Assembly: GCA_943356775.1 (NCBI GenBank) | Contig: CALRFU010000002.1 | Coordinates: 1 to 46,523 of the forward strand | DNA from: Candidatus Nomurabacteria bacterium | GTDB taxonomy: Bacteria; Patescibacteriota; Minisyncoccia; Phycocordibacterales; UBA2100 | Reading direction: 5' to 3' | DNA length: 46,523 bases | Shown here: in pieces, positions 1 through 46,523 of the stretch | How the letters are laid out: the number at the start of each line of letters is the position of its first letter | Position numbering within the stretch: the first letter of the stretch is position 1 | Translations under genes and position numbers: made by a program | Notes under the pieces: generated by a model | The model's database searches: none | Told to the model about the DNA's origin: nothing | What the model saw: the letters and a program-made list of their open reading frames with translations, nothing else

Positions 1-847
1 CTGTGGCGGCTTCCATTTTCTTCGGATTACCGAGTACATCCGATGCGACACTTCCGTCACGCTGCACCAGAGCACGGATAATGCGGAAATAGATGCATTC
101 CTTCTTGATCTTTTGTGCAATTTGCCATTGGACCGTGCTTTTCACATTCGTTTGTATCGTCGAGATGATTGCGGGGATTCTTTCTACGAGTGCCTCCAAC
201 TCCCCTTCCGCGCCGTCTTTCCATTGCGGAACGTAGAGGAGCCATAAGGCATAGGACAATGAGGCATCGTCTGAACCAAGCAGAGCGCGCCGACAAGCGC
301 AGCGCACCTGAACCTCGAGATGTTCTTTTTCAAATTCCGCGCCCTCTATCCTCGGCTGAACCGTTTTGTAGAAAGCCTGCACGACGGCATCGTCGAGCTG
401 ATGTTCGCGCGGCGCGATGACAGACTCGACTTCGCTTGCTACAAAACTAAGGATGGTGCGCTTGAGTAAGGCCGGGCCGTCGAGAAGCGGTTCAATACGG
501 AGAAATTTATTGATGCTGAGTGTAACCTGACGCGCCACATCCCGCGTCGCACCGCTCCGCGGCAAGTATCCCCCTTCCACGAGCTCGACAAGAAGCGAGC
601 GCGCATCTACCGCCCTGCGTTCGATGAGTATCCAACGTTTGAGAATGCGCTCAATGGCGCTCCGGCGTACCGCGTGCTCTTCCTGATAGTCGACGACATA
701 CCGTAAATTCTCGTAGAGCGAGGCGGCGGGATTCGCGGCGCGGCTCTCATCGATAACGACTTCACTGTCTTCCGCGGGAGACTCGCGCGTCTCGTATCCC
801 CGCATACGGAAGAGGAGCTGCTGAATGGGTTGCGATAAGGGCTGCAT
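1..847 (-). CDS. Conserved hypothetical protein, partial (runs off window start); absent from the ORF track
   Basis: Manual translation from ATG 847 gives MQPLSQPIQQLLFRMRGYETRESPAEDSEVVIDESRAANPAASLYENLRYVVDYQEEHAVRRSAIERILKRW...LLVELVEGGYLP...; no stop seen in the part read; the YExLRxxxDYxEEHxxRRxAIERILKR motif resembles a CPR-type conserved protein. Confidence 0.8.
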   Translation of the reverse strand, partial: MQPLSQPIQQLLFRMRGYETRESPAEDSEVVIDESRAANPAASLYENLRYVVDYQEEHAVRRSAIERILKRWILIERRAVDARSLLVELVEGGYLPRSGATRDVARQVTLSINKFLRIEPLLDGPALLKRTILSFVASEVESVIAPREHQLDDAVVQAFYKTVQPRIEGAEFEKEHLEVQVRCACRRALLGSDDASLSYALWLLYVPQWKDGAEGELEALVERIPAIISTIQTNVKSTVQWQIAQKIKKECIYFRIIRALVQRDGSVASDVLGNPKKMEAAT

Positions 848-1324
848 GAGGTATGAATGATTGGCTGGCTGTGCTCCGAAGACTGGACGCGATTAGGATA
901 CATTTAAGCACATCTCAGGTAGCCCCGCGAGGCATATCCGGGGTTGAATCGGGTGCTATTACAGTCGCGGGGAACAACGATTCCCGCCCGTTGCGGTGAC
1001 CTCCAAGGTCGAGCACGAGGAAGTGCCCCTCAATGTCGAGATAATACGTCGGACCAAGTGCCGGAAGCTCGATATCGCCCCCGGCTACCGTTTACGCGCA
1101 AGGGTATGTCTGACTCGCCCGGCTCTTAGATTTCACCAGTATACTCTCGCCCACATCCGGCCTCCCCCGCGTAACAACGAAATATTCCGCGCTCAAAATG
1201 TCTCCGTATCAATTTGCGCTTGCGGCCGCTTCTGCTACCATTTCCTCATACAAGATTGGTGTCTAACGAACGGGGTCCACTACACTTCGACACGATACTC
1301 ACTTATGCTAACCAACCTACTGGG

Positions 1325-1396
1325 CTCTCCGGGTAGGATTCGAACCTACAACTTACTCCTTAACAGGGAGCCACTCTACCATTGAGTTACCGGAGA
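1325..1396 (-). tRNA. tRNA-Asn(GTT)
   Basis: Cloverleaf with acceptor TCTCCGG/CCGGAGA, anticodon loop CTGTTAA and T-arm GTAGG-TTCGAAT-CCTAC. Confidence 0.95.
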
Positions 1397-1461
1397 ATAT
1401 TGCCGCCAAATGTCGAAACGGCTGTGTCGCAGTATAGCCAAAAACGGCTTGTTCGCAATAT

Positions 1462-1491
1462 AAAACTGGGCGGGAGAGGTCCCCCGCCCAG
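1462..1491 (-). terminator. Intrinsic terminator of the 1522-1953 gene
   Basis: CTGGGCGGG...CCCGCCCAG stem followed by TTTT on the minus strand. Confidence 0.7.
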
Positions 1492-1521
1492 AACACTTGT
1501 CGGCCGACTCAACGTGGCCGA

Positions 1522-1953
1522 TCAGGCGGCTGCGTGGACCTGCGCCTTCGCTGGTGCGGGAACGCGCGCGATCATCTCGTACAACTTGGCGAGCGGGATG
1601 ATTGTGAAGCCGGCGGCTGCTTCGACGAAGTTGATTACCTGGCCAACGGTGCGCTTTTCGGCGTCGTTGAAGATCCAGATATTCCGCCGTTCGGAGCTGC
1701 TCTTCATGTGAGCGTAGAGCAATTGACGCGCCTCGGCAACTGCGTTCGTGCCGTATTGCGTCCCAAAACGCATGAGCGCGACGTCGATGCAGAGAGAACT
1801 CATTTGCCGCACCGTCGTCGGATCGGGATCGAAGTCGACGTATGAGCCGTCGGCCTTATATCCCCACCCTCGCGCCCACGAAGCAGGATTCGCCCGGAAT
1901 TCCGCGGCGACCCGACCGAGCAGGGATTGCCCTGCAGACATCGGTTTACTCAT
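1522..1953 (-). CDS. Hypothetical protein, DUF6197-like (W..G...C...FND...RT..V pattern)
   Basis: 143-aa ORF with GGAGGT SD and its own terminator; motif resemblance only. Confidence 0.6.
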   Translation of the reverse strand: MSKPMSAGQSLLGRVAAEFRANPASWARGWGYKADGSYVDFDPDPTTVRQMSSLCIDVALMRFGTQYGTNAVAEARQLLYAHMKSSSERRNIWIFNDAEKRTVGQVINFVEAAAGFTIIPLAKLYEMIARVPAPAKAQVHAAA

Positions 1954-2033
1954 CGCACACCTCCGTTCAAAACGCGGTCTCAGTTGACCGCTTTTGGACT
2001 ATAGCACCAAAAAATTATGGTTCTAGCCTTCAC

Positions 2034-2603
2034 TTATTTGGCACAATACTCACTGCGCCGAGCGAGCATATCCTGTAAACGCGGATGCGTCTCGAGGATA
2101 CGGGCTTCCTCTTCGCACCATTCGGAATAGAATCCCGGGCGCGAACGAAGTTCTTCGAGGAATTCAGACCAGGGTACCCAGCGCGTCGCCTCGACCTCAT
2201 CCGCGTTTGGCTTTGGTTGGTCGAGAGTGAAACCCGCAAGTATCGGGCAGATTTCATTCTCCATCACGCCATCCCGCACAAACGTATAACGGTATGGTGA
2301 GATTTTCTCGATATGCGTCGCGCTCATGCGAAGCTCATGCGCGAGGCGACGCTTCGCGGCATCAACGTTCGTCTCGTTGAGAGCGGGGTGGCCGCAAACG
2401 CTATTGGACCAGACGAGCGGCCACGTCTTTTTCGTGTGGCTTCTCTGCTGGAGCAAGATGCGTCCCGCTTGATCAAAAAGAAAAAATGAAAAGCCCCGAT
2501 GCAGTGGCGTCGCAGCCGTGTGCACCGAAGACTTCGGCGAGGTGCCGAGCACGTTGTTCTTTTCGTCCACGAGCACCACGACTTCTGCAGGTTGCATATT
2601 CAT
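2034..2603 (-). CDS. idi: Isopentenyl-diphosphate delta-isomerase, type 1
   Basis: LHRGFSFFLF, LLQQRS..KKTWP..WSNSVCGHP, ENEICP motifs; start placed at MNMQP. Confidence 0.93.
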   Translation of the reverse strand: MNMQPAEVVVLVDEKNNVLGTSPKSSVHTAATPLHRGFSFFLFDQAGRILLQQRSHTKKTWPLVWSNSVCGHPALNETNVDAAKRRLAHELRMSATHIEKISPYRYTFVRDGVMENEICPILAGFTLDQPKPNADEVEATRWVPWSEFLEELRSRPGFYSEWCEEEARILETHPRLQDMLARRSEYCAK

Positions 2604-2723
2604 AACGTTGTAACTCCTGCTTATTGCGACAAAGAGCTGCACCGGAGTCTGAGTGAATCTCGGAGTCCGTCAGCCATGTAATAGTATTGGTTAAAAGTAT
2701 GCCTCAGTCAAATGCAATTCTAA

Positions 2724-2752
2724 TTGACCTCACCGACTCAACACACTAAGAT
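2724..2752 (+). promoter_or_regulatory. Putative sigma70 promoter of the NUDIX gene
   Basis: TTGACC-17 nt-TAAGAT. Confidence 0.55.
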
Positions 2753-2801
2753 GCAACTTGGCTCGTTCAAAGATTCACTCCAACACAGAAGGAATTCTCT
2801 C

Positions 2802-3287
2802 ATGACGAAACATCTACGTCTGCGAGCGGTGGCGCTTGTCGTCGCAAATCCCGCAGGCGAAATTCTCGTCCTGCAGGAAACTGTGAACAAACCTCACATC
2901 GGCAAGTATCAGGGTATGTGGTCTATACCCATGGAGACCTGCGAGACGGGAGGAAGTTACCTCTCGACACTCAGGCAGCTTCATGAGGAAGAGCTCGGAG
3001 GGCTTCTCTCCATCCAGATGCCCGCAAGACGCATTGGGGCCTACCGAGTGGCGCCTAATATATGGGCGCAACTCCACGCCACGACCTCGTCGACCTACCA
3101 TTTGCCGTCGGTCTTTGGCGATGAGTCGGAGGTCAGGAATCATCAGTGGGTACCCATCCAAGAAGCAATCGGTCTGTGGCTTCGGAGAGGTGCCCTTGAG
3201 ATGATTCGGGACTACGCTGGAGGGCGCGAAGACGTCCTGCGCCGAAGGTGCAGTGAAGTACGGACACAAGAATTCGTGCGGACATGA
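2802..3287 (+). CDS. NUDIX-fold hydrolase (degenerate Nudix box)
   Basis: AVALVVANPAGEILVLQE...WSIPMETCETG...LRQLHEEELG...EVRNHQWVP. Confidence 0.7.
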   Translation: MTKHLRLRAVALVVANPAGEILVLQETVNKPHIGKYQGMWSIPMETCETGGSYLSTLRQLHEEELGGLLSIQMPARRIGAYRVAPNIWAQLHATTSSTYHLPSVFGDESEVRNHQWVPIQEAIGLWLRRGALEMIRDYAGGREDVLRRRCSEVRTQEFVRT

Positions 3288-3305
3288 GTGCCCGCACAAC
3301 AATAC

Positions 3306-3337
3306 CGAACGCATTCCTACAATTGGGGGTGCGTTCG
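3306..3337. terminator. Hairpin between the convergent NUDIX and gmk genes
   Basis: CGAACGCATTCCT...GGGGGTGCGTTCG inverted repeat. Confidence 0.55.
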
Positions 3338-3359
3338 TTCTACATATGGACGTGTCTTC

Positions 3360-3995
3360 CTACACTTTTGAAACCGCAAGCACTTTCTTTCTCATCGATT
3401 CAACTAAAGATGTTAGATCTTCATTGACAACGATATGATCAAAGAGGTCTTTTCGTTCTCTTAAGAGGGTCATGTCCTGCTCCGCATTTTTTAGCCGATC
3501 AAGAATATGCTGCTCGGTATCGCGCCCACGGCCGCGAAGACGATGGAGAAGTTGGCTGAGTCTCGTGCGCTTACTGTTTCCCGGCGGTAGCAGCCCGAAC
3601 GACAGGAGAGAGCGACGACCATAGTAATCTGCGAGGCCTTCGAGAAGCTGCAACTCAGTCACGACGCTCGGTATCTTGCCTGAATTCCAGACCGTCTCGA
3701 TATCGGCACCCCGATAGCCATACTGGCGATTCTCGGTTGAAGACGGAATCTGCGCTGTTGCAACGAGAATTCCACCTCGTTTCATTCGTTCAAATTCTTT
3801 CTGCGTCACATAGACGTATTCTCCGTCGTCGCCCTGTTTTGGGTTCCGTGTTGTGATAATTGCTATGTTCTCGATGTATTCAGAACCTACCCCTGCAAGC
3901 ATTCTACGTATTGTCGATTTACCTACGCCCGAAGGACCCGTGAGGGCGAGTATATAACCAGGGAATTTTCGCGGAGCGGAAGTGATATGGTTCAT
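3360..3995 (-). CDS. gmk: Guanylate kinase
   Basis: P-loop GPSGVGKST, TTRNPK, EYVYV..KEF, YG, RLRGRGRDT. Confidence 0.85.
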   Translation of the reverse strand: MNHITSAPRKFPGYILALTGPSGVGKSTIRRMLAGVGSEYIENIAIITTRNPKQGDDGEYVYVTQKEFERMKRGGILVATAQIPSSTENRQYGYRGADIETVWNSGKIPSVVTELQLLEGLADYYGRRSLLSFGLLPPGNSKRTRLSQLLHRLRGRGRDTEQHILDRLKNAEQDMTLLRERKDLFDHIVVNEDLTSLVESMRKKVLAVSKV

Positions 3996-4073
3996 GCTTG
4001 GTATACGTATGTGCCCATACTACAGGAGTCTTTCGTCAGACGGTACTTCCTTGCTATTATCGGACGTAAGTCT

Positions 4074-4760
4074 ATGAGTGGAAAATCAAACGTTCCTGCA
4101 TGTATCGGCATTATCCTCGATGGTAATCGTCGTTGGGCAAAAGAGAACAGACTCCCCTCCTTCGAAGGTCACCGACGAGGGATGAACAACGTTGAGCCAA
4201 TTGCCTTTGCAGCACGAGACCTAGGGATACAACACATGATCGTATATGCATTTTCGACAGAAAATTGGAATCGTTCCAAAGAGGAAGTCTCGTATCTCAT
4301 GGAAATATTCGAGTCTACGATACGCGAGCGCTTAGCGGAATTTGCGAAAGAACATATAGCGGTGCGTTTTGTGGGGCAGATAGAACGCTTCCCCCAAACC
4401 CTCCAAGACGCAATGCGCGCTACAGAAGAAAAAAATCCGCGAGAGCCTCTGCTTACGATATGGATATGTATTTCATATGGCAGCAAGGCGGAGATGGTAC
4501 ACGCCGCGCGAGCCGCACAGGAGGCAAACGAGACCATCACCGAAGAGTCTCTCGCAGGGCACCTGTGGACATCTGGAATGCCCGACCCAGATCTCATCAT
4601 TCGGACGGGAGGAGAAAAACGCCTCTCCAACTTCCTTTTGTGGCAAGGTGCATACAGCGAGCTATTTTTCTTGGATATACATTGGCCAGCATTTACGGAA
4701 ACAGACCTAAAAAAAGTCCTGAGTGAATACGCTACGCGCGAGCGACGTTTGGGGAAATAA
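4074..4760 (+). CDS. uppS: Undecaprenyl/polyprenyl diphosphate synthase
   Basis: IILDGNRRWAK, YAFSTENWNR, DPDLIIRTGGEKRLSNFLLWQGAYSEL. Confidence 0.96.
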   Translation: MSGKSNVPACIGIILDGNRRWAKENRLPSFEGHRRGMNNVEPIAFAARDLGIQHMIVYAFSTENWNRSKEEVSYLMEIFESTIRERLAEFAKEHIAVRFVGQIERFPQTLQDAMRATEEKNPREPLLTIWICISYGSKAEMVHAARAAQEANETITEESLAGHLWTSGMPDPDLIIRTGGEKRLSNFLLWQGAYSELFFLDIHWPAFTETDLKKVLSEYATRERRLGK

Positions 4761-4781
4761 GGGCTGCACCCTCTCAAAGAA

Positions 4782-4815
4782 CCCCGAAGCAGAGCAAAGC
4801 TCGCTACGGGGCAGG
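4782..4815. repeat. REP-like short palindrome
   Basis: CCCCGAAGCAGAGC-AAA-GCTCGCTACGGGG followed by CAGG. Confidence 0.5.
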
Positions 4816-4848
4816 CATCGCGCGTTTCCGAACACTAAGCCCAAGCGA

Positions 4849-4966
4849 GGCTCGCAGTACCTTTGCGAACCTCGCGCAACAAATATTCGTACCGTAACGA
4901 TATACCGTAGTGGTGATACGGGAGCAAGCAGGTACTTTCGTACCGTTCGCAAAGGTACTGCGAGCC
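4849..4966. repeat. Perfect 22-bp inverted repeat enclosing 74 nt (MITE-like or structured RNA)
   Basis: GGCTCGCAGTACCTTTGCGAAC (4849-4870) / GTTCGCAAAGGTACTGCGAGCC (4945-4966). Confidence 0.75.
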
Positions 4967-4989
4967 GAAGGTTCCTAACCAACGCGCAC

Positions 4990-5021
4990 AAAAAGCCGCG
5001 GCCCCTTACGGGGCCGCGGCT
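4990..5021 (-). terminator. Intrinsic terminator of the SWIB gene
   Basis: 12-bp GC-rich stem AGCCGCGGCCCC/GGGGCCGCGGCT with GTAA loop and T-tract on the minus strand. Confidence 0.8.
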
Positions 5022-5041
5022 GGAAATTCTGTCTAGAACCC

Positions 5042-5299
5042 TTACTTCATGTGTGCCGAGACGAGCTTCGTCATCTCGAACATTGTGACTTCACCCTTGC
5101 CTCCGAAAAGGGCCTTCAGCTTGTCGTCCGCCAGGATGTTGCGCTTATTGGCAGGATTCTGGAGGTTGTTTGCCTTGATGTAGACCCAGATCTGCTTGAC
5201 CACCTGTCCGCGTGACATTGGACCCTTACCTACGACTGCCTCGAGTTCAGGAGTGAGGTTGAGGGGCTTTAATAATGCTGGATTTGCTGTTCGTACCAT
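5042..5299 (-). CDS. SWIB/MDM2 domain protein
   Basis: LKPLNLTPELEAVVG..PMSRGQVVKQIWVYIKANNLQNPANKRNILADDKLKALFGG..VTMFEM; start at MVRTAN. Confidence 0.92.
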   Translation of the reverse strand: MVRTANPALLKPLNLTPELEAVVGKGPMSRGQVVKQIWVYIKANNLQNPANKRNILADDKLKALFGGKGEVTMFEMTKLVSAHMK

Positions 5300-5375
5300 A
5301 ATGGCAATGTTATTTACTTGTATGGAGGGATTATAGCCCCTGGCAAGGTATACGCTAGGGCACCAGTGTATAACA

Positions 5376-5501
5376 CCGCACGCGAGTGTGCCCCGCTGAA
5401 AGTGGGGTCGAGAGTCGGCTGTAAGCCGATGCGAGAGCGTTATGCCCGCGCGTACTCGCGCGGGCATAACGCCACAGGCCGCCCAAGGGCGGCCTGTGGC
5501 G
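5376..5501 (+). repeat. Multi-hairpin intergenic element (related to 42739-42930)
   Basis: Successive hairpins with GCGA, GAA(A) and GTAA loops, a perfect 16-bp stem with TACT loop (5437-5472) and a 15-bp inverted repeat (5470-5501). Confidence 0.6.
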
Positions 5502-5517
5502 AAAAACAACTTTCAAA

Positions 5518-5742
5518 CTACATCGAGCTACAATTCCTGCAGATGCCCTTGTGATTCACGACCTCGTAGACCGCAGAGAGACCCACGAGTACGTACACGA
5601 GCGATTCCACCTGTGGCCAAGAGCCGAGAAGCATGGAAACAACGTTCAATTCGGCTCCCATGAATCCACCAAGGCCCACCAAAAGCCAGTTAAGGCCTCC
5701 TACGACGAGGAGTACCCAAGCGACCATGTGCACATTTTTCAT
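5518..5742 (-). CDS. DUF378 family small membrane protein
   Basis: LLVVGGLNWLLVGL...VYVLVGLSAVY. Confidence 0.88.
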   Translation of the reverse strand: MKNVHMVAWVLLVVGGLNWLLVGLGGFMGAELNVVSMLLGSWPQVESLVYVLVGLSAVYEVVNHKGICRNCSSM

Positions 5743-5889
5743 ATATATTGGAGAGAAGAGATTGACTAGTAAAGTCGACCCGTTAATAGCACCCAATCAG
5801 TATGAACTCTTTTATGAAGCGCGCCACTCAGTTATCCACTCGAATCGCTTCGCTCGCTCGTGGCAAGCCATTCCCATAATCAAGCTTTT

Positions 5890-6336
5890 TTAAGCCTCTT
5901 CCCGCTTTTTGAGCTCTGCCTCGTAAATTCGCTCGCGTAGGGCGGTCGTCGAAAAATTATGCCCGCGTGAATTGAAATACATCTCTATCGGCAATTTATG
6001 TCCGGTGTACTCTTTCCCCTCCCAATCAGCCCCAATAATCCTAATGTCGGGCTTGATGGTGACAAGGAGGTCGTATAAATCCTTTTCGCTGCTGTACACG
6101 ACGACCTCATCAATGTACCGGATGCCCTCGAGAATAATGCGACGTTCTTCGAGCGACATGATGGGCTTATTCTTCTTCTTGCCCCGGTAGTCACCCTCTG
6201 TCTGCGAAGGATCATCTTGCAATGCGACGATAAGATAACCGCAGACCCCCTTCGCCTCTTTGAAAACCAGCATGTGCCCGGCGTGACAGAGGTCGAACGC
6301 TCCGGCCGTAATTCCCACCTTCTTGCCGTCTTTCAT
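5890..6336 (-). CDS. Cytidylyltransferase family protein (TagD/RfaE2-like)
   Basis: GAFDLCHAGH (HIGH-type), YLIVAL..D, ER..IL..IRYIDEVV, STT.LR. Confidence 0.88.
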   Translation of the reverse strand: MKDGKKVGITAGAFDLCHAGHMLVFKEAKGVCGYLIVALQDDPSQTEGDYRGKKKNKPIMSLEERRIILEGIRYIDEVVVYSSEKDLYDLLVTIKPDIRIIGADWEGKEYTGHKLPIEMYFNSRGHNFSTTALRERIYEAELKKREEA

Positions 6337-6382
6337 GGCAGAAGAATACCATAGAATACAGTGCGTATGCTAGAATGGCGGC

Positions 6383-6961
6383 ATGAAAACTGCGTTACTT
6401 GCTTCATACGAAAAGGACGAGGCTCTGCGAAGGCTGGGGAAGCTCCTTATCGATAACGGCTGGACGCTCCTTGGCTCTGCCGGTACCGCAAAGCACCTTA
6501 TGGACAATTCAATCCCCTGCCGCGACGTGGCGAGCATCGTGGGACCGCCTATCTTGGGTCACCGCGTGGTCACGCTCGCGCGCGAGGTCTACGCAGGACT
6601 CCTCTCAGCCACACCGGAAGATGCGAAGGAGCTGCGACATCTAGGAATCGCGCCCATAGATCTTGTATACGTAACCCTCTATCCACTCGAAGCGACGATT
6701 TCCGATACGACGTCGACACCCGAAGACGTCATTGAGAAAACTGACATCGGAGGACCGACGCTTTTGCGCGCAGCCGCAAAGGGTCGACGCCTCGCGCTAT
6801 CCAATCCAGACCAAATCGACGCGCTTGAATCGTGGATAAAGAACGGTTCACCGGAAAGTGAGCGCGAAGCTTTCGTTACGTATCTTGCGGCGGCGGCTGA
6901 GCGCCGTGTCGCCGATTACGTCAATGCATCTGCAACGTATTGGGAAAGCAAAACGGCGTAA
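6383..6961 (+). CDS. Stand-alone IMP cyclohydrolase-like (PurH N-terminal MGS-like) domain protein
   Basis: SAGTAKHL, LGHRVVTL, IDLVYVTLYP, DIGGPTLLRAAAK; only 192 aa, with no AICAR transformylase domain. Confidence 0.85.
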   Translation: MKTALLASYEKDEALRRLGKLLIDNGWTLLGSAGTAKHLMDNSIPCRDVASIVGPPILGHRVVTLAREVYAGLLSATPEDAKELRHLGIAPIDLVYVTLYPLEATISDTTSTPEDVIEKTDIGGPTLLRAAAKGRRLALSNPDQIDALESWIKNGSPESEREAFVTYLAAAAERRVADYVNASATYWESKTA

Positions 6962-6965
6962 TTAC

Positions 6966-7694
6966 ATGCAAAAACACTTTTTCTTCGACCTCGATAATAC
7001 GCTCACTCCGAGCAAGTCGCTCATTGAAGCGGCGCACCTTCCGATACTGAAGCGGCTCGCTGAGCGTGCCGACGTCATCGTTGTATCCGGACACGGCGAA
7101 GCGGATATCCGGAGCCACCTGACGGAAGCCCTTCACGGGGCCTTCTACACGCTCGGGCAAAACGGAAACCGGGCAAACACTAAAGACGGTGATATTTTGT
7201 GGAATAACTCTCTCCAACAGGGGCAGCGGGATTCAATACTTGCTTTCATAGCGAAGGCGCGGGCTTTGCTTAATTACACTGTTCGTGATGAGAATGACAT
7301 TGTAGAAGACCGTGATTCCCAAATAGCCTTCTCGCTCATCGGACACCACGAAGACAAAGCCAAGAAGGATGCTTTCGACCCTCGGCACGAAATTCGTTTT
7401 AAGCTTCTGACAGACCTTGCCTCGGACGTTGAAGCTCTGAAAGTCGCGAATGTAGAAGTACGCATCGGCGGTACAACGAATCTTGATTTTTTCGAGTACG
7501 GAAAGAACAAGGGGTACAACGTCAACCTCTTCATTGAAAAAATGGGATGGGACAAGTTAGATTGTATCTACATCGGAGACGCCCTTTTCCCAGGCGGAAA
7601 CGATGAGACCGTAGTCGGGGTCATCGCCACACACGCGGTCAAAGACTATAAGGAAACATATTCGTATCTTTCAGATATTCTATTAAACTCCTAA
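6966..7694 (+). CDS. HAD-IIB family hydrolase / phosphomannomutase-like
   Basis: FFDLDNTL, EDRDSQIAF, GGTTNLD, NKG, YIGDALFPGGND. Confidence 0.85.
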   Translation: MQKHFFFDLDNTLTPSKSLIEAAHLPILKRLAERADVIVVSGHGEADIRSHLTEALHGAFYTLGQNGNRANTKDGDILWNNSLQQGQRDSILAFIAKARALLNYTVRDENDIVEDRDSQIAFSLIGHHEDKAKKDAFDPRHEIRFKLLTDLASDVEALKVANVEVRIGGTTNLDFFEYGKNKGYNVNLFIEKMGWDKLDCIYIGDALFPGGNDETVVGVIATHAVKDYKETYSYLSDILLNS

Positions 7695-7699
7695 TCCGC

Positions 7700-8470
7700 A
7701 TGTCGGCTCCCGCACTCAAAATTACAGACCTGAAGAAGACCTACGCGACGGGCACTGTTGCTCTCAAAGGAGTCTCGCTGGAAATTCCTGAAGGCGACTT
7801 TTTTGCGCTCCTTGGTCCCAACGGAGCGGGCAAGACAACCATCATCGGTATCACAGCAGGTCTTGTAAACAAAACATCGGGCACTATCGAAGTCTTCGGC
7901 AAGAACACTGACACGGAAACCGAGCTCGCAAAGATGGACATCGGACTCGTCGGACAAGAGGTTAATTTTAATCCGTTTGAGAAGCCCATCAACATCGTCG
8001 TAAATCAGGCGGGCTACTACGGCATTCCCCGTTCTGTCGCCATCCCCCGCGCACGCAAACTTCTCACCGACCTCGGGCTCGCAGAAAAGATGGAACAGAA
8101 CTCCATGACGCTCTCAGGCGGTATGAAGCGCCGCCTTATGATTGCACGTGCACTTGTGAACGAACCGAAGTTCCTGATTCTCGATGAGCCGACCGCGGGC
8201 GTCGACGTCGAATTGCGCCGCGGCATGTGGGATTACCTCACGGGATTGAGTAAGAGCGGTCTTACCATCCTCCTCACGACCCACTATCTCGAAGAGGCCG
8301 AGCAACTCTGTAAGCATGTAGCCATCATCAACAAAGGAGAGATTGTGGCGCAAGGTGGCATGGAGGAGATACTGCAAAAGCACGGAAGCGACGAAGCAAA
8401 AAAAGAAGGCTACCGCGGCGGCCGACTCGAAGAAGTGTTCCTCAAGCTCACGAGCGAAAAAACAGTATGA
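7700..8470 (+). CDS. ABC transporter ATP-binding protein (YadG-like)
   Basis: GPNGAGKTT, LSGGMKRR, LILDEPTAGVD, TTHY. Confidence 0.95.
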   Translation: MSAPALKITDLKKTYATGTVALKGVSLEIPEGDFFALLGPNGAGKTTIIGITAGLVNKTSGTIEVFGKNTDTETELAKMDIGLVGQEVNFNPFEKPINIVVNQAGYYGIPRSVAIPRARKLLTDLGLAEKMEQNSMTLSGGMKRRLMIARALVNEPKFLILDEPTAGVDVELRRGMWDYLTGLSKSGLTILLTTHYLEEAEQLCKHVAIINKGEIVAQGGMEEILQKHGSDEAKKEGYRGGRLEEVFLKLTSEKTV

Positions 8471-9249
8471 CAATCTACCAACTTTGGATTAGTTTCTACA
8501 CGATGCTCCGCAAGGACATTGTCCGCATGTTCCGTATCTGGGTACAGACCTTCCTCCCCAGCGTCATTACCTCCTGTCTCTATTTCCTAATTTTCGGTGC
8601 AGTTCTTGGCTCCAAGATTGGCGAGATGCAGGGCGTGGATTACATGAGCTTCGTCGTCCCCGGCCTCGTCATGCTCGCGATTGTGACCAACGCATACTCC
8701 AATACTTCGTTCACCTTTTTCCAGTCAAAATTCTTCTTCCGCGGCATTGACGAAATACTCGTCTCTCCTACACCTCCATGGCTCCTTATCCTCGGATTCA
8801 TCTCAGGAGGCGTGGTGCGCGGCATATTGGTCGGGACCATCGTACTTCTCATATCGACCTTCTTCACCGGACTGCATCTCGCAATATACAATCTATTCAT
8901 TATATTCGGATTCGCCGTTCTGACTGCGCTTGTGTTCTCGCTCGCAGGTCTCGTCAACGGCGTGTACGCAAAATCAATCGATGGCATCAACCTCGTGCCG
9001 ACTTTCGTCCTCACACCACTCGTATATCTCGGCGGAGTATTCTATTCGGTCCACTCACTCCCCGCCTGGGCCCAAGGCTTTACCTACATCAATCCAATCT
9101 TTTATCTCATCAACGGCTTCCGCTACGGCTTCCTCGGCATAGCCGACATCCCCGTTTGGATATCGCTCTCGGTCCTCGGAGGAATGATAGGTCTCCTTGT
9201 CGCCATCAATTGGTACCTCATCCGCACGGGACTAGGATTGAAACAGTAG
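8467..9249 (+). CDS. ABC-2 type transporter permease (YadH-like)
   Basis: Six hydrophobic segments, YMSFVVPGL, PLVYLGGVFYS, NPIFYLINGFRYGFLG; overlaps the ATPase gene. Confidence 0.92.
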   Translation: MTIYQLWISFYTMLRKDIVRMFRIWVQTFLPSVITSCLYFLIFGAVLGSKIGEMQGVDYMSFVVPGLVMLAIVTNAYSNTSFTFFQSKFFFRGIDEILVSPTPPWLLILGFISGGVVRGILVGTIVLLISTFFTGLHLAIYNLFIIFGFAVLTALVFSLAGLVNGVYAKSIDGINLVPTFVLTPLVYLGGVFYSVHSLPAWAQGFTYINPIFYLINGFRYGFLGIADIPVWISLSVLGGMIGLLVAINWYLIRTGLGLKQ

Positions 9250-9250
9250 T

Positions 9251-10678
9251 CTAGTTCCCCCTTGCGATCTCGGCCGCGAGGCCGGTGTAGTTTTCAGGAC
9301 GTAACAGTTTAAGGCGCGCTTTTACTTCTTCGCCGACCAAAAGTCCGTCGATAAATTTCGCAAAATCTTCGAGTGTCACCTGCTTGCCTCGGGTTAGTGC
9401 CTTCAATTTTTCGTACGGTACTTCAACTCCTTCACGGCGCAAAACTGTTTGAATTGCTTCTGCAATGACTTCTGGATGTTCGTCGAGTGCTGATTGAAGA
9501 GCCGTTGTGTTCACACTGATTTTTCCAAGTCCTTTTATAAGCGAATTATATGCGATAAGAGAGTGTGCAAATGCTGTTCCAAACACCCGCTCGACGGTGG
9601 AGTCCGAAAGGTCGCGCTGCAAACGAGAGATTGGGAGCTTGTTTGAGAAGTGATTAAAGAGCGCGTTGGCGACACCCAGATTTCCTTCTGCATTTTCGAA
9701 ATCGATAGGATTCACTTTGTGCGGCATCGCCGATGAGCCGACTTCGCCCTCCTTCGGCTTTTGCGTCACCCAACCATCGCTAATGTAGCGCCACATGTCT
9801 TGCGAGAAGTCGATGAGAATGACGTTGATGCGTCGCAGATTATCGAACAATTCCGCGTATGTGTCGTGCGGCTCGATTTGTGTCGTCGTATCATTCAAGG
9901 CAAGCGAAACCCGTAGGTTAAACCTACTATTGACATCTGTATTCTCTGTGTTAAATCCATCAACGAATTTCTTACTGAATTGTATCCAGTCTACCTCCGG
10001 CGCAGCGGCCACATGTGCGTTCCAATTTCCAGTGGCGCCTCCAAATTTCACCAGAATGACCGATTTCGCGAGGCTCGCAAATTGTCGTGCAATCCGCTGT
10101 TCAAACACACGAATCTCTTTGCCAAACGTAGTCGGTGAAGCGGATTGTCCGTGCGTGCGTGCAAGCATTGGTGTTGTCGCATATTCGTTCGCCATGCCGT
10201 TCAACGTCGACTGAATCTCTTCAAGCGAAGGAATCACTATCATCTCAATCGCATTCCCCAACATCGCAGCGTACGCAAGACTGTTGATATCTTCTGAGGT
10301 AAGAGCGAAGTGTATCCACTCGTTCACATCGGCAAGTGACGTACCTGCCAATTTCATTTTCAAAAAGTATTCAACGGCTTTGACGTCGTGATTCGTGGCT
10401 AGAATCTTTTCGTACCCCTCGCGTTCGATTTTTTTAATAATCTCGGCATCATCCACAGAGAAATCGACTGCAGCGGCTCGCAACATATCTTTTTCGTCGG
10501 CGGTGAGCACGCGAACGCCAACGCCATTCGTTTCCGAAAGTGCGATGATGTACTCGCACTCGACACGAACGCGCGCGCGAATCAGACCATATTCAGAAAG
10601 ATACGGCGCAAGCGATTCAGCTACCGACCGGTAGCGACCGTCTATTGAACTTACTGCGGTGAGAGGTTCAAGCGGCAT
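9251..10678 (-). CDS. purB: Adenylosuccinate lyase
   Basis: TNHDVKAVEY, LARTHGQ, GSSAMPHKVNPIDFENAEGN, SRLQRDLSDST. Confidence 0.97.
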   Translation of the reverse strand: MPLEPLTAVSSIDGRYRSVAESLAPYLSEYGLIRARVRVECEYIIALSETNGVGVRVLTADEKDMLRAAAVDFSVDDAEIIKKIEREGYEKILATNHDVKAVEYFLKMKLAGTSLADVNEWIHFALTSEDINSLAYAAMLGNAIEMIVIPSLEEIQSTLNGMANEYATTPMLARTHGQSASPTTFGKEIRVFEQRIARQFASLAKSVILVKFGGATGNWNAHVAAAPEVDWIQFSKKFVDGFNTENTDVNSRFNLRVSLALNDTTTQIEPHDTYAELFDNLRRINVILIDFSQDMWRYISDGWVTQKPKEGEVGSSAMPHKVNPIDFENAEGNLGVANALFNHFSNKLPISRLQRDLSDSTVERVFGTAFAHSLIAYNSLIKGLGKISVNTTALQSALDEHPEVIAEAIQTVLRREGVEVPYEKLKALTRGKQVTLEDFAKFIDGLLVGEEVKARLKLLRPENYTGLAAEIARGN

Positions 10679-11606
10679 ATTCTTTTAGATTGCGTTCCAT
10701 GCGCGGGATGACGGGTAATTCCCCGGGGACGAATGTCTCCCCCGTAATCTGTTCATACATCTGAATATAGCGGCGTGAGAGCTCTTCTACAAGCTCAGGT
10801 GGTGCGTCAGGAAGTGTCGCGTCTTTGTACGGGTCGCAGTTCTCCTTAAACCACAGCCGCAAGAATTCTTTGTCGAAACTCTTCGGCTCGGTACCGTTTT
10901 CCAAACTCGCTTCGTAGCCTTCCATTTGCCAGTAGCGCGAAGAATCGGGAGTGTGAATCTCATCGATGAGTACCAGCTCGCCGTTTTCATCGGTTCCGAA
11001 TTCGTACTTGGTATCGACGAGTATCAGCCCTTGGCGTGCTGCGATATCCTGACCTCGTAAGAAGAGCTTGGTCGCAGTGTCTTTGACCTTGGCGAGAAGT
11101 TTGGCAGTGATGAGTCCCTCTTCGATCATCTGGTCCGTTGAAATAGCGCGGTCGTGCGTATCTTCCTTTGTTGTCGGGTCAAAGACCGGCTGCGGAAGCT
11201 TGGTATTTTTCTTCAGTCCATCGGGGAGCGTGAGGTCGCCAAAGGTGCGCATACCACCTGAGTATCGCGTCCAAATAGCCGTATCCGTGACGCCGGTGAG
11301 ATACCCACGCATTACCGCTTCAACGGGCACCACCTTCATTTTCTTGCCCACAGTCACATTGGGGTCCGGTACCGCGAGTACATGATTCGGCACGATATCC
11401 TTCGTAGCCTCAAACCACCACGCACTTATCTCATTGAGTACCTGCCCCTTCCACGGGATATGCGCAATGACGCGGTCAAAAGATGAATGGCGGTCGGTCG
11501 TAATCAATACGAGACGGTCCGGCTGTATGTATATGTCGCGCACCTTGCCGGTTTTCTTCTCACCTATAAAATCAAAATTCGTTTCGCGAAGGACTTCCAT
11601 ATTCAT
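10668..11606 (-). CDS. purC: SAICAR synthetase
   Basis: GKVRDIY, TDRHSSFD, LVDTKYEFG, DEIHTPDSSRYW, DKEFLR. Confidence 0.96.
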   Translation of the reverse strand: MNMEVLRETNFDFIGEKKTGKVRDIYIQPDRLVLITTDRHSSFDRVIAHIPWKGQVLNEISAWWFEATKDIVPNHVLAVPDPNVTVGKKMKVVPVEAVMRGYLTGVTDTAIWTRYSGGMRTFGDLTLPDGLKKNTKLPQPVFDPTTKEDTHDRAISTDQMIEEGLITAKLLAKVKDTATKLFLRGQDIAARQGLILVDTKYEFGTDENGELVLIDEIHTPDSSRYWQMEGYEASLENGTEPKSFDKEFLRLWFKENCDPYKDATLPDAPPELVEELSRRYIQMYEQITGETFVPGELPVIPRMERNLKEYAA

Positions 11607-11611
11607 ATATT

Positions 11612-12655
11612 CTATTTCCAATTAAGCTCGCCGGTAAATTTGACCGTCTTACTCCCTTCCGTGATAACCCCCACCTCATACGCCTCGACTCCCTGTGATT
11701 TTATATGAGCCATCGCCTCTTCAGCGAATTCTTTCCGAACGACCGCGGTAATACCAACACCCATGTTGAATGTCCGCATCATGTCAGCGTCTTCAAGATT
11801 GCCGAATTTCTTCAAAGTCTGGAATATCGGGAGAATTCTTACCTGCGAGAGGTCGACGTTGGCGCTGAGAGCTTCCGGCAATATGCGATTGAGATTTTCT
11901 CCGATGCCGCCGCCCGTTATGTGTGCAAGCCCTACCAGTCCGTCATTCTCAAAAAGATCTTTCAGGCAGTTGTAGTAGGCACGATGCGGAGTGAGTACGG
12001 CGGTGATGAACGGCATGCCCCCCACTTCTTCTGCAAGAATCTCCGGAGCAGCTTCCATAATCTTGCGGACGAGGGAAAGTCCGTTGGTATGCACCCCGCT
12101 TGAGGAAAGTGCGATGACGACGTCACCGTCCTGGATTTTTGAGCCGTCGATGATGCGATCTTTCTCTACGACGCCGGTGATGCTTGCGGTGAGGATGTAG
12201 GTTCCCGGTGCGACGACGCCAGGCTGTTCCGAAGTCTCACCACCGGTCAATACGCAGGCATTATCTTTGCATGCTTCGGAAAGTGAGGACACGATTTTCA
12301 AAATGACATCTTTTTCGAGCTTCCCGCACACGATGCAATCCTGTACAGAGAGCGGCTTCGCCCCCATCACAATGGCGTCATTCACGAGGTGATTGATGAG
12401 GTCTTGGCATATAGTCTCAATACTCCCGTGCTCAAAAGCGAGTTTCTGTTTGCTCCCGGGTTCTTCAGTCTTGAATACAAGAACGGGGTGCTTGTATTCG
12501 GGGAAAGCCCCGTCGAAGAGCGACGCGAAAGCGCCGACTTTGTTGAGAACGCGTACGTTGGCGCTCTCCAATATTCCCGCCATCTGGCGTTTCGTGTCGT
12601 TGGCGGTATCAATATCTACTCCCGATGTTTTGTAAGATAATTTTTTATCTGTCAT
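11612..12655 (-). CDS. purM: Phosphoribosylformylglycinamidine cyclo-ligase (AIR synthetase)
   Basis: [44 protein letters not shown]. Confidence 0.95.
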
Positions 12656-13185
12656 ATCAATCCCTGCTCCTCGAGGTATTTTTTGAAGCCTTTTTCTTGC
12701 AGACTATCGTCTTTGGCGACGATGTCCCCCGCCATCTTTTCTTTGTACGCAACGATTTTAGCGCGTACGCCCATATCCCCTGCGCCGATTATTTGCGCGG
12801 CGAGAATTCCCGCATTTTTCGCGCTGCCGATGCCCACCGTCGCAACAGGAATGCCCGGCGGCATCTGCACGGTGGAAAAGAGCGAGTCCACCCCTGCAGC
12901 TCCCATTTTGGCCGCCATCATCGGGACTCCTATCACCGGAAGCGCGGTATGCGCCGCAACGACTCCCGCCAAATGTGCGGCGCCTCCGGCGCCGCAGATA
13001 AAGACTTTGTAACCATCCGCTTCGCTCTTTTGTATGTATTCAACGACTACTTCCGGTGTGCGGTGCGCCGAGAGTGTATGCACTTCATATCCGATGCCAA
13101 ATTCCTCCAACACCTTTGCCGCCTCCTGCATGACCGGCAAGTCCGAATCAGAACCCATAAGAATTCCTACGAGTGGTTTGTTCAT
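12652..13185 (-). CDS. purE: N5-CAIR mutase (class I PurE)
   Basis: [39 protein letters not shown]. Confidence 0.97.
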
Positions 13186-13952
13186 ATGAAGTAGTTTACC
13201 GCATTTTTAAAGATTTGAAGCCCGGGGCCTTCTGTTGGCAATTCTTTACCACCGCGTACGTATTCCTCCCGGAGATTCGTCCAGTGCGGTAGCTGCGTGA
13301 AGCGCACCGCACGCTCGGGATGCGGCATGAGCCCTAAGACGCGGCCGTTGTGTGAAGTGACTCCCGCGATATTTTCGAGTGAGCCGTTGGGATTCGCGGC
13401 CATGCTGAAATGCTTTGCAGTCTCACCTTCCACATACTTGAGCGCGATCTGACTCGCCTTACTTAGTAAAGCGAGTTGGGATGGTGGTGCGTAGTATTTA
13501 CCTTCCCCATGCGCGATCGGCACCGACAGGGTCTTGATGTCCTTGAGCCACGGGCTCTCGCCTGTCACCTCAAGGTCGACCCAGCGGCACGAGAAGCGGC
13601 CGGAATCATTGGTAAGAAGCGCGCCATCTACGAGTCCCGCATTGGTGAGTATTTGGAATCCATTGCAGATGCCTATCATAAGGGTGTCACGCTTGAGGAA
13701 TTCCTCGATTGCAGCGCCGAGATGCTGTTTGAGCCGATTGCCATACGCCTTGCCCGAGCCGGTGTCGTCACCGTAAGAAAACCCACCGGGCATGACGAGT
13801 ATTTGTGCCTTCTGCAAAAGCGAAGGCTTTGCGATGAGGTCGTTGATGTGCACGATGTCAGCTGTGGCTCCGACGGACTCAAACGCGGACTTGGTCTCGT
13901 CTTCGGTGTTGAGACCGTATCCGGAAAATATAATGACGTGTGGTTTTTTCAT
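13182..13952 (-). CDS. purQ: FGAM synthase glutaminase subunit
   Basis: PGGFSYGD, GICNGFQIL, AHGEG, NPNGS, GLMPHPER. Confidence 0.96.
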   Translation of the reverse strand: MKKPHVIIFSGYGLNTEDETKSAFESVGATADIVHINDLIAKPSLLQKAQILVMPGGFSYGDDTGSGKAYGNRLKQHLGAAIEEFLKRDTLMIGICNGFQILTNAGLVDGALLTNDSGRFSCRWVDLEVTGESPWLKDIKTLSVPIAHGEGKYYAPPSQLALLSKASQIALKYVEGETAKHFSMAANPNGSLENIAGVTSHNGRVLGLMPHPERAVRFTQLPHWTNLREEYVRGGKELPTEGPGLQIFKNAVNYFI

Positions 13953-13976
13953 ATTATTTATAGTGAGCATGTCGAA

Positions 13977-16892
13977 CTACCAATGTTTAAAGAACGACCG
14001 GTAACTTTCGGTCAACGTTGAGAGCGGAAGTTCGACCGCGGCTTCCGGTAGTTTTATAGAGAGTGACGCTGCCTGGACGACTTCACCGATATTCGCGAAC
14101 GCTACGCCTTTCATGGCTTTCTCAAATTCCTTCTGCGAAGTACGGGCAACGGATAGAAGGAGTCGTCCTTGGCTTTCTGAGAACATCACCGCTTCATCGC
14201 TCTTGGCGTTGCCCGGCAGTTTCGCAAGATTGAGTTGTGCGCCGAGTTGCCCTGCGACTGCAGACTTCGCGAGTGCAATGCCGAGCCCCCCGCGACCGAC
14301 GCCGACAGCAGAAACGACGAGACCTTTTTGTATCGCTTTAGATAACGCATCATACGTCTTTGCGTTCTTTTTTACATCAACAACGGGTACCGTACCTGCG
14401 CCACCGTATTCGGATGCACCGAGTTCGTCATTGGTGTCGCCGATTACATACACGAGGTCGCCCACGCGCTTGAAATCTATTGTCATGGTTTTTGATACGT
14501 CGGGAATCACGCCGATTGCGGACACGAGAAGTGTCGGAAGTGCCGCGATATGAGTAGGCTTGCCGTCAGCCGTATATCCGCGGAAATCGTTGAACATCGA
14601 GTCTTTTCCGGAAATGAAAGGCGTGCCGTATGCGGTCGCTATGTCGTAACAGGCTTTCGCCGCTTGTTTTAATTCATACAAACGCTCCGGCTTCTCGGAA
14701 GACGACCAGCAGAAGTTGTCGAGAATAGCGAGATAGTCGCGCGAAGCTCCCGCCGCGATAGCGTTGCGAACTGCCGTATCAATGGCAGCGGCCGCCATCG
14801 CGTATGTATCAATCTGCGAATACCAAGGTGTATACCCGTGCGAAAGCACAACGCCTTTTGTAGAATCGAAAACTGGTTTAATGACCCCCGCATCTGCATT
14901 CACGCGACCCTTGCCTTGGAGCGGCTTCGTGACTGATGTGCCCTGCACTTCGTGGTCGTATTGCTGCGACACAAACGAGATAGAGCCGAGATTTGGCCCC
15001 GAGAGCATCCGGAGAATTGCTTGGGCGGGTTCTTCCGGAGAGATTTTCTCTTGCAGGACTACGCGTTTCGGCTCGGCACTTTTTTGCTGCTCAACAGGAC
15101 GTCCATCGTGCAGAAAATCAAGAGAAATATCGGAAATAATCCTTCCTGTATGGCGGATAATGACACGCTCGGATTTGGTGAACTCCCCGATACGCGTTGC
15201 TTCCACATCGTGCCGGTCACAAATCTTTTTGAACGCTGCCCACTTTGCCTTCGGCACTGCGAGTGTCATACGCTCTTGTGATTCAGAAAGCCATATTTGC
15301 CAAGGAGCGAGGCCGGGGTACTTAAGCGGGATTTTCTCAAGATCAACGACGGCTCCGCCGCTCTCACCCGCCATCTCGCCTACTGAGCCTGAGAGGCCTC
15401 CTGCTCCGTCGTCGGTAATGCTGGAATAGAGACCTTTATCGCGGGCTTCGCGAATGAGAACATCCGAAAGTTTCTTCTGTGTGATCGGGTCTCCGATTTG
15501 AACGGCTGTCGCAGGAGAGCCTGAAGAGAGTGATTCCGATGAGAATGTGGCGCCGTGAATGCCGTCCAGTCCGACGCGACCGCCGAGCATCACAATGTAA
15601 TCGCCTGGTTTTGCCTTTTTCTCGTAGAGCTTACGACCTTTGTTTTTGCGCGGGATAAGACCTACCGTCCCGCCGAAGACCAGCGGCTTTCCGCGATAAC
15701 TGGGGTCTACCGCGATAAATCCGAGCGGAGTCGGGATACCGCTCTGATTGCCCCCGGCATTGATGCCGCGAATAACGCCTTCGAGAATGCGACGTGCCGG
15801 TAAGAGCGGCTGCGTCTTTGCCTGGTCGCGGAAGAGTTCGGTCTTGTCGTTCGGGTCGGCGACGAAAAATCCGTACACATTCGCAATCGGCTTTGCACCA
15901 AGTCCGAATCCGAGACAATCGCGATTCACCCCCACGATCGCCGTCACCGAACCGCCAAATGGATCGAGTCCTGATGGAGAATTATGCGTCTCGACTTTGT
16001 GCGTAATCAAATATTTCTCATCGAATGCAATGGCGCCAGAATTGTCTTTAAATACGGAAACGCAAAAATCTTTTTTGCCTTTTGCTTTGCGTATTCTTTC
16101 TGTTGCACCCTTGATGTAGCGGTTATAAATCCCCTCTTTCACCTCGTCGAGCGGGTCGGCGAATATCGTGTGCTTACAGTGTTCCGACCATGCTTGCGCA
16201 AGCGCCTCAAGCTCGATATCCGTCGGGTTCCTTTTTTGTTTCTTGAAATAATCACGTATCACTTCGAGCTGCTTCAGCGAGAGAGCAAGCGGACCACGCC
16301 GTGTACCTTCGGCATTTTTGATGCCTTCTTTGCCGATGCGGGACAATTCGGCATCATCCACATCGAGACTGACTTCGTCGACAGAGGTGTGTTCGTGAAG
16401 TTCGACGCGCGGAACGATAACTTTGAAATCAGAACCGGCGGGATAGACACTTGCGCGCTCGATGAGCGGATTATGCAATTCGCGCGCCATTGCGTGCGCT
16501 TCCTCTTGCGAAAGACTGCCCGAGAGAAAAAGGAAGTACGACGAGTACACTTCTCCCTCCCCAAGACTCCGCCCGAGACAATCCTCAATCGTTTCCCGCG
16601 CCGTGCGTCCCACATTATCGGTAACTCCCGGAAGGCACCCGATTTCAAGTGCGTACGAGAAATTGCCCGGTGTGGGGATTTTGCCTGTCGAGGATACTTC
16701 CGTAACGGGGTGCGTGAGCCGCTCGGCGACGCGTCTGAGCTCATCGGGAGTCAAATCTGCATCGACCGTATACGCCTGAACGTAAGAAGCGCCTTCTAGG
16801 GCGCTTTGGGGAAACAGAGCTTTCAGACTGCGGAGGAGGCTTTCGGCGCGCGCGTCCTCAACTTTCGAAGAGACGGCTATCCGATGTGTCAT
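13977..16892 (-). CDS. purL: FGAM synthase subunit PurL with an N-terminal PurS-like extension
   Basis: QAWSEHCKH, KVETHNSPS, DGIHGATFSS, VQIGDP, SESQERM, ISGKDS; 971 aa. Confidence 0.96.
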   Translation of the reverse strand: MTHRIAVSSKVEDARAESLLRSLKALFPQSALEGASYVQAYTVDADLTPDELRRVAERLTHPVTEVSSTGKIPTPGNFSYALEIGCLPGVTDNVGRTARETIEDCLGRSLGEGEVYSSYFLFLSGSLSQEEAHAMARELHNPLIERASVYPAGSDFKVIVPRVELHEHTSVDEVSLDVDDAELSRIGKEGIKNAEGTRRGPLALSLKQLEVIRDYFKKQKRNPTDIELEALAQAWSEHCKHTIFADPLDEVKEGIYNRYIKGATERIRKAKGKKDFCVSVFKDNSGAIAFDEKYLITHKVETHNSPSGLDPFGGSVTAIVGVNRDCLGFGLGAKPIANVYGFFVADPNDKTELFRDQAKTQPLLPARRILEGVIRGINAGGNQSGIPTPLGFIAVDPSYRGKPLVFGGTVGLIPRKNKGRKLYEKKAKPGDYIVMLGGRVGLDGIHGATFSSESLSSGSPATAVQIGDPITQKKLSDVLIREARDKGLYSSITDDGAGGLSGSVGEMAGESGGAVVDLEKIPLKYPGLAPWQIWLSESQERMTLAVPKAKWAAFKKICDRHDVEATRIGEFTKSERVIIRHTGRIISDISLDFLHDGRPVEQQKSAEPKRVVLQEKISPEEPAQAILRMLSGPNLGSISFVSQQYDHEVQGTSVTKPLQGKGRVNADAGVIKPVFDSTKGVVLSHGYTPWYSQIDTYAMAAAAIDTAVRNAIAAGASRDYLAILDNFCWSSSEKPERLYELKQAAKACYDIATAYGTPFISGKDSMFNDFRGYTADGKPTHIAALPTLLVSAIGVIPDVSKTMTIDFKRVGDLVYVIGDTNDELGASEYGGAGTVPVVDVKKNAKTYDALSKAIQKGLVVSAVGVGRGGLGIALAKSAVAGQLGAQLNLAKLPGNAKSDEAVMFSESQGRLLLSVARTSQKEFEKAMKGVAFANIGEVVQAASLSIKLPEAAVELPLSTLTESYRSFFKHW

Positions 16893-16964
16893 AGGCCATT
16901 GTACTACTATTGACAGAATAAGTCAAGCATTGGTAAATGCCGACTGCCCATGTATGCTCGGCTC

Positions 16965-17969
16965 ATGAAAGGAAAGCGTGAACATCTTGTCCTAGCAGGA
17001 TTGCTCAAGAAGCTCGCGCCTAAAGTAGGTGCACACGTGCTTCTTGAGCCCGAGTGGCGCATCGCCGGGCAGATACAGTACAAAGACGGCTCAAATCGCT
17101 ATTTCCGCTACAACACCCTCGACCTCAATCCGGTCGGCGCATCGGATATTGCGAAGGATAAGGACTACGCAAATTTTTTCATGGCTCGTATGGGCTACCC
17201 GACCGTTCGCGGAAAATCTTTCTTTTCGGGCGAATGGTGCGAGGCTATCGGCTCCCGGCGCGATGCCAAGGCGGGATATGCGTACGCGCAGAAGCTGGGC
17301 TTCCCCCTCATCGTAAAGCCCAATTCGGGTACCCAGGGTACCGACGTCTCGCTCGTACACACCAAGCAAGAATTCTTCCGTGCGATGAAACAAGTCTTCA
17401 AGCACGACCGCGTCGCACTCGTGCAAAAGCGCGTCGCCGGTAAAGATTATCGTATCGTTGTTTTGGACAAAGAAATAATTTCGGCGTACGAGCGCATTCC
17501 GCTCAACGTCATAGGCGACGGCCGCTCCACCATCAAACAACTGCTTGCAAAGAAGGCGCGAGGGTTCGTGGCATCGAGTCGCGATACCCGTATCAATCTC
17601 AAGAACCCGCGCATCACGGCCAAGCTCAAACATCAAGGACTATCCTTGACGCATGTCCCCCGAGCCGACGAGCGCGTATATCTTTTGGACAACGCCAATC
17701 TCTCGACGGGCGGTGATGCGGTGGACGTGACGGAAGAAATACATCCTAAATTCAAAAAGCTCGCTATCAAGCTGACGAAGGACATGGGGCTGCGCCTCTG
17801 TGGAGTCGACCTCATGGTGGATGGCGATATCAGAGAGAAGCCGGAGAAATATTCAATACTTGAGATAAACGCCGCGCCGGGATTGGATCACTACGTAAAG
17901 ACGGGGAAAGCGCAACAAAAAATTGTCGAAGATTTGTATTTGAAAGTTCTCAAAAGTCTTGCAAGATGA
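16965..17969 (+). CDS. ATP-grasp ligase resembling the cyanophycin synthetase/GshF ATP-grasp domain
   Basis: AKDKD, FPLIVKPNSG.QG..V, DYRIVV, AYERIP..VIGDG.STI..L, ANLSTGG, GVDL, LEINAAPG. Confidence 0.85.
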   Translation: MKGKREHLVLAGLLKKLAPKVGAHVLLEPEWRIAGQIQYKDGSNRYFRYNTLDLNPVGASDIAKDKDYANFFMARMGYPTVRGKSFFSGEWCEAIGSRRDAKAGYAYAQKLGFPLIVKPNSGTQGTDVSLVHTKQEFFRAMKQVFKHDRVALVQKRVAGKDYRIVVLDKEIISAYERIPLNVIGDGRSTIKQLLAKKARGFVASSRDTRINLKNPRITAKLKHQGLSLTHVPRADERVYLLDNANLSTGGDAVDVTEEIHPKFKKLAIKLTKDMGLRLCGVDLMVDGDIREKPEKYSILEINAAPGLDHYVKTGKAQQKIVEDLYLKVLKSLAR

Positions 17970-17972
17970 TTC

Positions 17973-18000
17973 TTGACAGTAAAATTTTTAATCGTATGAT
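17973..18000 (+). promoter_or_regulatory. Putative sigma70 promoter of the LOG-family gene
   Basis: TTGACA-16 nt-TATGAT. Confidence 0.6.
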
Positions 18001-18115
18001 CTCACGTTAGTGCCGCCGCCACTTTCGGCTTTACAAAGGTGGTGCCAAATCTGACGGGAAAACCCGCAGATACTCAACTGTCTCCCATGGGAGCAAACCA
18101 AAAGGTTTATGTGCC

Positions 18116-18844
18116 GTGAAAACTGATACGAACGTGGTCCCATCGGGAACCGGTACCGAAACGCGTCCACTCACCCCCCCGACAGCCGAGGAAGCCTTCG
18201 CGGAGGCGTGGCAAGGTCTCGAGAGGCTAGACCAAAGCTTGACACCGGAACGGAAATTCCGCGTCGTCCTCTTTGGGAGTGCTCGCGTGCCCGAAGATGA
18301 CCCGGTCTATGGCGACTGCTACCAACTCGGCAAGGCCATCGGCCAACATCGGATCGGCGGCGTTACGGGAGGAGGCCCCAGCCTCATGACTGCATTCAAC
18401 AAAGGCATCGTCGAAGGGTGGGCTGGGCAACCGGAGGCCTACAGTCACGGCGTCTGCATCAAGCAGATCAATCGCGATGAAGCTCCGAATGTTTTCCTCC
18501 GGCAGGCCTATTACCATCGCCTGATTCTCACGAGACTGCACCAATTCGTGAGGCTCGGGCACTGGGGAGCAATCATTCTGGCTGAGAAAGGTGGGTATGG
18601 CAGTGACCTCGAAAAGGCGCTGATACACCAGCTCCTTCAATTTAGACAGATGGACGTTCCGCTGATCGCCATCGGTCCGATGTGGAAAGCACGCAAAGCA
18701 TGGGAAAAAGCCTGGATTATCGACCAAAACTTGGCCGAACCCCACGATCTCGACTACATGCAGTGCGTTCCCAAAGCGATGGACGCGCTGCCAATCATTC
18801 TTGAAGCGCATGCGCGCTACAAGGCAAAGAAGGCCGCGGGTTGA
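18116..18844 (+). CDS. LOG family nucleotide monophosphate nucleosidase-like protein
   Basis: VVLFGSAR, TGGGPSLM.A.N.G, GGYGS..E (variant of PGGxGTxxE). Confidence 0.8.
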   Translation: MKTDTNVVPSGTGTETRPLTPPTAEEAFAEAWQGLERLDQSLTPERKFRVVLFGSARVPEDDPVYGDCYQLGKAIGQHRIGGVTGGGPSLMTAFNKGIVEGWAGQPEAYSHGVCIKQINRDEAPNVFLRQAYYHRLILTRLHQFVRLGHWGAIILAEKGGYGSDLEKALIHQLLQFRQMDVPLIAIGPMWKARKAWEKAWIIDQNLAEPHDLDYMQCVPKAMDALPIILEAHARYKAKKAAG

Positions 18845-18863
18845 CCGCGACCATAGAATATCT

Positions 18864-18904
18864 GGAACCCTCTGCTGCGGTGCGGCAGGGGGGTCCATCT
18901 TTTT
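18864..18904 (+). terminator. Terminator of the LOG gene
   Basis: ACCCTCTGCTGC-GGT-GCGGCAGGGGGGT stem then T-tract. Confidence 0.6.
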
Positions 18905-19406
18905 ATACCCGCTCCAAATCAACCCACGAATATTTCAATCCGTTCCATTCGCGCTTTTCTTCAAATACTTTTTTTGTGAAGGTATCGGCGTACGGCGGGA
19001 AAAAAGAATCCGCTTCTTTTTCGTTGTCGATGAGCGTGATGTAGAGTTTTTCGATATACGGGAGCGCTTGCTTGTAGATTTGCGCGCCGCCGCCGATGTA
19101 TACCTCTTGGTCGTCGAATTCTCTCCCCTTCGCAATCGCCTCTTCAAGCGAAGAAGCGACAACGACGCCCTCGTAACTCCACTCCGCATCACGGGTGACC
19201 ACGATGTTGGTACGTCCTGCGAGGGGCTTACCGTGGGTGTAGCCGAGAATAGATTCAAATGTCTTGCGCCCCATGATGATGGGGTGTCCGAGCGTTAATT
19301 CTTTGAAGCGCTTGAGGTCATCGGGAATATACCAGAGAAGCTTCTCGCCATATCCTAGCTCTCGATTCTTCCCGATAGCGACCACCGCGCAGATACGGCC
19401 CGCCAT
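18903..19406 (-). CDS. folA: Dihydrofolate reductase
   Basis: LLWYIPDDLKRFKELT.GHPIIMGRKTFESI, PLAGRTNIVVTR, IGGGAQIY, ADSFFP. Confidence 0.97.
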   Translation of the reverse strand: MAGRICAVVAIGKNRELGYGEKLLWYIPDDLKRFKELTLGHPIIMGRKTFESILGYTHGKPLAGRTNIVVTRDAEWSYEGVVVASSLEEAIAKGREFDDQEVYIGGGAQIYKQALPYIEKLYITLIDNEKEADSFFPPYADTFTKKVFEEKREWNGLKYSWVDLERV

Positions 19407-19407
19407 A

Positions 19408-20043
19408 TTATTCAAGTGCCGAGAAATCCTTTTTCAATTTTTTGAGGTCGCCATTAAATACGAGTTTCATCTCGGCCGCCCTCTCTTTCTTACCCTTCTC
19501 CACTACATCCTTCTGATGCCAGCGGGATTTACGTGGTTCGACTTTATGTTTGAGCTCTTCGAAGACAATCTGACAGAAGCGTTCGCCGGGATGGAGTTGG
19601 ATGGTTTGCGAGTTCGTGTTGTTGCGGATAGGAAGTGTGAGCGGTCCTTCGTAGCCGGAATCGATGATACCCGTGAGGTCAACAGAAAGTCCTTTGCGAT
19701 TGACGGATGAACGCGGATATAAAACGGCCATTAAATCATTCGGTACTTTGATTGTTTCGAATGTAGAGACGAGCACATATTCTTGCGGCAAAAGCTCGAA
19801 GCACTGACCTTGTTCGAGCTCGATGACATCAAAGTATTCGGGCCCATGATCTTTTAGAGGGTCGAGACTGAGGGCCTGTCTCCCCTTCGATGTCATCTTC
19901 CAGGCCTTTGGAATAAGAAAGGTGAACCCGAGGCGAAGGTCGACCGCATGCATCTGTAATTGAAATTTGTCGAGTCCCGGGTTGAACTCAATATTGCCGG
20001 ATTTAACCCGCTCAAGAATCTCGTCTTTGGTGAGGATTGCCAT
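19408..20043 (-). CDS. dcd: Dcd/dUTPase trimeric-fold protein lacking the deaminase Glu (candidate dCTP pyrophosphatase)
   Basis: VDLRLG, PRSSVNRKGL, GIIDSGYEG, GERFCQ; LTLPIRN in place of ITLExxN. Confidence 0.85.
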   Translation of the reverse strand: MAILTKDEILERVKSGNIEFNPGLDKFQLQMHAVDLRLGFTFLIPKAWKMTSKGRQALSLDPLKDHGPEYFDVIELEQGQCFELLPQEYVLVSTFETIKVPNDLMAVLYPRSSVNRKGLSVDLTGIIDSGYEGPLTLPIRNNTNSQTIQLHPGERFCQIVFEELKHKVEPRKSRWHQKDVVEKGKKERAAEMKLVFNGDLKKLKKDFSALE

Positions 20044-20055
20044 AGGTCGTACAGT

Positions 20056-20892
20056 CTACAACACGATTTGCATCCCCGTAATGGCAGGCGACGGATTGTA
20101 TTGGGCCGCGATAGGCGCGACTATTTCATCCACCAATTTCCTGTCTTTCTTCTCTGAGCGGTCAAAAACATTTTTCGGGAGGACCACATGAATTGGCTTG
20201 TGATCATTGGTTCGCTTCACCATCTCACGCGCGACATCGTACTGATTGTCCCAAACATGCGCATTGGATATTGAATGTGAATACACGCCGGACTCGACAC
20301 CGAGCTTCTGCGCCAAGATTATTTGCAAGAGAGCGAATCCGGCGACGTCTGACGGGAATCCCAAGACCATGTCATTAGAGCGCACCATGTTGTGAAGATG
20401 TAATTTACCTCCGATGATGTTGACGGTAAATGTATACGGGCACGGCACATTCGCTTTCTTCGTACCGCCGAGTCCATCCCCCGCCGGATCCCACGTGACG
20501 ACGACGCCATGACGTGAGCTTGGATCTTCTTTCAAAAGCTTCACGAGAAGTCCGAGTTGGTCGCGCCCAAAGTGTTTGCGCCACCGGTAGCCGTAGGCGA
20601 CCGTTACGACTCCGCCGGGGTTTGTGAAGCTGTCCCAGATTTTTGTGTAGTCACCCAAGAAATCGGCGGGCTTGCGAAGACCTGCAATAAACCAGACTTG
20701 CTCCGCGACAAACATCTTGACGGGGATTTTGCGGAGCGTCAGCAACGGAAAACCATCCTTACCCACGTCGTGGGAGAAATGGAGTCCCGGCACAGCTATG
20801 GTTGCGTGTCCGTTGCGCTCACTCTTTTGCTCTATCCCCTCACTGAGAATTCGCTTCAGCAAGCCTTGATACATTTCGTCGAAGCGGGTCAT
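20056..20892 (-). CDS. thyA: Thymidylate synthase (ThyA) family protein with Asn->Asp specificity substitution (candidate dCMP C5-methyltransferase)
   Basis: GFPLLT.RK, AYGYRWR, DQL, PSSR, catalytic PC, RSNDMVLGFPSDVAGF, NAHVW. Confidence 0.9.
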   Translation of the reverse strand: MTRFDEMYQGLLKRILSEGIEQKSERNGHATIAVPGLHFSHDVGKDGFPLLTLRKIPVKMFVAEQVWFIAGLRKPADFLGDYTKIWDSFTNPGGVVTVAYGYRWRKHFGRDQLGLLVKLLKEDPSSRHGVVVTWDPAGDGLGGTKKANVPCPYTFTVNIIGGKLHLHNMVRSNDMVLGFPSDVAGFALLQIILAQKLGVESGVYSHSISNAHVWDNQYDVAREMVKRTNDHKPIHVVLPKNVFDRSEKKDRKLVDEIVAPIAAQYNPSPAITGMQIVL

Positions 20893-20946
20893 TCGGGCAT
20901 TGTACGCCACGAACTTAGCACCGCAAATTGTGCTAAAGTTGCGTTC

Positions 20947-21444
20947 ATGTCGGATATTACCTATCCCTATCTCCCCTCCGGTCGCACGATTCTATACGTT
21001 CCTGAGAGCGATGCGTTTATACAAGAAGCGCGTGCATATGCCAAAGAACATTCGCTGGACGATACCGTTCAAACCGGCTCGGTCATTGTGAAAGACGGCG
21101 AGATTATCGGCCGCGGTGCAAACGGTACCGACTACCATAAAACACACGAATGCGAACGCGTGAAGCGTGGTATTCCAACCGGCCAACACTACGAACTCTG
21201 CGAGGGCTGTCATCCCAATAATCACAGCGAACCGCGTGCAATTGCCGATGCGCTCAAAAATGGCCACAAAACCCTCGGCACCGACCTCTATCTCTGGGGC
21301 CATTGGTGGTGCTGCGAGCCATGCTGGAATGCAATCATCAAAGCCGGCATCGAGAATGTGTACTTACTCAAAGACAGCGAGAAACTTTTCAACAAAGCGC
21401 ACCCCAACAACACCGTCAGCAAGCAATTTGCCGATGTAGAATGA
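20947..21444 (+). CDS. dCMP deaminase family (Zn-dependent CDA fold) protein
   Basis: GSVIVKDGEIIGRG.NG, C.R...IPTG..YELC, HSE, CEPC; start MSDITY. Confidence 0.88.
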   Translation: MSDITYPYLPSGRTILYVPESDAFIQEARAYAKEHSLDDTVQTGSVIVKDGEIIGRGANGTDYHKTHECERVKRGIPTGQHYELCEGCHPNNHSEPRAIADALKNGHKTLGTDLYLWGHWWCCEPCWNAIIKAGIENVYLLKDSEKLFNKAHPNNTVSKQFADVE

Positions 21445-21447
21445 AGT

Positions 21448-22059
21448 ATGCGCGGGAAATTCATCGTTTTTGAAGGCGGCGACGGCTCGGGCAAAACGAC
21501 TATTGTCGAGCGCCTGAAGAAAGAATTCCCTGACTTTATATTCACACAAGACCCCGGCGGCACCACATTCGGCGAGCACGTACGCGCGCTCCTTATGTCA
21601 GAAGATACAAAAAACATCGACGTGCGGGCAGAGCTCCTTCTTTTTCTCGCTTCGCGTGCTCAATTGATTTCTGAAGTAATACGGCCCGCACTTGAGAGCG
21701 GAAAGAATGTGATTTCCAACCGCTTTGCACTCTCCTCTATCGCCTATCAGCTATATGGTCGGGAGCGTCCAGAATTATTGCAGCTCTATAAGTCGGTTTC
21801 CGACGTCCTCCTCGATGGCGTACTGCCAGACGCGACAATTCTTCTCGACGTCAGCCCCGAAGTCGGTATCGCGCGAGTACACTCGCGCCCCGAAGAACCT
21901 ACTCGTTTCGACCTCGAGGCAATCGCCTTTCATGAGCGGGTACGGGATGGCTACAAAAAGCATATCGCCGAGTTCGGAACGCCCTTCATCATCGACGCAA
22001 ACAAGCCGCTTGAAGAGGTGTGGCAAAAAATCCAAGAGGCAGTACAATCGGCGCTATAA
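21448..22059 (+). CDS. tmk: Thymidylate kinase
   Basis: FIVFEGGDGSGKTT, DPGGT, ELLLFLASRAQ, NRFALSSIAYQ, IDAN. Confidence 0.96.
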   Translation: MRGKFIVFEGGDGSGKTTIVERLKKEFPDFIFTQDPGGTTFGEHVRALLMSEDTKNIDVRAELLLFLASRAQLISEVIRPALESGKNVISNRFALSSIAYQLYGRERPELLQLYKSVSDVLLDGVLPDATILLDVSPEVGIARVHSRPEEPTRFDLEAIAFHERVRDGYKKHIAEFGTPFIIDANKPLEEVWQKIQEAVQSAL

Positions 22060-22115
22060 CATTTGTATGATTTAGGTACTTTACATACCCCTTTTATTCC
22101 CCTCACTTCATCACC

Positions 22116-23384
22116 ATGAATGATTACGAGCACATCAAAAAACAAGACCCGGAAATATTCGCCTCCCTTGAGGGCGAAGAGCATCGCGAGGCAGAAGGAC
22201 TGGAATTGATACCGTCAGAAAACTACGTCTCGATGGCGGTGCGCGAGGCCAATGGTTCGTGCCTCACCAACAAATATTCCGAAGGCTATCCTGGCAAGCG
22301 TTACTACGGCGGGCAGACCTACACGGATATGGTAGAAACGCTCGCAATCGAACGTGCGAAGAAACTTTTTAATTGTGGGTACGCCAACGTGCAGACCTTG
22401 GGTGGTGCGAATGCGAATATTGCGATGTACTTCGCGCTTCTGCAACCAGGTGACACCGTGCTCGGTATGGACCTTTCACACGGCGGACATCTTACCCATG
22501 GACACCCAGTCACGTACCTCACCAAGATATTCAACTTCGTACGCTATAAGATGAAGGATCCGAACACAGGAGAAATTGATTACGATGAGATGTTGAGGGT
22601 TGCAAAAGAGAGCAAGCCTAAGATTGTGCTTGCAGGCTTCTCCGCATATCCCCGCGAGCTCAACTATGCAAAATTCGTTGAGATAGCGCGCGAGGTCGGC
22701 GCCTATGCAGTGATGGATATCGCACACATCGCTGGCCTTATCGCAGGCAAGGCGGTCAAGAGCCCTTTTGATTTTGGATTCGACGTGATGACCTCAACCA
22801 CTCACAAGACGCTCCGCGGTCCACGCGGAGGTCTTATCCTCACACGCGATAACGAGGAGATTGCCAAGAAAATAGACAAGATGGTCTTCCCCGGCCTTCA
22901 AGGCGGACCGCATATGAACAACATCGCCGCTAAGGCCGTCGCCTTCGATGAAGCGCTGCAACCCGCATTTCAGACCTACGCCGTGCAAATTCTTAAGAAC
23001 GCAAAAGCTATGGAAAAAATATTCTTGGACAACGGTGTCCGCCTGCTTACCAGCGGGACCAGCAATCACCTGCTCCTTGCCGACGTATTCGGCAGCCTCG
23101 GCATTACCGGCCAAGAGGCGGAGACATTGCTGGACCAAGCGGGAATCACACTCAACAAAAATTCGATTGCGGACGATACGCGCAAACCGATGGACCCATC
23201 CGGTATTCGCTTTGGTACACCCGCGATAACCACGCGCAAATTTACAGAAAAGGAAAGTGCGCAGGTCGCGCAATTGATGGTGGATGTGATGAAAAACAAG
23301 AGCGACGAAAAGAAGCTCGCCGCCATCCGAGAAGAAATCCGTACGCTGTGCAAGAAGTTCCCTATCCCCGAGTCGTTCGTATAA
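22116..23384 (+). CDS. glyA: Serine hydroxymethyltransferase
   Basis: LIPSENY, NKYSEGYPGKRYYGG, GGHLTHG, TTHKTLRGPRGG, FPGLQGGP. Confidence 0.98.
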   Translation: MNDYEHIKKQDPEIFASLEGEEHREAEGLELIPSENYVSMAVREANGSCLTNKYSEGYPGKRYYGGQTYTDMVETLAIERAKKLFNCGYANVQTLGGANANIAMYFALLQPGDTVLGMDLSHGGHLTHGHPVTYLTKIFNFVRYKMKDPNTGEIDYDEMLRVAKESKPKIVLAGFSAYPRELNYAKFVEIAREVGAYAVMDIAHIAGLIAGKAVKSPFDFGFDVMTSTTHKTLRGPRGGLILTRDNEEIAKKIDKMVFPGLQGGPHMNNIAAKAVAFDEALQPAFQTYAVQILKNAKAMEKIFLDNGVRLLTSGTSNHLLLADVFGSLGITGQEAETLLDQAGITLNKNSIADDTRKPMDPSGIRFGTPAITTRKFTEKESAQVAQLMVDVMKNKSDEKKLAAIREEIRTLCKKFPIPESFV

Positions 23385-23395
23385 GAATAGCGCGC

Positions 23396-24004
23396 ATGCA
23401 CTATTTCGACCTCGTAAGTTTGCTCCAACTCGTCGGCTATCCTGGCCTGTTTACTGCAGTCTTTCTCGAATCAGGAGTGTTCTTCGGGTTTTTCCTCCCT
23501 GGCGCGTCAATGCTTTTCACCGCCGGGCTCCTCGCCTCTCAAGGCATCTTCAATATATGGATACTCATTCCTCTACTCACTCTCGCCGCCATCCTTGGTG
23601 ATAGTGCTGGATACTGGTTTGGGGCGAGGGTCGGCGTGAAATTTTTTGAGCGAAAAGATTCTCGGTTTTTTCGACAAGAGTATCTGGAACGTGCAAGGGA
23701 TTTCTATCAGCACCATGGCGTGCTTGCGATAGTCCTTGCGCGTTTCCTCCCCATCATCCGTACCTTCGCACCCATCGTCGCAGGCATCGTGCAGATGCGA
23801 TACCGCACATTCTTCATGTACAACGTCATGGGCGCACTTCTCTGGGGCGCGGGCGTTACCTTCATTGGATATTACCTGGGAGAGAAAGTTCCTGGTATCG
23901 AGAAATACCTCACGCCGATTATTCTTCTCATTATTCTCGCCACCTGTATTCCCGTCGTACGGGAATATCTGCGTCAAAACAAGAAAGCTAACGCATCTGT
24001 TTGA
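23396..24004 (+). CDS. DedA family membrane protein
   Basis: FLESGVFFGFFLPG.S.LFTAG, ARFLPIIRTFAPIVAG. Confidence 0.93.
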   Translation: MHYFDLVSLLQLVGYPGLFTAVFLESGVFFGFFLPGASMLFTAGLLASQGIFNIWILIPLLTLAAILGDSAGYWFGARVGVKFFERKDSRFFRQEYLERARDFYQHHGVLAIVLARFLPIIRTFAPIVAGIVQMRYRTFFMYNVMGALLWGAGVTFIGYYLGEKVPGIEKYLTPIILLIILATCIPVVREYLRQNKKANASV

Positions 24005-24779
24005 GAAGCGCGATTCCACCCCGCAGACCGCCATTGTCCCCGAGCTCTGCCATTTTTATGACGGGTGGCTTCGGATACTTTGAGAGGAGTTTGCTCAATG
24101 ACTCTTGCACGCGTGGAATAGGAATCGGATTCACACCCACAATCATCGAGCCGCCAAGGACTATGGTATCCGATGGCCATCGCTCCATGACGACACCAAG
24201 CCCTTCTGCAAGAGTGTCCGCGAGCTTATTGCGCTCTTCTAGTGAATTCAAATCTTTCGGATGAATACCGAATTTCTTGGTAACCGCAGTACCTGAAACA
24301 ATGTCTTCCAGGTCAACCCCATTAATTTTAATACCCGCAATACCGCCAGCAGCCACAATCTTCCCCCCCCTAATCCAACCCCCGCCGACACCTGTTGAAA
24401 CGGTAATATACGCGAGTGCCGTCGCTCCTCTTCCCGCTCCTGCATATGCTTCTCCCAAGCCAGCAAGCGCCGCGTCGTTTACCACTCGTACAGAAACGCC
24501 AAGTGCACCTGAAAATTCCCGCACAATATTTGTCCCTTCCCACGCACGTAAATTACGCGCGTCTGATATCACACCTTCGTCGCTCACGCTCCCCGCGACA
24601 CAACCAGCAACTGCCGTAATTTCCTCGCCACCCGCGCATTCACGAGCCAATGCAATAAACGTTGTAATTCCTTCCGATGGCTCTTTTGGCGTCGGGATTT
24701 TCTTTATGGTATCCAACGAGTCACCTAAAACTGTGGCGACCCGCATGTTGGTCCCGCCAATGTCCGTAACGATATACAT
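23988..24779 (-). CDS. ROK family sugar kinase
   Basis: DIGGTNMR, NDAALAGLGE, ITVSTGVGGG, IVLGGS. Confidence 0.88.
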   Translation of the reverse strand: MYIVTDIGGTNMRVATVLGDSLDTIKKIPTPKEPSEGITTFIALARECAGGEEITAVAGCVAGSVSDEGVISDARNLRAWEGTNIVREFSGALGVSVRVVNDAALAGLGEAYAGAGRGATALAYITVSTGVGGGWIRGGKIVAAGGIAGIKINGVDLEDIVSGTAVTKKFGIHPKDLNSLEERNKLADTLAEGLGVVMERWPSDTIVLGGSMIVGVNPIPIPRVQESLSKLLSKYPKPPVIKMAELGDNGGLRGGIALLKQMR

Positions 24780-24788
24780 GGTCGGAGT

Positions 24789-25376
24789 TTATTGTTCTGC
24801 GACGGCAATTCCTCCAAAATCACTTTTTCGAACCTCTTTGTACAGCGGATTGGGCACCAGAGTCGGCGTGCCACTCTTATCAACGACATAATACGCAAAA
24901 CCACGCATCTGCTTCACCATCGCATAATCCGCGTGGCCGGGCATCGAAGCAGAGTCTTCCGCACCCTCCACAGGACTATCGTCTGCCGTGACGAACCACT
25001 CTTTTCCCGTATTCACAGCGAGATGTCCGTAGCCGGGCGGCATGTAGACTGAATCACCCGCTTTTACAGGAATAGCTTTGAATTCTTCAATTTTTTCTGG
25101 TTGCGGCACACCACCTTCGACGACCATCTTTTGTTGAAGAATAATTCCATCACCTTGAATTATCCAGTAGGTCTCATCGAGGTCGCCCACATGATAATGA
25201 CCGTATGTCTTTATATATTCACCATCCACCTGCCCTGATTCCCACACTGTAATATTCCGTTTCTTGGAGCCGCCGCGAATCATGTAGTAGTGGATTGCGG
25301 GCCCAGCAGCCCCGGGGCTCATCAATACCTCTTTCATCTTTTCATGAGTCCGTGCTGCATATGGTTCGAATGACAT
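24789..25376 (-). CDS. Cupin-type glucose-6-phosphate isomerase family protein
   Basis: EYIKTYGHYH, ETYWIIQGDG, VYMPPGYGHLAVNTG, GFAYYV, PNPLY. Confidence 0.82.
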   Translation of the reverse strand: MSFEPYAARTHEKMKEVLMSPGAAGPAIHYYMIRGGSKKRNITVWESGQVDGEYIKTYGHYHVGDLDETYWIIQGDGIILQQKMVVEGGVPQPEKIEEFKAIPVKAGDSVYMPPGYGHLAVNTGKEWFVTADDSPVEGAEDSASMPGHADYAMVKQMRGFAYYVVDKSGTPTLVPNPLYKEVRKSDFGGIAVAEQ

Positions 25377-25412
25377 GTAAAGTATTGTACCACCTCGTGT
25401 TATTCTGAAACC

Positions 25413-26174
25413 ATGCAATGTCCTCGCGCAGTATTCTTCGACCTCGACGACACCCTCGCGGAGAGCTTCCATGCGCCCTCACCGGAGGCACTCGCAGGAT
25501 TGAGAAAATTACTAGAGAGTATACCCGTCTCGATTATCACAGGCGCGACCTTCCAACGCATGGAGTCGCAATTCCTCTCGGAACTTGAGACCCACCCTGA
25601 TTTCGGTCGACTCTACATCTTCCCAACGAGTTCGGCGCAAGGGTACACCTACTCTCAAGGAAAATGGCAGCCTCTCTACGACCTTGCGCTCACAGAAGAG
25701 GAACGCTCTCGCATAAAGAAGGCTGTTCTCGAAGCCGTCGATAGCATCGAAGAGTTTAAGGACATTCCCCACTATGGAGAACAAATGGTTGATAAAGGAT
25801 CGCAGATTGCTTACACCCCCGTGGGAATTGATGCGCCGAAGGATGTAAAAGATTCGTGGGATACCGATGGGTCGAAACGACAATCACTCTGGAAAGCCCT
25901 CAAAAAATCACTCCCCGAATTTGAAGTCTTGGTGGGCGGCGTTACGACGATAGACATCACACGCAAAAATGTAAATAAATCATACGGCGTACTCTGGCTC
26001 TCGAAGGAGCTCGATATTCCGCCAAGTGAAATGCTCTATGTAGGAGACGCGCTGTATCCCGACGGCAACGATGCGGTCGTTATTCCGACAGGTATTCAAG
26101 TCCGCTCCGTAACGGGACCGGATGAGACGCAAACAATTATCAACGAACTCGTGGAAGTTTGCAGCACGCTATAG
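25413..26174 (+). CDS. HAD-IIB family hydrolase / phosphomannomutase-like
   Basis: FFDLDDTL, KGSQI, GGVTTIDIT, NKSYG, YVGDALYPDGND. Confidence 0.85.
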   Translation: MQCPRAVFFDLDDTLAESFHAPSPEALAGLRKLLESIPVSIITGATFQRMESQFLSELETHPDFGRLYIFPTSSAQGYTYSQGKWQPLYDLALTEEERSRIKKAVLEAVDSIEEFKDIPHYGEQMVDKGSQIAYTPVGIDAPKDVKDSWDTDGSKRQSLWKALKKSLPEFEVLVGGVTTIDITRKNVNKSYGVLWLSKELDIPPSEMLYVGDALYPDGNDAVVIPTGIQVRSVTGPDETQTIINELVEVCSTL

Positions 26175-26177
26175 TTT

Positions 26178-27182
26178 TCATTTGGTAGATGGTGCGGCGT
26201 AAAGCTGTCTTGCCTTCTCCCAGAATTCGGGATGCTTCTGTTTTTCTTTGAGGTAATACCACCACTCGGCGCCCCACAAATACTGAGTGCTAAAACTCGT
26301 CTGCCGCGCATAAGAGATGATTTCGTCGAACTTTTCGATGTCCATGCGGGCAAGCTGCGTTTCGAGAGGGGCTTTACCCGTCGGTTCGACGAGCCAGGGC
26401 TCCAGAGAGAGCTCGATGAGGAATGTCGGCTTTGTACCGTACATAAAATCCACCAGTCGCTCCTTCATACGATAGACAAGTGCAGGAAGTTTTGTTTTGA
26501 ACTGCCCAAACTCCGGATTCCAGAAATACACGTAGAGACTTGTGCCGAACGCGTCGCCGTTTTTGTACGGACCCATCCATGTCCCCAGATTGCCGCTGTC
26601 GGTCACAAGCACGGGGCGGCTATCGAGCGAATGCACGAGCGCTATTTCTTCCTTCAGAAATGTTTCGTCGAGCTCTCCGCAGTGCTCAAACGCAAACGCT
26701 TTCAGATACGGCTCGTTCTCGACTTGCCAATAGGTAATCGCGGGGTTGTCTTTGTACCGTTCCACGACCGCGGTAATGTAGGCACGCAATTCCGTTTTCT
26801 GTTCGTCCCATGAAAGGCTTTGCGCCCAATCAGGAACGTGACACTCAGGCCAGCGCGGGAGACGGCGCCCGACAGCAAGAACCACCTGCGCATCGCGTGC
26901 GCGGGCTTCGCTCAGTTGAAAATCGAGCTCGCTCCAGCTGTACACGTCGCGTTCCGGCTCTACACGCGACCAATATGCGGGGATGCGAAGATTACGCACC
27001 TTGAGGTCATCGAGGACGGCACGATAGGTCGCGCGCCAATCAAGCCCGAGCTCCTCGGCATGCATGACACTGAACGAAGCGCCGTAGGTAACATCCGCAG
27101 GCACCGGCCGGATGGTAAAGGCCAGAAAGAGAATCATTCCGAGTATGGCAAGTCCGGCTATTTTGAGTAGAGAGTACGACAT
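26178..27182 (-). CDS. Membrane-anchored clan GH-A glycoside hydrolase (GH5/GH42-like)
   Basis: N-terminal TM segment, LRIPAYWSRVEP, PRWPECHVPDW, WQVENEP (acid/base), IELSLEPW. Confidence 0.8.
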   Translation of the reverse strand: MSYSLLKIAGLAILGMILFLAFTIRPVPADVTYGASFSVMHAEELGLDWRATYRAVLDDLKVRNLRIPAYWSRVEPERDVYSWSELDFQLSEARARDAQVVLAVGRRLPRWPECHVPDWAQSLSWDEQKTELRAYITAVVERYKDNPAITYWQVENEPYLKAFAFEHCGELDETFLKEEIALVHSLDSRPVLVTDSGNLGTWMGPYKNGDAFGTSLYVYFWNPEFGQFKTKLPALVYRMKERLVDFMYGTKPTFLIELSLEPWLVEPTGKAPLETQLARMDIEKFDEIISYARQTSFSTQYLWGAEWWYYLKEKQKHPEFWEKARQLYAAPSTK

Positions 27183-27187
27183 AGGAA

Positions 27188-28081
27188 TTACAGGACAAAA
27201 AGTATTGCGAGTCCGAGCACGACGCACACTATTCCCGCCAACTTATGCCACAGGCCTTTCGGGTTCATTTCGCCACGCAGCACGGCGGGAAACCAACCGG
27301 AAAGAAAGTACGCAATAACAAGCAGAAATACAAACTGAAGCCCTGCGAAGGCCTGCACGATGGAGACACTCCCGAGACTGATGGCAAAAAGCGTCAGCAC
27401 TCCCGCAATACCGCCGAGGGTTTTATTCGCGATGACGAGCCCCTTTGTCCCGGACGACGAGCCGCTGTAGCCGGAGAATATTGCGCTGCGGTTTGCGGGG
27501 ATGACGAGAAGTAAAAGGGCGCCGACGACATTCGTCATACGCGACCAGAAAAATCCGTCGAGAAAGCTTGTCTCGAGAAATATGAGCTTGGTGAGAAAAG
27601 CGGTGACGCCGAAGAAGATGCCCGAGAATACAACGAGAAATTTCTGACGCGTCGTAAGGCGGAAGTGCGAAATGAGGAGCATGCCCAACACCATCAAACC
27701 GAAAGCCGGAATGAAAGCAGGGGGCAAGTCTTGGTGGAGCCACTGCGATGCGCAGACTGCTGTCGCGACCGCGCTGACACCGCCGACGACGGGCATGATA
27801 TCCGAGGCGTGCCCTTCTTTGAGTGCGGTATACAAAAGCACGATTGAACTGATGAACGTGACCGACGACACAAATGAGAGGAGAAGGACGGTAGCGGACG
27901 GAAGCGAGACCAGCCCGAACGGCACGAGGACAAGGACAAATCCCGAGAGAATGCTGATATAAAAGGCGTACACGATTGGCTTGCCCACGTGTGATTTGCT
28001 CACGAGCACGTACTTGTCTATGAAAATAATCCCCGCTGAAATGAACTGAGCAAGAGCCGCAAGCACAATCCACAAAACCAT
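27188..28081 (-). CDS. EamA/DMT family transporter
   Basis: About ten hydrophobic helices in two repeats, IDKY motif. Confidence 0.8.
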   Translation of the reverse strand: MVLWIVLAALAQFISAGIIFIDKYVLVSKSHVGKPIVYAFYISILSGFVLVLVPFGLVSLPSATVLLLSFVSSVTFISSIVLLYTALKEGHASDIMPVVGGVSAVATAVCASQWLHQDLPPAFIPAFGLMVLGMLLISHFRLTTRQKFLVVFSGIFFGVTAFLTKLIFLETSFLDGFFWSRMTNVVGALLLLVIPANRSAIFSGYSGSSSGTKGLVIANKTLGGIAGVLTLFAISLGSVSIVQAFAGLQFVFLLVIAYFLSGWFPAVLRGEMNPKGLWHKLAGIVCVVLGLAILFVL

Positions 28082-28085
28082 GCGC

Positions 28086-29315
28086 TTAGTCTATCAGAGC
28101 GTTCCCCTCACAAATGCCTTTATACACGTACGCCGATTCCCTGATACGACGCTCCTGCGTAGAGTAATCAATCTCGACGAGTCCGAATCTCGGGCCAAAT
28201 CCGCTCGCCCACTCGTAATTATCAAGAAGCGACCAATACATATACCCGCGCACATCGACACCGTTTTCAATAGCAAAGTGGATGCACTTGACGGTCGAGC
28301 GTATGTATCCGGCGCGGATACGGTCTTCCGCATCGGCGACACCCGCTTCGCTTACGTAAACCGGTTTTTTGTAACGTTTGAGCATCATGAGAGCCGTGCA
28401 GATGCCTTCCGGAAACACATCCCAGTCCATATCGGTCTTGTCGTACACTCTCCTATCGCCGAATTTTTTATGCAGGTAGTAGTTGAGCCCTACCACATCA
28501 CACTTCGCAATCACGCGGCTCATAAAATAGTACGTCCAGAACCGATTCATCACCCACGCCAGAATCCAGTTGATTGGATTTGCGTTTGCTTGGTAGAGGA
28601 TGACCTGCTTCACGATGCCGACCTCGGCATCCGGACACATCTTCTTGATTGCATCGTACGCGGCGTTGTGCGCACGTACGAGACGATGCATCACCGAAAC
28701 ATAGCGGATGATATTTCCGAATCCAAGCTTTGACTGCGGATTGATAGTGCGGCCGGAGGTCGTTATCGACGCATATTCAATGCCCGGCCACTTTTTGAAA
28801 GGCGGCCACGTGCCACGTGCCCAGCCATTGGAAACAAATACCATAGGCTCGTTCATGGTTGAAAAATGAACGCACAAATCTTCGAGCTTCCCCGTCACGT
28901 ATGCGCAGTAACGTGCGAATATCCTTGGCGCATCCTCACGCTCAAAGCCTCCCGACCGGGAGAACCAAAGCGGGAGTGTGAAGTGCCAGATGGTAATAAA
29001 CGGCTCGAGGCCACGTGCCCGTAACGCCAGCAAGACCTTGCGATAGTGCTCTATCTCTCGCTCATCGAATCGGCCTTCGACTGGCTCAATGCGGGCCCAT
29101 TCGATAGAAAGTCGGTGGCAATTGTGTCCAAGAGATTTCGCAATATCAAAGTCTTCTTCATATCGCTCATAGTGCTCGCACGCACGACCGCAGGGCGGCA
29201 CCTTGCCCTCCCGAGCCGCTTCTGCCCAGTCATTATTTTCTATCCCACCTTCGACTTGATACGAGGCAGTCGCTGCCCCCCATTTGAATCCTGAGGGGAA
29301 TCTTTTCTCAGCCAT
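28086..29315 (-). CDS. Glycoside hydrolase family 1 (beta-glucosidase-like)
   Basis: FPSGFKWGAATASYQVEG, RLSIEWARIEP, TMNEP, VSEAG, YMYWSLLDNYEW..GF.PRFGL. Confidence 0.95.
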   Translation of the reverse strand: MAEKRFPSGFKWGAATASYQVEGGIENNDWAEAAREGKVPPCGRACEHYERYEEDFDIAKSLGHNCHRLSIEWARIEPVEGRFDEREIEHYRKVLLALRARGLEPFITIWHFTLPLWFSRSGGFEREDAPRIFARYCAYVTGKLEDLCVHFSTMNEPMVFVSNGWARGTWPPFKKWPGIEYASITTSGRTINPQSKLGFGNIIRYVSVMHRLVRAHNAAYDAIKKMCPDAEVGIVKQVILYQANANPINWILAWVMNRFWTYYFMSRVIAKCDVVGLNYYLHKKFGDRRVYDKTDMDWDVFPEGICTALMMLKRYKKPVYVSEAGVADAEDRIRAGYIRSTVKCIHFAIENGVDVRGYMYWSLLDNYEWASGFGPRFGLVEIDYSTQERRIRESAYVYKGICEGNALID

Positions 29316-29390
29316 TGGGTAATTCTACATCATGAGAGACGTCCCTTAAAAGAAGTACGACGAGCAAACTAACGGCACCTAGACCCGTCC

Positions 29391-30016
29391 TTACACCTCG
29401 AAACCTGGTGGTGTCGGAAGGAACGTAAACACACTCACACTGGTCGACGTCGCCGCATCGCCTGAAGCGTAGTACGCCGCGACCGCAAACGTAGTGGTCG
29501 CATTGTTTCCGAGCAAGAATCCCAATGAAGTGGCTGTCGTCGTTGCGTTGAATATACTATTTTTTTCTATCGCATACTGCGTCGCGCTCGATATTGCATT
29601 CCACTGCAAGTTGACTATCAATCCGGGGAAAGCGCAATATCCTCCCACCGGCACCAAACACTCTGCTAAGGACTTGGTAAAGGAGATTTTGGTATCTGAG
29701 GAGTTGGTGGAGATTGTGTAAAAGCACTCGCCGCGGCGGCACCCTGACTTGCCAAGTTTACCTTCGGAGCAGTTTGAAAGGCGCCGATCCCCTCTACCGT
29801 CGCGTTGACTTGCGCAGGGTCGGGTGGTGGCGGGAGATGTTCGCCGTTTACATTTTCAATCGTGAGTTTCTGCGAATGAATACGTGCAACGGTTTCTTCC
29901 GTCCTTTGATAATCTAATGCATGCGGGATGCTTTTAATAACGATAGCAATATAAAGGATGAGGACGGTGCCGAGCGGCCAGCGGACAATACGCCACGCGC
30001 GATGGGAGCGTTGCAT
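29391..30016 (-). pseudogene. Probable chimeric or frameshifted exported-protein remnant (TM + LPPxPD segment joined to an FN3-like beta-rich fragment)
   Basis: ORF 29666-30016 and a second frame ending at 29391 overlap; that second frame is open through about 29720 (TISTNSSDTKISFTKSLAECLVP...NLQWNAISSATQY). Confidence 0.45.
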
Positions 30017-30048
30017 AATCTATTATAGTACAGCCGCGGGAGGAGAGC

Positions 30049-31791
30049 CTAGCCGAATGTGAAGGTGTAGGCTTCGAGACCTGAATTCTCTACTTCGATT
30101 TCGATTGTATGCTCCCCATAGTCAGCTCCGTTAATTAATTTGTAGAGTCTATCTTCTCGAATAGTAGCTTCGCCGTTTCTGTCGACATCCGCTCCCCTTT
30201 CATCTCCCAGAGTCTTGCCGCCATCGCGCGTCACTCTTATCTTGATGGGCTTATCGGATGCGGCGACGAAATAGACATTCTTGGCATCGTAGCGAAATTG
30301 TATCTGCGCTTTGACTGAGGTACTCTTCGCGTATTCTCCGGTAAAATTCCACACGCCGTCGAGATAGAGCATGTTGGGCTGGAGGTGTTCGGGGGTTTTT
30401 AATGTTTGTACTCCAGTAAGCCCTTGCGTGCCATTGCCGAGGTATTGATTACGCGACGCACCAAAATATGTTTCGGGACTATCCACGAGAGCCGCATTCA
30501 CCACAACGACTTCTGCAGGTTTTGTCTCCGGCACTGCTGACACCTCGACACCGAGCCGCAGGGCACGTTCGGCAAGCGCTTTTTTGATAGCCTCCTCCGT
30601 TTCTGCATAATTCCCTTCCCCAATGTGGTCGTAGACGATGTACCCATCAATATCGATAAGGTACTTACGCGGCCAATATTGATTGCCGAGCGCATTCCAC
30701 GTCTGATACTCATTGTCCAACACGACAGGATACTCGAGTCCAAAACCCGTGACCGCAGCTTGGACATTCGAGAGCACATGTTCAAAGGCGAATTCCGGCG
30801 TGTGTACACCAATAATCTCGAGACCGTTGGCAGAATATTTTTCGTACCACGCTTTGAGGTACGGCAGCGTGCGTTGGCAGTTGATGCACGAGTACGTCCA
30901 AATATCGAGAAGAACGACTTTCTTGCCGTTGAATTCTCGAATGGTGATAGGCTTCCCTCCGGTATTAATGTATCCATCGGGAGTTACCAATTCGGGCGCT
31001 TTCTTATACACAAGCGCCTTCGATTCCGACGTAAGCCCTGTCGATGTCCCTGATGTATTCACTGGAGTCCCCATCGGCGCCCCCAAAAGAATGTGCTCAT
31101 ACTTTGTCGCATCAAATCCCCTCTCTAGAAGCCATGCTTCGACGCGTGCCGACACTCCAGTCGCAACACCGAGTCCGACAATAATAAAAAGAATGCCGAT
31201 GGTTTTCCGGAACCAACCACCCGGCTCGATCGTCACACCCAGTCGGTCAACCAACCGTTGCCCCGCGAGCGCAATGATGAAAAGAAAGCCCGAGAGTCCG
31301 ACCGCATACGCGAGGAGATCGAGGAATCCCATGAAAAAACTCGCGGGCAATACGGTCGCAAGGATGACAAAGTACGTCGGAGAGCAACTTGCGAAGACCG
31401 GTCCGAGTGCGGCACCCATGAGCATGTCGCCCCAGAGAGAATTGCGTTGGTAACCGACTGCGAGTGCTTTATTCGAACTTCGATTCAGGAGATTCACAAA
31501 ACCAAGCGAATCCCACAGACGCGGAAATATCATTACAAGACCAAATAGGATAAGGATGCCGCCCGAAAACCATTGCCAAAACGATTGCGGCACGTTGATG
31601 AAGGCTGTACTCGCCTTGAGAAGCAGCGTGAAGACAATGACCGAGCCACCGAGCGAGATACAGATGACATAAGCGCGTCGCAAGCTGCCCGTCGTCAAAG
31701 AGCCGCCCACGATGACAGGCAAGAGCGGTAGCACGCACGGGGCTAATACAGTGAGCACGCCGGCGACAAATGAGATGAGGAACAGAATCAC
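30049..31791 (-). CDS. dipZ: DipZ-like protein (CcdA membrane domain + thioredoxin domain + C-terminal domain)
   Basis: AGVLTVLAPCVLPLLP, WTYSCINCQRTLP, GVHTPEFAFE, NQYWP, GEGNY, SPETYFG, AYTFTFG. Confidence 0.92.
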   Translation of the reverse strand: MILFLISFVAGVLTVLAPCVLPLLPVIVGGSLTTGSLRRAYVICISLGGSVIVFTLLLKASTAFINVPQSFWQWFSGGILILFGLVMIFPRLWDSLGFVNLLNRSSNKALAVGYQRNSLWGDMLMGAALGPVFASCSPTYFVILATVLPASFFMGFLDLLAYAVGLSGFLFIIALAGQRLVDRLGVTIEPGGWFRKTIGILFIIVGLGVATGVSARVEAWLLERGFDATKYEHILLGAPMGTPVNTSGTSTGLTSESKALVYKKAPELVTPDGYINTGGKPITIREFNGKKVVLLDIWTYSCINCQRTLPYLKAWYEKYSANGLEIIGVHTPEFAFEHVLSNVQAAVTGFGLEYPVVLDNEYQTWNALGNQYWPRKYLIDIDGYIVYDHIGEGNYAETEEAIKKALAERALRLGVEVSAVPETKPAEVVVVNAALVDSPETYFGASRNQYLGNGTQGLTGVQTLKTPEHLQPNMLYLDGVWNFTGEYAKSTSVKAQIQFRYDAKNVYFVAASDKPIKIRVTRDGGKTLGDERGADVDRNGEATIREDRLYKLINGADYGEHTIEIEVENSGLEAYTFTFG

Positions 31792-31920
31792 AGCACTATT
31801 ATGCCACGCCCTGTGTTTCTCATGTAAACCATTTCCCTAGAGCTTGTAAGATTGACTAAAGTCATAAATAAGGTACAAACACTCTACACAACGCAATCAG
31901 AAGCCAAGGAGGACTCAGCG

Positions 31921-32226
31921 ATGATCGCGACCGTGCATGCTCTTAAACTGAAACGCCCATCAGGGTACCAGCCGCTTCTGTTCTCGGAAATCGAGCAGGT
32001 GGTCGCCGGGGCGTTTAACGCAGGCGACGGCGCTCGAGTCGAAGCCGCTGCCGACGCTTGGACAAACGAAGTCACCAAAAATACAGAGCTTCACCCCGTG
32101 CGTTACCGCATTCTGCGCGGTTGGGCACGGAACGTCCTCGCCCGAAATGCCGAACGAGGCACAAGCCCAATAAGCGTTATAGCGGAGCTTCGAGACCTTC
32201 TCAAAAGTCCGTGCTGGAAATTCTAG
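31921..32226 (+). CDS. Hypothetical protein
   Basis: 101-aa ORF with AAGGAGG SD, upstream TTGACT and a downstream hairpin. Confidence 0.6.
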   Translation: MIATVHALKLKRPSGYQPLLFSEIEQVVAGAFNAGDGARVEAAADAWTNEVTKNTELHPVRYRILRGWARNVLARNAERGTSPISVIAELRDLLKSPCWKF

Positions 32227-32251
32227 ACTCGGACAACCCCACCTAGCGCAG

Positions 32252-32288
32252 AGGGCCGCCCCCAAAAGGACGGCCTTCTCTATTTTTA
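32252..32288 (+). terminator. Terminator of the 31921-32226 gene
   Basis: AGGGCCG...CGGCCTT stem then T-rich tract. Confidence 0.5.
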
Positions 32289-32304
32289 CTGCTATAATCC
32301 CACC

Positions 32305-33954
32305 ATGAATCTACGCGAAGAACTCGCGCACGTCGTACAAGGCGACGTGAGCGACGATTTGAAATTGCGCACGCAATACAGCCGCGACACGAGTATTTTT
32401 GAGCGCATGCCTGCGGTCGTCGTTTTTCCGAAAAATGCTGAAGATGTCGTTGCGGTCGTCAAATACGTGAACGAAGCAAAAAAGAAAGGGCAGAATCTTT
32501 CTATCGCGCCACGCTCTGCCGGTACCTGCATGGTTGGCGGACCCTTGACCGACTCGATTGCGCTCGTCTTTTCGAAATACATGAATCGCATCGGGGAAAT
32601 CGGACTGGACTATGCCGAGAGCGAACCGGGCGCCTACTACCGTGATTTTGAGAAAGCGACGCTCAGAAAGCGTGGAATGATTATGCCTTCCTATCCTGCT
32701 TCGCGCGAGATTTGTGCTATCGGTGGGATGATCTCAAACAATTCTGGCGGCGAACTTACCCTTCACTACGGTAAGACAGAAAAGTACGTGCGCGGACTTG
32801 ATGTGGTTCTCGCCGACGGCAGTCAGGTTGTTCTGAAGCCCCTCACAATGAGCGAAGTGACTATAAAAGAAGCGCAACAAAATCTGGAGGGAAAAATCTA
32901 CCGTGAAATCAATGCGCTCATAAAAACTCACGCGATCGAGATAGAGGCTGCACGACCGAATGTCACCAAAAATTCTGCTGGCTATGCGCTGTGGAATGTA
33001 TTCGACAAAAAACACAATACGTTTGACCTCACACAGCTCATCGTCGGCTCTCAGGGAACGCTTGGACTGGTTACAAAAGCTAAACTCGGTCTTGTGAAGA
33101 CTAAAGAGCACCGCGCGATGCTCGTAGTATTTCTTTCCGATATCGGAATACTCCCCGAGATCGTGCATCGTGTCCTAAAATTAGACCCCGAATCCTTTGA
33201 ATCCTACGACGACCAGACGTTCAAGCTCGCCGTCCGATTCATTCCTCAAATCATCGGACACTTCGGTATCATGCAAATGATACGGCTCGGACTCGCATTC
33301 ATTCCAGAAATGTGGCTGGTCTTGACTGGCGGTGTACCCAAGCTCGTCCTGATGGCAGAATTCGCAGAAGACACCGCCGACGCAGCACTCGAAAAGGCGG
33401 AAGATGCGCGAGACGCGCTCGACGGCCTCGCGGTACGGACGAAGATTGCCCGCTCAGAAGCGGCAGCCAAGAAATATTGGACTATCCGGCGCGAAAGCTT
33501 CGCACTCCTCCGCAAAAATCTCAAAGGGCTCTACGCCGCTCCGTTTATCGACGATATTGTGGTACATCCCGATGATTACCCAAGATTTTTGCCTGAACTG
33601 ACCACCATGCTCTCGCAGCATCATCTCCTCTATACAATAGCTGGACACATCGGCGACGCCAATTTCCACATCATTCCATTGATGAATTTGGGCGATCCAA
33701 AAATGCGCCGCGAGATACTCGAGCTCTCTCCTAAGGTCTACCAGCTTGTCGCCAAGTATCACGGCTCTATCACGGGCGAACACAACGACGGCATCATCCG
33801 CACGCCGTATCTGCCGCTCATGTATGGAGACAAAATGTGTGCGCTCTTCGCGGAAGTGAAAAAGATATTCGATCCGCTGAATATCCTTAACCCGGGGAAA
33901 AAAGTGGGTGGTACGATAGAAGACGTAGAAAAATATATGATACGACGTGGTTAG
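32305..33954 (+). CDS. FAD-linked oxidoreductase (GlcD/D-lactate dehydrogenase-like, VAO/PCMH family)
   Basis: P.VVVFP, PRSAGT, IGGMISNNSGG, GSQGTLG, GHIGDANFH, GEHNDG, FDPLNILNPGK. Confidence 0.9.
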   Translation: MNLREELAHVVQGDVSDDLKLRTQYSRDTSIFERMPAVVVFPKNAEDVVAVVKYVNEAKKKGQNLSIAPRSAGTCMVGGPLTDSIALVFSKYMNRIGEIGLDYAESEPGAYYRDFEKATLRKRGMIMPSYPASREICAIGGMISNNSGGELTLHYGKTEKYVRGLDVVLADGSQVVLKPLTMSEVTIKEAQQNLEGKIYREINALIKTHAIEIEAARPNVTKNSAGYALWNVFDKKHNTFDLTQLIVGSQGTLGLVTKAKLGLVKTKEHRAMLVVFLSDIGILPEIVHRVLKLDPESFESYDDQTFKLAVRFIPQIIGHFGIMQMIRLGLAFIPEMWLVLTGGVPKLVLMAEFAEDTADAALEKAEDARDALDGLAVRTKIARSEAAAKKYWTIRRESFALLRKNLKGLYAAPFIDDIVVHPDDYPRFLPELTTMLSQHHLLYTIAGHIGDANFHIIPLMNLGDPKMRREILELSPKVYQLVAKYHGSITGEHNDGIIRTPYLPLMYGDKMCALFAEVKKIFDPLNILNPGKKVGGTIEDVEKYMIRRG

Positions 33955-34984
33955 AAAATTCCTCGTCATTTGTACGGGAATTATCGCACTCCTTCCTAGA
34001 TTCACTTTTGCCCACGAGGTGTACGCGCTTGACGCAGCGTCAATATACCGCGCGATGCACACAGCGTCTCCCAATCCCTTCTCAGCTATTGCTGGCAACG
34101 AGTCTGATTTCTTTTTCTGGGGCTTCGTGTCATTCGTGACTGTCTCGACCATTTTGTGCGCCTCTCTATTCCGCGTATTCGAAAGAACCCTTGATCCGTT
34201 TCTTTCCTATCTCAAGCGCTGGGCTCACCCCCTCGTGAGAATTACTGTAGGAGCCTGCCTTATATCATTCGGCCTCGCGGGAGAACTGTACGGTACCGAA
34301 ATCAGTTTCGGGAGCCTCTTCGGCGCTTTGAGTCTCACCATGCAAGGGCTCTTCATCCTGGGCGGTGCCGCGACCATCGCGGGAATATATGTCCGGACTG
34401 CCGCAGTTTTCTCGATTGCGGTATACGCCTACGCCGCGAGCGTGCTCGGATGGTACGTCCTCACGTACACCGACCACTTGGGCGCTTCTCTCTTACTCCT
34501 CGTCCTGGGAGCCGGTTCGTGGTCACTTGAAAATCTTCTGCACAGAGGGCACCTCTCCCATTCTATGCGGTCATACCTCCAACCCTTTGTCCCGCTCGCG
34601 TTCCCCGCCATGCGCATGCTTTTTGGTTTTGGAATTATGTTTGCAGCCGTATACGCAAAATTCTTTCACAGCCAACTCGCGCTCGACGTTGTGAATCAAT
34701 ACAATCTCACTACATACTTCCCCTTTGAACCTCTTTTCATCGTGCTCGGCGCGCTCATTATCGAATTCCTTGTGGGGTTGATGATGTTCCTGGGCGTCGA
34801 AATTCGCTGGACAGGGCTTTTCCTCCTTTTCTGGCTCACGCTCTCACTGCTCTACTTCCAGGAAGCGGTATGGCCGCACATCATACTCTTCGGCCTCGGA
34901 ATTGCCGTTTTCTTTCACGGAAACGACCGGCACTCACTCGAAGGTCGACTATTCAAGCGACACGGTATTGAGCCGACTTCCTAA
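33947..34984 (+). CDS. DoxX-like multi-pass membrane protein
   Basis: AHEVY after a signal-like segment, repeated R..G...(K) and E..G..L..G..R helices. Confidence 0.65.
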   Translation: MVRKFLVICTGIIALLPRFTFAHEVYALDAASIYRAMHTASPNPFSAIAGNESDFFFWGFVSFVTVSTILCASLFRVFERTLDPFLSYLKRWAHPLVRITVGACLISFGLAGELYGTEISFGSLFGALSLTMQGLFILGGAATIAGIYVRTAAVFSIAVYAYAASVLGWYVLTYTDHLGASLLLLVLGAGSWSLENLLHRGHLSHSMRSYLQPFVPLAFPAMRMLFGFGIMFAAVYAKFFHSQLALDVVNQYNLTTYFPFEPLFIVLGALIIEFLVGLMMFLGVEIRWTGLFLLFWLTLSLLYFQEAVWPHIILFGLGIAVFFHGNDRHSLEGRLFKRHGIEPTS

Positions 34985-35517
34985 ACTGCTCGTTTTCTGA
35001 CAAACAACATCAGCACGATAAGAAAACCAAAGAGTGTCGCGGCCATAAAGGGAAACGTGATGTAGCCGAATTCAAACATAAGACGCTGCGCACAATCACC
35101 TGCTCCGGTTGCCGGACAGGGAATGAGGGCACTGCCTCCCATTTGCAAATAATGCTGGTAGAGAGCTGCAGCGGCTCCAAAGATAGAAAACGCAATAGAA
35201 TAATCTGCAGCGCTGCGGTCACGTTTGTAGAGAGCGAGCGCAAACAAAACAACCTGCGGCCACAAAAATACCCGCTGCACCCAGCACCAGCCGCACGGCA
35301 CAAATCCGAGCACTTCAGAGTAATACAGAGTCATGGCGGTGGCTCCAAGTGTAAGGAACAGACCGACCCATATTCCCCAACGACTTAAAAGACCGGCAAT
35401 ATCCCGCAAATCAGCAAACCGTTTCTGCAAAAAATACAAAGCGAGAAATCCGGCGCCTGCGACCTGCATCGCAAGTGTACCGACAGCGAGTAGGTAATTG
35501 AGTGTTTCAACCGGCAT
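34981..35517 (-). CDS. dsbB: Disulfide bond formation protein DsbB/BdbC
   Basis: YYSEVLGFVPCGWCWVQR, second Cys pair PC...DC, FGYITFPFM. Confidence 0.9.
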   Translation of the reverse strand: MPVETLNYLLAVGTLAMQVAGAGFLALYFLQKRFADLRDIAGLLSRWGIWVGLFLTLGATAMTLYYSEVLGFVPCGWCWVQRVFLWPQVVLFALALYKRDRSAADYSIAFSIFGAAAALYQHYLQMGGSALIPCPATGAGDCAQRLMFEFGYITFPFMAATLFGFLIVLMLFVRKRAV

Positions 35518-35523
35518 GGTTAC

Positions 35524-35901
35524 TTACGGAAGCGTGCATCCGCTCGCGGTCGAGAGTGCTTGAAGCGATTGCTCGCCGCTGAGCGTAGTTGTGCTGTTCG
35601 CGAATGTCCATGTCGGATATCCTTCGATTTTCTTTTCTTTACAGATAGGAAGCTGTTCTTTACCGTCCGGAGTCGAACACTCAACGTACGGCAAAAGACG
35701 TGCGGCACTACCGAACATCCTCTTCGTCGCCTGGCAGTGCGGACACCAGAAGGCACCATAGAACACGGCGCCTTTATCCTTCAAACACTGTGCGAAGCCG
35801 TCGAGCTTGCTCGGAGTAGCGCGTATAAAGAAAGACGAACCGATACCCGCAACGATAATAGCGATGATAACGAGCCAGAATATGAGTACCCCCCTTTTCA
35901 T
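35524..35901 (-). CDS. Membrane-anchored thioredoxin-like protein (CPHC)
   Basis: FAQCL..KG..FYGAFWCPHC...K..FG, YVEC, GYPTW, LSGEQ. Confidence 0.88.
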   Translation of the reverse strand: MKRGVLIFWLVIIAIIVAGIGSSFFIRATPSKLDGFAQCLKDKGAVFYGAFWCPHCQATKRMFGSAARLLPYVECSTPDGKEQLPICKEKKIEGYPTWTFANSTTTLSGEQSLQALSTASGCTLP

Positions 35902-35963
35902 GCACGCATGATACCGCTCGCCGAAAGAAATGCCAAACATGCGACGTCTGATAGAATGGCTCC

Positions 35964-36479
35964 ATGACAAACCCGATACTCGAAGTTGAGAAAGCGTTAC
36001 ACGTTGAGGATGTGGACCGCGCATTTCTGCTCAAGGTTGTGCAACCATCACTGGTGGGGCTCATCGACGGATCCATCTCGACACTCGCACCGCTCTTCGC
36101 AGCGGCCTTTGCAAGTCACAATTCGCATATCACCTTTCTCGTAGGCACGGCGGCGGCTATCGGCGCGGCTATCTCGATGGCCTTCGCAGAGGGACTTTCG
36201 GACACGGGAGAACATACGGGACGAGGTCACCCCGCAATACGCGGCTCTATTGTCGGCGCCGCAACGTTTATCGGAGGTATTTTCCATACCCTCCCGTTCC
36301 TTCTCACCAACCTGACTGCCGCCCTCTATCTCGCCTATATAATCGTTGCTGTGGAACTACTTGCGATAGGCTATATTCGCTATCGGTATTTCAAAATGGG
36401 TTTTTGGTCGTCTGTAGGACAAGTGGTTTTCGGCGGGGCGCTCGTCTTCCTCGCAGGCATCCTTATCGGGAGTGCTTGA
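35964..36479 (+). CDS. VIT1/CCC1 family transporter (MbfA membrane-domain-like)
   Basis: VQPSLVGLIDGSISTLAPLFAAA, ISMAFAEGLSD.G..TGRG, GGIFHTLPFL. Confidence 0.88.
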   Translation: MTNPILEVEKALHVEDVDRAFLLKVVQPSLVGLIDGSISTLAPLFAAAFASHNSHITFLVGTAAAIGAAISMAFAEGLSDTGEHTGRGHPAIRGSIVGAATFIGGIFHTLPFLLTNLTAALYLAYIIVAVELLAIGYIRYRYFKMGFWSSVGQVVFGGALVFLAGILIGSA

Positions 36480-36480
36480 T

Positions 36481-36545
36481 TTCAATAATTCAATCCAATT
36501 GAATTGCTGAAATCACGTCGCGCGTATCCAATACGTGCGACGTGA
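36481..36545. repeat. Twin hairpins sharing an AT-CCA-AT apex between convergent genes
   Basis: AATTCAAT-CCA-ATTGAATT and TCACGTCGCGCGTAT-CCA-ATACGTGCGACGTGA. Confidence 0.55.
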
Positions 36546-36563
36546 ACAGATTCACCATTCCCA

Positions 36564-36965
36564 CTACAGATGTTTCGCCGCGCCACACTTACACCCAACG
36601 GGACGGATAAACTCGTCAAAGTACTCGGTATCGTAATCAATTGTTAATTCTTCTCCCTTTTTTATATCCCGTACCGCAATAATGAGAATCTTTCCATCGG
36701 AAATTTCTGCCTCCGTATTTGGATTGCATGAATGGTTGATATACCGTGCGGTATTTGAACGCGGTGAACCGTCAATCGTCCACTCCTCATCAATCTCGAA
36801 GAGATACCGGGCATGTTTCATGTAGTCGGCAGCGTCCGTGGAAATCTTCTTTCCCGTATATTCAAGAATGAACTCACCCCTCTTGATATCGCACAGTGCA
36901 AAAAGACCCTGCCCCATCCCCGGGGAGGACCTGCGTACCCTAAAACGTGCATCTATCGTTTTCAT
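36564..36965 (-). CDS. SET domain protein (lysine methyltransferase family)
   Basis: GQGLFA..DI..GE.I.EY.G, ARYINHSCNPN, I..GEELTIDY, post-SET CKCG. Confidence 0.93.
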   Translation of the reverse strand: MKTIDARFRVRRSSPGMGQGLFALCDIKRGEFILEYTGKKISTDAADYMKHARYLFEIDEEWTIDGSPRSNTARYINHSCNPNTEAEISDGKILIIAVRDIKKGEELTIDYDTEYFDEFIRPVGCKCGAAKHL

Positions 36966-36988
36966 GGAGGCCAAGTATAATACAGTGC

Positions 36989-38251
36989 ATGACCAAACGC
37001 GAAAAACTCTCTACCGAAAATTATAAAGGTGTGCGCGATTTTTATCCTCAAGACCAGTTCATTCAACGCTATTTGTTTGAGCACATGGAGCGTGTCTGTG
37101 AACTTTTCGGCTACGAAGAATATAGCGCCTCGATACTCGAACCGGCCGAGCTCTACCGCGCCAAGACGAGCGAAGAAATCGTAAACGAGCAAACGTACAG
37201 CTTTACCGACCGCGGCGGCCGCGAGGTCACCCTACGCCCGGAGATGACGCCGACCTTCGCACGCATGGTCGCGGCACGACAACGCGATATTCCCCTCCCC
37301 GCACGGTGGTACTCGATTCCCAATGTCTTCCGCTATGAGCGCCCGCAGAAGGGTCGCCTACGAGAACACTGGCAGCTCAATGCCGATATCGTGGGTGCTG
37401 AAGGTGTTGAGGCCGATGCCGAAATAATCGCCGTTGCCCACGGTGTCATGCGCTCCCTCGGAGCCGACGAACGCAATTTTGAGATACGGGTATCAGACCG
37501 CCGGATTCTCGATGCCATCTACCACTCCGTCGGTATCGCAAAAGAGTACACGGGCAGCGTCACCAGACTCCTCGACCGCCGTGCAAAGATTGGGGACTTC
37601 GAAAAGGAGCTCACTACCCTTATTGCTCACGAGGAAAAAGCGATAAAACTTATTGAGGAGCTTGAAAACATCACCTCAACCGCCTATCTCGAGGAATTGC
37701 GTGTCGCACTCGAGCGCCTCGGCGTACGCAATATGGTTGTTGATACCTCCATCACGCGCGGTTTTGATTACTACACCGGGATGATTTTCGAGGTGTTCGA
37801 TACCGATGAGAGTAACCGTCGCTCCCTCTTCGGTGGCGGCCGCTACGATAGTCTCTTAAGCCTCTTCGGAGGAGATCCCATTCCTGCCGTAGGGTTCGGC
37901 ATGGGTGACGTCACCGCACGGGATTTTCTTGAGACACACAACCTCTTGCCTACCTACACCCCGTCGACCGAGCTCATGATATGCATCGTCGAGCCCGAGG
38001 CCACATCGCATGCGGTACAGCTCGCACAGGGATTGCGTCGCGAAGATGTGACGACTGCAGTCAACTTCTCCGGCAAGCGCATCGGCGACCAGATACGGGG
38101 TGCCGACAAAATGAAGGTTCCGTTCGTTATTGCGGTGGGTGCAAAAGAACGCGATTCTGGGCGCTACACGCTCAAAAATCTTGCATCGGGAGTAGAGATA
38201 ACGCTCCCCGCTGACCGCATCGCGGAACACCTCTTTAGTTCTCTTGGCTAA
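36989..38251 (+). CDS. hisS: Histidine--tRNA ligase
   Basis: KGVRDFYP, LRPEMTP, FRYERPQKGRLREH.Q, RGFDYYTG, GGGRYD, AVGFGMG. Confidence 0.97.
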   Translation: MTKREKLSTENYKGVRDFYPQDQFIQRYLFEHMERVCELFGYEEYSASILEPAELYRAKTSEEIVNEQTYSFTDRGGREVTLRPEMTPTFARMVAARQRDIPLPARWYSIPNVFRYERPQKGRLREHWQLNADIVGAEGVEADAEIIAVAHGVMRSLGADERNFEIRVSDRRILDAIYHSVGIAKEYTGSVTRLLDRRAKIGDFEKELTTLIAHEEKAIKLIEELENITSTAYLEELRVALERLGVRNMVVDTSITRGFDYYTGMIFEVFDTDESNRRSLFGGGRYDSLLSLFGGDPIPAVGFGMGDVTARDFLETHNLLPTYTPSTELMICIVEPEATSHAVQLAQGLRREDVTTAVNFSGKRIGDQIRGADKMKVPFVIAVGAKERDSGRYTLKNLASGVEITLPADRIAEHLFSSLG

Positions 38252-38253
38252 GT

Positions 38254-39498
38254 ATGAGTGAGATGCTGCGGCCCGAGCAGTGGGGTGAAAATCTTCGCGA
38301 ATTGCCATCGGAGCAATGGACCCGCTATGCGGAGCTTCGTGCAAAGGGTCCGGACAATGAGCTCGCACCGCAAGACTTCCGGAAGGTCATCGAGTGCGAG
38401 ATGGCACTTTCGACCGTCGACAATCCGGGAATTAATGGAATATTCGACCCTGAAATTGAACTGAAAGAAATTCGATCGCTCGCGCACGACAAAAAAGAAG
38501 CTGCGCTCGAAACCTTCAAAGACAAGCTCGTTCGACAACGACGGGCTTTCATGCAGTGTCGATTGTTCATCGAGCGAACAATTCAATACGACCGTGATAC
38601 GGATTCGGAACAATTAAAAGATATCGGAGATTTTTTCGCCGACCGCTACGGTTTTTCTGGTTTTTCAAGAGGTCTGGTGCACGACCTCATCTACGCGTAT
38701 GAAGAACAACACAAGATGACGAGGGCATTCCGCGCAAAGTATTCCGACGTCGGTGAGCTCATCAAGGAACTGTGCGGTGTCTCCGTGAATGCGGGCACTG
38801 TGCAGATATCGGAAGGACCACTGAGTATTGATATCCTCACGGATCGCCCGACCGCAGAACGCCTCTACCCTGTAAACGGACCGGCTGGGGGGATGAGCAA
38901 ACAGTTCTGGGGCTTCCAGACCAGTAACCTCAAAGGTATCCACTATACGGTCGTCGTGAACGGCGGACCCCGTCGCGACGACACGCACATTCATGAACAA
39001 GAACATGTGAAAAACAAGGTTCTGCGAGATTTTTTTGACCTTGACGACCCTGAAAATACTACCGTTCCGAACATCAGAACGCGCATCAACAATGAAATTG
39101 ACCCTGAGGTACGCTCGGAGCTGCGGAAGGAGGAGTTGCGCATCATTCGCGACCGGGTGCTTGATAGAACTAAAGACGAGCTTACGGCGATGTTTAAGGA
39201 CGGTGCATCTGCATACTTCCATCGATTTTACGAAAAGAACGGTAATCCGTATGATTACCTGAAGGGCGAGCGCGATGAATACTACAAAAATCCTGACTAC
39301 GCCGAGCTTGCTCATGAAATCCTCGTTGAGGAGTATGAACGTGTTATCAAAGAATCAATCTTGGCGTTCGGAGAATTACGTAAGGTGGGCAATCACTCGA
39401 CCGATGAGGCAATTGCTCTTCTCACCGACATGCCGCTCGATCGCTGGCCGAGCACGGTGAGGCATTTGAGTGACTATGTATACAGGCACGGGCAGTGA
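38254..39498 (+). CDS. Hypothetical protein with an HExxH motif
   Basis: 414-aa charged ORF containing IHEQEH and a downstream KDEL.A. Confidence 0.75.
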   Translation: MSEMLRPEQWGENLRELPSEQWTRYAELRAKGPDNELAPQDFRKVIECEMALSTVDNPGINGIFDPEIELKEIRSLAHDKKEAALETFKDKLVRQRRAFMQCRLFIERTIQYDRDTDSEQLKDIGDFFADRYGFSGFSRGLVHDLIYAYEEQHKMTRAFRAKYSDVGELIKELCGVSVNAGTVQISEGPLSIDILTDRPTAERLYPVNGPAGGMSKQFWGFQTSNLKGIHYTVVVNGGPRRDDTHIHEQEHVKNKVLRDFFDLDDPENTTVPNIRTRINNEIDPEVRSELRKEELRIIRDRVLDRTKDELTAMFKDGASAYFHRFYEKNGNPYDYLKGERDEYYKNPDYAELAHEILVEEYERVIKESILAFGELRKVGNHSTDEAIALLTDMPLDRWPSTVRHLSDYVYRHGQ

Positions 39499-39520
39499 GA
39501 CGGAATGATATACTCCCGCC

Positions 39521-40096
39521 ATGCGCGTCGTGACATTTGATATCGAAACGGCGAATTGGCTTTCGGACATCGGGTCTTCAGACCCCGCGGACCTCACCAT
39601 CGCGCTCGTCTGCGTCCACGACTCGGAGACCGATACGTACTCAAGCTTTCTTGAACCGGAACTTTCTAAGATGTGGCCTATTTTGGAGCGTACTGACGTT
39701 CTCGTGGGATACAACTCCAATCACTTCGACATTCCGCTTTTGAACAAATACTACCCCGGCGACCTCACCCGGATACAGAGTCTCGATATCATGCAGGAGG
39801 TTCATTCTGTAATAGGACGACGATTGAAACTTGATTCAATAGCGGAAGGTACCCTCGGGGAGAAGAAGAGTGCTTCCGGCGCACAGTCTGTGCAGTGGTG
39901 GCGTGCGGGCGAGATAGAAAAAGTCCGCGATTATTGCCTCAAAGACGTCGAGATAACTAAAAAGATATTCGACTATGCGCTCAAGAATAATTCACTCAAA
40001 TACCAGGAGCTCGGTAAGGCCCGCGAATTCAAGCTCGACACCTCAAAGTGGCTCTCGCCAAGCGGCGGGGCGATGACGTTCACCCTGGGACTCTAG
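39521..40096 (+). CDS. RNase H-like (DEDD) exonuclease domain protein
   Basis: TFDIET, VGYNSNHFDIP, LKLDSIA..TLG..K, YCLKDVEIT. Confidence 0.88.
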   Translation: MRVVTFDIETANWLSDIGSSDPADLTIALVCVHDSETDTYSSFLEPELSKMWPILERTDVLVGYNSNHFDIPLLNKYYPGDLTRIQSLDIMQEVHSVIGRRLKLDSIAEGTLGEKKSASGAQSVQWWRAGEIEKVRDYCLKDVEITKKIFDYALKNNSLKYQELGKAREFKLDTSKWLSPSGGAMTFTLGL

Positions 40097-40099
40097 TGC

Positions 40100-40128
40100 T
40101 TGACCGATGGCGGGATAATCCGTAGGCT
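40100..40128 (+). promoter_or_regulatory. Putative sigma70 promoter
   Basis: TTGACC-17 nt-TAGGCT. Confidence 0.5.
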
Positions 40129-40202
40129 GATGCACTGGTGACGGGCTCTATTCCCGTTTGTTCAAACCGCGTTATTTTCGCTAAACGAAAGGGGAGGTCT
40201 GA

Positions 40203-40823
40203 ATGTCCAACATTACAATTATCCGGCTTTGGGGCCGGACCCTTGCAATCAATTGGGAGCTCGTGCGGAAATCTATCCCGACCGTGCTCAGTATGAGCAG
40301 AGTGCTCTCACCGGTGTATCTGGTGCCGCTCATCGTGACAGGACACCCGTTCGCCTTCACACTGGTGGCATCGGCGGCGGCCCTAACCGACTGGCTCGAC
40401 GGCGCCCTGGCCAGGCGGTGGAATGTCGCAACGCAACGTGGAGCCGAGTTGGACATCTACGGTGATAAGGTCTTGTGCTGTGTCCTCTTGGGCGCAGGTC
40501 TCACAAGCCCGGACGGATGGTCACATATTGCACCGACACTTATTCTGGTGCTGTATCACACTGTGGTCATCGTCGTGCGCGTTGTCGGCGACCTGCTTTT
40601 CAAGTCAAGCAGGATTGCCAAACTCAAGATGTTCTTCGAGATGCCTGCCCTTATCGCGTCGGCGACGTATCTCGATGCCTTCGGTCTGGCGTGGGTAAAT
40701 GATCTCGGCATGCTCTTCCTGTGGATGACGACGGTTCTCGCCACGTGGTCGATGTTGCACTATCTTTACCCGCTACAAGTCCCGGACTGGCCAGAGAAAT
40801 TCTGGCCAAGGAAATCATTGTGA
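40203..40823 (+). CDS. CDP-alcohol phosphatidyltransferase family protein (PgsA-like)
   Basis: TDWLDGALARRWNVATQRGAELDIYGDK signature; PTVLSMSR; AKLKM. Confidence 0.9.
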   Translation: MSNITIIRLWGRTLAINWELVRKSIPTVLSMSRVLSPVYLVPLIVTGHPFAFTLVASAAALTDWLDGALARRWNVATQRGAELDIYGDKVLCCVLLGAGLTSPDGWSHIAPTLILVLYHTVVIVVRVVGDLLFKSSRIAKLKMFFEMPALIASATYLDAFGLAWVNDLGMLFLWMTTVLATWSMLHYLYPLQVPDWPEKFWPRKSL

Positions 40824-40829
40824 ACCCTG

Positions 40830-40869
40830 ACGGCCCGGCCCCACATTAGGTCCGGGCCGGCCATTTTTT
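40830..40869 (+). terminator. Terminator of the CDP-alcohol phosphatidyltransferase gene
   Basis: CGGCCCGG...CCGGGCCG stem then TTTTTT. Confidence 0.7.
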
Positions 40870-40871
40870 AC

Positions 40872-41009
40872 TTTTGTGCTTGGGACTCAGATACTGGGAA
40901 ACCCTCGGTTTTCCCAGTCCTTCCTCCACGGGAAACTCCCGTTTCCCGACCCCTTCCCATTCTGGTCCCAATCCAGAAAACTCACTCTGTTCGTTTTTGT
41001 GCTTGGGAC
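40872..41009 (-). mobile_element. Small tRNA-Phe 3'-associated element bounded by 15-bp direct repeats
   Basis: TTTTGTGCTTGGGAC at 40872-40886 and 40995-41009; inverted 13-bp tRNA copy at 40959-40971; two internal hairpins. Confidence 0.6.
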
Positions 41010-41072
41010 CAGAATCGAACTGGTGACCCTTCCCTCTTCAGGGGAATGCTCTACCAACTGAGCTACCCAAGC
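41000..41072 (-). tRNA. tRNA-Phe(GAA)
   Basis: GCTTGGG/CCCAAGC acceptor, TTCCC-CTGAAGA-GGGAA anticodon arm, TTCGATT T-loop. Confidence 0.96.
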
Positions 41073-41146
41073 AAATGAGGACGCCTGTGTATGTAATACC
41101 CAAGCATCCGTGCCACTTTAGCACAGGATAGAAAGCCCTTCACCTC

Positions 41147-41449
41147 TTATTGAGGACTACTTGAAGAACCACCAAATTTTGCCTGAAAGTCTTTCCACAT
41201 CGTTTCGAAGCCACTCATCTGCGCCTGTGCCTTGGCTCCTGTCCCCTGTATCTGCTCTACCGTTTTGACCATCCTCTCTACCGTCGCGCTGAGATACGTC
41301 ATGTAGAACCATATCGGCGCAAGCAAGATTATGCCCCATATAACAAACTTGAATATTCCACCCGACAGAGCATTCCGCCGCATCTTGTGGAGCATGCGGT
41401 TATTCTCTTGAGTGAGACGGTACATCTCCTGCTGCATCTGTTCATCCAT
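41147..41449 (-). CDS. Small single-TM coiled-coil hypothetical protein
   Basis: LTQENNRMLHKMRR then one TM segment; TAAAAT -10 box 6 nt before ATG. Confidence 0.8.
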   Translation of the reverse strand: MDEQMQQEMYRLTQENNRMLHKMRRNALSGGIFKFVIWGIILLAPIWFYMTYLSATVERMVKTVEQIQGTGAKAQAQMSGFETMWKDFQAKFGGSSSSPQ

Positions 41450-41509
41450 GACTTTATTTTAGCATCTCAATCTGACTCTAAATGCCCTCGGCAGGCATAT
41501 CGGATTCTA

Positions 41510-41581
41510 TGCCCCCGCCAAGAGTCGGACTTGGATTCTCGCGTTAGGAGTGCGAAGTTCTATCCGTTGAACTACGGGGGC
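41510..41581 (-). tRNA. tRNA-Arg(CCT), slightly non-canonical
   Basis: GCCCCCG/CGGGGGC acceptor, loop CTCCTAA, T-arm CCAAG-TCCGACT-CTTGG. Confidence 0.88.
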
Positions 41582-42209
41582 CTGCGACAAGCATCTTATC
41601 AGCAACACCCTTATATAGACAATGGACAAGTTTCAAATGGTACGCACCTTTCTTTAACGTGATGCGACATATTCCATACTTTGTAGTACTTTTATTATGT
41701 TTATCGTGATGATTGATTCGAATCTGTGACAAGGGTACATTGACAACTTCTGCCCAGTATTTCCGGCAGACCAGGGCATCCATCGGAGCACATGTACGGA
41801 TCATGAAATCAAGCGCGTCGTTTTTTACACCAAGATTCGTTCTCAATATAAAAAGAAAGACGCGGATCATTCGTTCGTCAGTATTGGTAAATACAAAACT
41901 GCTTTTTGTGCCTTCGCTCCAATACAATGCTGCATACAAAATTGGCCATGCTGACTTGATATCAGTTTTCTCTAGGATTGAAGAGGCCTCTTTCTCAGCC
42001 CGTTCCCATTCACGGACTTTCTCTGCCCTGCTACCACCCAAGTATGATCGAATGGCTTTCCGTTTCTCCGGAGACAAATATATATCTTTTACGTGATGCC
42101 ATACATTCGTTTTTGACATCTGGTACTTAGACATCAATTGGGAGAGCGATATGCCTTTGGCACGATCTTTCTTCACGCCATTGATCACCGTAACCGGATA
42201 CCGTCGCAT
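41544..42209 (-). CDS. HTH plus LAGLIDADG-like protein overlapping the tRNA-Arg 5' half
   Basis: N-terminal HTH-like GISLSQLMSKYQMSKTNVWHHV; LYAALYWSEGTK..FVFTNTD..MI..F; YW; YGICRI; AT-richer than its flanks. Confidence 0.75.
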   Translation of the reverse strand: MRRYPVTVINGVKKDRAKGISLSQLMSKYQMSKTNVWHHVKDIYLSPEKRKAIRSYLGGSRAEKVREWERAEKEASSILEKTDIKSAWPILYAALYWSEGTKSSFVFTNTDERMIRVFLFILRTNLGVKNDALDFMIRTCAPMDALVCRKYWAEVVNVPLSQIRINHHDKHNKSTTKYGICRITLKKGAYHLKLVHCLYKGVADKMLVAGPRSSTDRTSHS

Positions 42210-42299
42210 CCGTCAATTATAGTACAGTGACGTCTGTAGACACAATTTCAGGTTGTAAATGTGTGCACAACGAAGAACGGTCGATTCCTACCGAGGGCA

Positions 42300-42542
42300 C
42301 TAGATAGCCAGAAGTTCGCGGAGCTTCGGCTCGTCGAAACCGACGATGAGGTCTTTGCCCACGGTAATCACCGGCACGCCCATTTGTCCGCTTTTCTCTA
42401 TCATTTCCTTACGCTTTTCAAGGTCAGTACCGACATTGTAATCGGTGAATGCGACGTTATTAGCAGTGAAAAAATCTTTCGCCGCGTGGCAGAAGTGACA
42501 TGTCGGGGTCGAATAAATGGTGACGTGCGGTTTAGTGGCCAT
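42300..42542 (-). CDS. Glutaredoxin-like protein (NrdH/YruB type)
   Basis: IYSTPTCHFC, SGQMGVPVI, IVGFD. Confidence 0.93.
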   Translation of the reverse strand: MATKPHVTIYSTPTCHFCHAAKDFFTANNVAFTDYNVGTDLEKRKEMIEKSGQMGVPVITVGKDLIVGFDEPKLRELLAI

Positions 42543-42604
42543 ATATTGTCATGCGCTTAACAATTATTAAGGACGGTCAGTATATCATAGGTACTTATCC
42601 ACAA

Positions 42605-42675
42605 TGCGGGTACGGAGAATCGAACTCCGATCTAGTGCTTGGGAAGCACTCGTTCTGCCACTAAACTATACCCGC
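42605..42675 (-). tRNA. tRNA-Gly(CCC)
   Basis: GCGGGTA/TACCCGC acceptor, AGTGC-TTCCCAA-GCACT anticodon arm, TTCGATT T-loop. Confidence 0.96.
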
Positions 42676-42706
42676 CTTCGCTGAAGCTGCGGCGAGGCAA
42701 GCCCGC
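42671..42706. repeat. REP-like short palindrome abutting the tRNA-Gly 5' end
   Basis: CCCGC-CTTCGCTGAAGCTGCGGCGAGGCAAG-CCCGC, with a CCCGC direct repeat on each side. Confidence 0.5.
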
Positions 42707-42738
42707 TTCGCTCGCACGTAAAATGTAACAGAATTCTC

Positions 42739-42930
42739 AAGCCCAAGCGAGAGCGGCTATGCTTCTCTACCGTGTCTCGCAATGCAACGACGCGACTGCC
42801 CGCACAAGCTTGTGCGTGCCTGACCCGCATCATGTCGGCATGCGGGTCCTTGCATCGAAACGTACTCGTTTCGATGTGAACCTTCTCCTATCGGCCGGCA
42901 GGCCGACAGTCGAACCGCCTTCGGCGGCAC
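42739..42930 (-). repeat. Multi-hairpin intergenic element (related to 5376-5501 and to the end of 4837-4966)
   Basis: At least five hairpins; same ordered motif as 5388-5472; AAGCCCAAGCGAG shared with 4837-4849. Confidence 0.6.
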
Positions 42931-42942
42931 CTCACCGTGGAT

Positions 42943-43317
42943 TCACCACCACGTAAACGTCTTTTTGAACCAGTCTACGAGAGTCGAGGTCGCATGAGTC
43001 GGTGCCACCGGAGGAGTATCAACAATAACGATGAGGCCCTCACCGCGAGCCGCGAGCGCGTACTGTTCGCGCAGTACCTGTTCCTTGCCGCGGTCCGTCT
43101 CCAAGCTCGCAATATTGCTATCGAGCTGCGTTTGTCGCTCTCTAAGGTCGTTAAGCTGTATTTCCGCCTCTTGTCGCAATGCATATGATTCCCGCTCTTT
43201 TTTATACGTGCTCCACACCCCCGCCCCGGCGATAATAATGAGGCTGAGCAGCCCCAGAAGGACAAGGCGCCTGCCAAAAAGGCGTACCGGGTTGTTCCTT
43301 GGACGTAAAACTGCCAT
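42943..43317 (-). CDS. Septum formation initiator (FtsB/DivIC family)
   Basis: TM segment + coiled coil + E..LRE.Y.LA..GE.LIVIV. Confidence 0.82.
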   Translation of the reverse strand: MAVLRPRNNPVRLFGRRLVLLGLLSLIIIAGAGVWSTYKKERESYALRQEAEIQLNDLRERQTQLDSNIASLETDRGKEQVLREQYALAARGEGLIVIVDTPPVAPTHATSTLVDWFKKTFTWW

Positions 43318-43340
43318 ACGGTATAATCGTACCATTATCT

Positions 43341-43469
43341 ATGAGTTTCCTTTTTCACAAACGAACCAAAAAAGTAGTCCAGTGGATGTGGGGCTTTGTC
43401 GCCATATTCGTATCTCTTGGTATGGTGTTCTTCTTTGCCCCCGGCCTCGTAACCCTGATTACGGGCTAG
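43341..43469 (+). CDS. 42-aa small membrane protein (below the ORF-track cutoff)
   Basis: MSFLFHKRTKKVVQWMWGFVAIFVSLGMVFFFAPGLVTLITG*; basic N-terminus + TM helix; TATAAT upstream; fills the ftsB-lepA gap. Confidence 0.65.
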   Translation: MSFLFHKRTKKVVQWMWGFVAIFVSLGMVFFFAPGLVTLITG

Positions 43470-45250
43470 CTCTCCCTGACCACCTTTAAGAAGACATCGT
43501 TCGGGATGTCTACCTTGCCGCGCGCAAGCATCTTCTTCTTGCCTTTCTTTTGCTTGTCACGGAGTTTCATCTTTCGTGTGATATCGCCGCCGTACATATG
43601 CTGTGTGACATCTTTCTTCATAGCCGAAAGACGGCGCGACGCGATAATACGACCCCCTGCTCTCGCCTGTATCTTGAGTTCAAACATCTGCCGCGGTAAA
43701 AGCTTCTCAAGTCGTTCTACCATAGCCTCAGCCTCGAGATTGATGCGTCTCCCTGAAACAATGCGCGAGAATGCCGGCACCACCTCTTCGGCGACCAATA
43801 CATCGAGACGCACCACATGTGCCTCCCGTAGCCCGAGTATCTCGTACGAGAGGGACGCAAATCCCGATGATGTACTTTTTAGACGGTCGAAAAATCCGCG
43901 CATAAGCTCCCGGAGGGGCATGAGCGAGTGAATCTCCATCTTGCCATCCGGCAAGGTTTCAGTATTTCCCACTTCTGCCTCGTGGTCGTACAGAAGTTGC
44001 GAGATGCCGCCGATATAATCGGAGGGTGTCAAAATCGTCACACTTGCCCACTTTTCCCGCACCTTCTTTACCGTACCGTCGTCCGGAAAGCGCGCGGGAG
44101 AGTATATTTCTTCGACAGAATCGTCCGCCTTCGTTATCTCGTATACCGTTGTCGGCTGAGTAACAACGAGTTCCATATTAAATTCCCGCCGCAAACGTTC
44201 GATGATTATTTCAAGATGTAACATTCCCAAAAAGCCGCAACGGAATCCTCTCCCCATGACGCCGGAAGATTCTTCCTCATACGACAGTGATGAGTCGGAC
44301 AATTTGAGTTTGTCCAACGATTGACGCAACATAGTAAGATCATCCTGACTTTCAGGATAGACGCTCGCCCAAATAACGGGTGTCGGGGCAAGGTACCCGT
44401 GAAGCGCAATCGCCGGCCGCTTACTCTGCGTAATCGTGTCCCCCACCGATGCAATTCCCGGCTTTTTTATACCCGTCACAATGTACCCGATTTCACCCGA
44501 TTCGAGGGAGTCACGAGGCGCCTCGCCGGGCATGAGCACGCCGACTTCAAGCGCGATGAAATCTGCCCCCGCCGCTACGAACCGGAGATAATCACCCTTC
44601 TTAAATTGCCCGCCAAATATTCTCAGATACACAATGATGCCGCGATGGTCTGAATACCCGAAGTCAAAGATAAGCCCCTGTGCGTCGGTCATAGCCACTG
44701 AGGGCGGCGGTACCCGCTCGATGATTGCATCGAGGAGCGCGGAGACCCCCTCCCCCGTCCTCCCTGAGCAACCCAGGACTTGAGATTCTTCTACCCCAAG
44801 AAGCATCGCCAATTCCGTCGTGATTTCTGCCCTCCGTGCGTGTGGTGCATCAATTTTTGAAACTACCGGAATGATGACGAGATCGAGCTTCTTTGCGACT
44901 GCAAGAACCGAGAGCGTTTGAGCCTCGACTCCCTGCGTCGCATCAACGAGGAGAATAACGCCTTCGACCGCGGTGAGCGCGCGTGACACTTCATACGAAA
45001 AATCCACGTGCCCGGGAGTATCAATGAGGTTAAGGACGTATGAAGTGCCGGAGTTCTTCCACTCCATGCGGACCGGAGCCATCTTGATAGTGATTCCGCG
45101 CTCGCGCTCGAGGTCCATCTTATCCAAGACTTGCGCTTGCATATTTCTCGCCTCAATCGTACCGGTCAATTCAAGCATCCGGTCGGCAAGCGTGGACTTG
45201 CCGTGGTCAATGTGAGCGATGATAGAAAAATTTCGTATGTGAGATGCCAT
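43466..45250 (-). CDS. lepA: Elongation factor 4 (LepA)
   Basis: IRNFSIIAHIDHGKSTLADR, ERERGITIK, DTPGHVDF, GFRCGFLGMLH, YGGDITRK.KL. Confidence 0.98.
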   Translation of the reverse strand: MASHIRNFSIIAHIDHGKSTLADRMLELTGTIEARNMQAQVLDKMDLERERGITIKMAPVRMEWKNSGTSYVLNLIDTPGHVDFSYEVSRALTAVEGVILLVDATQGVEAQTLSVLAVAKKLDLVIIPVVSKIDAPHARRAEITTELAMLLGVEESQVLGCSGRTGEGVSALLDAIIERVPPPSVAMTDAQGLIFDFGYSDHRGIIVYLRIFGGQFKKGDYLRFVAAGADFIALEVGVLMPGEAPRDSLESGEIGYIVTGIKKPGIASVGDTITQSKRPAIALHGYLAPTPVIWASVYPESQDDLTMLRQSLDKLKLSDSSLSYEEESSGVMGRGFRCGFLGMLHLEIIIERLRREFNMELVVTQPTTVYEITKADDSVEEIYSPARFPDDGTVKKVREKWASVTILTPSDYIGGISQLLYDHEAEVGNTETLPDGKMEIHSLMPLRELMRGFFDRLKSTSSGFASLSYEILGLREAHVVRLDVLVAEEVVPAFSRIVSGRRINLEAEAMVERLEKLLPRQMFELKIQARAGGRIIASRRLSAMKKDVTQHMYGGDITRKMKLRDKQKKGKKKMLARGKVDIPNDVFLKVVRES

Positions 45251-45280
45251 AAGTATGTGATCCGGTTGGGTGCGGGGATG

Positions 45281-46523
45281 CTACTGCAGAGTGGTCGGAC
45301 TGCTCTCTTCCGAGGACACCACGGCGGTTTGCGGAATCGGGATAGAAATTCCCCGAAGACGCCCGCGGATGACCTCCGTGATTTCCGTGAATTCACGGCT
45401 TCTCAAGAGAGCGTACACGAGTCCTGCGACTATAATCCCAAAAGCTCCTGCGACAAAGCCTCGCGTAAAGACCGAGAGCGTTGTCGATGCAAGGGTAATC
45501 GGACCTATCACGACGAGCACGGCGTACGCAGCGCTTCCGGCGAGTAGCGCGGCTATAGCACTTTGAGCCCACGCGCGCCATACGCGGGAAAGGAATCCGG
45601 AGAAACGTCGCTCGAAATGCAGCACAAGCACCAGTGTGCCGAGGATGGAGACGCTGGCCGATGCAAAGGCGAGTGCCAAAACAGTACTTCCCGGCACATC
45701 CACCACACGCAAGAGTCCCTGCGCGAGCTCAGAAATGATCTTGTTTTGGAATACCCCTATGAGTATCGCACCGAGGCCGACCGTGGAGAGAGCGGTACCC
45801 AAGGCGACCAAGAACGGTACAAACGTGCGCCCCGACGCGTAGTATCCGCGGACGAGCAGGAATGTAATCCCCTGTGCCGTGAGGGAAAGTGAGAGTAAAG
45901 CCAAGACCGCAGCCGTAAGGCGTGTATCGGTCCAATCGAAAGCTCCGCTTCCCAATATGACCCGTACGATATGTGCGCGCAGTACGATAATGAGGGCGGT
46001 AGCGGGAAGCGACCAGAATACGACGAGCCGGGCAGCGTTTGCGATGTGTTCGACAAAGAACGCTTTGTCACCACGCGAAAATGCCGCAGCGAGTATCGGG
46101 AACGCGGCGACAGAATACGATGCGCCGATGACGGCAAGAGGAACCGCCTGGAGGTTGGACGCAAACATAAAAACGGCGATAGATCCGGGGACCAGTGTGC
46201 CCGCAAGCGCCACCATTCCGATGAATGAAATCTGATTCATGGAAAGTGCGAGAGCTCGGGGTATTGATATCTTCACCGTCTGCAGAAAAATTTGCGGCTT
46301 GAAAGCCGTGGGCCACGAATGGAAGAATCCGTCGGAAAAGACTGATGGTATTTGTATCGCGACATGCATACAAGCCCCGAGAACAACGCCTACGCCAAGT
46401 CCGGTGAGTCCCCAGTGCGGATAGAAAAAGAGTATACCGCTTATGATGCCCGCGTTGTAGAGCAGCGGAGACAGGGCGTAGAGAGCGTACCGCTTCCGGA
46501 TCTGGGTTATTGCGCCGAATATG
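45281..46523 (-). CDS. murJ: Lipid II flippase MurJ/MviN, partial (5' end outside window)
   Basis: Frame open to the window edge (LSPLLYNAGII..GLGVGVVLG); NLQAVPLAVIGASYSVAAFP, GAFDW..T..TA, RGYYA.G.T..P. Confidence 0.92.
   Translation of the reverse strand, partial: IFGAITQIRKRYALYALSPLLYNAGIISGILFFYPHWGLTGLGVGVVLGACMHVAIQIPSVFSDGFFHSWPTAFKPQIFLQTVKISIPRALALSMNQISFIGMVALAGTLVPGSIAVFMFASNLQAVPLAVIGASYSVAAFPILAAAFSRGDKAFFVEHIANAARLVVFWSLPATALIIVLRAHIVRVILGSGAFDWTDTRLTAAVLALLSLSLTAQGITFLLVRGYYASGRTFVPFLVALGTALSTVGLGAILIGVFQNKIISELAQGLLRVVDVPGSTVLALAFASASVSILGTLVLVLHFERRFSGFLSRVWRAWAQSAIAALLAGSAAYAVLVVIGPITLASTTLSVFTRGFVAGAFGIIVAGLVYALLRSREFTEITEVIRGRLRGISIPIPQTAVVSSEESSPTTLQ

Follow-up and report, generated by a model that had tools for sequence, protein, structure and literature searches.

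To our knowledge, textbooks have all cells making thymidylate by methylation of dUMP, by ThyA or ThyX. The stretch of DNA analysed here (the window, 46,523 nucleotides of contig CALRFU010000002.1, Candidatus Nomurabacteria) holds a divergent gene cluster that raises the question of whether a cell can methylate a cytosine nucleotide first and deaminate it afterwards. The host was an ultra-small freshwater bacterium (811-kb genome, 98% completeness). Profile matches to the open reading frames (ORFs) gave the layout folA<-dcd*<-thyA* divergent from deaminase->tmk->glyA, as follows:

18903..19415, (-): folA, dihydrofolate reductase, 170 aa (PF00186 DHFR_1, 154 bits)
19408..20043, (-): dcd*, Dcd/dUTPase-fold protein, 211 aa (PF22769 DCD, 119 bits; PF00692, 59 bits)
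20056..20910, (-): thyA*, thymidylate-synthase-fold enzyme, 284 aa (PF00303 Thymidylat_synt, 165 bits)
20911..20946, no strand: short intergenic spacer of the divergent pair thyA*/deaminase (from the coordinates)
20947..21444, (+): dCMP-deaminase-like zinc deaminase, divergent, 165 aa (PF00383, 48 bits)
21448..22059, (+): tmk, dTMP kinase, 203 aa (TIGR00041, 159 bits; cut-off 83)
22116..23384, (+): glyA, serine hydroxymethyltransferase, 422 aa (PF00464 SHMT, 484 bits)

The profile scores confirmed the gene order, strands and families of the original prediction. The deaminase start, which had been placed at the TTG of a long overlapping ORF (20557), was corrected to ATG 20947; the spacer to thyA* is therefore just 36 bp with the thyA* start at GTG 20910, or 54 bp with ATG 20892. 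The ends of folA and dcd* overlap by 8 bp, and the gap between the deaminase gene and tmk is 3 bp. The cluster is chromosomal, with housekeeping genes on its flanks.

The reading favoured here, with moderate confidence, is that the cluster is a cellular version of the module of phage Xp12 and runs dCTP -> dCMP -> 5-methyl-dCMP -> dTMP. Dcd*, in which the deaminase Glu is lost and the nucleotide-binding and hydrolysis motifs are kept, would convert dCTP, and probably dUTP, to the monophosphate and pyrophosphate. ThyA* would methylate dCMP at C5 with methylene-THF, yielding 5-methyl-dCMP and dihydrofolate, and the zinc deaminase would convert 5-methyl-dCMP to dTMP, for phosphorylation by Tmk. 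FolA and GlyA would restore the folate, with GlyA remaking methylene-THF. The originally predicted step order is favoured by the Xp12-type placement of ThyA*, its status as sole ThyA-family gene, the co-occurrence of the deaminase and the contrast with Asn-type ThyA; all substrates and products are ones that we infer from the observed residues, linkage, family placement, co-occurrence and absence of another synthase.

For ThyA*, MAFFT alignment to the E. coli enzyme placed Asp188 at N177, as predicted ('lgfpsDvagf' opposite 'lgvpfNiasy' of solved thymidylate synthases), and Pro158 at H147. The thymidylate synthase fold and catalytic residues were kept (C157 and R177, equivalent to C146 and R166). 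The Asp was found in 80/80 related loci and in 18/18 more distant ones; the H147 position held Pro in 78 of the 80 and Leu in the other 2. In a site table, ThyA* retained R21, E58, W80, Y94, R126, C146, R166, S167, D169 and H207, and had L143N, H147P, Q165V/L, N177D, I178V and W83F in common with the Xp12 type, i.e. the signature of an Xp12-type dCMP 5-methyltransferase (Asp177, N143, P147, V/L165, V178, F83). ThyA* departs from a canonical dUMP-methylating ThyA: the fold and C146/R166 are present, but Asn177 and His147 are not.

The Xp12 and PaMx74 enzymes headed the matches listed for ThyA* (4,107 matching among 50,697 phage records), and identity to the Xp12 enzyme was 34% (BLASTP, E 8e-54). 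In a 29-row tree that carried a long-branch warning, ThyA* and the Xp12 type were sister groups (support 93/95, a key node below the starred level), and the Asn enzymes of sister species grouped apart. The part of the literature accessible to us reports that positions 177 and 147 tell cytosine-modifying homologues apart better than any others, and describes laboratory mutants N177D (E. coli) and N229D (L. casei) whose preference shifts from dUMP to dCMP with 5-methyl-dCMP as product (PMC8670742). The engineered synthases have Asp at the same site; unlike them, ThyA* comes from a clade that occurs in nature, is conserved and has additional changes in the active site. According to the accessible text of a preprint, 5mdC was made in E. 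coli by the Xp12 enzyme and by 5/7 metagenomic Asp-type homologues (bioRxiv 10.1101/2024.12.05.627091). We propose from these sequence features that ThyA* belongs to the Xp12 dCMP methyltransferase type and is a predicted dCMP 5-methyltransferase.

The ThyA* C-terminal tail was conserved through the last residue (I282, V283 and L284 invariant). Because of this tail and the tight linkage to folA, ThyA* is read as a methylase, not a hydroxymethylase. The T4 dCMP hydroxymethylase lacks the tail and releases THF instead of DHF, in the portion of the source at hand (PMC6400193). A T4-type hydroxymethylase is disfavoured: ThyA* has the Asp, but its conserved tail and linked folA do not fit a tail-less enzyme that makes no dihydrofolate.

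Could ThyA* nevertheless methylate dUMP despite the Asp, with Dcd* acting as a dUTPase and the deaminase making dUMP from dCMP? Gram-positive bacteria and eukaryotes deaminate dCMP and then methylate dUMP, a precedent in its favour. We consider it unlikely here: Asp177 and a non-His residue at 147 mark cytosine-acting homologues, at least in the accessible part of PMC8670742, the Asp is invariant, and ThyA* clusters with the Xp12 dCMP methyltransferase and not with the Asn enzymes of sister species.

Dcd* bears on the same alternative. Aligned to three solved dCTP deaminases, it had Pro138 at the deaminase Glu site, as predicted ('gpltlPirn' opposite 'gqitlElf' and 'ghitlElsn'); the catalytic Glu is presumably E138 in E. 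coli numbering. Pro was found in 72/72 relatives whose alignment covers the site, with D128 in 72/72 and Y131 in 71/72 (one Trp) of these. A dCTP deaminase identity is disfavoured: the fold and the equivalog score (TIGR02274 dCTP_deam, 114 bits; cut-off 92.8) agree with it, but the catalytic Glu is replaced. Dcd* keeps the RSS..R and IDSGY motifs and has the sequence characters of a trimeric dUTPase (fold match, IDSGY, RSS); its match to the dUTPase model PF00692 (59 bits; cut-off 22) and its IDSGY motif speak for methylation of dUMP, and the lost Dcd deaminase function would make a dCMP deaminase necessary in that scheme too. In the bifunctional enzyme of M. jannaschii, Glu variants reportedly keep dUTPase activity and make no dCMP from dCTP, which would argue that Dcd* is merely a dUTPase. 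Sequence is no guide to dUTP versus dCTP hydrolysis in Dcd*, because the base is recognised via backbone atoms; we infer putative dCTP hydrolysis solely from position and by analogy.

The deaminase had intact zinc ligands, as predicted (H93-S-E95 and C123-E-P-C126), in agreement with the CDA fold. Across 78 relatives, the His was present in 77/78 (one Y), and the Glu and both Cys in 78/78 each. The best solved relatives were deoxycytidylate deaminases (E 2e-4). A ComEB equivalog was rejected (TIGR02571, 31.5 bits, far under the cut-off of 219), and the protein showed no similarity to the deaminase of Xp12 (BLASTP, E 0.012). Fusions within the family were of three kinds: deaminase-Tmk, DHFR-deaminase, and a Pro-type Dcd joined to a deaminase. 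The deaminase sequence holds no mark of a preference for 5-methyl substrates. The context suggests 5-methyl-dCMP as its probable substrate. Deaminases of dCMP can accept 5-substituted dCMP. The one phage deaminase that the preprint characterises, in its accessible text, acted on triphosphates only (bioRxiv 10.1101/2024.12.05.627091). In one relative genome (G028), which has ThyX and a dUTPase-like gene and no ThyA*, the deaminase is present too (56% identity); the family can therefore probably act as plain dCMP deaminases, which again lends some support to a route through dUMP.

These observations also bear on a mixed scheme in which each enzyme takes two substrates (dCMP or dUMP for ThyA*, 5-methyl-dCMP or dCMP for the deaminase, dCTP or dUTP for Dcd*), so that both orders lead to dTMP. 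Consistent with it are the dCMP activity suggested by G028, the tolerance of dCMP deaminases for 5-substituted dCMP, and the position of Dcd* as the only candidate against reductase-made dUTP, so that dUMP needs an outlet. The invariant Asp suggests selection for a cytosine substrate, and we judge the mixed scheme improbable.

A genome-wide inventory was made of the source genome. PF00303 matched once (ThyA*); the dUTPase/Dcd superfamily had Dcd* as its single member, and hence as the sole candidate dUTPase found; and PF00383 matched twice, once in RibD. Neither ThyX nor thymidine kinase had a match in this 98% complete genome. The proposed methylate-first route is the only path to dTMP found in the organism. 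The genome also encodes a class II ribonucleotide reductase and a UDG-family gene. The prediction that dUMP and dUTP need never form was not upheld, given the reductase, the UDG-family gene and Dcd* as the only candidate dUTPase.

The inventory likewise bears on whether the module chiefly supplies 5-methyl-dCTP (or a 5-hydroxymethyl form) to replace genomic cytosine, with dTMP/dTTP as a side branch by deamination. The gene set matches the module of fully 5mC-substituted phages, as described in the accessible literature, and a dCTP-destroying enzyme beside a methylase would fit dCTP exclusion. Against this, a search of the source genome for a Cmk-type kinase that could phosphorylate 5-methyl-dCMP found none (a weak match was MiaA), and the linked folA and the C-terminal tail would be needless for a hydroxymethylase. 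The kinase linked to the cluster is a regular Tmk whose orthologue in Asn-type sister species follows thyA; together with the deaminase-Tmk fusion, this points to dTMP as the product. We therefore hold such a supply role to be very unlikely. Partial 5mC incorporation is compatible with this counter-evidence; that 5-methyl-dCTP feeds replication besides dTMP made via 5-methyl-dCMP, leaving cytosine largely or partly 5-methylcytosine at the pool level without a DNA methyltransferase, seems highly doubtful to us.

Returning to methylation before deamination as the route to dTMP, its distribution was surveyed in a sample of 401 genomes from the order. The 40 genomes with ThyA* (E <= 1e-121), from 24 GTDB families, were exactly those with the deaminase (E <= 2e-26), and no strong deaminase match occurred with anything but ThyA* in this sample, a pairing that further disfavours methylation of dUMP. 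Among the 80 related loci, dcd* was found in 77, the deaminase in 78 (4/5 misses at contig ends) and a folA homologue in 54. The conservation of the Asp, Pro and zinc-ligand residues across related loci is not chance. A contrast set comprised 18 related loci without ThyA* (17 Asn-ThyA and 1 other Asp-type homologue): the adjacent Dcd was fully covered in 12, and had Glu in 12/12. Where sister species carry Asn-ThyA, their Dcd has the Glu and the deaminase is absent; it had no match in 76/116 genomes of the genus. Co-occurrence alone is no proof of step order, because kin inherit a linked block.

The predicted co-occurrence held for ThyA* and the deaminase in the 40/401 genomes, with exceptions elsewhere. 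Besides G028, one genome (G782, 99% complete) had Asp-ThyA* and Pro-Dcd* and no deaminase match, only another PF00383 ORF; G074 had the full module plus ThyX; and in family f137 (genomes 74-85% complete), ThyA*-like genes were often without an adjacent Dcd* and the deaminase matches were weak.

The methylate-first chemistry itself is not new: in the accessible literature it is described so far only in a few viruses/phages, for phage Xp12 and as a proposal for 5mC phages (bioRxiv 10.1101/2024.12.05.627091). The possibility of an earlier report, left open by the original prediction, is thereby borne out for phages; a literature search found no report of a methylate-first thymidylate route in a cell. 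In Xp12, PaMx74 and RcSimone-Hastad, genes for an NTP pyrophosphohydrolase, a synthase homologue, a dCMP deaminase and a DHFR follow one another. In Xp12/PaMx74, as here, genes for a zinc deaminase, a DHFR and a dNTP pyrophosphatase are linked to that of an Asp177/Pro147 synthase homologue, and cytosine nucleotides are methylated and then deaminated to give thymine (proposed here; for the phages, as given in the accessible text). Unlike the phage module, the bacterial one is chromosomal and cellular and apparently the only thymidylate source; its pyrophosphatase is a Glu-less Dcd instead of a PRA-PH/MazG protein, its deaminase is of another type, and tmk and glyA lie inside the cluster. Xp12-type phages replace DNA cytosine, whereas nothing of the kind is indicated for the bacterium.

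With the canonical Dcd or Dcd-dUTPase -> dUMP -> ThyA route of sister species in the same genus, the cluster shares the folds, the dcd-thyA adjacency, the tmk-glyA continuation and the folate cycle; it differs in Glu->Pro in Dcd, Asn->Asp and His->Pro in ThyA, the extra deaminase, and the proposed deamination after instead of before methylation. In the T4 gp56-gp42-dNMP kinase system, a dCTP pyrophosphatase likewise feeds an Asp-type synthase homologue that uses dCMP (proposed here). In contrast to ThyA*, gp42 hydroxymethylates, has no C-terminal tail, yields THF (from the accessible part of the source) and has a very long branch of its own in the tree, and gp56 has an all-alpha fold without similarity to Dcd*.

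As predicted, automated annotation would call the pair an ordinary thyA and dcd: two of the three enzymes would be mislabelled, because ThyA* (TIGR03284, 118 bits; cut-off 108) and Dcd* pass the NCBIfam 'thymidylate synthase' and 'dCTP deaminase' cut-offs. If the proposed route is correct, metabolic reconstructions for these organisms are wrong, and methylation ahead of deamination would be a third thymidylate arrangement in a sizeable bacterial group (~10% of sampled genomes, 40/401, in one Patescibacteria order). The 5mC phage module would then have a counterpart in cells, with an evolutionary connection between the two being probable. The deaminase family could also yield mononucleotide deaminases selective for 5-methylcytosine, and sister species differing solely in the module offer a natural experiment on the choice of step order. 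Across the phylum, ThyA*-like genes were found in 19/401 sampled genomes.

The cluster occupied positions 18903-23384 of the window and comprised six genes in two divergent groups, as follows:

18903-19415, minus strand: folA
19408-20043, minus strand: dcd*, encoding a Dcd-fold protein with Pro in place of the deaminase Glu (Dcd*)
20056-20910, minus strand: thyA*, encoding an Asp-type ThyA homologue (ThyA*)
20947-21444, plus strand: gene for a divergent zinc deaminase (165 aa, hereafter the deaminase)
21448-22059, plus strand: tmk
22116-23384, plus strand: glyA

The genes were tightly packed: folA and dcd* overlapped by 8 bp, the end of thyA* lay 12 bp from the start of dcd*, and the end of the deaminase gene lay 3 bp from the start of tmk. 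The flanking genes were housekeeping genes, encoding PurL, an ATP-grasp enzyme, a ROK kinase, a cupin-type glucose-6-phosphate isomerase, a HAD hydrolase and a VTT-domain membrane protein. The first five of these neighbours and the G+C content, which was even throughout the window, argued against a prophage or mobile island, and this reading was set aside. Directly downstream of folA, on the opposite strand (window 18116-18844, plus), a 242-aa ORF matched nothing in Pfam at E ≤ 0.001.

Marker genes put the genome, 811,410 bases in 14 contigs, at 98% completeness; the window is part of contig 2. The nearest named public relatives of the cluster were MAGs labelled Candidatus Kaiserbacteria and other Parcubacteria/Paceibacterota. 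All or part of 18903-23384 was carried, near-identical, by 20 of the 23 public sequencing runs listed (7 studies, 2019-2025). These were lake, river and freshwater metagenomes, represented by contigs only, which cannot show base modification or expression; none of the runs listed was an RNA dataset carrying the cluster. Since near-identical sequence recurred in freshwater runs of seven studies, the organism is a recurrent freshwater inhabitant.

The active-site readings of the original prediction were confirmed by alignment. In a full-length alignment, ThyA* carried 'lgfpsDvagf' against 'lgvpfNiasy' of solved thymidylate synthases, and the Asn-to-Asp switch at this position is classic enzymology. 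Against E. coli ThyA (K-12 record, numbering used hereafter), D188 fell on N177 and P158 on H147, and R21, E58, W80, Y94, R126, C146, R166, S167, D169 and H207 were kept. Dcd* carried 'gpltlPirn' against 'tlEl' of three solved dCTP deaminases, with the motifs RSS..R and IDSGY kept. The zinc ligands of the deaminase were intact (H93-S-E95 and C123-E-P-C126), and the protein contained a Cys/His-rich insert of the type seen in Streptococcus-type deoxycytidylate deaminase, to which it aligned weakly (E 2e-4). Dcd* and ThyA* passed the NCBIfam equivalog cut-offs for 'dCTP deaminase' and 'thymidylate synthase', respectively, so the earlier remark that annotation pipelines would label the cluster an ordinary operon was fair.

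For the placement of ThyA*, 50,697 phage records were searched by tblastn: 4,107 matched, and the first listed were Xanthomonas phage Xp12 and Pseudomonas phage PaMx74. By BLASTP, ThyA* and the Xp12 enzyme were 34% identical (E 8e-54). ThyA*, the Xp12 enzyme and its phage relatives had N143, P147, V/L165, D177, V178 and F83 in common, whereas the same positions held L, H, Q, N, I and, for the most part, W or Y in E. coli ThyA and in Asn-type enzymes from sister species. Positions 177 and 147 are given in part of an eLife article as the best separators of cytosine-modifying from ordinary homologues (PMC8670742). A maximum-likelihood tree was built from 29 sequences: ten ThyA*, twelve more enzymes from Patescibacteria (eleven of the Asn type, one of the Asp type), three Xp12-type enzymes, two phage enzymes of the Asn type, E. 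coli ThyA and T4 dCMP hydroxymethylase. The ThyA* clade (95/94) joined the Xp12-type clade (100/100) at 93/95, apart from E. coli ThyA, the Asn-type phage enzymes and the twelve other Patescibacteria enzymes. Support for this key node was moderate, T4 dCMP hydroxymethylase had a very long branch, and the program gave a long-branch warning. T4 hydroxymethylase is described in part of one source as having no C-terminal tail and as yielding THF, not DHF (PMC6400193). The C-terminal tail of ThyA*, invariant up to the last residue in eight relatives, and the linkage to folA speak for predicted methylation over hydroxymethylation.

The further Asp-type enzyme of the tree (locus L022, G044:C8:25748-26575, from a different family of the same order) was a second kind of Asp-type thymidylate-synthase homologue, with 'GLPFDFAF', 'SCPCMFQ' and Glu at the H207 position; its gene adjoins nusG and rplK, and the same genome had ThyA matches also at C8:29201-30052. 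When viral contigs were scanned for ThyA* relatives by a pattern-limited search, 46 stretches matched the pattern and none was confirmed.

Part of a bioRxiv preprint (10.1101/2024.12.05.627091) describes the Xp12 system: all cytosine in the phage is replaced by 5-methylcytosine (5mC), its thymidylate synthase homologue converts dCMP to 5-methyl-dCMP, and in old labelling work the cytosine label reached both 5mC and thymine. According to the same part, five of seven metagenomic Asp-type homologues produced 5mdC in E. coli, linked phage deaminases are proposed to convert 5-methyl-dC nucleotides to thymidine nucleotides, and the sole phage deaminase characterised acted on triphosphate substrates. 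In Xp12, PaMx74 and Rhodobacter phage RcSimone-Hastad, the gene order was nucleotide pyrophosphohydrolase, synthase homologue, dCMP deaminase, DHFR. The phage module and the cluster were thus alike in predicted functional composition, but their pyrophosphatases are not homologous, and any relationship between their deaminases is remote. The phage pyrophosphohydrolases had a PRA-PH domain and T4 gp56 matched dUTPase_2; these are all-alpha proteins unlike Dcd*, and gp56 was rejected as its relative. The cluster deaminase was not similar to the Xp12 deaminase either (BLASTP E 0.012), and the matches of the cluster deaminase to phage records (29, best E 8e-8) were all weak, so orthology of the phage and cluster deaminases is not established.

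The rest of the genome held few alternatives. The expected absence of canonical genes held for ThyX (none), for a second ThyA (ThyA* was the single match of its family) and for another dUTPase-fold gene (Dcd* was the single match of the dUTPase and DCD families); it did not hold throughout, as a UDG-superfamily gene was present. Two CDA deaminases matched, the second being RibD, which adjoins RibBA. Thymidine kinase, MazG, PRA-PH and C5 DNA methyltransferase were each without a match, and for cytidylate kinase (Cmk) nothing scored above the cut-off, the sole weak match being MiaA. The genome therefore holds a single thymidylate-synthase-family enzyme, a single candidate for a cytosine-nucleotide deaminase and, within the families searched, a single candidate for a dUTP/dCTP pyrophosphatase. 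Absence of a ribonucleotide reductase was rejected: the first family searches missed the gene, and long ORFs combined with Pfam recovered a divergent class II (B12-type) enzyme of 787 aa on contig 2 (49878-52241, minus strand; L183:3879-6242), 3.4 kb past the window end. It contains an ATP cone, an RNR alpha domain, a weak barrel match (28.9 bits) and a B12-reductase (RNR-II) insertion domain, so the cell can make deoxynucleotides. Many genus members had the same weak match of about 790 aa instead of the typical enzyme of about 900 aa.

Of the 116 species genomes in the genus, 37 had Dcd* (identity at least 76%), and all 37 matched the deaminase (36 strongly, G121 at 4.7e-17). Wherever the fetched loci covered the genes, Asp-type ThyA* adjoined Dcd* and Dcd* had Pro. 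The remaining species had ThyA of the Asn/His type; the adjacent Dcd had Glu in 12 of 12 fully covered loci, and several of these loci had tmk and glyA in the order of the cluster. The deaminase had no match in 76 of the 116 genomes, and a second, Asn-type ThyA was found in none of the 12 ThyA* genomes of the first genus sample. Close relatives thus carry one of two sets: Glu-Dcd and Asn-ThyA, or else Pro-Dcd, Asp-ThyA and the separate deaminase. Split among the species in this way, the sets replace each other. ThyX occurred in five of the 116 genomes, together with the module (Dcd*, ThyA* and deaminase) only in G074, a 1.6-Mb bin. Alone in the genus, the genome G028 had the deaminase (locus L094, G028:C6:27082-30525; 56% identity) without ThyA* or Dcd*; the gene has phage-like neighbours, and ThyX adjoins a dUTPase-like gene on contig 11. 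Since this deaminase accompanies ThyX in a genome lacking ThyA*, the family can probably work as a plain dCMP deaminase.

The predicted co-occurrence also held beyond the genus. When 401 genomes were sampled evenly from the order, the 40 with ThyA* (all matches E ≤ 1e-121) were also the 40 with the deaminase (E ≤ 2e-26), and the two genes were adjacent; these genomes belonged to 24 GTDB families and were patchy inside families. Weak deaminase matches alone (E 6e-9 or worse) in 55 further genomes were other CDA enzymes. A scan of one genome per species gave 134 ThyA* relatives, and the best 80 of the 134 loci were examined, all from Patescibacteria. Among these best 80, Asp177 was universal (80/80) and position 147 was Pro in 78 and Leu in two; dcd* was found in 77 (the three misses were cut by contig ends), with Pro in 72 of the 72 alignments covering the site; the deaminase was found in 78, with zinc ligands intact in 77 to 78. 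The two deaminase misses were a contig start and locus L114, where a 289-aa transposase-like ORF (139-1005) lies upstream of thyA* at the usual site of the deaminase gene and the contig ends just past the ORF.

Among 401 genomes sampled from the phylum, ThyA*-like genes with 41-66% identity were found in 19, and 17 of these genomes lie outside the class. Among 18 such loci, all had Asp177, and position 147 was Pro (11), Val (6) or Ile (1); Dcd* adjoined the gene in 11 (Pro in 10, Ser in 1). Ten loci had the deaminase within the fetched stretch, for three it was found at another place in the genome, and for four the genome had a weak match only (genomes 74-85% complete); the remaining genome, G782 (99% complete), had no deaminase match and had another small PF00383 ORF. 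Seven loci from other Patescibacteria classes (L196-L201 and L213; families f137 and f187) had Val/Ile at 147, Phe/Trp at 165 and 41-50% identity; four lacked Dcd* and the deaminase in the fetched stretch, in genomes with weak deaminase matches, and a fifth had the deaminase only. This subgroup may be a functionally different branch. Besides G028, the irregular cases that weigh against the pairing are G074, G782 and family f137.

The original prediction had counted the two active-site changes as independent; they do not stand as separate evidence, because they are inherited as one linked block. Co-occurrence in kin inheriting such a block is not independent evidence, and it does not establish which step comes first. 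The use of triphosphates by the characterised phage deaminase also counts against the route proposed here.

In the proposed route (dCTP to dCMP to 5-methyl-dCMP to dTMP), the reductase would supply dCTP or dCDP, and Dcd* would hydrolyse dCTP to dCMP. This activity is suggested by the hydrolysis motifs, which Dcd* keeps although its deaminase Glu is lost, by the absence of MazG, PRA-PH and another dUTPase-fold gene, and by the position beside ThyA*, which has counterparts in the Glu-Dcd/Asn-ThyA pairing of sister species and in the phage pyrophosphatase/methylase pair. ThyA* would then methylate dCMP, as its family placement and residues indicate, and the deaminase would yield dTMP, for which the tmk linkage, a deaminase-Tmk fusion and the lack of any other dTMP route found all argue. 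Tmk, FolA and GlyA would act in their usual roles. Without Cmk, dCMP and 5-methyl-dCMP would not return to triphosphates; as no Cmk was found, the branch would be one-way and 5mC would be kept out of DNA.

Reductases of this sort also reduce uridine nucleotides. Together with the retention of a UDG-family gene, this makes dUTP formation probable, and Dcd* would probably dispose of the dUTP too. The route may defensibly be called dUMP-independent for thymidylate; the wider statement that dUMP/dUTP need never form is not defensible, given the class II reductase and the UDG-family gene.

Conversion by an Asp-type synthase to 5-methyl-dCMP, followed by deamination to a thymidine nucleotide, has already been described in Xp12 and put forward for 5mC phages. 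Full-text searches (subscription journals and preprint/eLife supplements were outside their reach) returned this phage work and no methylate-first route in a cellular organism, no Glu-less Dcd as the first step of such a route, and no account of its spread in Patescibacteria. In the portions available, Patescibacteria papers that mention thymidylate synthase take it as ordinary ThyA (e.g. PMC12455944). The route that we infer for these bacteria, partly in print for phages, would call for an exception to a textbook generalisation and can be tested directly.

Relatives of the deaminase were collected by a HMMER scan of 1.84 billion representative proteins (636 relatives, 195 at E ≤ 1e-10), and fusion domains were read by Pfam in ten long relatives. 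The fusions were deaminase-Tmk, deaminase with a T4-type dNMP kinase, DHFR-deaminase, deaminase-HAD, and a Dcd-fold domain with 'LTIPVFN' (Pro again) joined to the deaminase. By their domain content, these fusions tie the family to deoxypyrimidine metabolism, particularly to Tmk, DHFR and Pro-type Dcd. In the relative P0052, the deaminase domain lay within a C-5 cytosine DNA methyltransferase (PF00145, 284 bits), between the N-terminal FxGxG and PCQ motifs; one polypeptide could thus make and deaminate 5-methylcytosine. In P0032 and P0058, DHFR or Pro-type Dcd was followed by the deaminase and then by a C-terminal region, which in P0032 had a weak nucleoside 2-deoxyribosyltransferase-like match (E 7e-4) and which may supply the module of other lineages with one more step of nucleotide processing.

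Follow-up and report, generated by a model that had tools for sequence, protein, structure and literature searches.

Thymidylate is made in cells through ThyA or ThyX, and both textbook routes start from dUMP. The locus described here encodes a ThyA-fold protein with an aspartate at the residue that governs pyrimidine specificity, which raises the question of whether the protein acts on dUMP as an ordinary thymidylate synthase (TS) or on dCMP. The locus lies in a DNA stretch of 46,523 nucleotides that was analysed as a whole and is called the window below. The host is a freshwater member of Candidatus Kaiserbacteria (Patescibacteria), and its genome of 811 kb is 98% complete. We refer to the protein as TS-D.

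Identification of TS-D as a thymidylate synthase homologue

An earlier sequence-only reading of the window had placed a ThyA homologue at this locus, and this is borne out by a match to Pfam PF00303 (E 3.2e-48, 164.6 bits). The full open reading frame spans 20056..20910 (-) and opens with a GTG at 20910 as an alternative start, and the ATG at 20892 gives a protein of 278 amino acids. Because 90 of the 120 relatives listed are as long as this shorter form, 20056-20892 is likely to be the gene (Table 1). Among the eight NCBIfam TS equivalog models, TIGR03284 (thymidylate synthase) scored 118.3 with a cut-off of 108.35, and TS-D remained far under the cut-offs of the other seven. An AlphaFold2 model of TS-D reached a mean pLDDT of 96.2, and its best matches among solved structures were E. 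coli TS (TM 0.87, normalised to the target). This search of the PDB confirmed the TS fold, by which substrates cannot be told apart.

Table 1. Features of the TS-D locus. Positions are those of the window.
Feature	Position	Strand	Basis
DHFR (FolA), overlapping the end of the Dcd-like gene, in the TS-D operon	18903..19415	-	PF00186 E 2.7e-45
Dcd-like protein, 211 aa, 13 nt downstream of TS-D	19408..20043	-	PF22769, TIGR02274
TS-D, ThyA fold, predicted dCMP C5-methyltransferase	20056..20892	-	PF00303
Asp (GAC) at the column of E. coli Asn177, the pyrimidine-specificity residue	20347..20349	-	alignments and codon
Asp kept at position 169	20371..20373	-	codon reading
Val (GTG) at the Gln165 column	20383..20385	-	alignment and codon
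N-V-P-C-P: H147 to P (20437-20439), catalytic Cys146 (TGC, 20440-20442), L143 to N (20449-20451)	20437..20451	-	alignments and codons
Divergent intergenic region between TS-D and deaminase, 54 bp	20893..20946	.	
Divergent protein of the dCMP/cytidine deaminase family, 165 aa	20947..21444	+	PF00383 E 1.8e-13
Thymidylate kinase (Tmk)	21448..22059	+	PF02223 E 2.9e-41
Serine hydroxymethyltransferase (SHMT), regenerating methylene-THF	22116..23384	+	PF00464 E 3.9e-145

Active-site residues

In order to place the Asn177 column, we aligned TS-D to solved thymidylate synthases with HMMER, and to the Xp12 TS, T4 gp42 and a canonical ThyA with MAFFT. When RSNDMVLGFPSDVAGF of TS-D was aligned against RSADIFLGVPFNIASY by both programs, Asp fell in the Asn177 column. 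The alignment with ThyA and T4 gp42 thus makes this Asp the equivalent of N177, in agreement with the alignments to solved TS, and the codons of the Asp and of the catalytic Cys lie exactly where the sequence-only reading had put them. That reading had also listed changes of PCH to PCP, of QRS to VRS and of HxY to HVW. Every one of them was found in TS-D, but HVW is not a family trait, since W occurs in just 2 of the 10 genus sequences that were compared, the remaining 8 having Y. Changes that had not been listed are SRR to SRH (R127), WdeW to WdsF (W82) and L143 to N. Relative to canonical ThyA, TS-D carries N177D, H147P, Q165V, L143N, R127H and W82F. It keeps Cys146, E58, Y94, R166, S167, D169 and H207 in the aligned columns, and also the C-terminal tail, which ends in ..MQIVL and aligns to the canonical tail.

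In dUMP-specific ThyA (EC 2.1.1.45), Asn177 pairs with O4/N3 of the uracil, with His147 and Gln165 in support; TS-D has Asp, Pro and Val instead. In PMC8670742, the TS homologues of cytosine-modified phage contigs are told apart best by positions 177 and 147, and mutagenesis cited there, of Asn to Asp in TS and the reverse in the T4 dCMP hydroxymethylase, switches the preference between dUMP and dCMP. At these positions TS-D shows the D177 and non-His147 combination of dCMP methyltransferases (EC 2.1.1.54), with Asp and Pro as in Xp12. T4-like hydroxymethylases (EC 2.1.2.8) and MilA combine Asp177 with an acidic residue, Asp or Glu, at position 143, and D169N is a mark of 5-hydroxy-dCMP synthases (PMC13326640). 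TS-D has Asn143 and so departs from the hydroxymethylase/MilA pattern, and it keeps Asp169, unlike 5-hydroxy-dCMP synthases of the RB69 gp48 type. The non-acidic N143, D169 and the retained tail are the combination expected for a methyl product.

Gene cluster around TS-D

The DHFR gene that the sequence-only reading had linked to TS-D is present in its operon, and the cellular housekeeping setting claimed for it holds as well: the cluster is flanked by purine-biosynthesis genes, hisS and lepA, and phage genes are absent from these flanks. A prophage origin was rejected on account of these flanks (purL, purM, purB, hisS and lepA) and of the synteny of the module within the genus. The Tmk gene starts 4 nt past the stop of the deaminase-family gene. 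The linkage of TS-D with DHFR and a deaminase-family gene is kept in relatives. Among the genes of the cluster and its flanks we found no glycosyltransferase or other tailoring gene, and no dedicated kinase for modified dNMPs was seen in the cluster, the linked kinase being Tmk. The 98% complete genome has a single PF00303 match, and no second ThyA homologue, ThyX or thymidine kinase was found in it. One TS-D and no ThyX were likewise found in G344, G404, G157, G353, G278 and G151, of which G344 is a single contig that is 100% complete by marker genes.

The Dcd-like protein matches PF22769 (E 2.7e-34) and TIGR02274 (114 bits) above both cut-offs and shares the conserved R-S-S-x-x-R and G-x-I-D-x-G motifs with the Dcd family. 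Its LTLPIRNN segment aligns to ITLELSN of solved Dcds, with Pro (codon 19630-19632) in the place of the Glu of the T-L-E motif that the family conserves. We take this Glu to be E138, the catalytic residue of E. coli Dcd reportedly described by Johansson in 2005. The sequence-only reading had missed its absence in the neighbouring "dCTP deaminase". At its C-terminus the Dcd-like protein carries a conserved extension that ends in G-D-[IL]-K-K-L-K-K. In the sample of 400 genomes described below, the Glu was absent from all 14 strong Dcd-like proteins and kept in all of the next 15 hits. Most likely, judging from its residues, the Dcd-like protein no longer deaminates dCTP, and it probably acts as a (d)NTP pyrophosphatase, providing dCMP from dCTP, clearing dUTP, or both. 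A reading of the protein as a Glu-less dUTPase of the archaeal type was rejected, because the annotated dUTPases of the archaeal viruses STSV1, SRV and HCTV-1 keep this residue; the loss of Glu thus argues against deamination but does not in itself point to a present function.

The deaminase-family neighbour, which had also been overlooked and which probably completes the route to dTMP, contains the zinc motifs of PF00383, namely HSE (21223-21231) and a C-x-x-C in the form of CEPC (21313-21324). Where canonical family members have the PCxxC context and G(Y/W)N(A/G), it carries GHWWCC.PCW and GANG. G(Y/W)N(A/G) is the allosteric-site motif of dCMP deaminases of the DCTD type (PMC12088426). The GANG aligns to GYNG of the S. 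mutans enzyme, so that the DCTD-type motif is incomplete, and its aromatic residue is missing in most of the other TS-D-linked deaminase orthologues, too. GHWW.C..CW and GANG are motifs peculiar to the clade of the window's deaminase. Matches were weak to solved dCMP deaminases (E 2e-4), to phage deaminases (best E 1e-7) and to the Xp12 deaminase (E 0.011), the last making it impossible to transfer a function from the Xp12 protein by homology. Given this weak similarity to the Xp12 and phage deaminases, a preference for 5-methyl substrates is a guess, and it is by analogy that we predict the protein to be a deaminase of 5-methyl-dC nucleotides.

Conservation and co-occurrence of the module

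Asp177 is a deep clade trait and no chance variant. It was present in all 10 genus orthologues and in all 18 more distant Patescibacteria homologues examined, and the D/N state required only 3 changes on a tree of 177 rows, compared with a mean of 39.5 after shuffling. Nearly all of the nearest 120 or so database representatives carried the D177/non-His147 signature. The Patescibacteria TS-D sequences formed a clade of their own with Xp12 outside, and their residue at R127 is His or Gln, unlike in Xp12. P0144, a natural deaminase-TS-D fusion, grouped within this clade; its deaminase domain looks canonical (GYNG, PCxxC), unlike that of the window. TS-D was found in 37 of 116 species genomes of the genus and in 18 of 400 genomes sampled phylum-wide, and the module is inherited across many Patescibacteria families. 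A recent capture from phages is not supported, as the best phage TS identity was 38% or less, the best phage match of the deaminase had E 1e-7, and the clade is separate.

Co-occurrence was analysed in 25 genomes of the genus, including that of the window, and in the 400 genomes of the phylum sample. TS-D, the deaminase orthologue and the Dcd-like gene without the Glu were carried by exactly the same 10 genus genomes. In the 13 genus genomes with canonical ThyA, no deaminase orthologue was seen, and their dUTPase-superfamily gene was, where aligned, a true Dcd with Glu. The TS-D and canonical ThyA versions share one locus in genus-mates, between DHFR and Tmk-SHMT. Phylum-wide, strong matches to the deaminase (E<=1e-30) were present in 11 of the 18 TS-D genomes versus 1 of the 382 others, and strong matches to the Dcd-like protein (E<=1e-45) in 13 of 18 versus 1 of 382. 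There were departures from this pattern. G404 and G215 have TS-D and no deaminase matched by the query from the window (G404 has one PF00383 match elsewhere in its genome), and in G295 and G512 no TS accompanies the Dcd-like gene or the deaminase. In G499 the cluster of TS-D includes a Tmk-ThyX-ThyX fusion, showing that TS-D is not invariably the sole thymidylate option.

A possible route to dTMP through 5-methyl-dCMP

The explanation that we favour, with a probability of roughly 0.55, is that TS-D would methylate dCMP to 5-methyl-dCMP, which would then be deaminated to dTMP as a housekeeping route of the cell. TS-D would be a folate-dependent dCMP C5-methyltransferase in which Asp in place of Asn177 holds the cytosine ring, and it would use ordinary TS chemistry, with attack of Cys at C6, methylene transfer and hydride transfer to yield DHF. 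The divergently transcribed deaminase-family protein would convert 5-methyl-dCMP into dTMP, Tmk from the next gene would phosphorylate the product, and DHFR and SHMT of the cluster would recycle the folate. The module would then be the only de novo thymidylate route of the cell and would bypass dUMP. Gene content, residues, conservation, gene co-occurrence and the absence of another TS or of ThyX are observed. From sequence and by analogy we infer all substrates, the sequence of reactions and the monophosphate or triphosphate level of the deamination. It should be kept in mind that the gene setting equals that of an ordinary thymidylate cycle: ThyA and DHFR, joined by dCMP deaminase and a dUTPase-like protein, would likewise form a complete canonical route of the Gram-positive type.

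The sequence-only reading had proposed a dCMP-modifying TS homologue, and the Xp12 TS as best phage match and the D177/non-His147 signature of the nearest representatives point the same way. It had further preferred methylation over hydroxymethylation. A methyl product is indeed favoured, because residue 143 is non-acidic (Asn as in Xp12, not the Asp/Glu of T4 gp42), D169 and the C-terminal tail are kept, and DHFR lies in the operon as in Xp12. The position of the deaminase gene directly before Tmk fits dTMP as the product.

TS-D might instead be an ordinary, dUMP-methylating TS, with the Asp and the nearby changes forming a lineage-specific, compensated variant, while the deaminase would turn dCMP, and a Dcd-like dUTPase would turn dUTP, into dUMP. 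In genus-mates, canonical ThyA occupies this locus in an identical housekeeping context, TS-D is the sole TS of the genome, and the methyl-transfer residues and the tail are all kept. The exchange of Dcd for dCMP deaminase plus dUTPase is, furthermore, a common difference among bacteria, and co-replacement could have occurred without new chemistry. Of the family models, TIGR03284 accepts TS-D as a thymidylate synthase, but the other seven do not. We nevertheless regard an ordinary TS as unlikely, since D177 is the deep clade trait described above, four residues of the pocket (Asn143, Pro147, Val165 and Asp177) shift together toward Xp12, and the Asn/Asp mutations cited above switch the substrate preference. 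To our knowledge, there is no natural D177 enzyme that uses dUMP.

It is also conceivable, though we find it rather doubtful, that 5-methyl-dCMP proceeds to 5-methyl-dCTP and into the chromosome, partly or fully replacing cytosine, with dTTP derived from part of the 5-methyl-dCTP by deamination and the Dcd-like protein lowering dCTP. The Xp12 operon of TS, deaminase and DHFR is an exact phage precedent, and the predicted pyrophosphatase gene beside TS-D has parallels in T4 gp56 and in PRA-PH/MazG-type genes of Xp12-like phages. A 5-methyl-dCTP deaminase was reportedly described by Wang and Ehrlich in 1982, and the phage deaminase mSCD-B5 needs triphosphates, as discussed below. Against this, the linked kinase is Tmk and not a dedicated kinase for modified dNMPs, the placement of the deaminase suits dTMP, and all DNA-binding machinery of the cell would have to tolerate 5mC. 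Incorporation and the favoured route are compatible, and 5mC is invisible to sequence alone. That the cells maintain a 5-methyl-dCTP pool, replicatively insert 5-methylcytosine partly or fully, and obtain thymidine nucleotides only via deamination of 5-methyl-dC seems improbable, more so than incorporation as such. Asp177 is finally shared with dCMP hydroxymethylases and hydroxylases (T4 gp42 and RB69 gp48 types), which would make 5-hydroxymethyl- or 5-hydroxy-dCMP for a modified base. Such an activity is very improbable for TS-D in view of Asn143, of D169, of the low identity to the tail-less gp42, of the DHFR linkage, which implies production of DHF, and of the lack of a glycosyltransferase or other tailoring gene nearby.

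If the favoured route is true, a sizeable set of Patescibacteria would use a third order of steps, in which dCMP is methylated and then deaminated, an order known until now only from phage-infected cells. The annotations "thymidylate synthase" and "dCTP deaminase" would be wrong for the TS-D and Dcd-like genes, and the Asn/Asp switch would have been used in cellular evolution. The route would also raise the question of limited dUMP/dUTP pools or of 5-methylcytosine in host DNA, and would open up dCMP methylases and 5-methyl-dC deaminases of cellular origin as new enzymes for study. If 5-methyl-dCTP were incorporated as well, cells that substitute a base during replication and make no thymidylate from dUMP would become known for the first time. 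Literature searches, PMC12455944 included, retrieved no paper on a cellular Asp-type TS.

Comparison with known systems

The closest phage counterpart of TS-D among 50,697 phage records is the Xp12 TS (34% identity, E 9e-54). Both proteins have N-V-P-C-P and Asp177, and residue 165 is hydrophobic in TS-D (Val), the Xp12 TS (Leu) and T4 gp42 (Met). The Xp12 module (MT664984.1, 44377-46195) links the TS homologue with a dCMP-deaminase homologue and DHFR, much like the window. Unlike in Xp12, TS-D is chromosomal, the only TS of the cell, and linked to Tmk and SHMT; the deaminase is of a different lineage, and the putative pyrophosphatase partner belongs to the Dcd family, compared with a MazG/HAD enzyme in the Xp12-like case.

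In Xp12-infected cells, thymidine nucleotides are said to arise via a 5-methyl-dC intermediate (Kuo in 1982, Wang and Ehrlich in 1982). A preprint (bioRxiv 10.1101/2024.12.05.627091) restates this route as a hypothesis and uses the Xp12 TS as a positive control for 5mdC production. In the same study, 5mdC was also made by 5 of 7 other deaminase-adjacent D177 TS homologues, deaminases were found near TS in 104 of 149 cases on modified contigs versus 17 of 277 on unmodified ones, and 34 of 56 active deaminases preferred 5mC. The deaminase mSCD-B5 is described there as acting on 5mdCTP, not 5mdCMP, and as requiring triphosphates or ssDNA. In these phage 5mC-selective deaminases, mSCD-B5 and its relatives, a PF00383 protein lies beside a D177 TS homologue as in the window, a likeness of gene context. 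The linkage to Tmk suggests a monophosphate substrate for the window's deaminase, in contrast to mSCD-B5.

T4 gp42 has the TS fold, the catalytic Cys and the Asp at the Asn177 column in common with TS-D, and differs by its low identity (24%), Asp143, the absence of a C-terminal tail and a reaction without DHF; the set of residues at 143, 147, 165 and 177 by which TS-D matches Xp12 does not match the T4 enzyme. The Dcd-like gene beside TS-D, parallel to gp56 as a predicted pyrophosphatase, shares the domain and family models of Dcd and bifunctional Dcd-dUTPase, and differs from them by the Glu to Pro replacement and the C-terminal extension. Canonical ThyA of the E. coli type shares with TS-D the fold, the chemistry residues, the neighbourhood of DHFR, Tmk and SHMT, and the housekeeping role; compared with its module, that of the window has a Dcd without Glu and an added deaminase-family gene.

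Sequence and structure of the thymidylate synthase homologue

The sequence-only reading had proposed that this ThyA homologue (TS-D) carries a cytosine-specificity Asp at the position of E. coli Asn177. TS-D matches the Pfam family Thymidylat_synt (E 3.2e-48), and translation from the ATG at 20892 yields a protein of the length found in 90 of the 120 relatives listed. HMMER alignments to solved thymidylate synthases and a MAFFT alignment, which included phage Xp12 TS, T4 gp42 and canonical ThyA, confirmed that the proposed motif is in register with R-S-x-D...P-F-N-I-A-S-Y. The Asp and Cys codons are also where it had placed them.

Coordinates of features in the window
Feature	Position	Strand	Description
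purB, purM, purL	9251-16892		de novo purine biosynthesis genes; purL 971 aa
Possible LOG/SLOG-family protein	18116-18844	+	242 aa
DHFR	18903-19415	-	
Dcd-like gene	19408-20043	-	211 aa
TS-D ORF	20056-20910	-	278 aa from the ATG at 20892
Asp codon of TS-D	20347-20349	-	GAC
Cys codon of TS-D	20440-20442	-	TGC
Deaminase-family gene	20947-21444	+	165 aa

Relative to canonical ThyA (E. coli numbering), TS-D has Pro for His at 147, Val for Gln at 165, Trp for Tyr at 209, His for Arg at 127, Phe for Trp at 82 and Asn for Leu at 143. Trp209 is restricted to the genome studied and its closest relative (2 of 10 genus sequences). D169 is kept, as is the full C-terminal tail, which is absent from T4 gp42. 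The AlphaFold2 model (96 sequences) was very confident (pLDDT 96.2); among solved structures it best matches genuine thymidylate synthases (TM 0.87 against the E. coli enzyme), and annotation sources label TS-D plain "thymidylate synthase".

TS-D was searched with HMMER against all 1.84 billion representatives, and the best 150 matches, classified by signature, split cleanly: 96 had P147/D177, 26 had D177 with another residue at 147, and just 22, all low-ranked, had Asn177. Among 50,697 phage records, the top match came from Xanthomonas phage Xp12, a protein annotated as "thymidylate synthase" (34% identity, E 3e-43), followed by its relatives. On a FastTree phylogeny of 177 rows, the D/N state at position 177 needs 3 changes (mean of 39.5 after shuffling), and N143 accompanies D177 in 123 of 133 rows. 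Patescibacteria TS-D sequences form a 43-tip clade without Xp12, gp42 (a very long branch) or any canonical ThyA, the FastTree local supports being weak evidence. A deaminase-TS-D fusion (database representative P0144) is nested in this clade, and a MazG-like pyrophosphatase fused to TS-D (P0160) lies in the Xp12 clade. Three same-order relatives (L025, L029, L031) have a third type of TS homologue, with C-H-G-W after the Cys, P-x-N-[LM]-[IV]-Q-Y and S-Y-G-A-A-F-H-D-F-P.

Gene neighborhood and genome setting

On the minus strand, TS-D is followed 13 nt downstream by the Dcd-like gene, the end of which is overlapped by DHFR. Divergently, across 54 bp, the plus strand carries the deaminase-family gene, Tmk (starting 4 nt past the deaminase stop) and SHMT. 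On its DHFR side the module is bordered by a protein that matches the LOG/SLOG family weakly (E about 0.002) and may be nucleotide-related; an ATP-grasp gene lies on the far side of that protein.

The Dcd-like protein passes TIGR02274 (dCTP deaminase). Its L-T-L-P-I aligns to I-T-L-E-L of solved Dcds, and thus Pro takes the place of the Glu. The Glu of the T-L-E motif is, after Johansson 2005, what we take to be the catalytic residue of Dcd. The C-terminal 40 residues form an extension ending G-[DN]-[IL]-K-K-L-K-K, common to the Glu-less proteins and missing from the true Dcds and viral dUTPase-annotated homologues in the alignment. The deaminase retains its zinc motifs, has a GHWW.C..CW motif, and is far from solved dCMP deaminases (E 2e-4) and from the Xp12 deaminase (E 0.011). 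It has GANG in place of the G(Y/W)N(A/G) of DCTD-type enzymes.

The source genome comprises 811 kb in 14 contigs and is 98% complete. By the source names of close relatives, it belongs to Candidatus Kaiserbacteria (Patescibacteria, or candidate phyla radiation). Since the window also contains purL, purM, purB, hisS and lepA, it is chromosomal, and a prophage origin was ruled out. Candidate-phyla-radiation genomes, of which this is one, often lack the de novo purine pathway. TS-D is the one PF00303 match in the genome, and its Dcd-like neighbor the sole dUTPase-superfamily gene; neither ThyX (PF02511) nor thymidine kinase (PF00265) was found in this 98% complete assembly.

Distribution in the genus and the phylum

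In a genus sample of 25 genomes, source genome included, TS-D was present in 10 (71-100% identity), the same ten that have the Glu-less Dcd-like gene (81-100%) and a deaminase orthologue (51-100%). Canonical ThyA (Q-R-S...P-F-N-I-A-S-Y, C-H) was present in 13, none of which showed a deaminase orthologue; their dUTPase-superfamily genes, where aligned, are true Dcds with the Glu. The remaining 2 had no TS match. The two versions share their flanking genes, DHFR on one side and Tmk-SHMT on the other. TS-D occurs in 37 of the genus's full set of 116 species genomes. Many canonical-looking ThyAs of class B genus-mates (L017-L030) are without the usual S-R-R phosphate-binding pair, having D-A-H-N or R-K-S in the R126/R127 columns and keeping Asn177 and Cys-His.

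Of 400 evenly sampled Patescibacteria genomes, 18, from several families, carry TS-D (41-66% identity). Every one of these 18 proteins combines D177 with a residue other than His at 147 and keeps the tail. The deaminase was present at E<=1e-30 in 11/18 TS-D genomes versus 1/382 others (G512), and at E<=1e-10 in 15/18 versus 2/382; the Dcd-like protein, at E<=1e-45, in 13/18 versus 1/382 (G295). These counts describe a pattern and are not a test, because kin are not independent. The Glu was missing from all 14 strong Dcd-like proteins (13 Pro, 1 Ser) and kept in all of the next 15 matches; the unpublished genome G285 gave one weak match, on which nothing here relies. TS-D is the sole TS homologue, without ThyX, in six genomes (G344, G404, G157, G353, G278, G151), including the single-contig G344, 100% complete by marker genes, where deaminase, Dcd-like gene and DHFR form one operon near TS-D. 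Across lineages, the gene set is kept and gene order is variable. In G499, the TS-D cluster also encodes a Tmk-ThyX-ThyX fusion. At this locus (L114, G499:C1:196000-205500), the fusion is a 786-aa ORF (5182-7542) with a thymidylate kinase domain and two ThyX (Thy1) domains, directly downstream of the deaminase; the cluster has a second, separate Tmk.

Proposed route and alternatives

We infer every step of the following route, to which we assign a probability of about 0.55. TS-D, with methylene-THF, would convert dCMP to 5-methyl-dCMP and DHF; the deaminase would convert 5-methyl-dCMP to dTMP, to be taken on by Tmk; and folate would be recycled by DHFR and SHMT. The role of the Glu-less Dcd-like protein is probably to provide dCMP from dCTP and/or to clear dUTP.

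It is unlikely that TS-D is an ordinary dUMP-using enzyme despite its Asp. Mutagenesis work cited in an eLife paper (PMC8670742) shows that an Asn-Asp change at 177, in either direction, switches dUMP/dCMP specificity, and the same paper found that no positions discriminate TS homologues on cytosine-modified phage contigs better than 177 and 147. A hydroxymethylase or hydroxylase is very improbable: according to a 2026 NAR paper (PMC13326640), an acidic residue at 143 marks hydroxymethylases (T4, MilA), and D169N the 5-hydroxy-dCMP synthases. TS-D has neither, its residue 143 being Asn exactly as in Xp12 TS (N-V-P-C-P). Unlikely too, though compatible with the preferred route, is an Xp12-like scheme with 5-methyl-dCTP entering DNA.

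Several results cut the other way for the preferred route to dTMP. The one well-studied phage deaminase, mSCD-B5, is described in a preprint (10.1101/2024.12.05.627091) as active on the triphosphate 5mdCTP and inactive on 5mdCMP. The P0144 deaminase domain has canonical motifs, and the Glu persists in Dcd-like proteins of archaeal viruses that carry a dUTPase annotation. To these are added the ThyX fusion of G499 and two TS-D genomes, G404 and G215, that gave no deaminase match with the window's deaminase as query (G404 has one PF00383 match elsewhere). G295 (L118) has a Glu-less Dcd-like gene adjoining a canonical-looking deaminase, with no PF00303 or ThyX match, and G512 (L106) has a window-type deaminase with no PF00303 match and a weak, below-cut-off ThyX match.

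Comparison with phage Xp12

Phage Xp12 has all of its cytosine replaced by 5-methylcytosine. Its chemistry was reportedly described by Kuo in 1982 ("A new thymidylate biosynthesis...") and is said to be treated also by Wang & Ehrlich in 1982. The preprint 10.1101/2024.12.05.627091 sets out a hypothesis on Xp12-type chemistry, and reports the Xp12 TS homologue as positive control for making 5mdC, also made by 5 of 7 other D177 TS homologues. Our full-text literature searches found no description of a cellular housekeeping version, and PMC12455944 gives none either. The chemistry is already known from phage Xp12, as is the trio of genes. The apparent novelty lies in a vertically inherited housekeeping version in cells, whose partner proteins differ.
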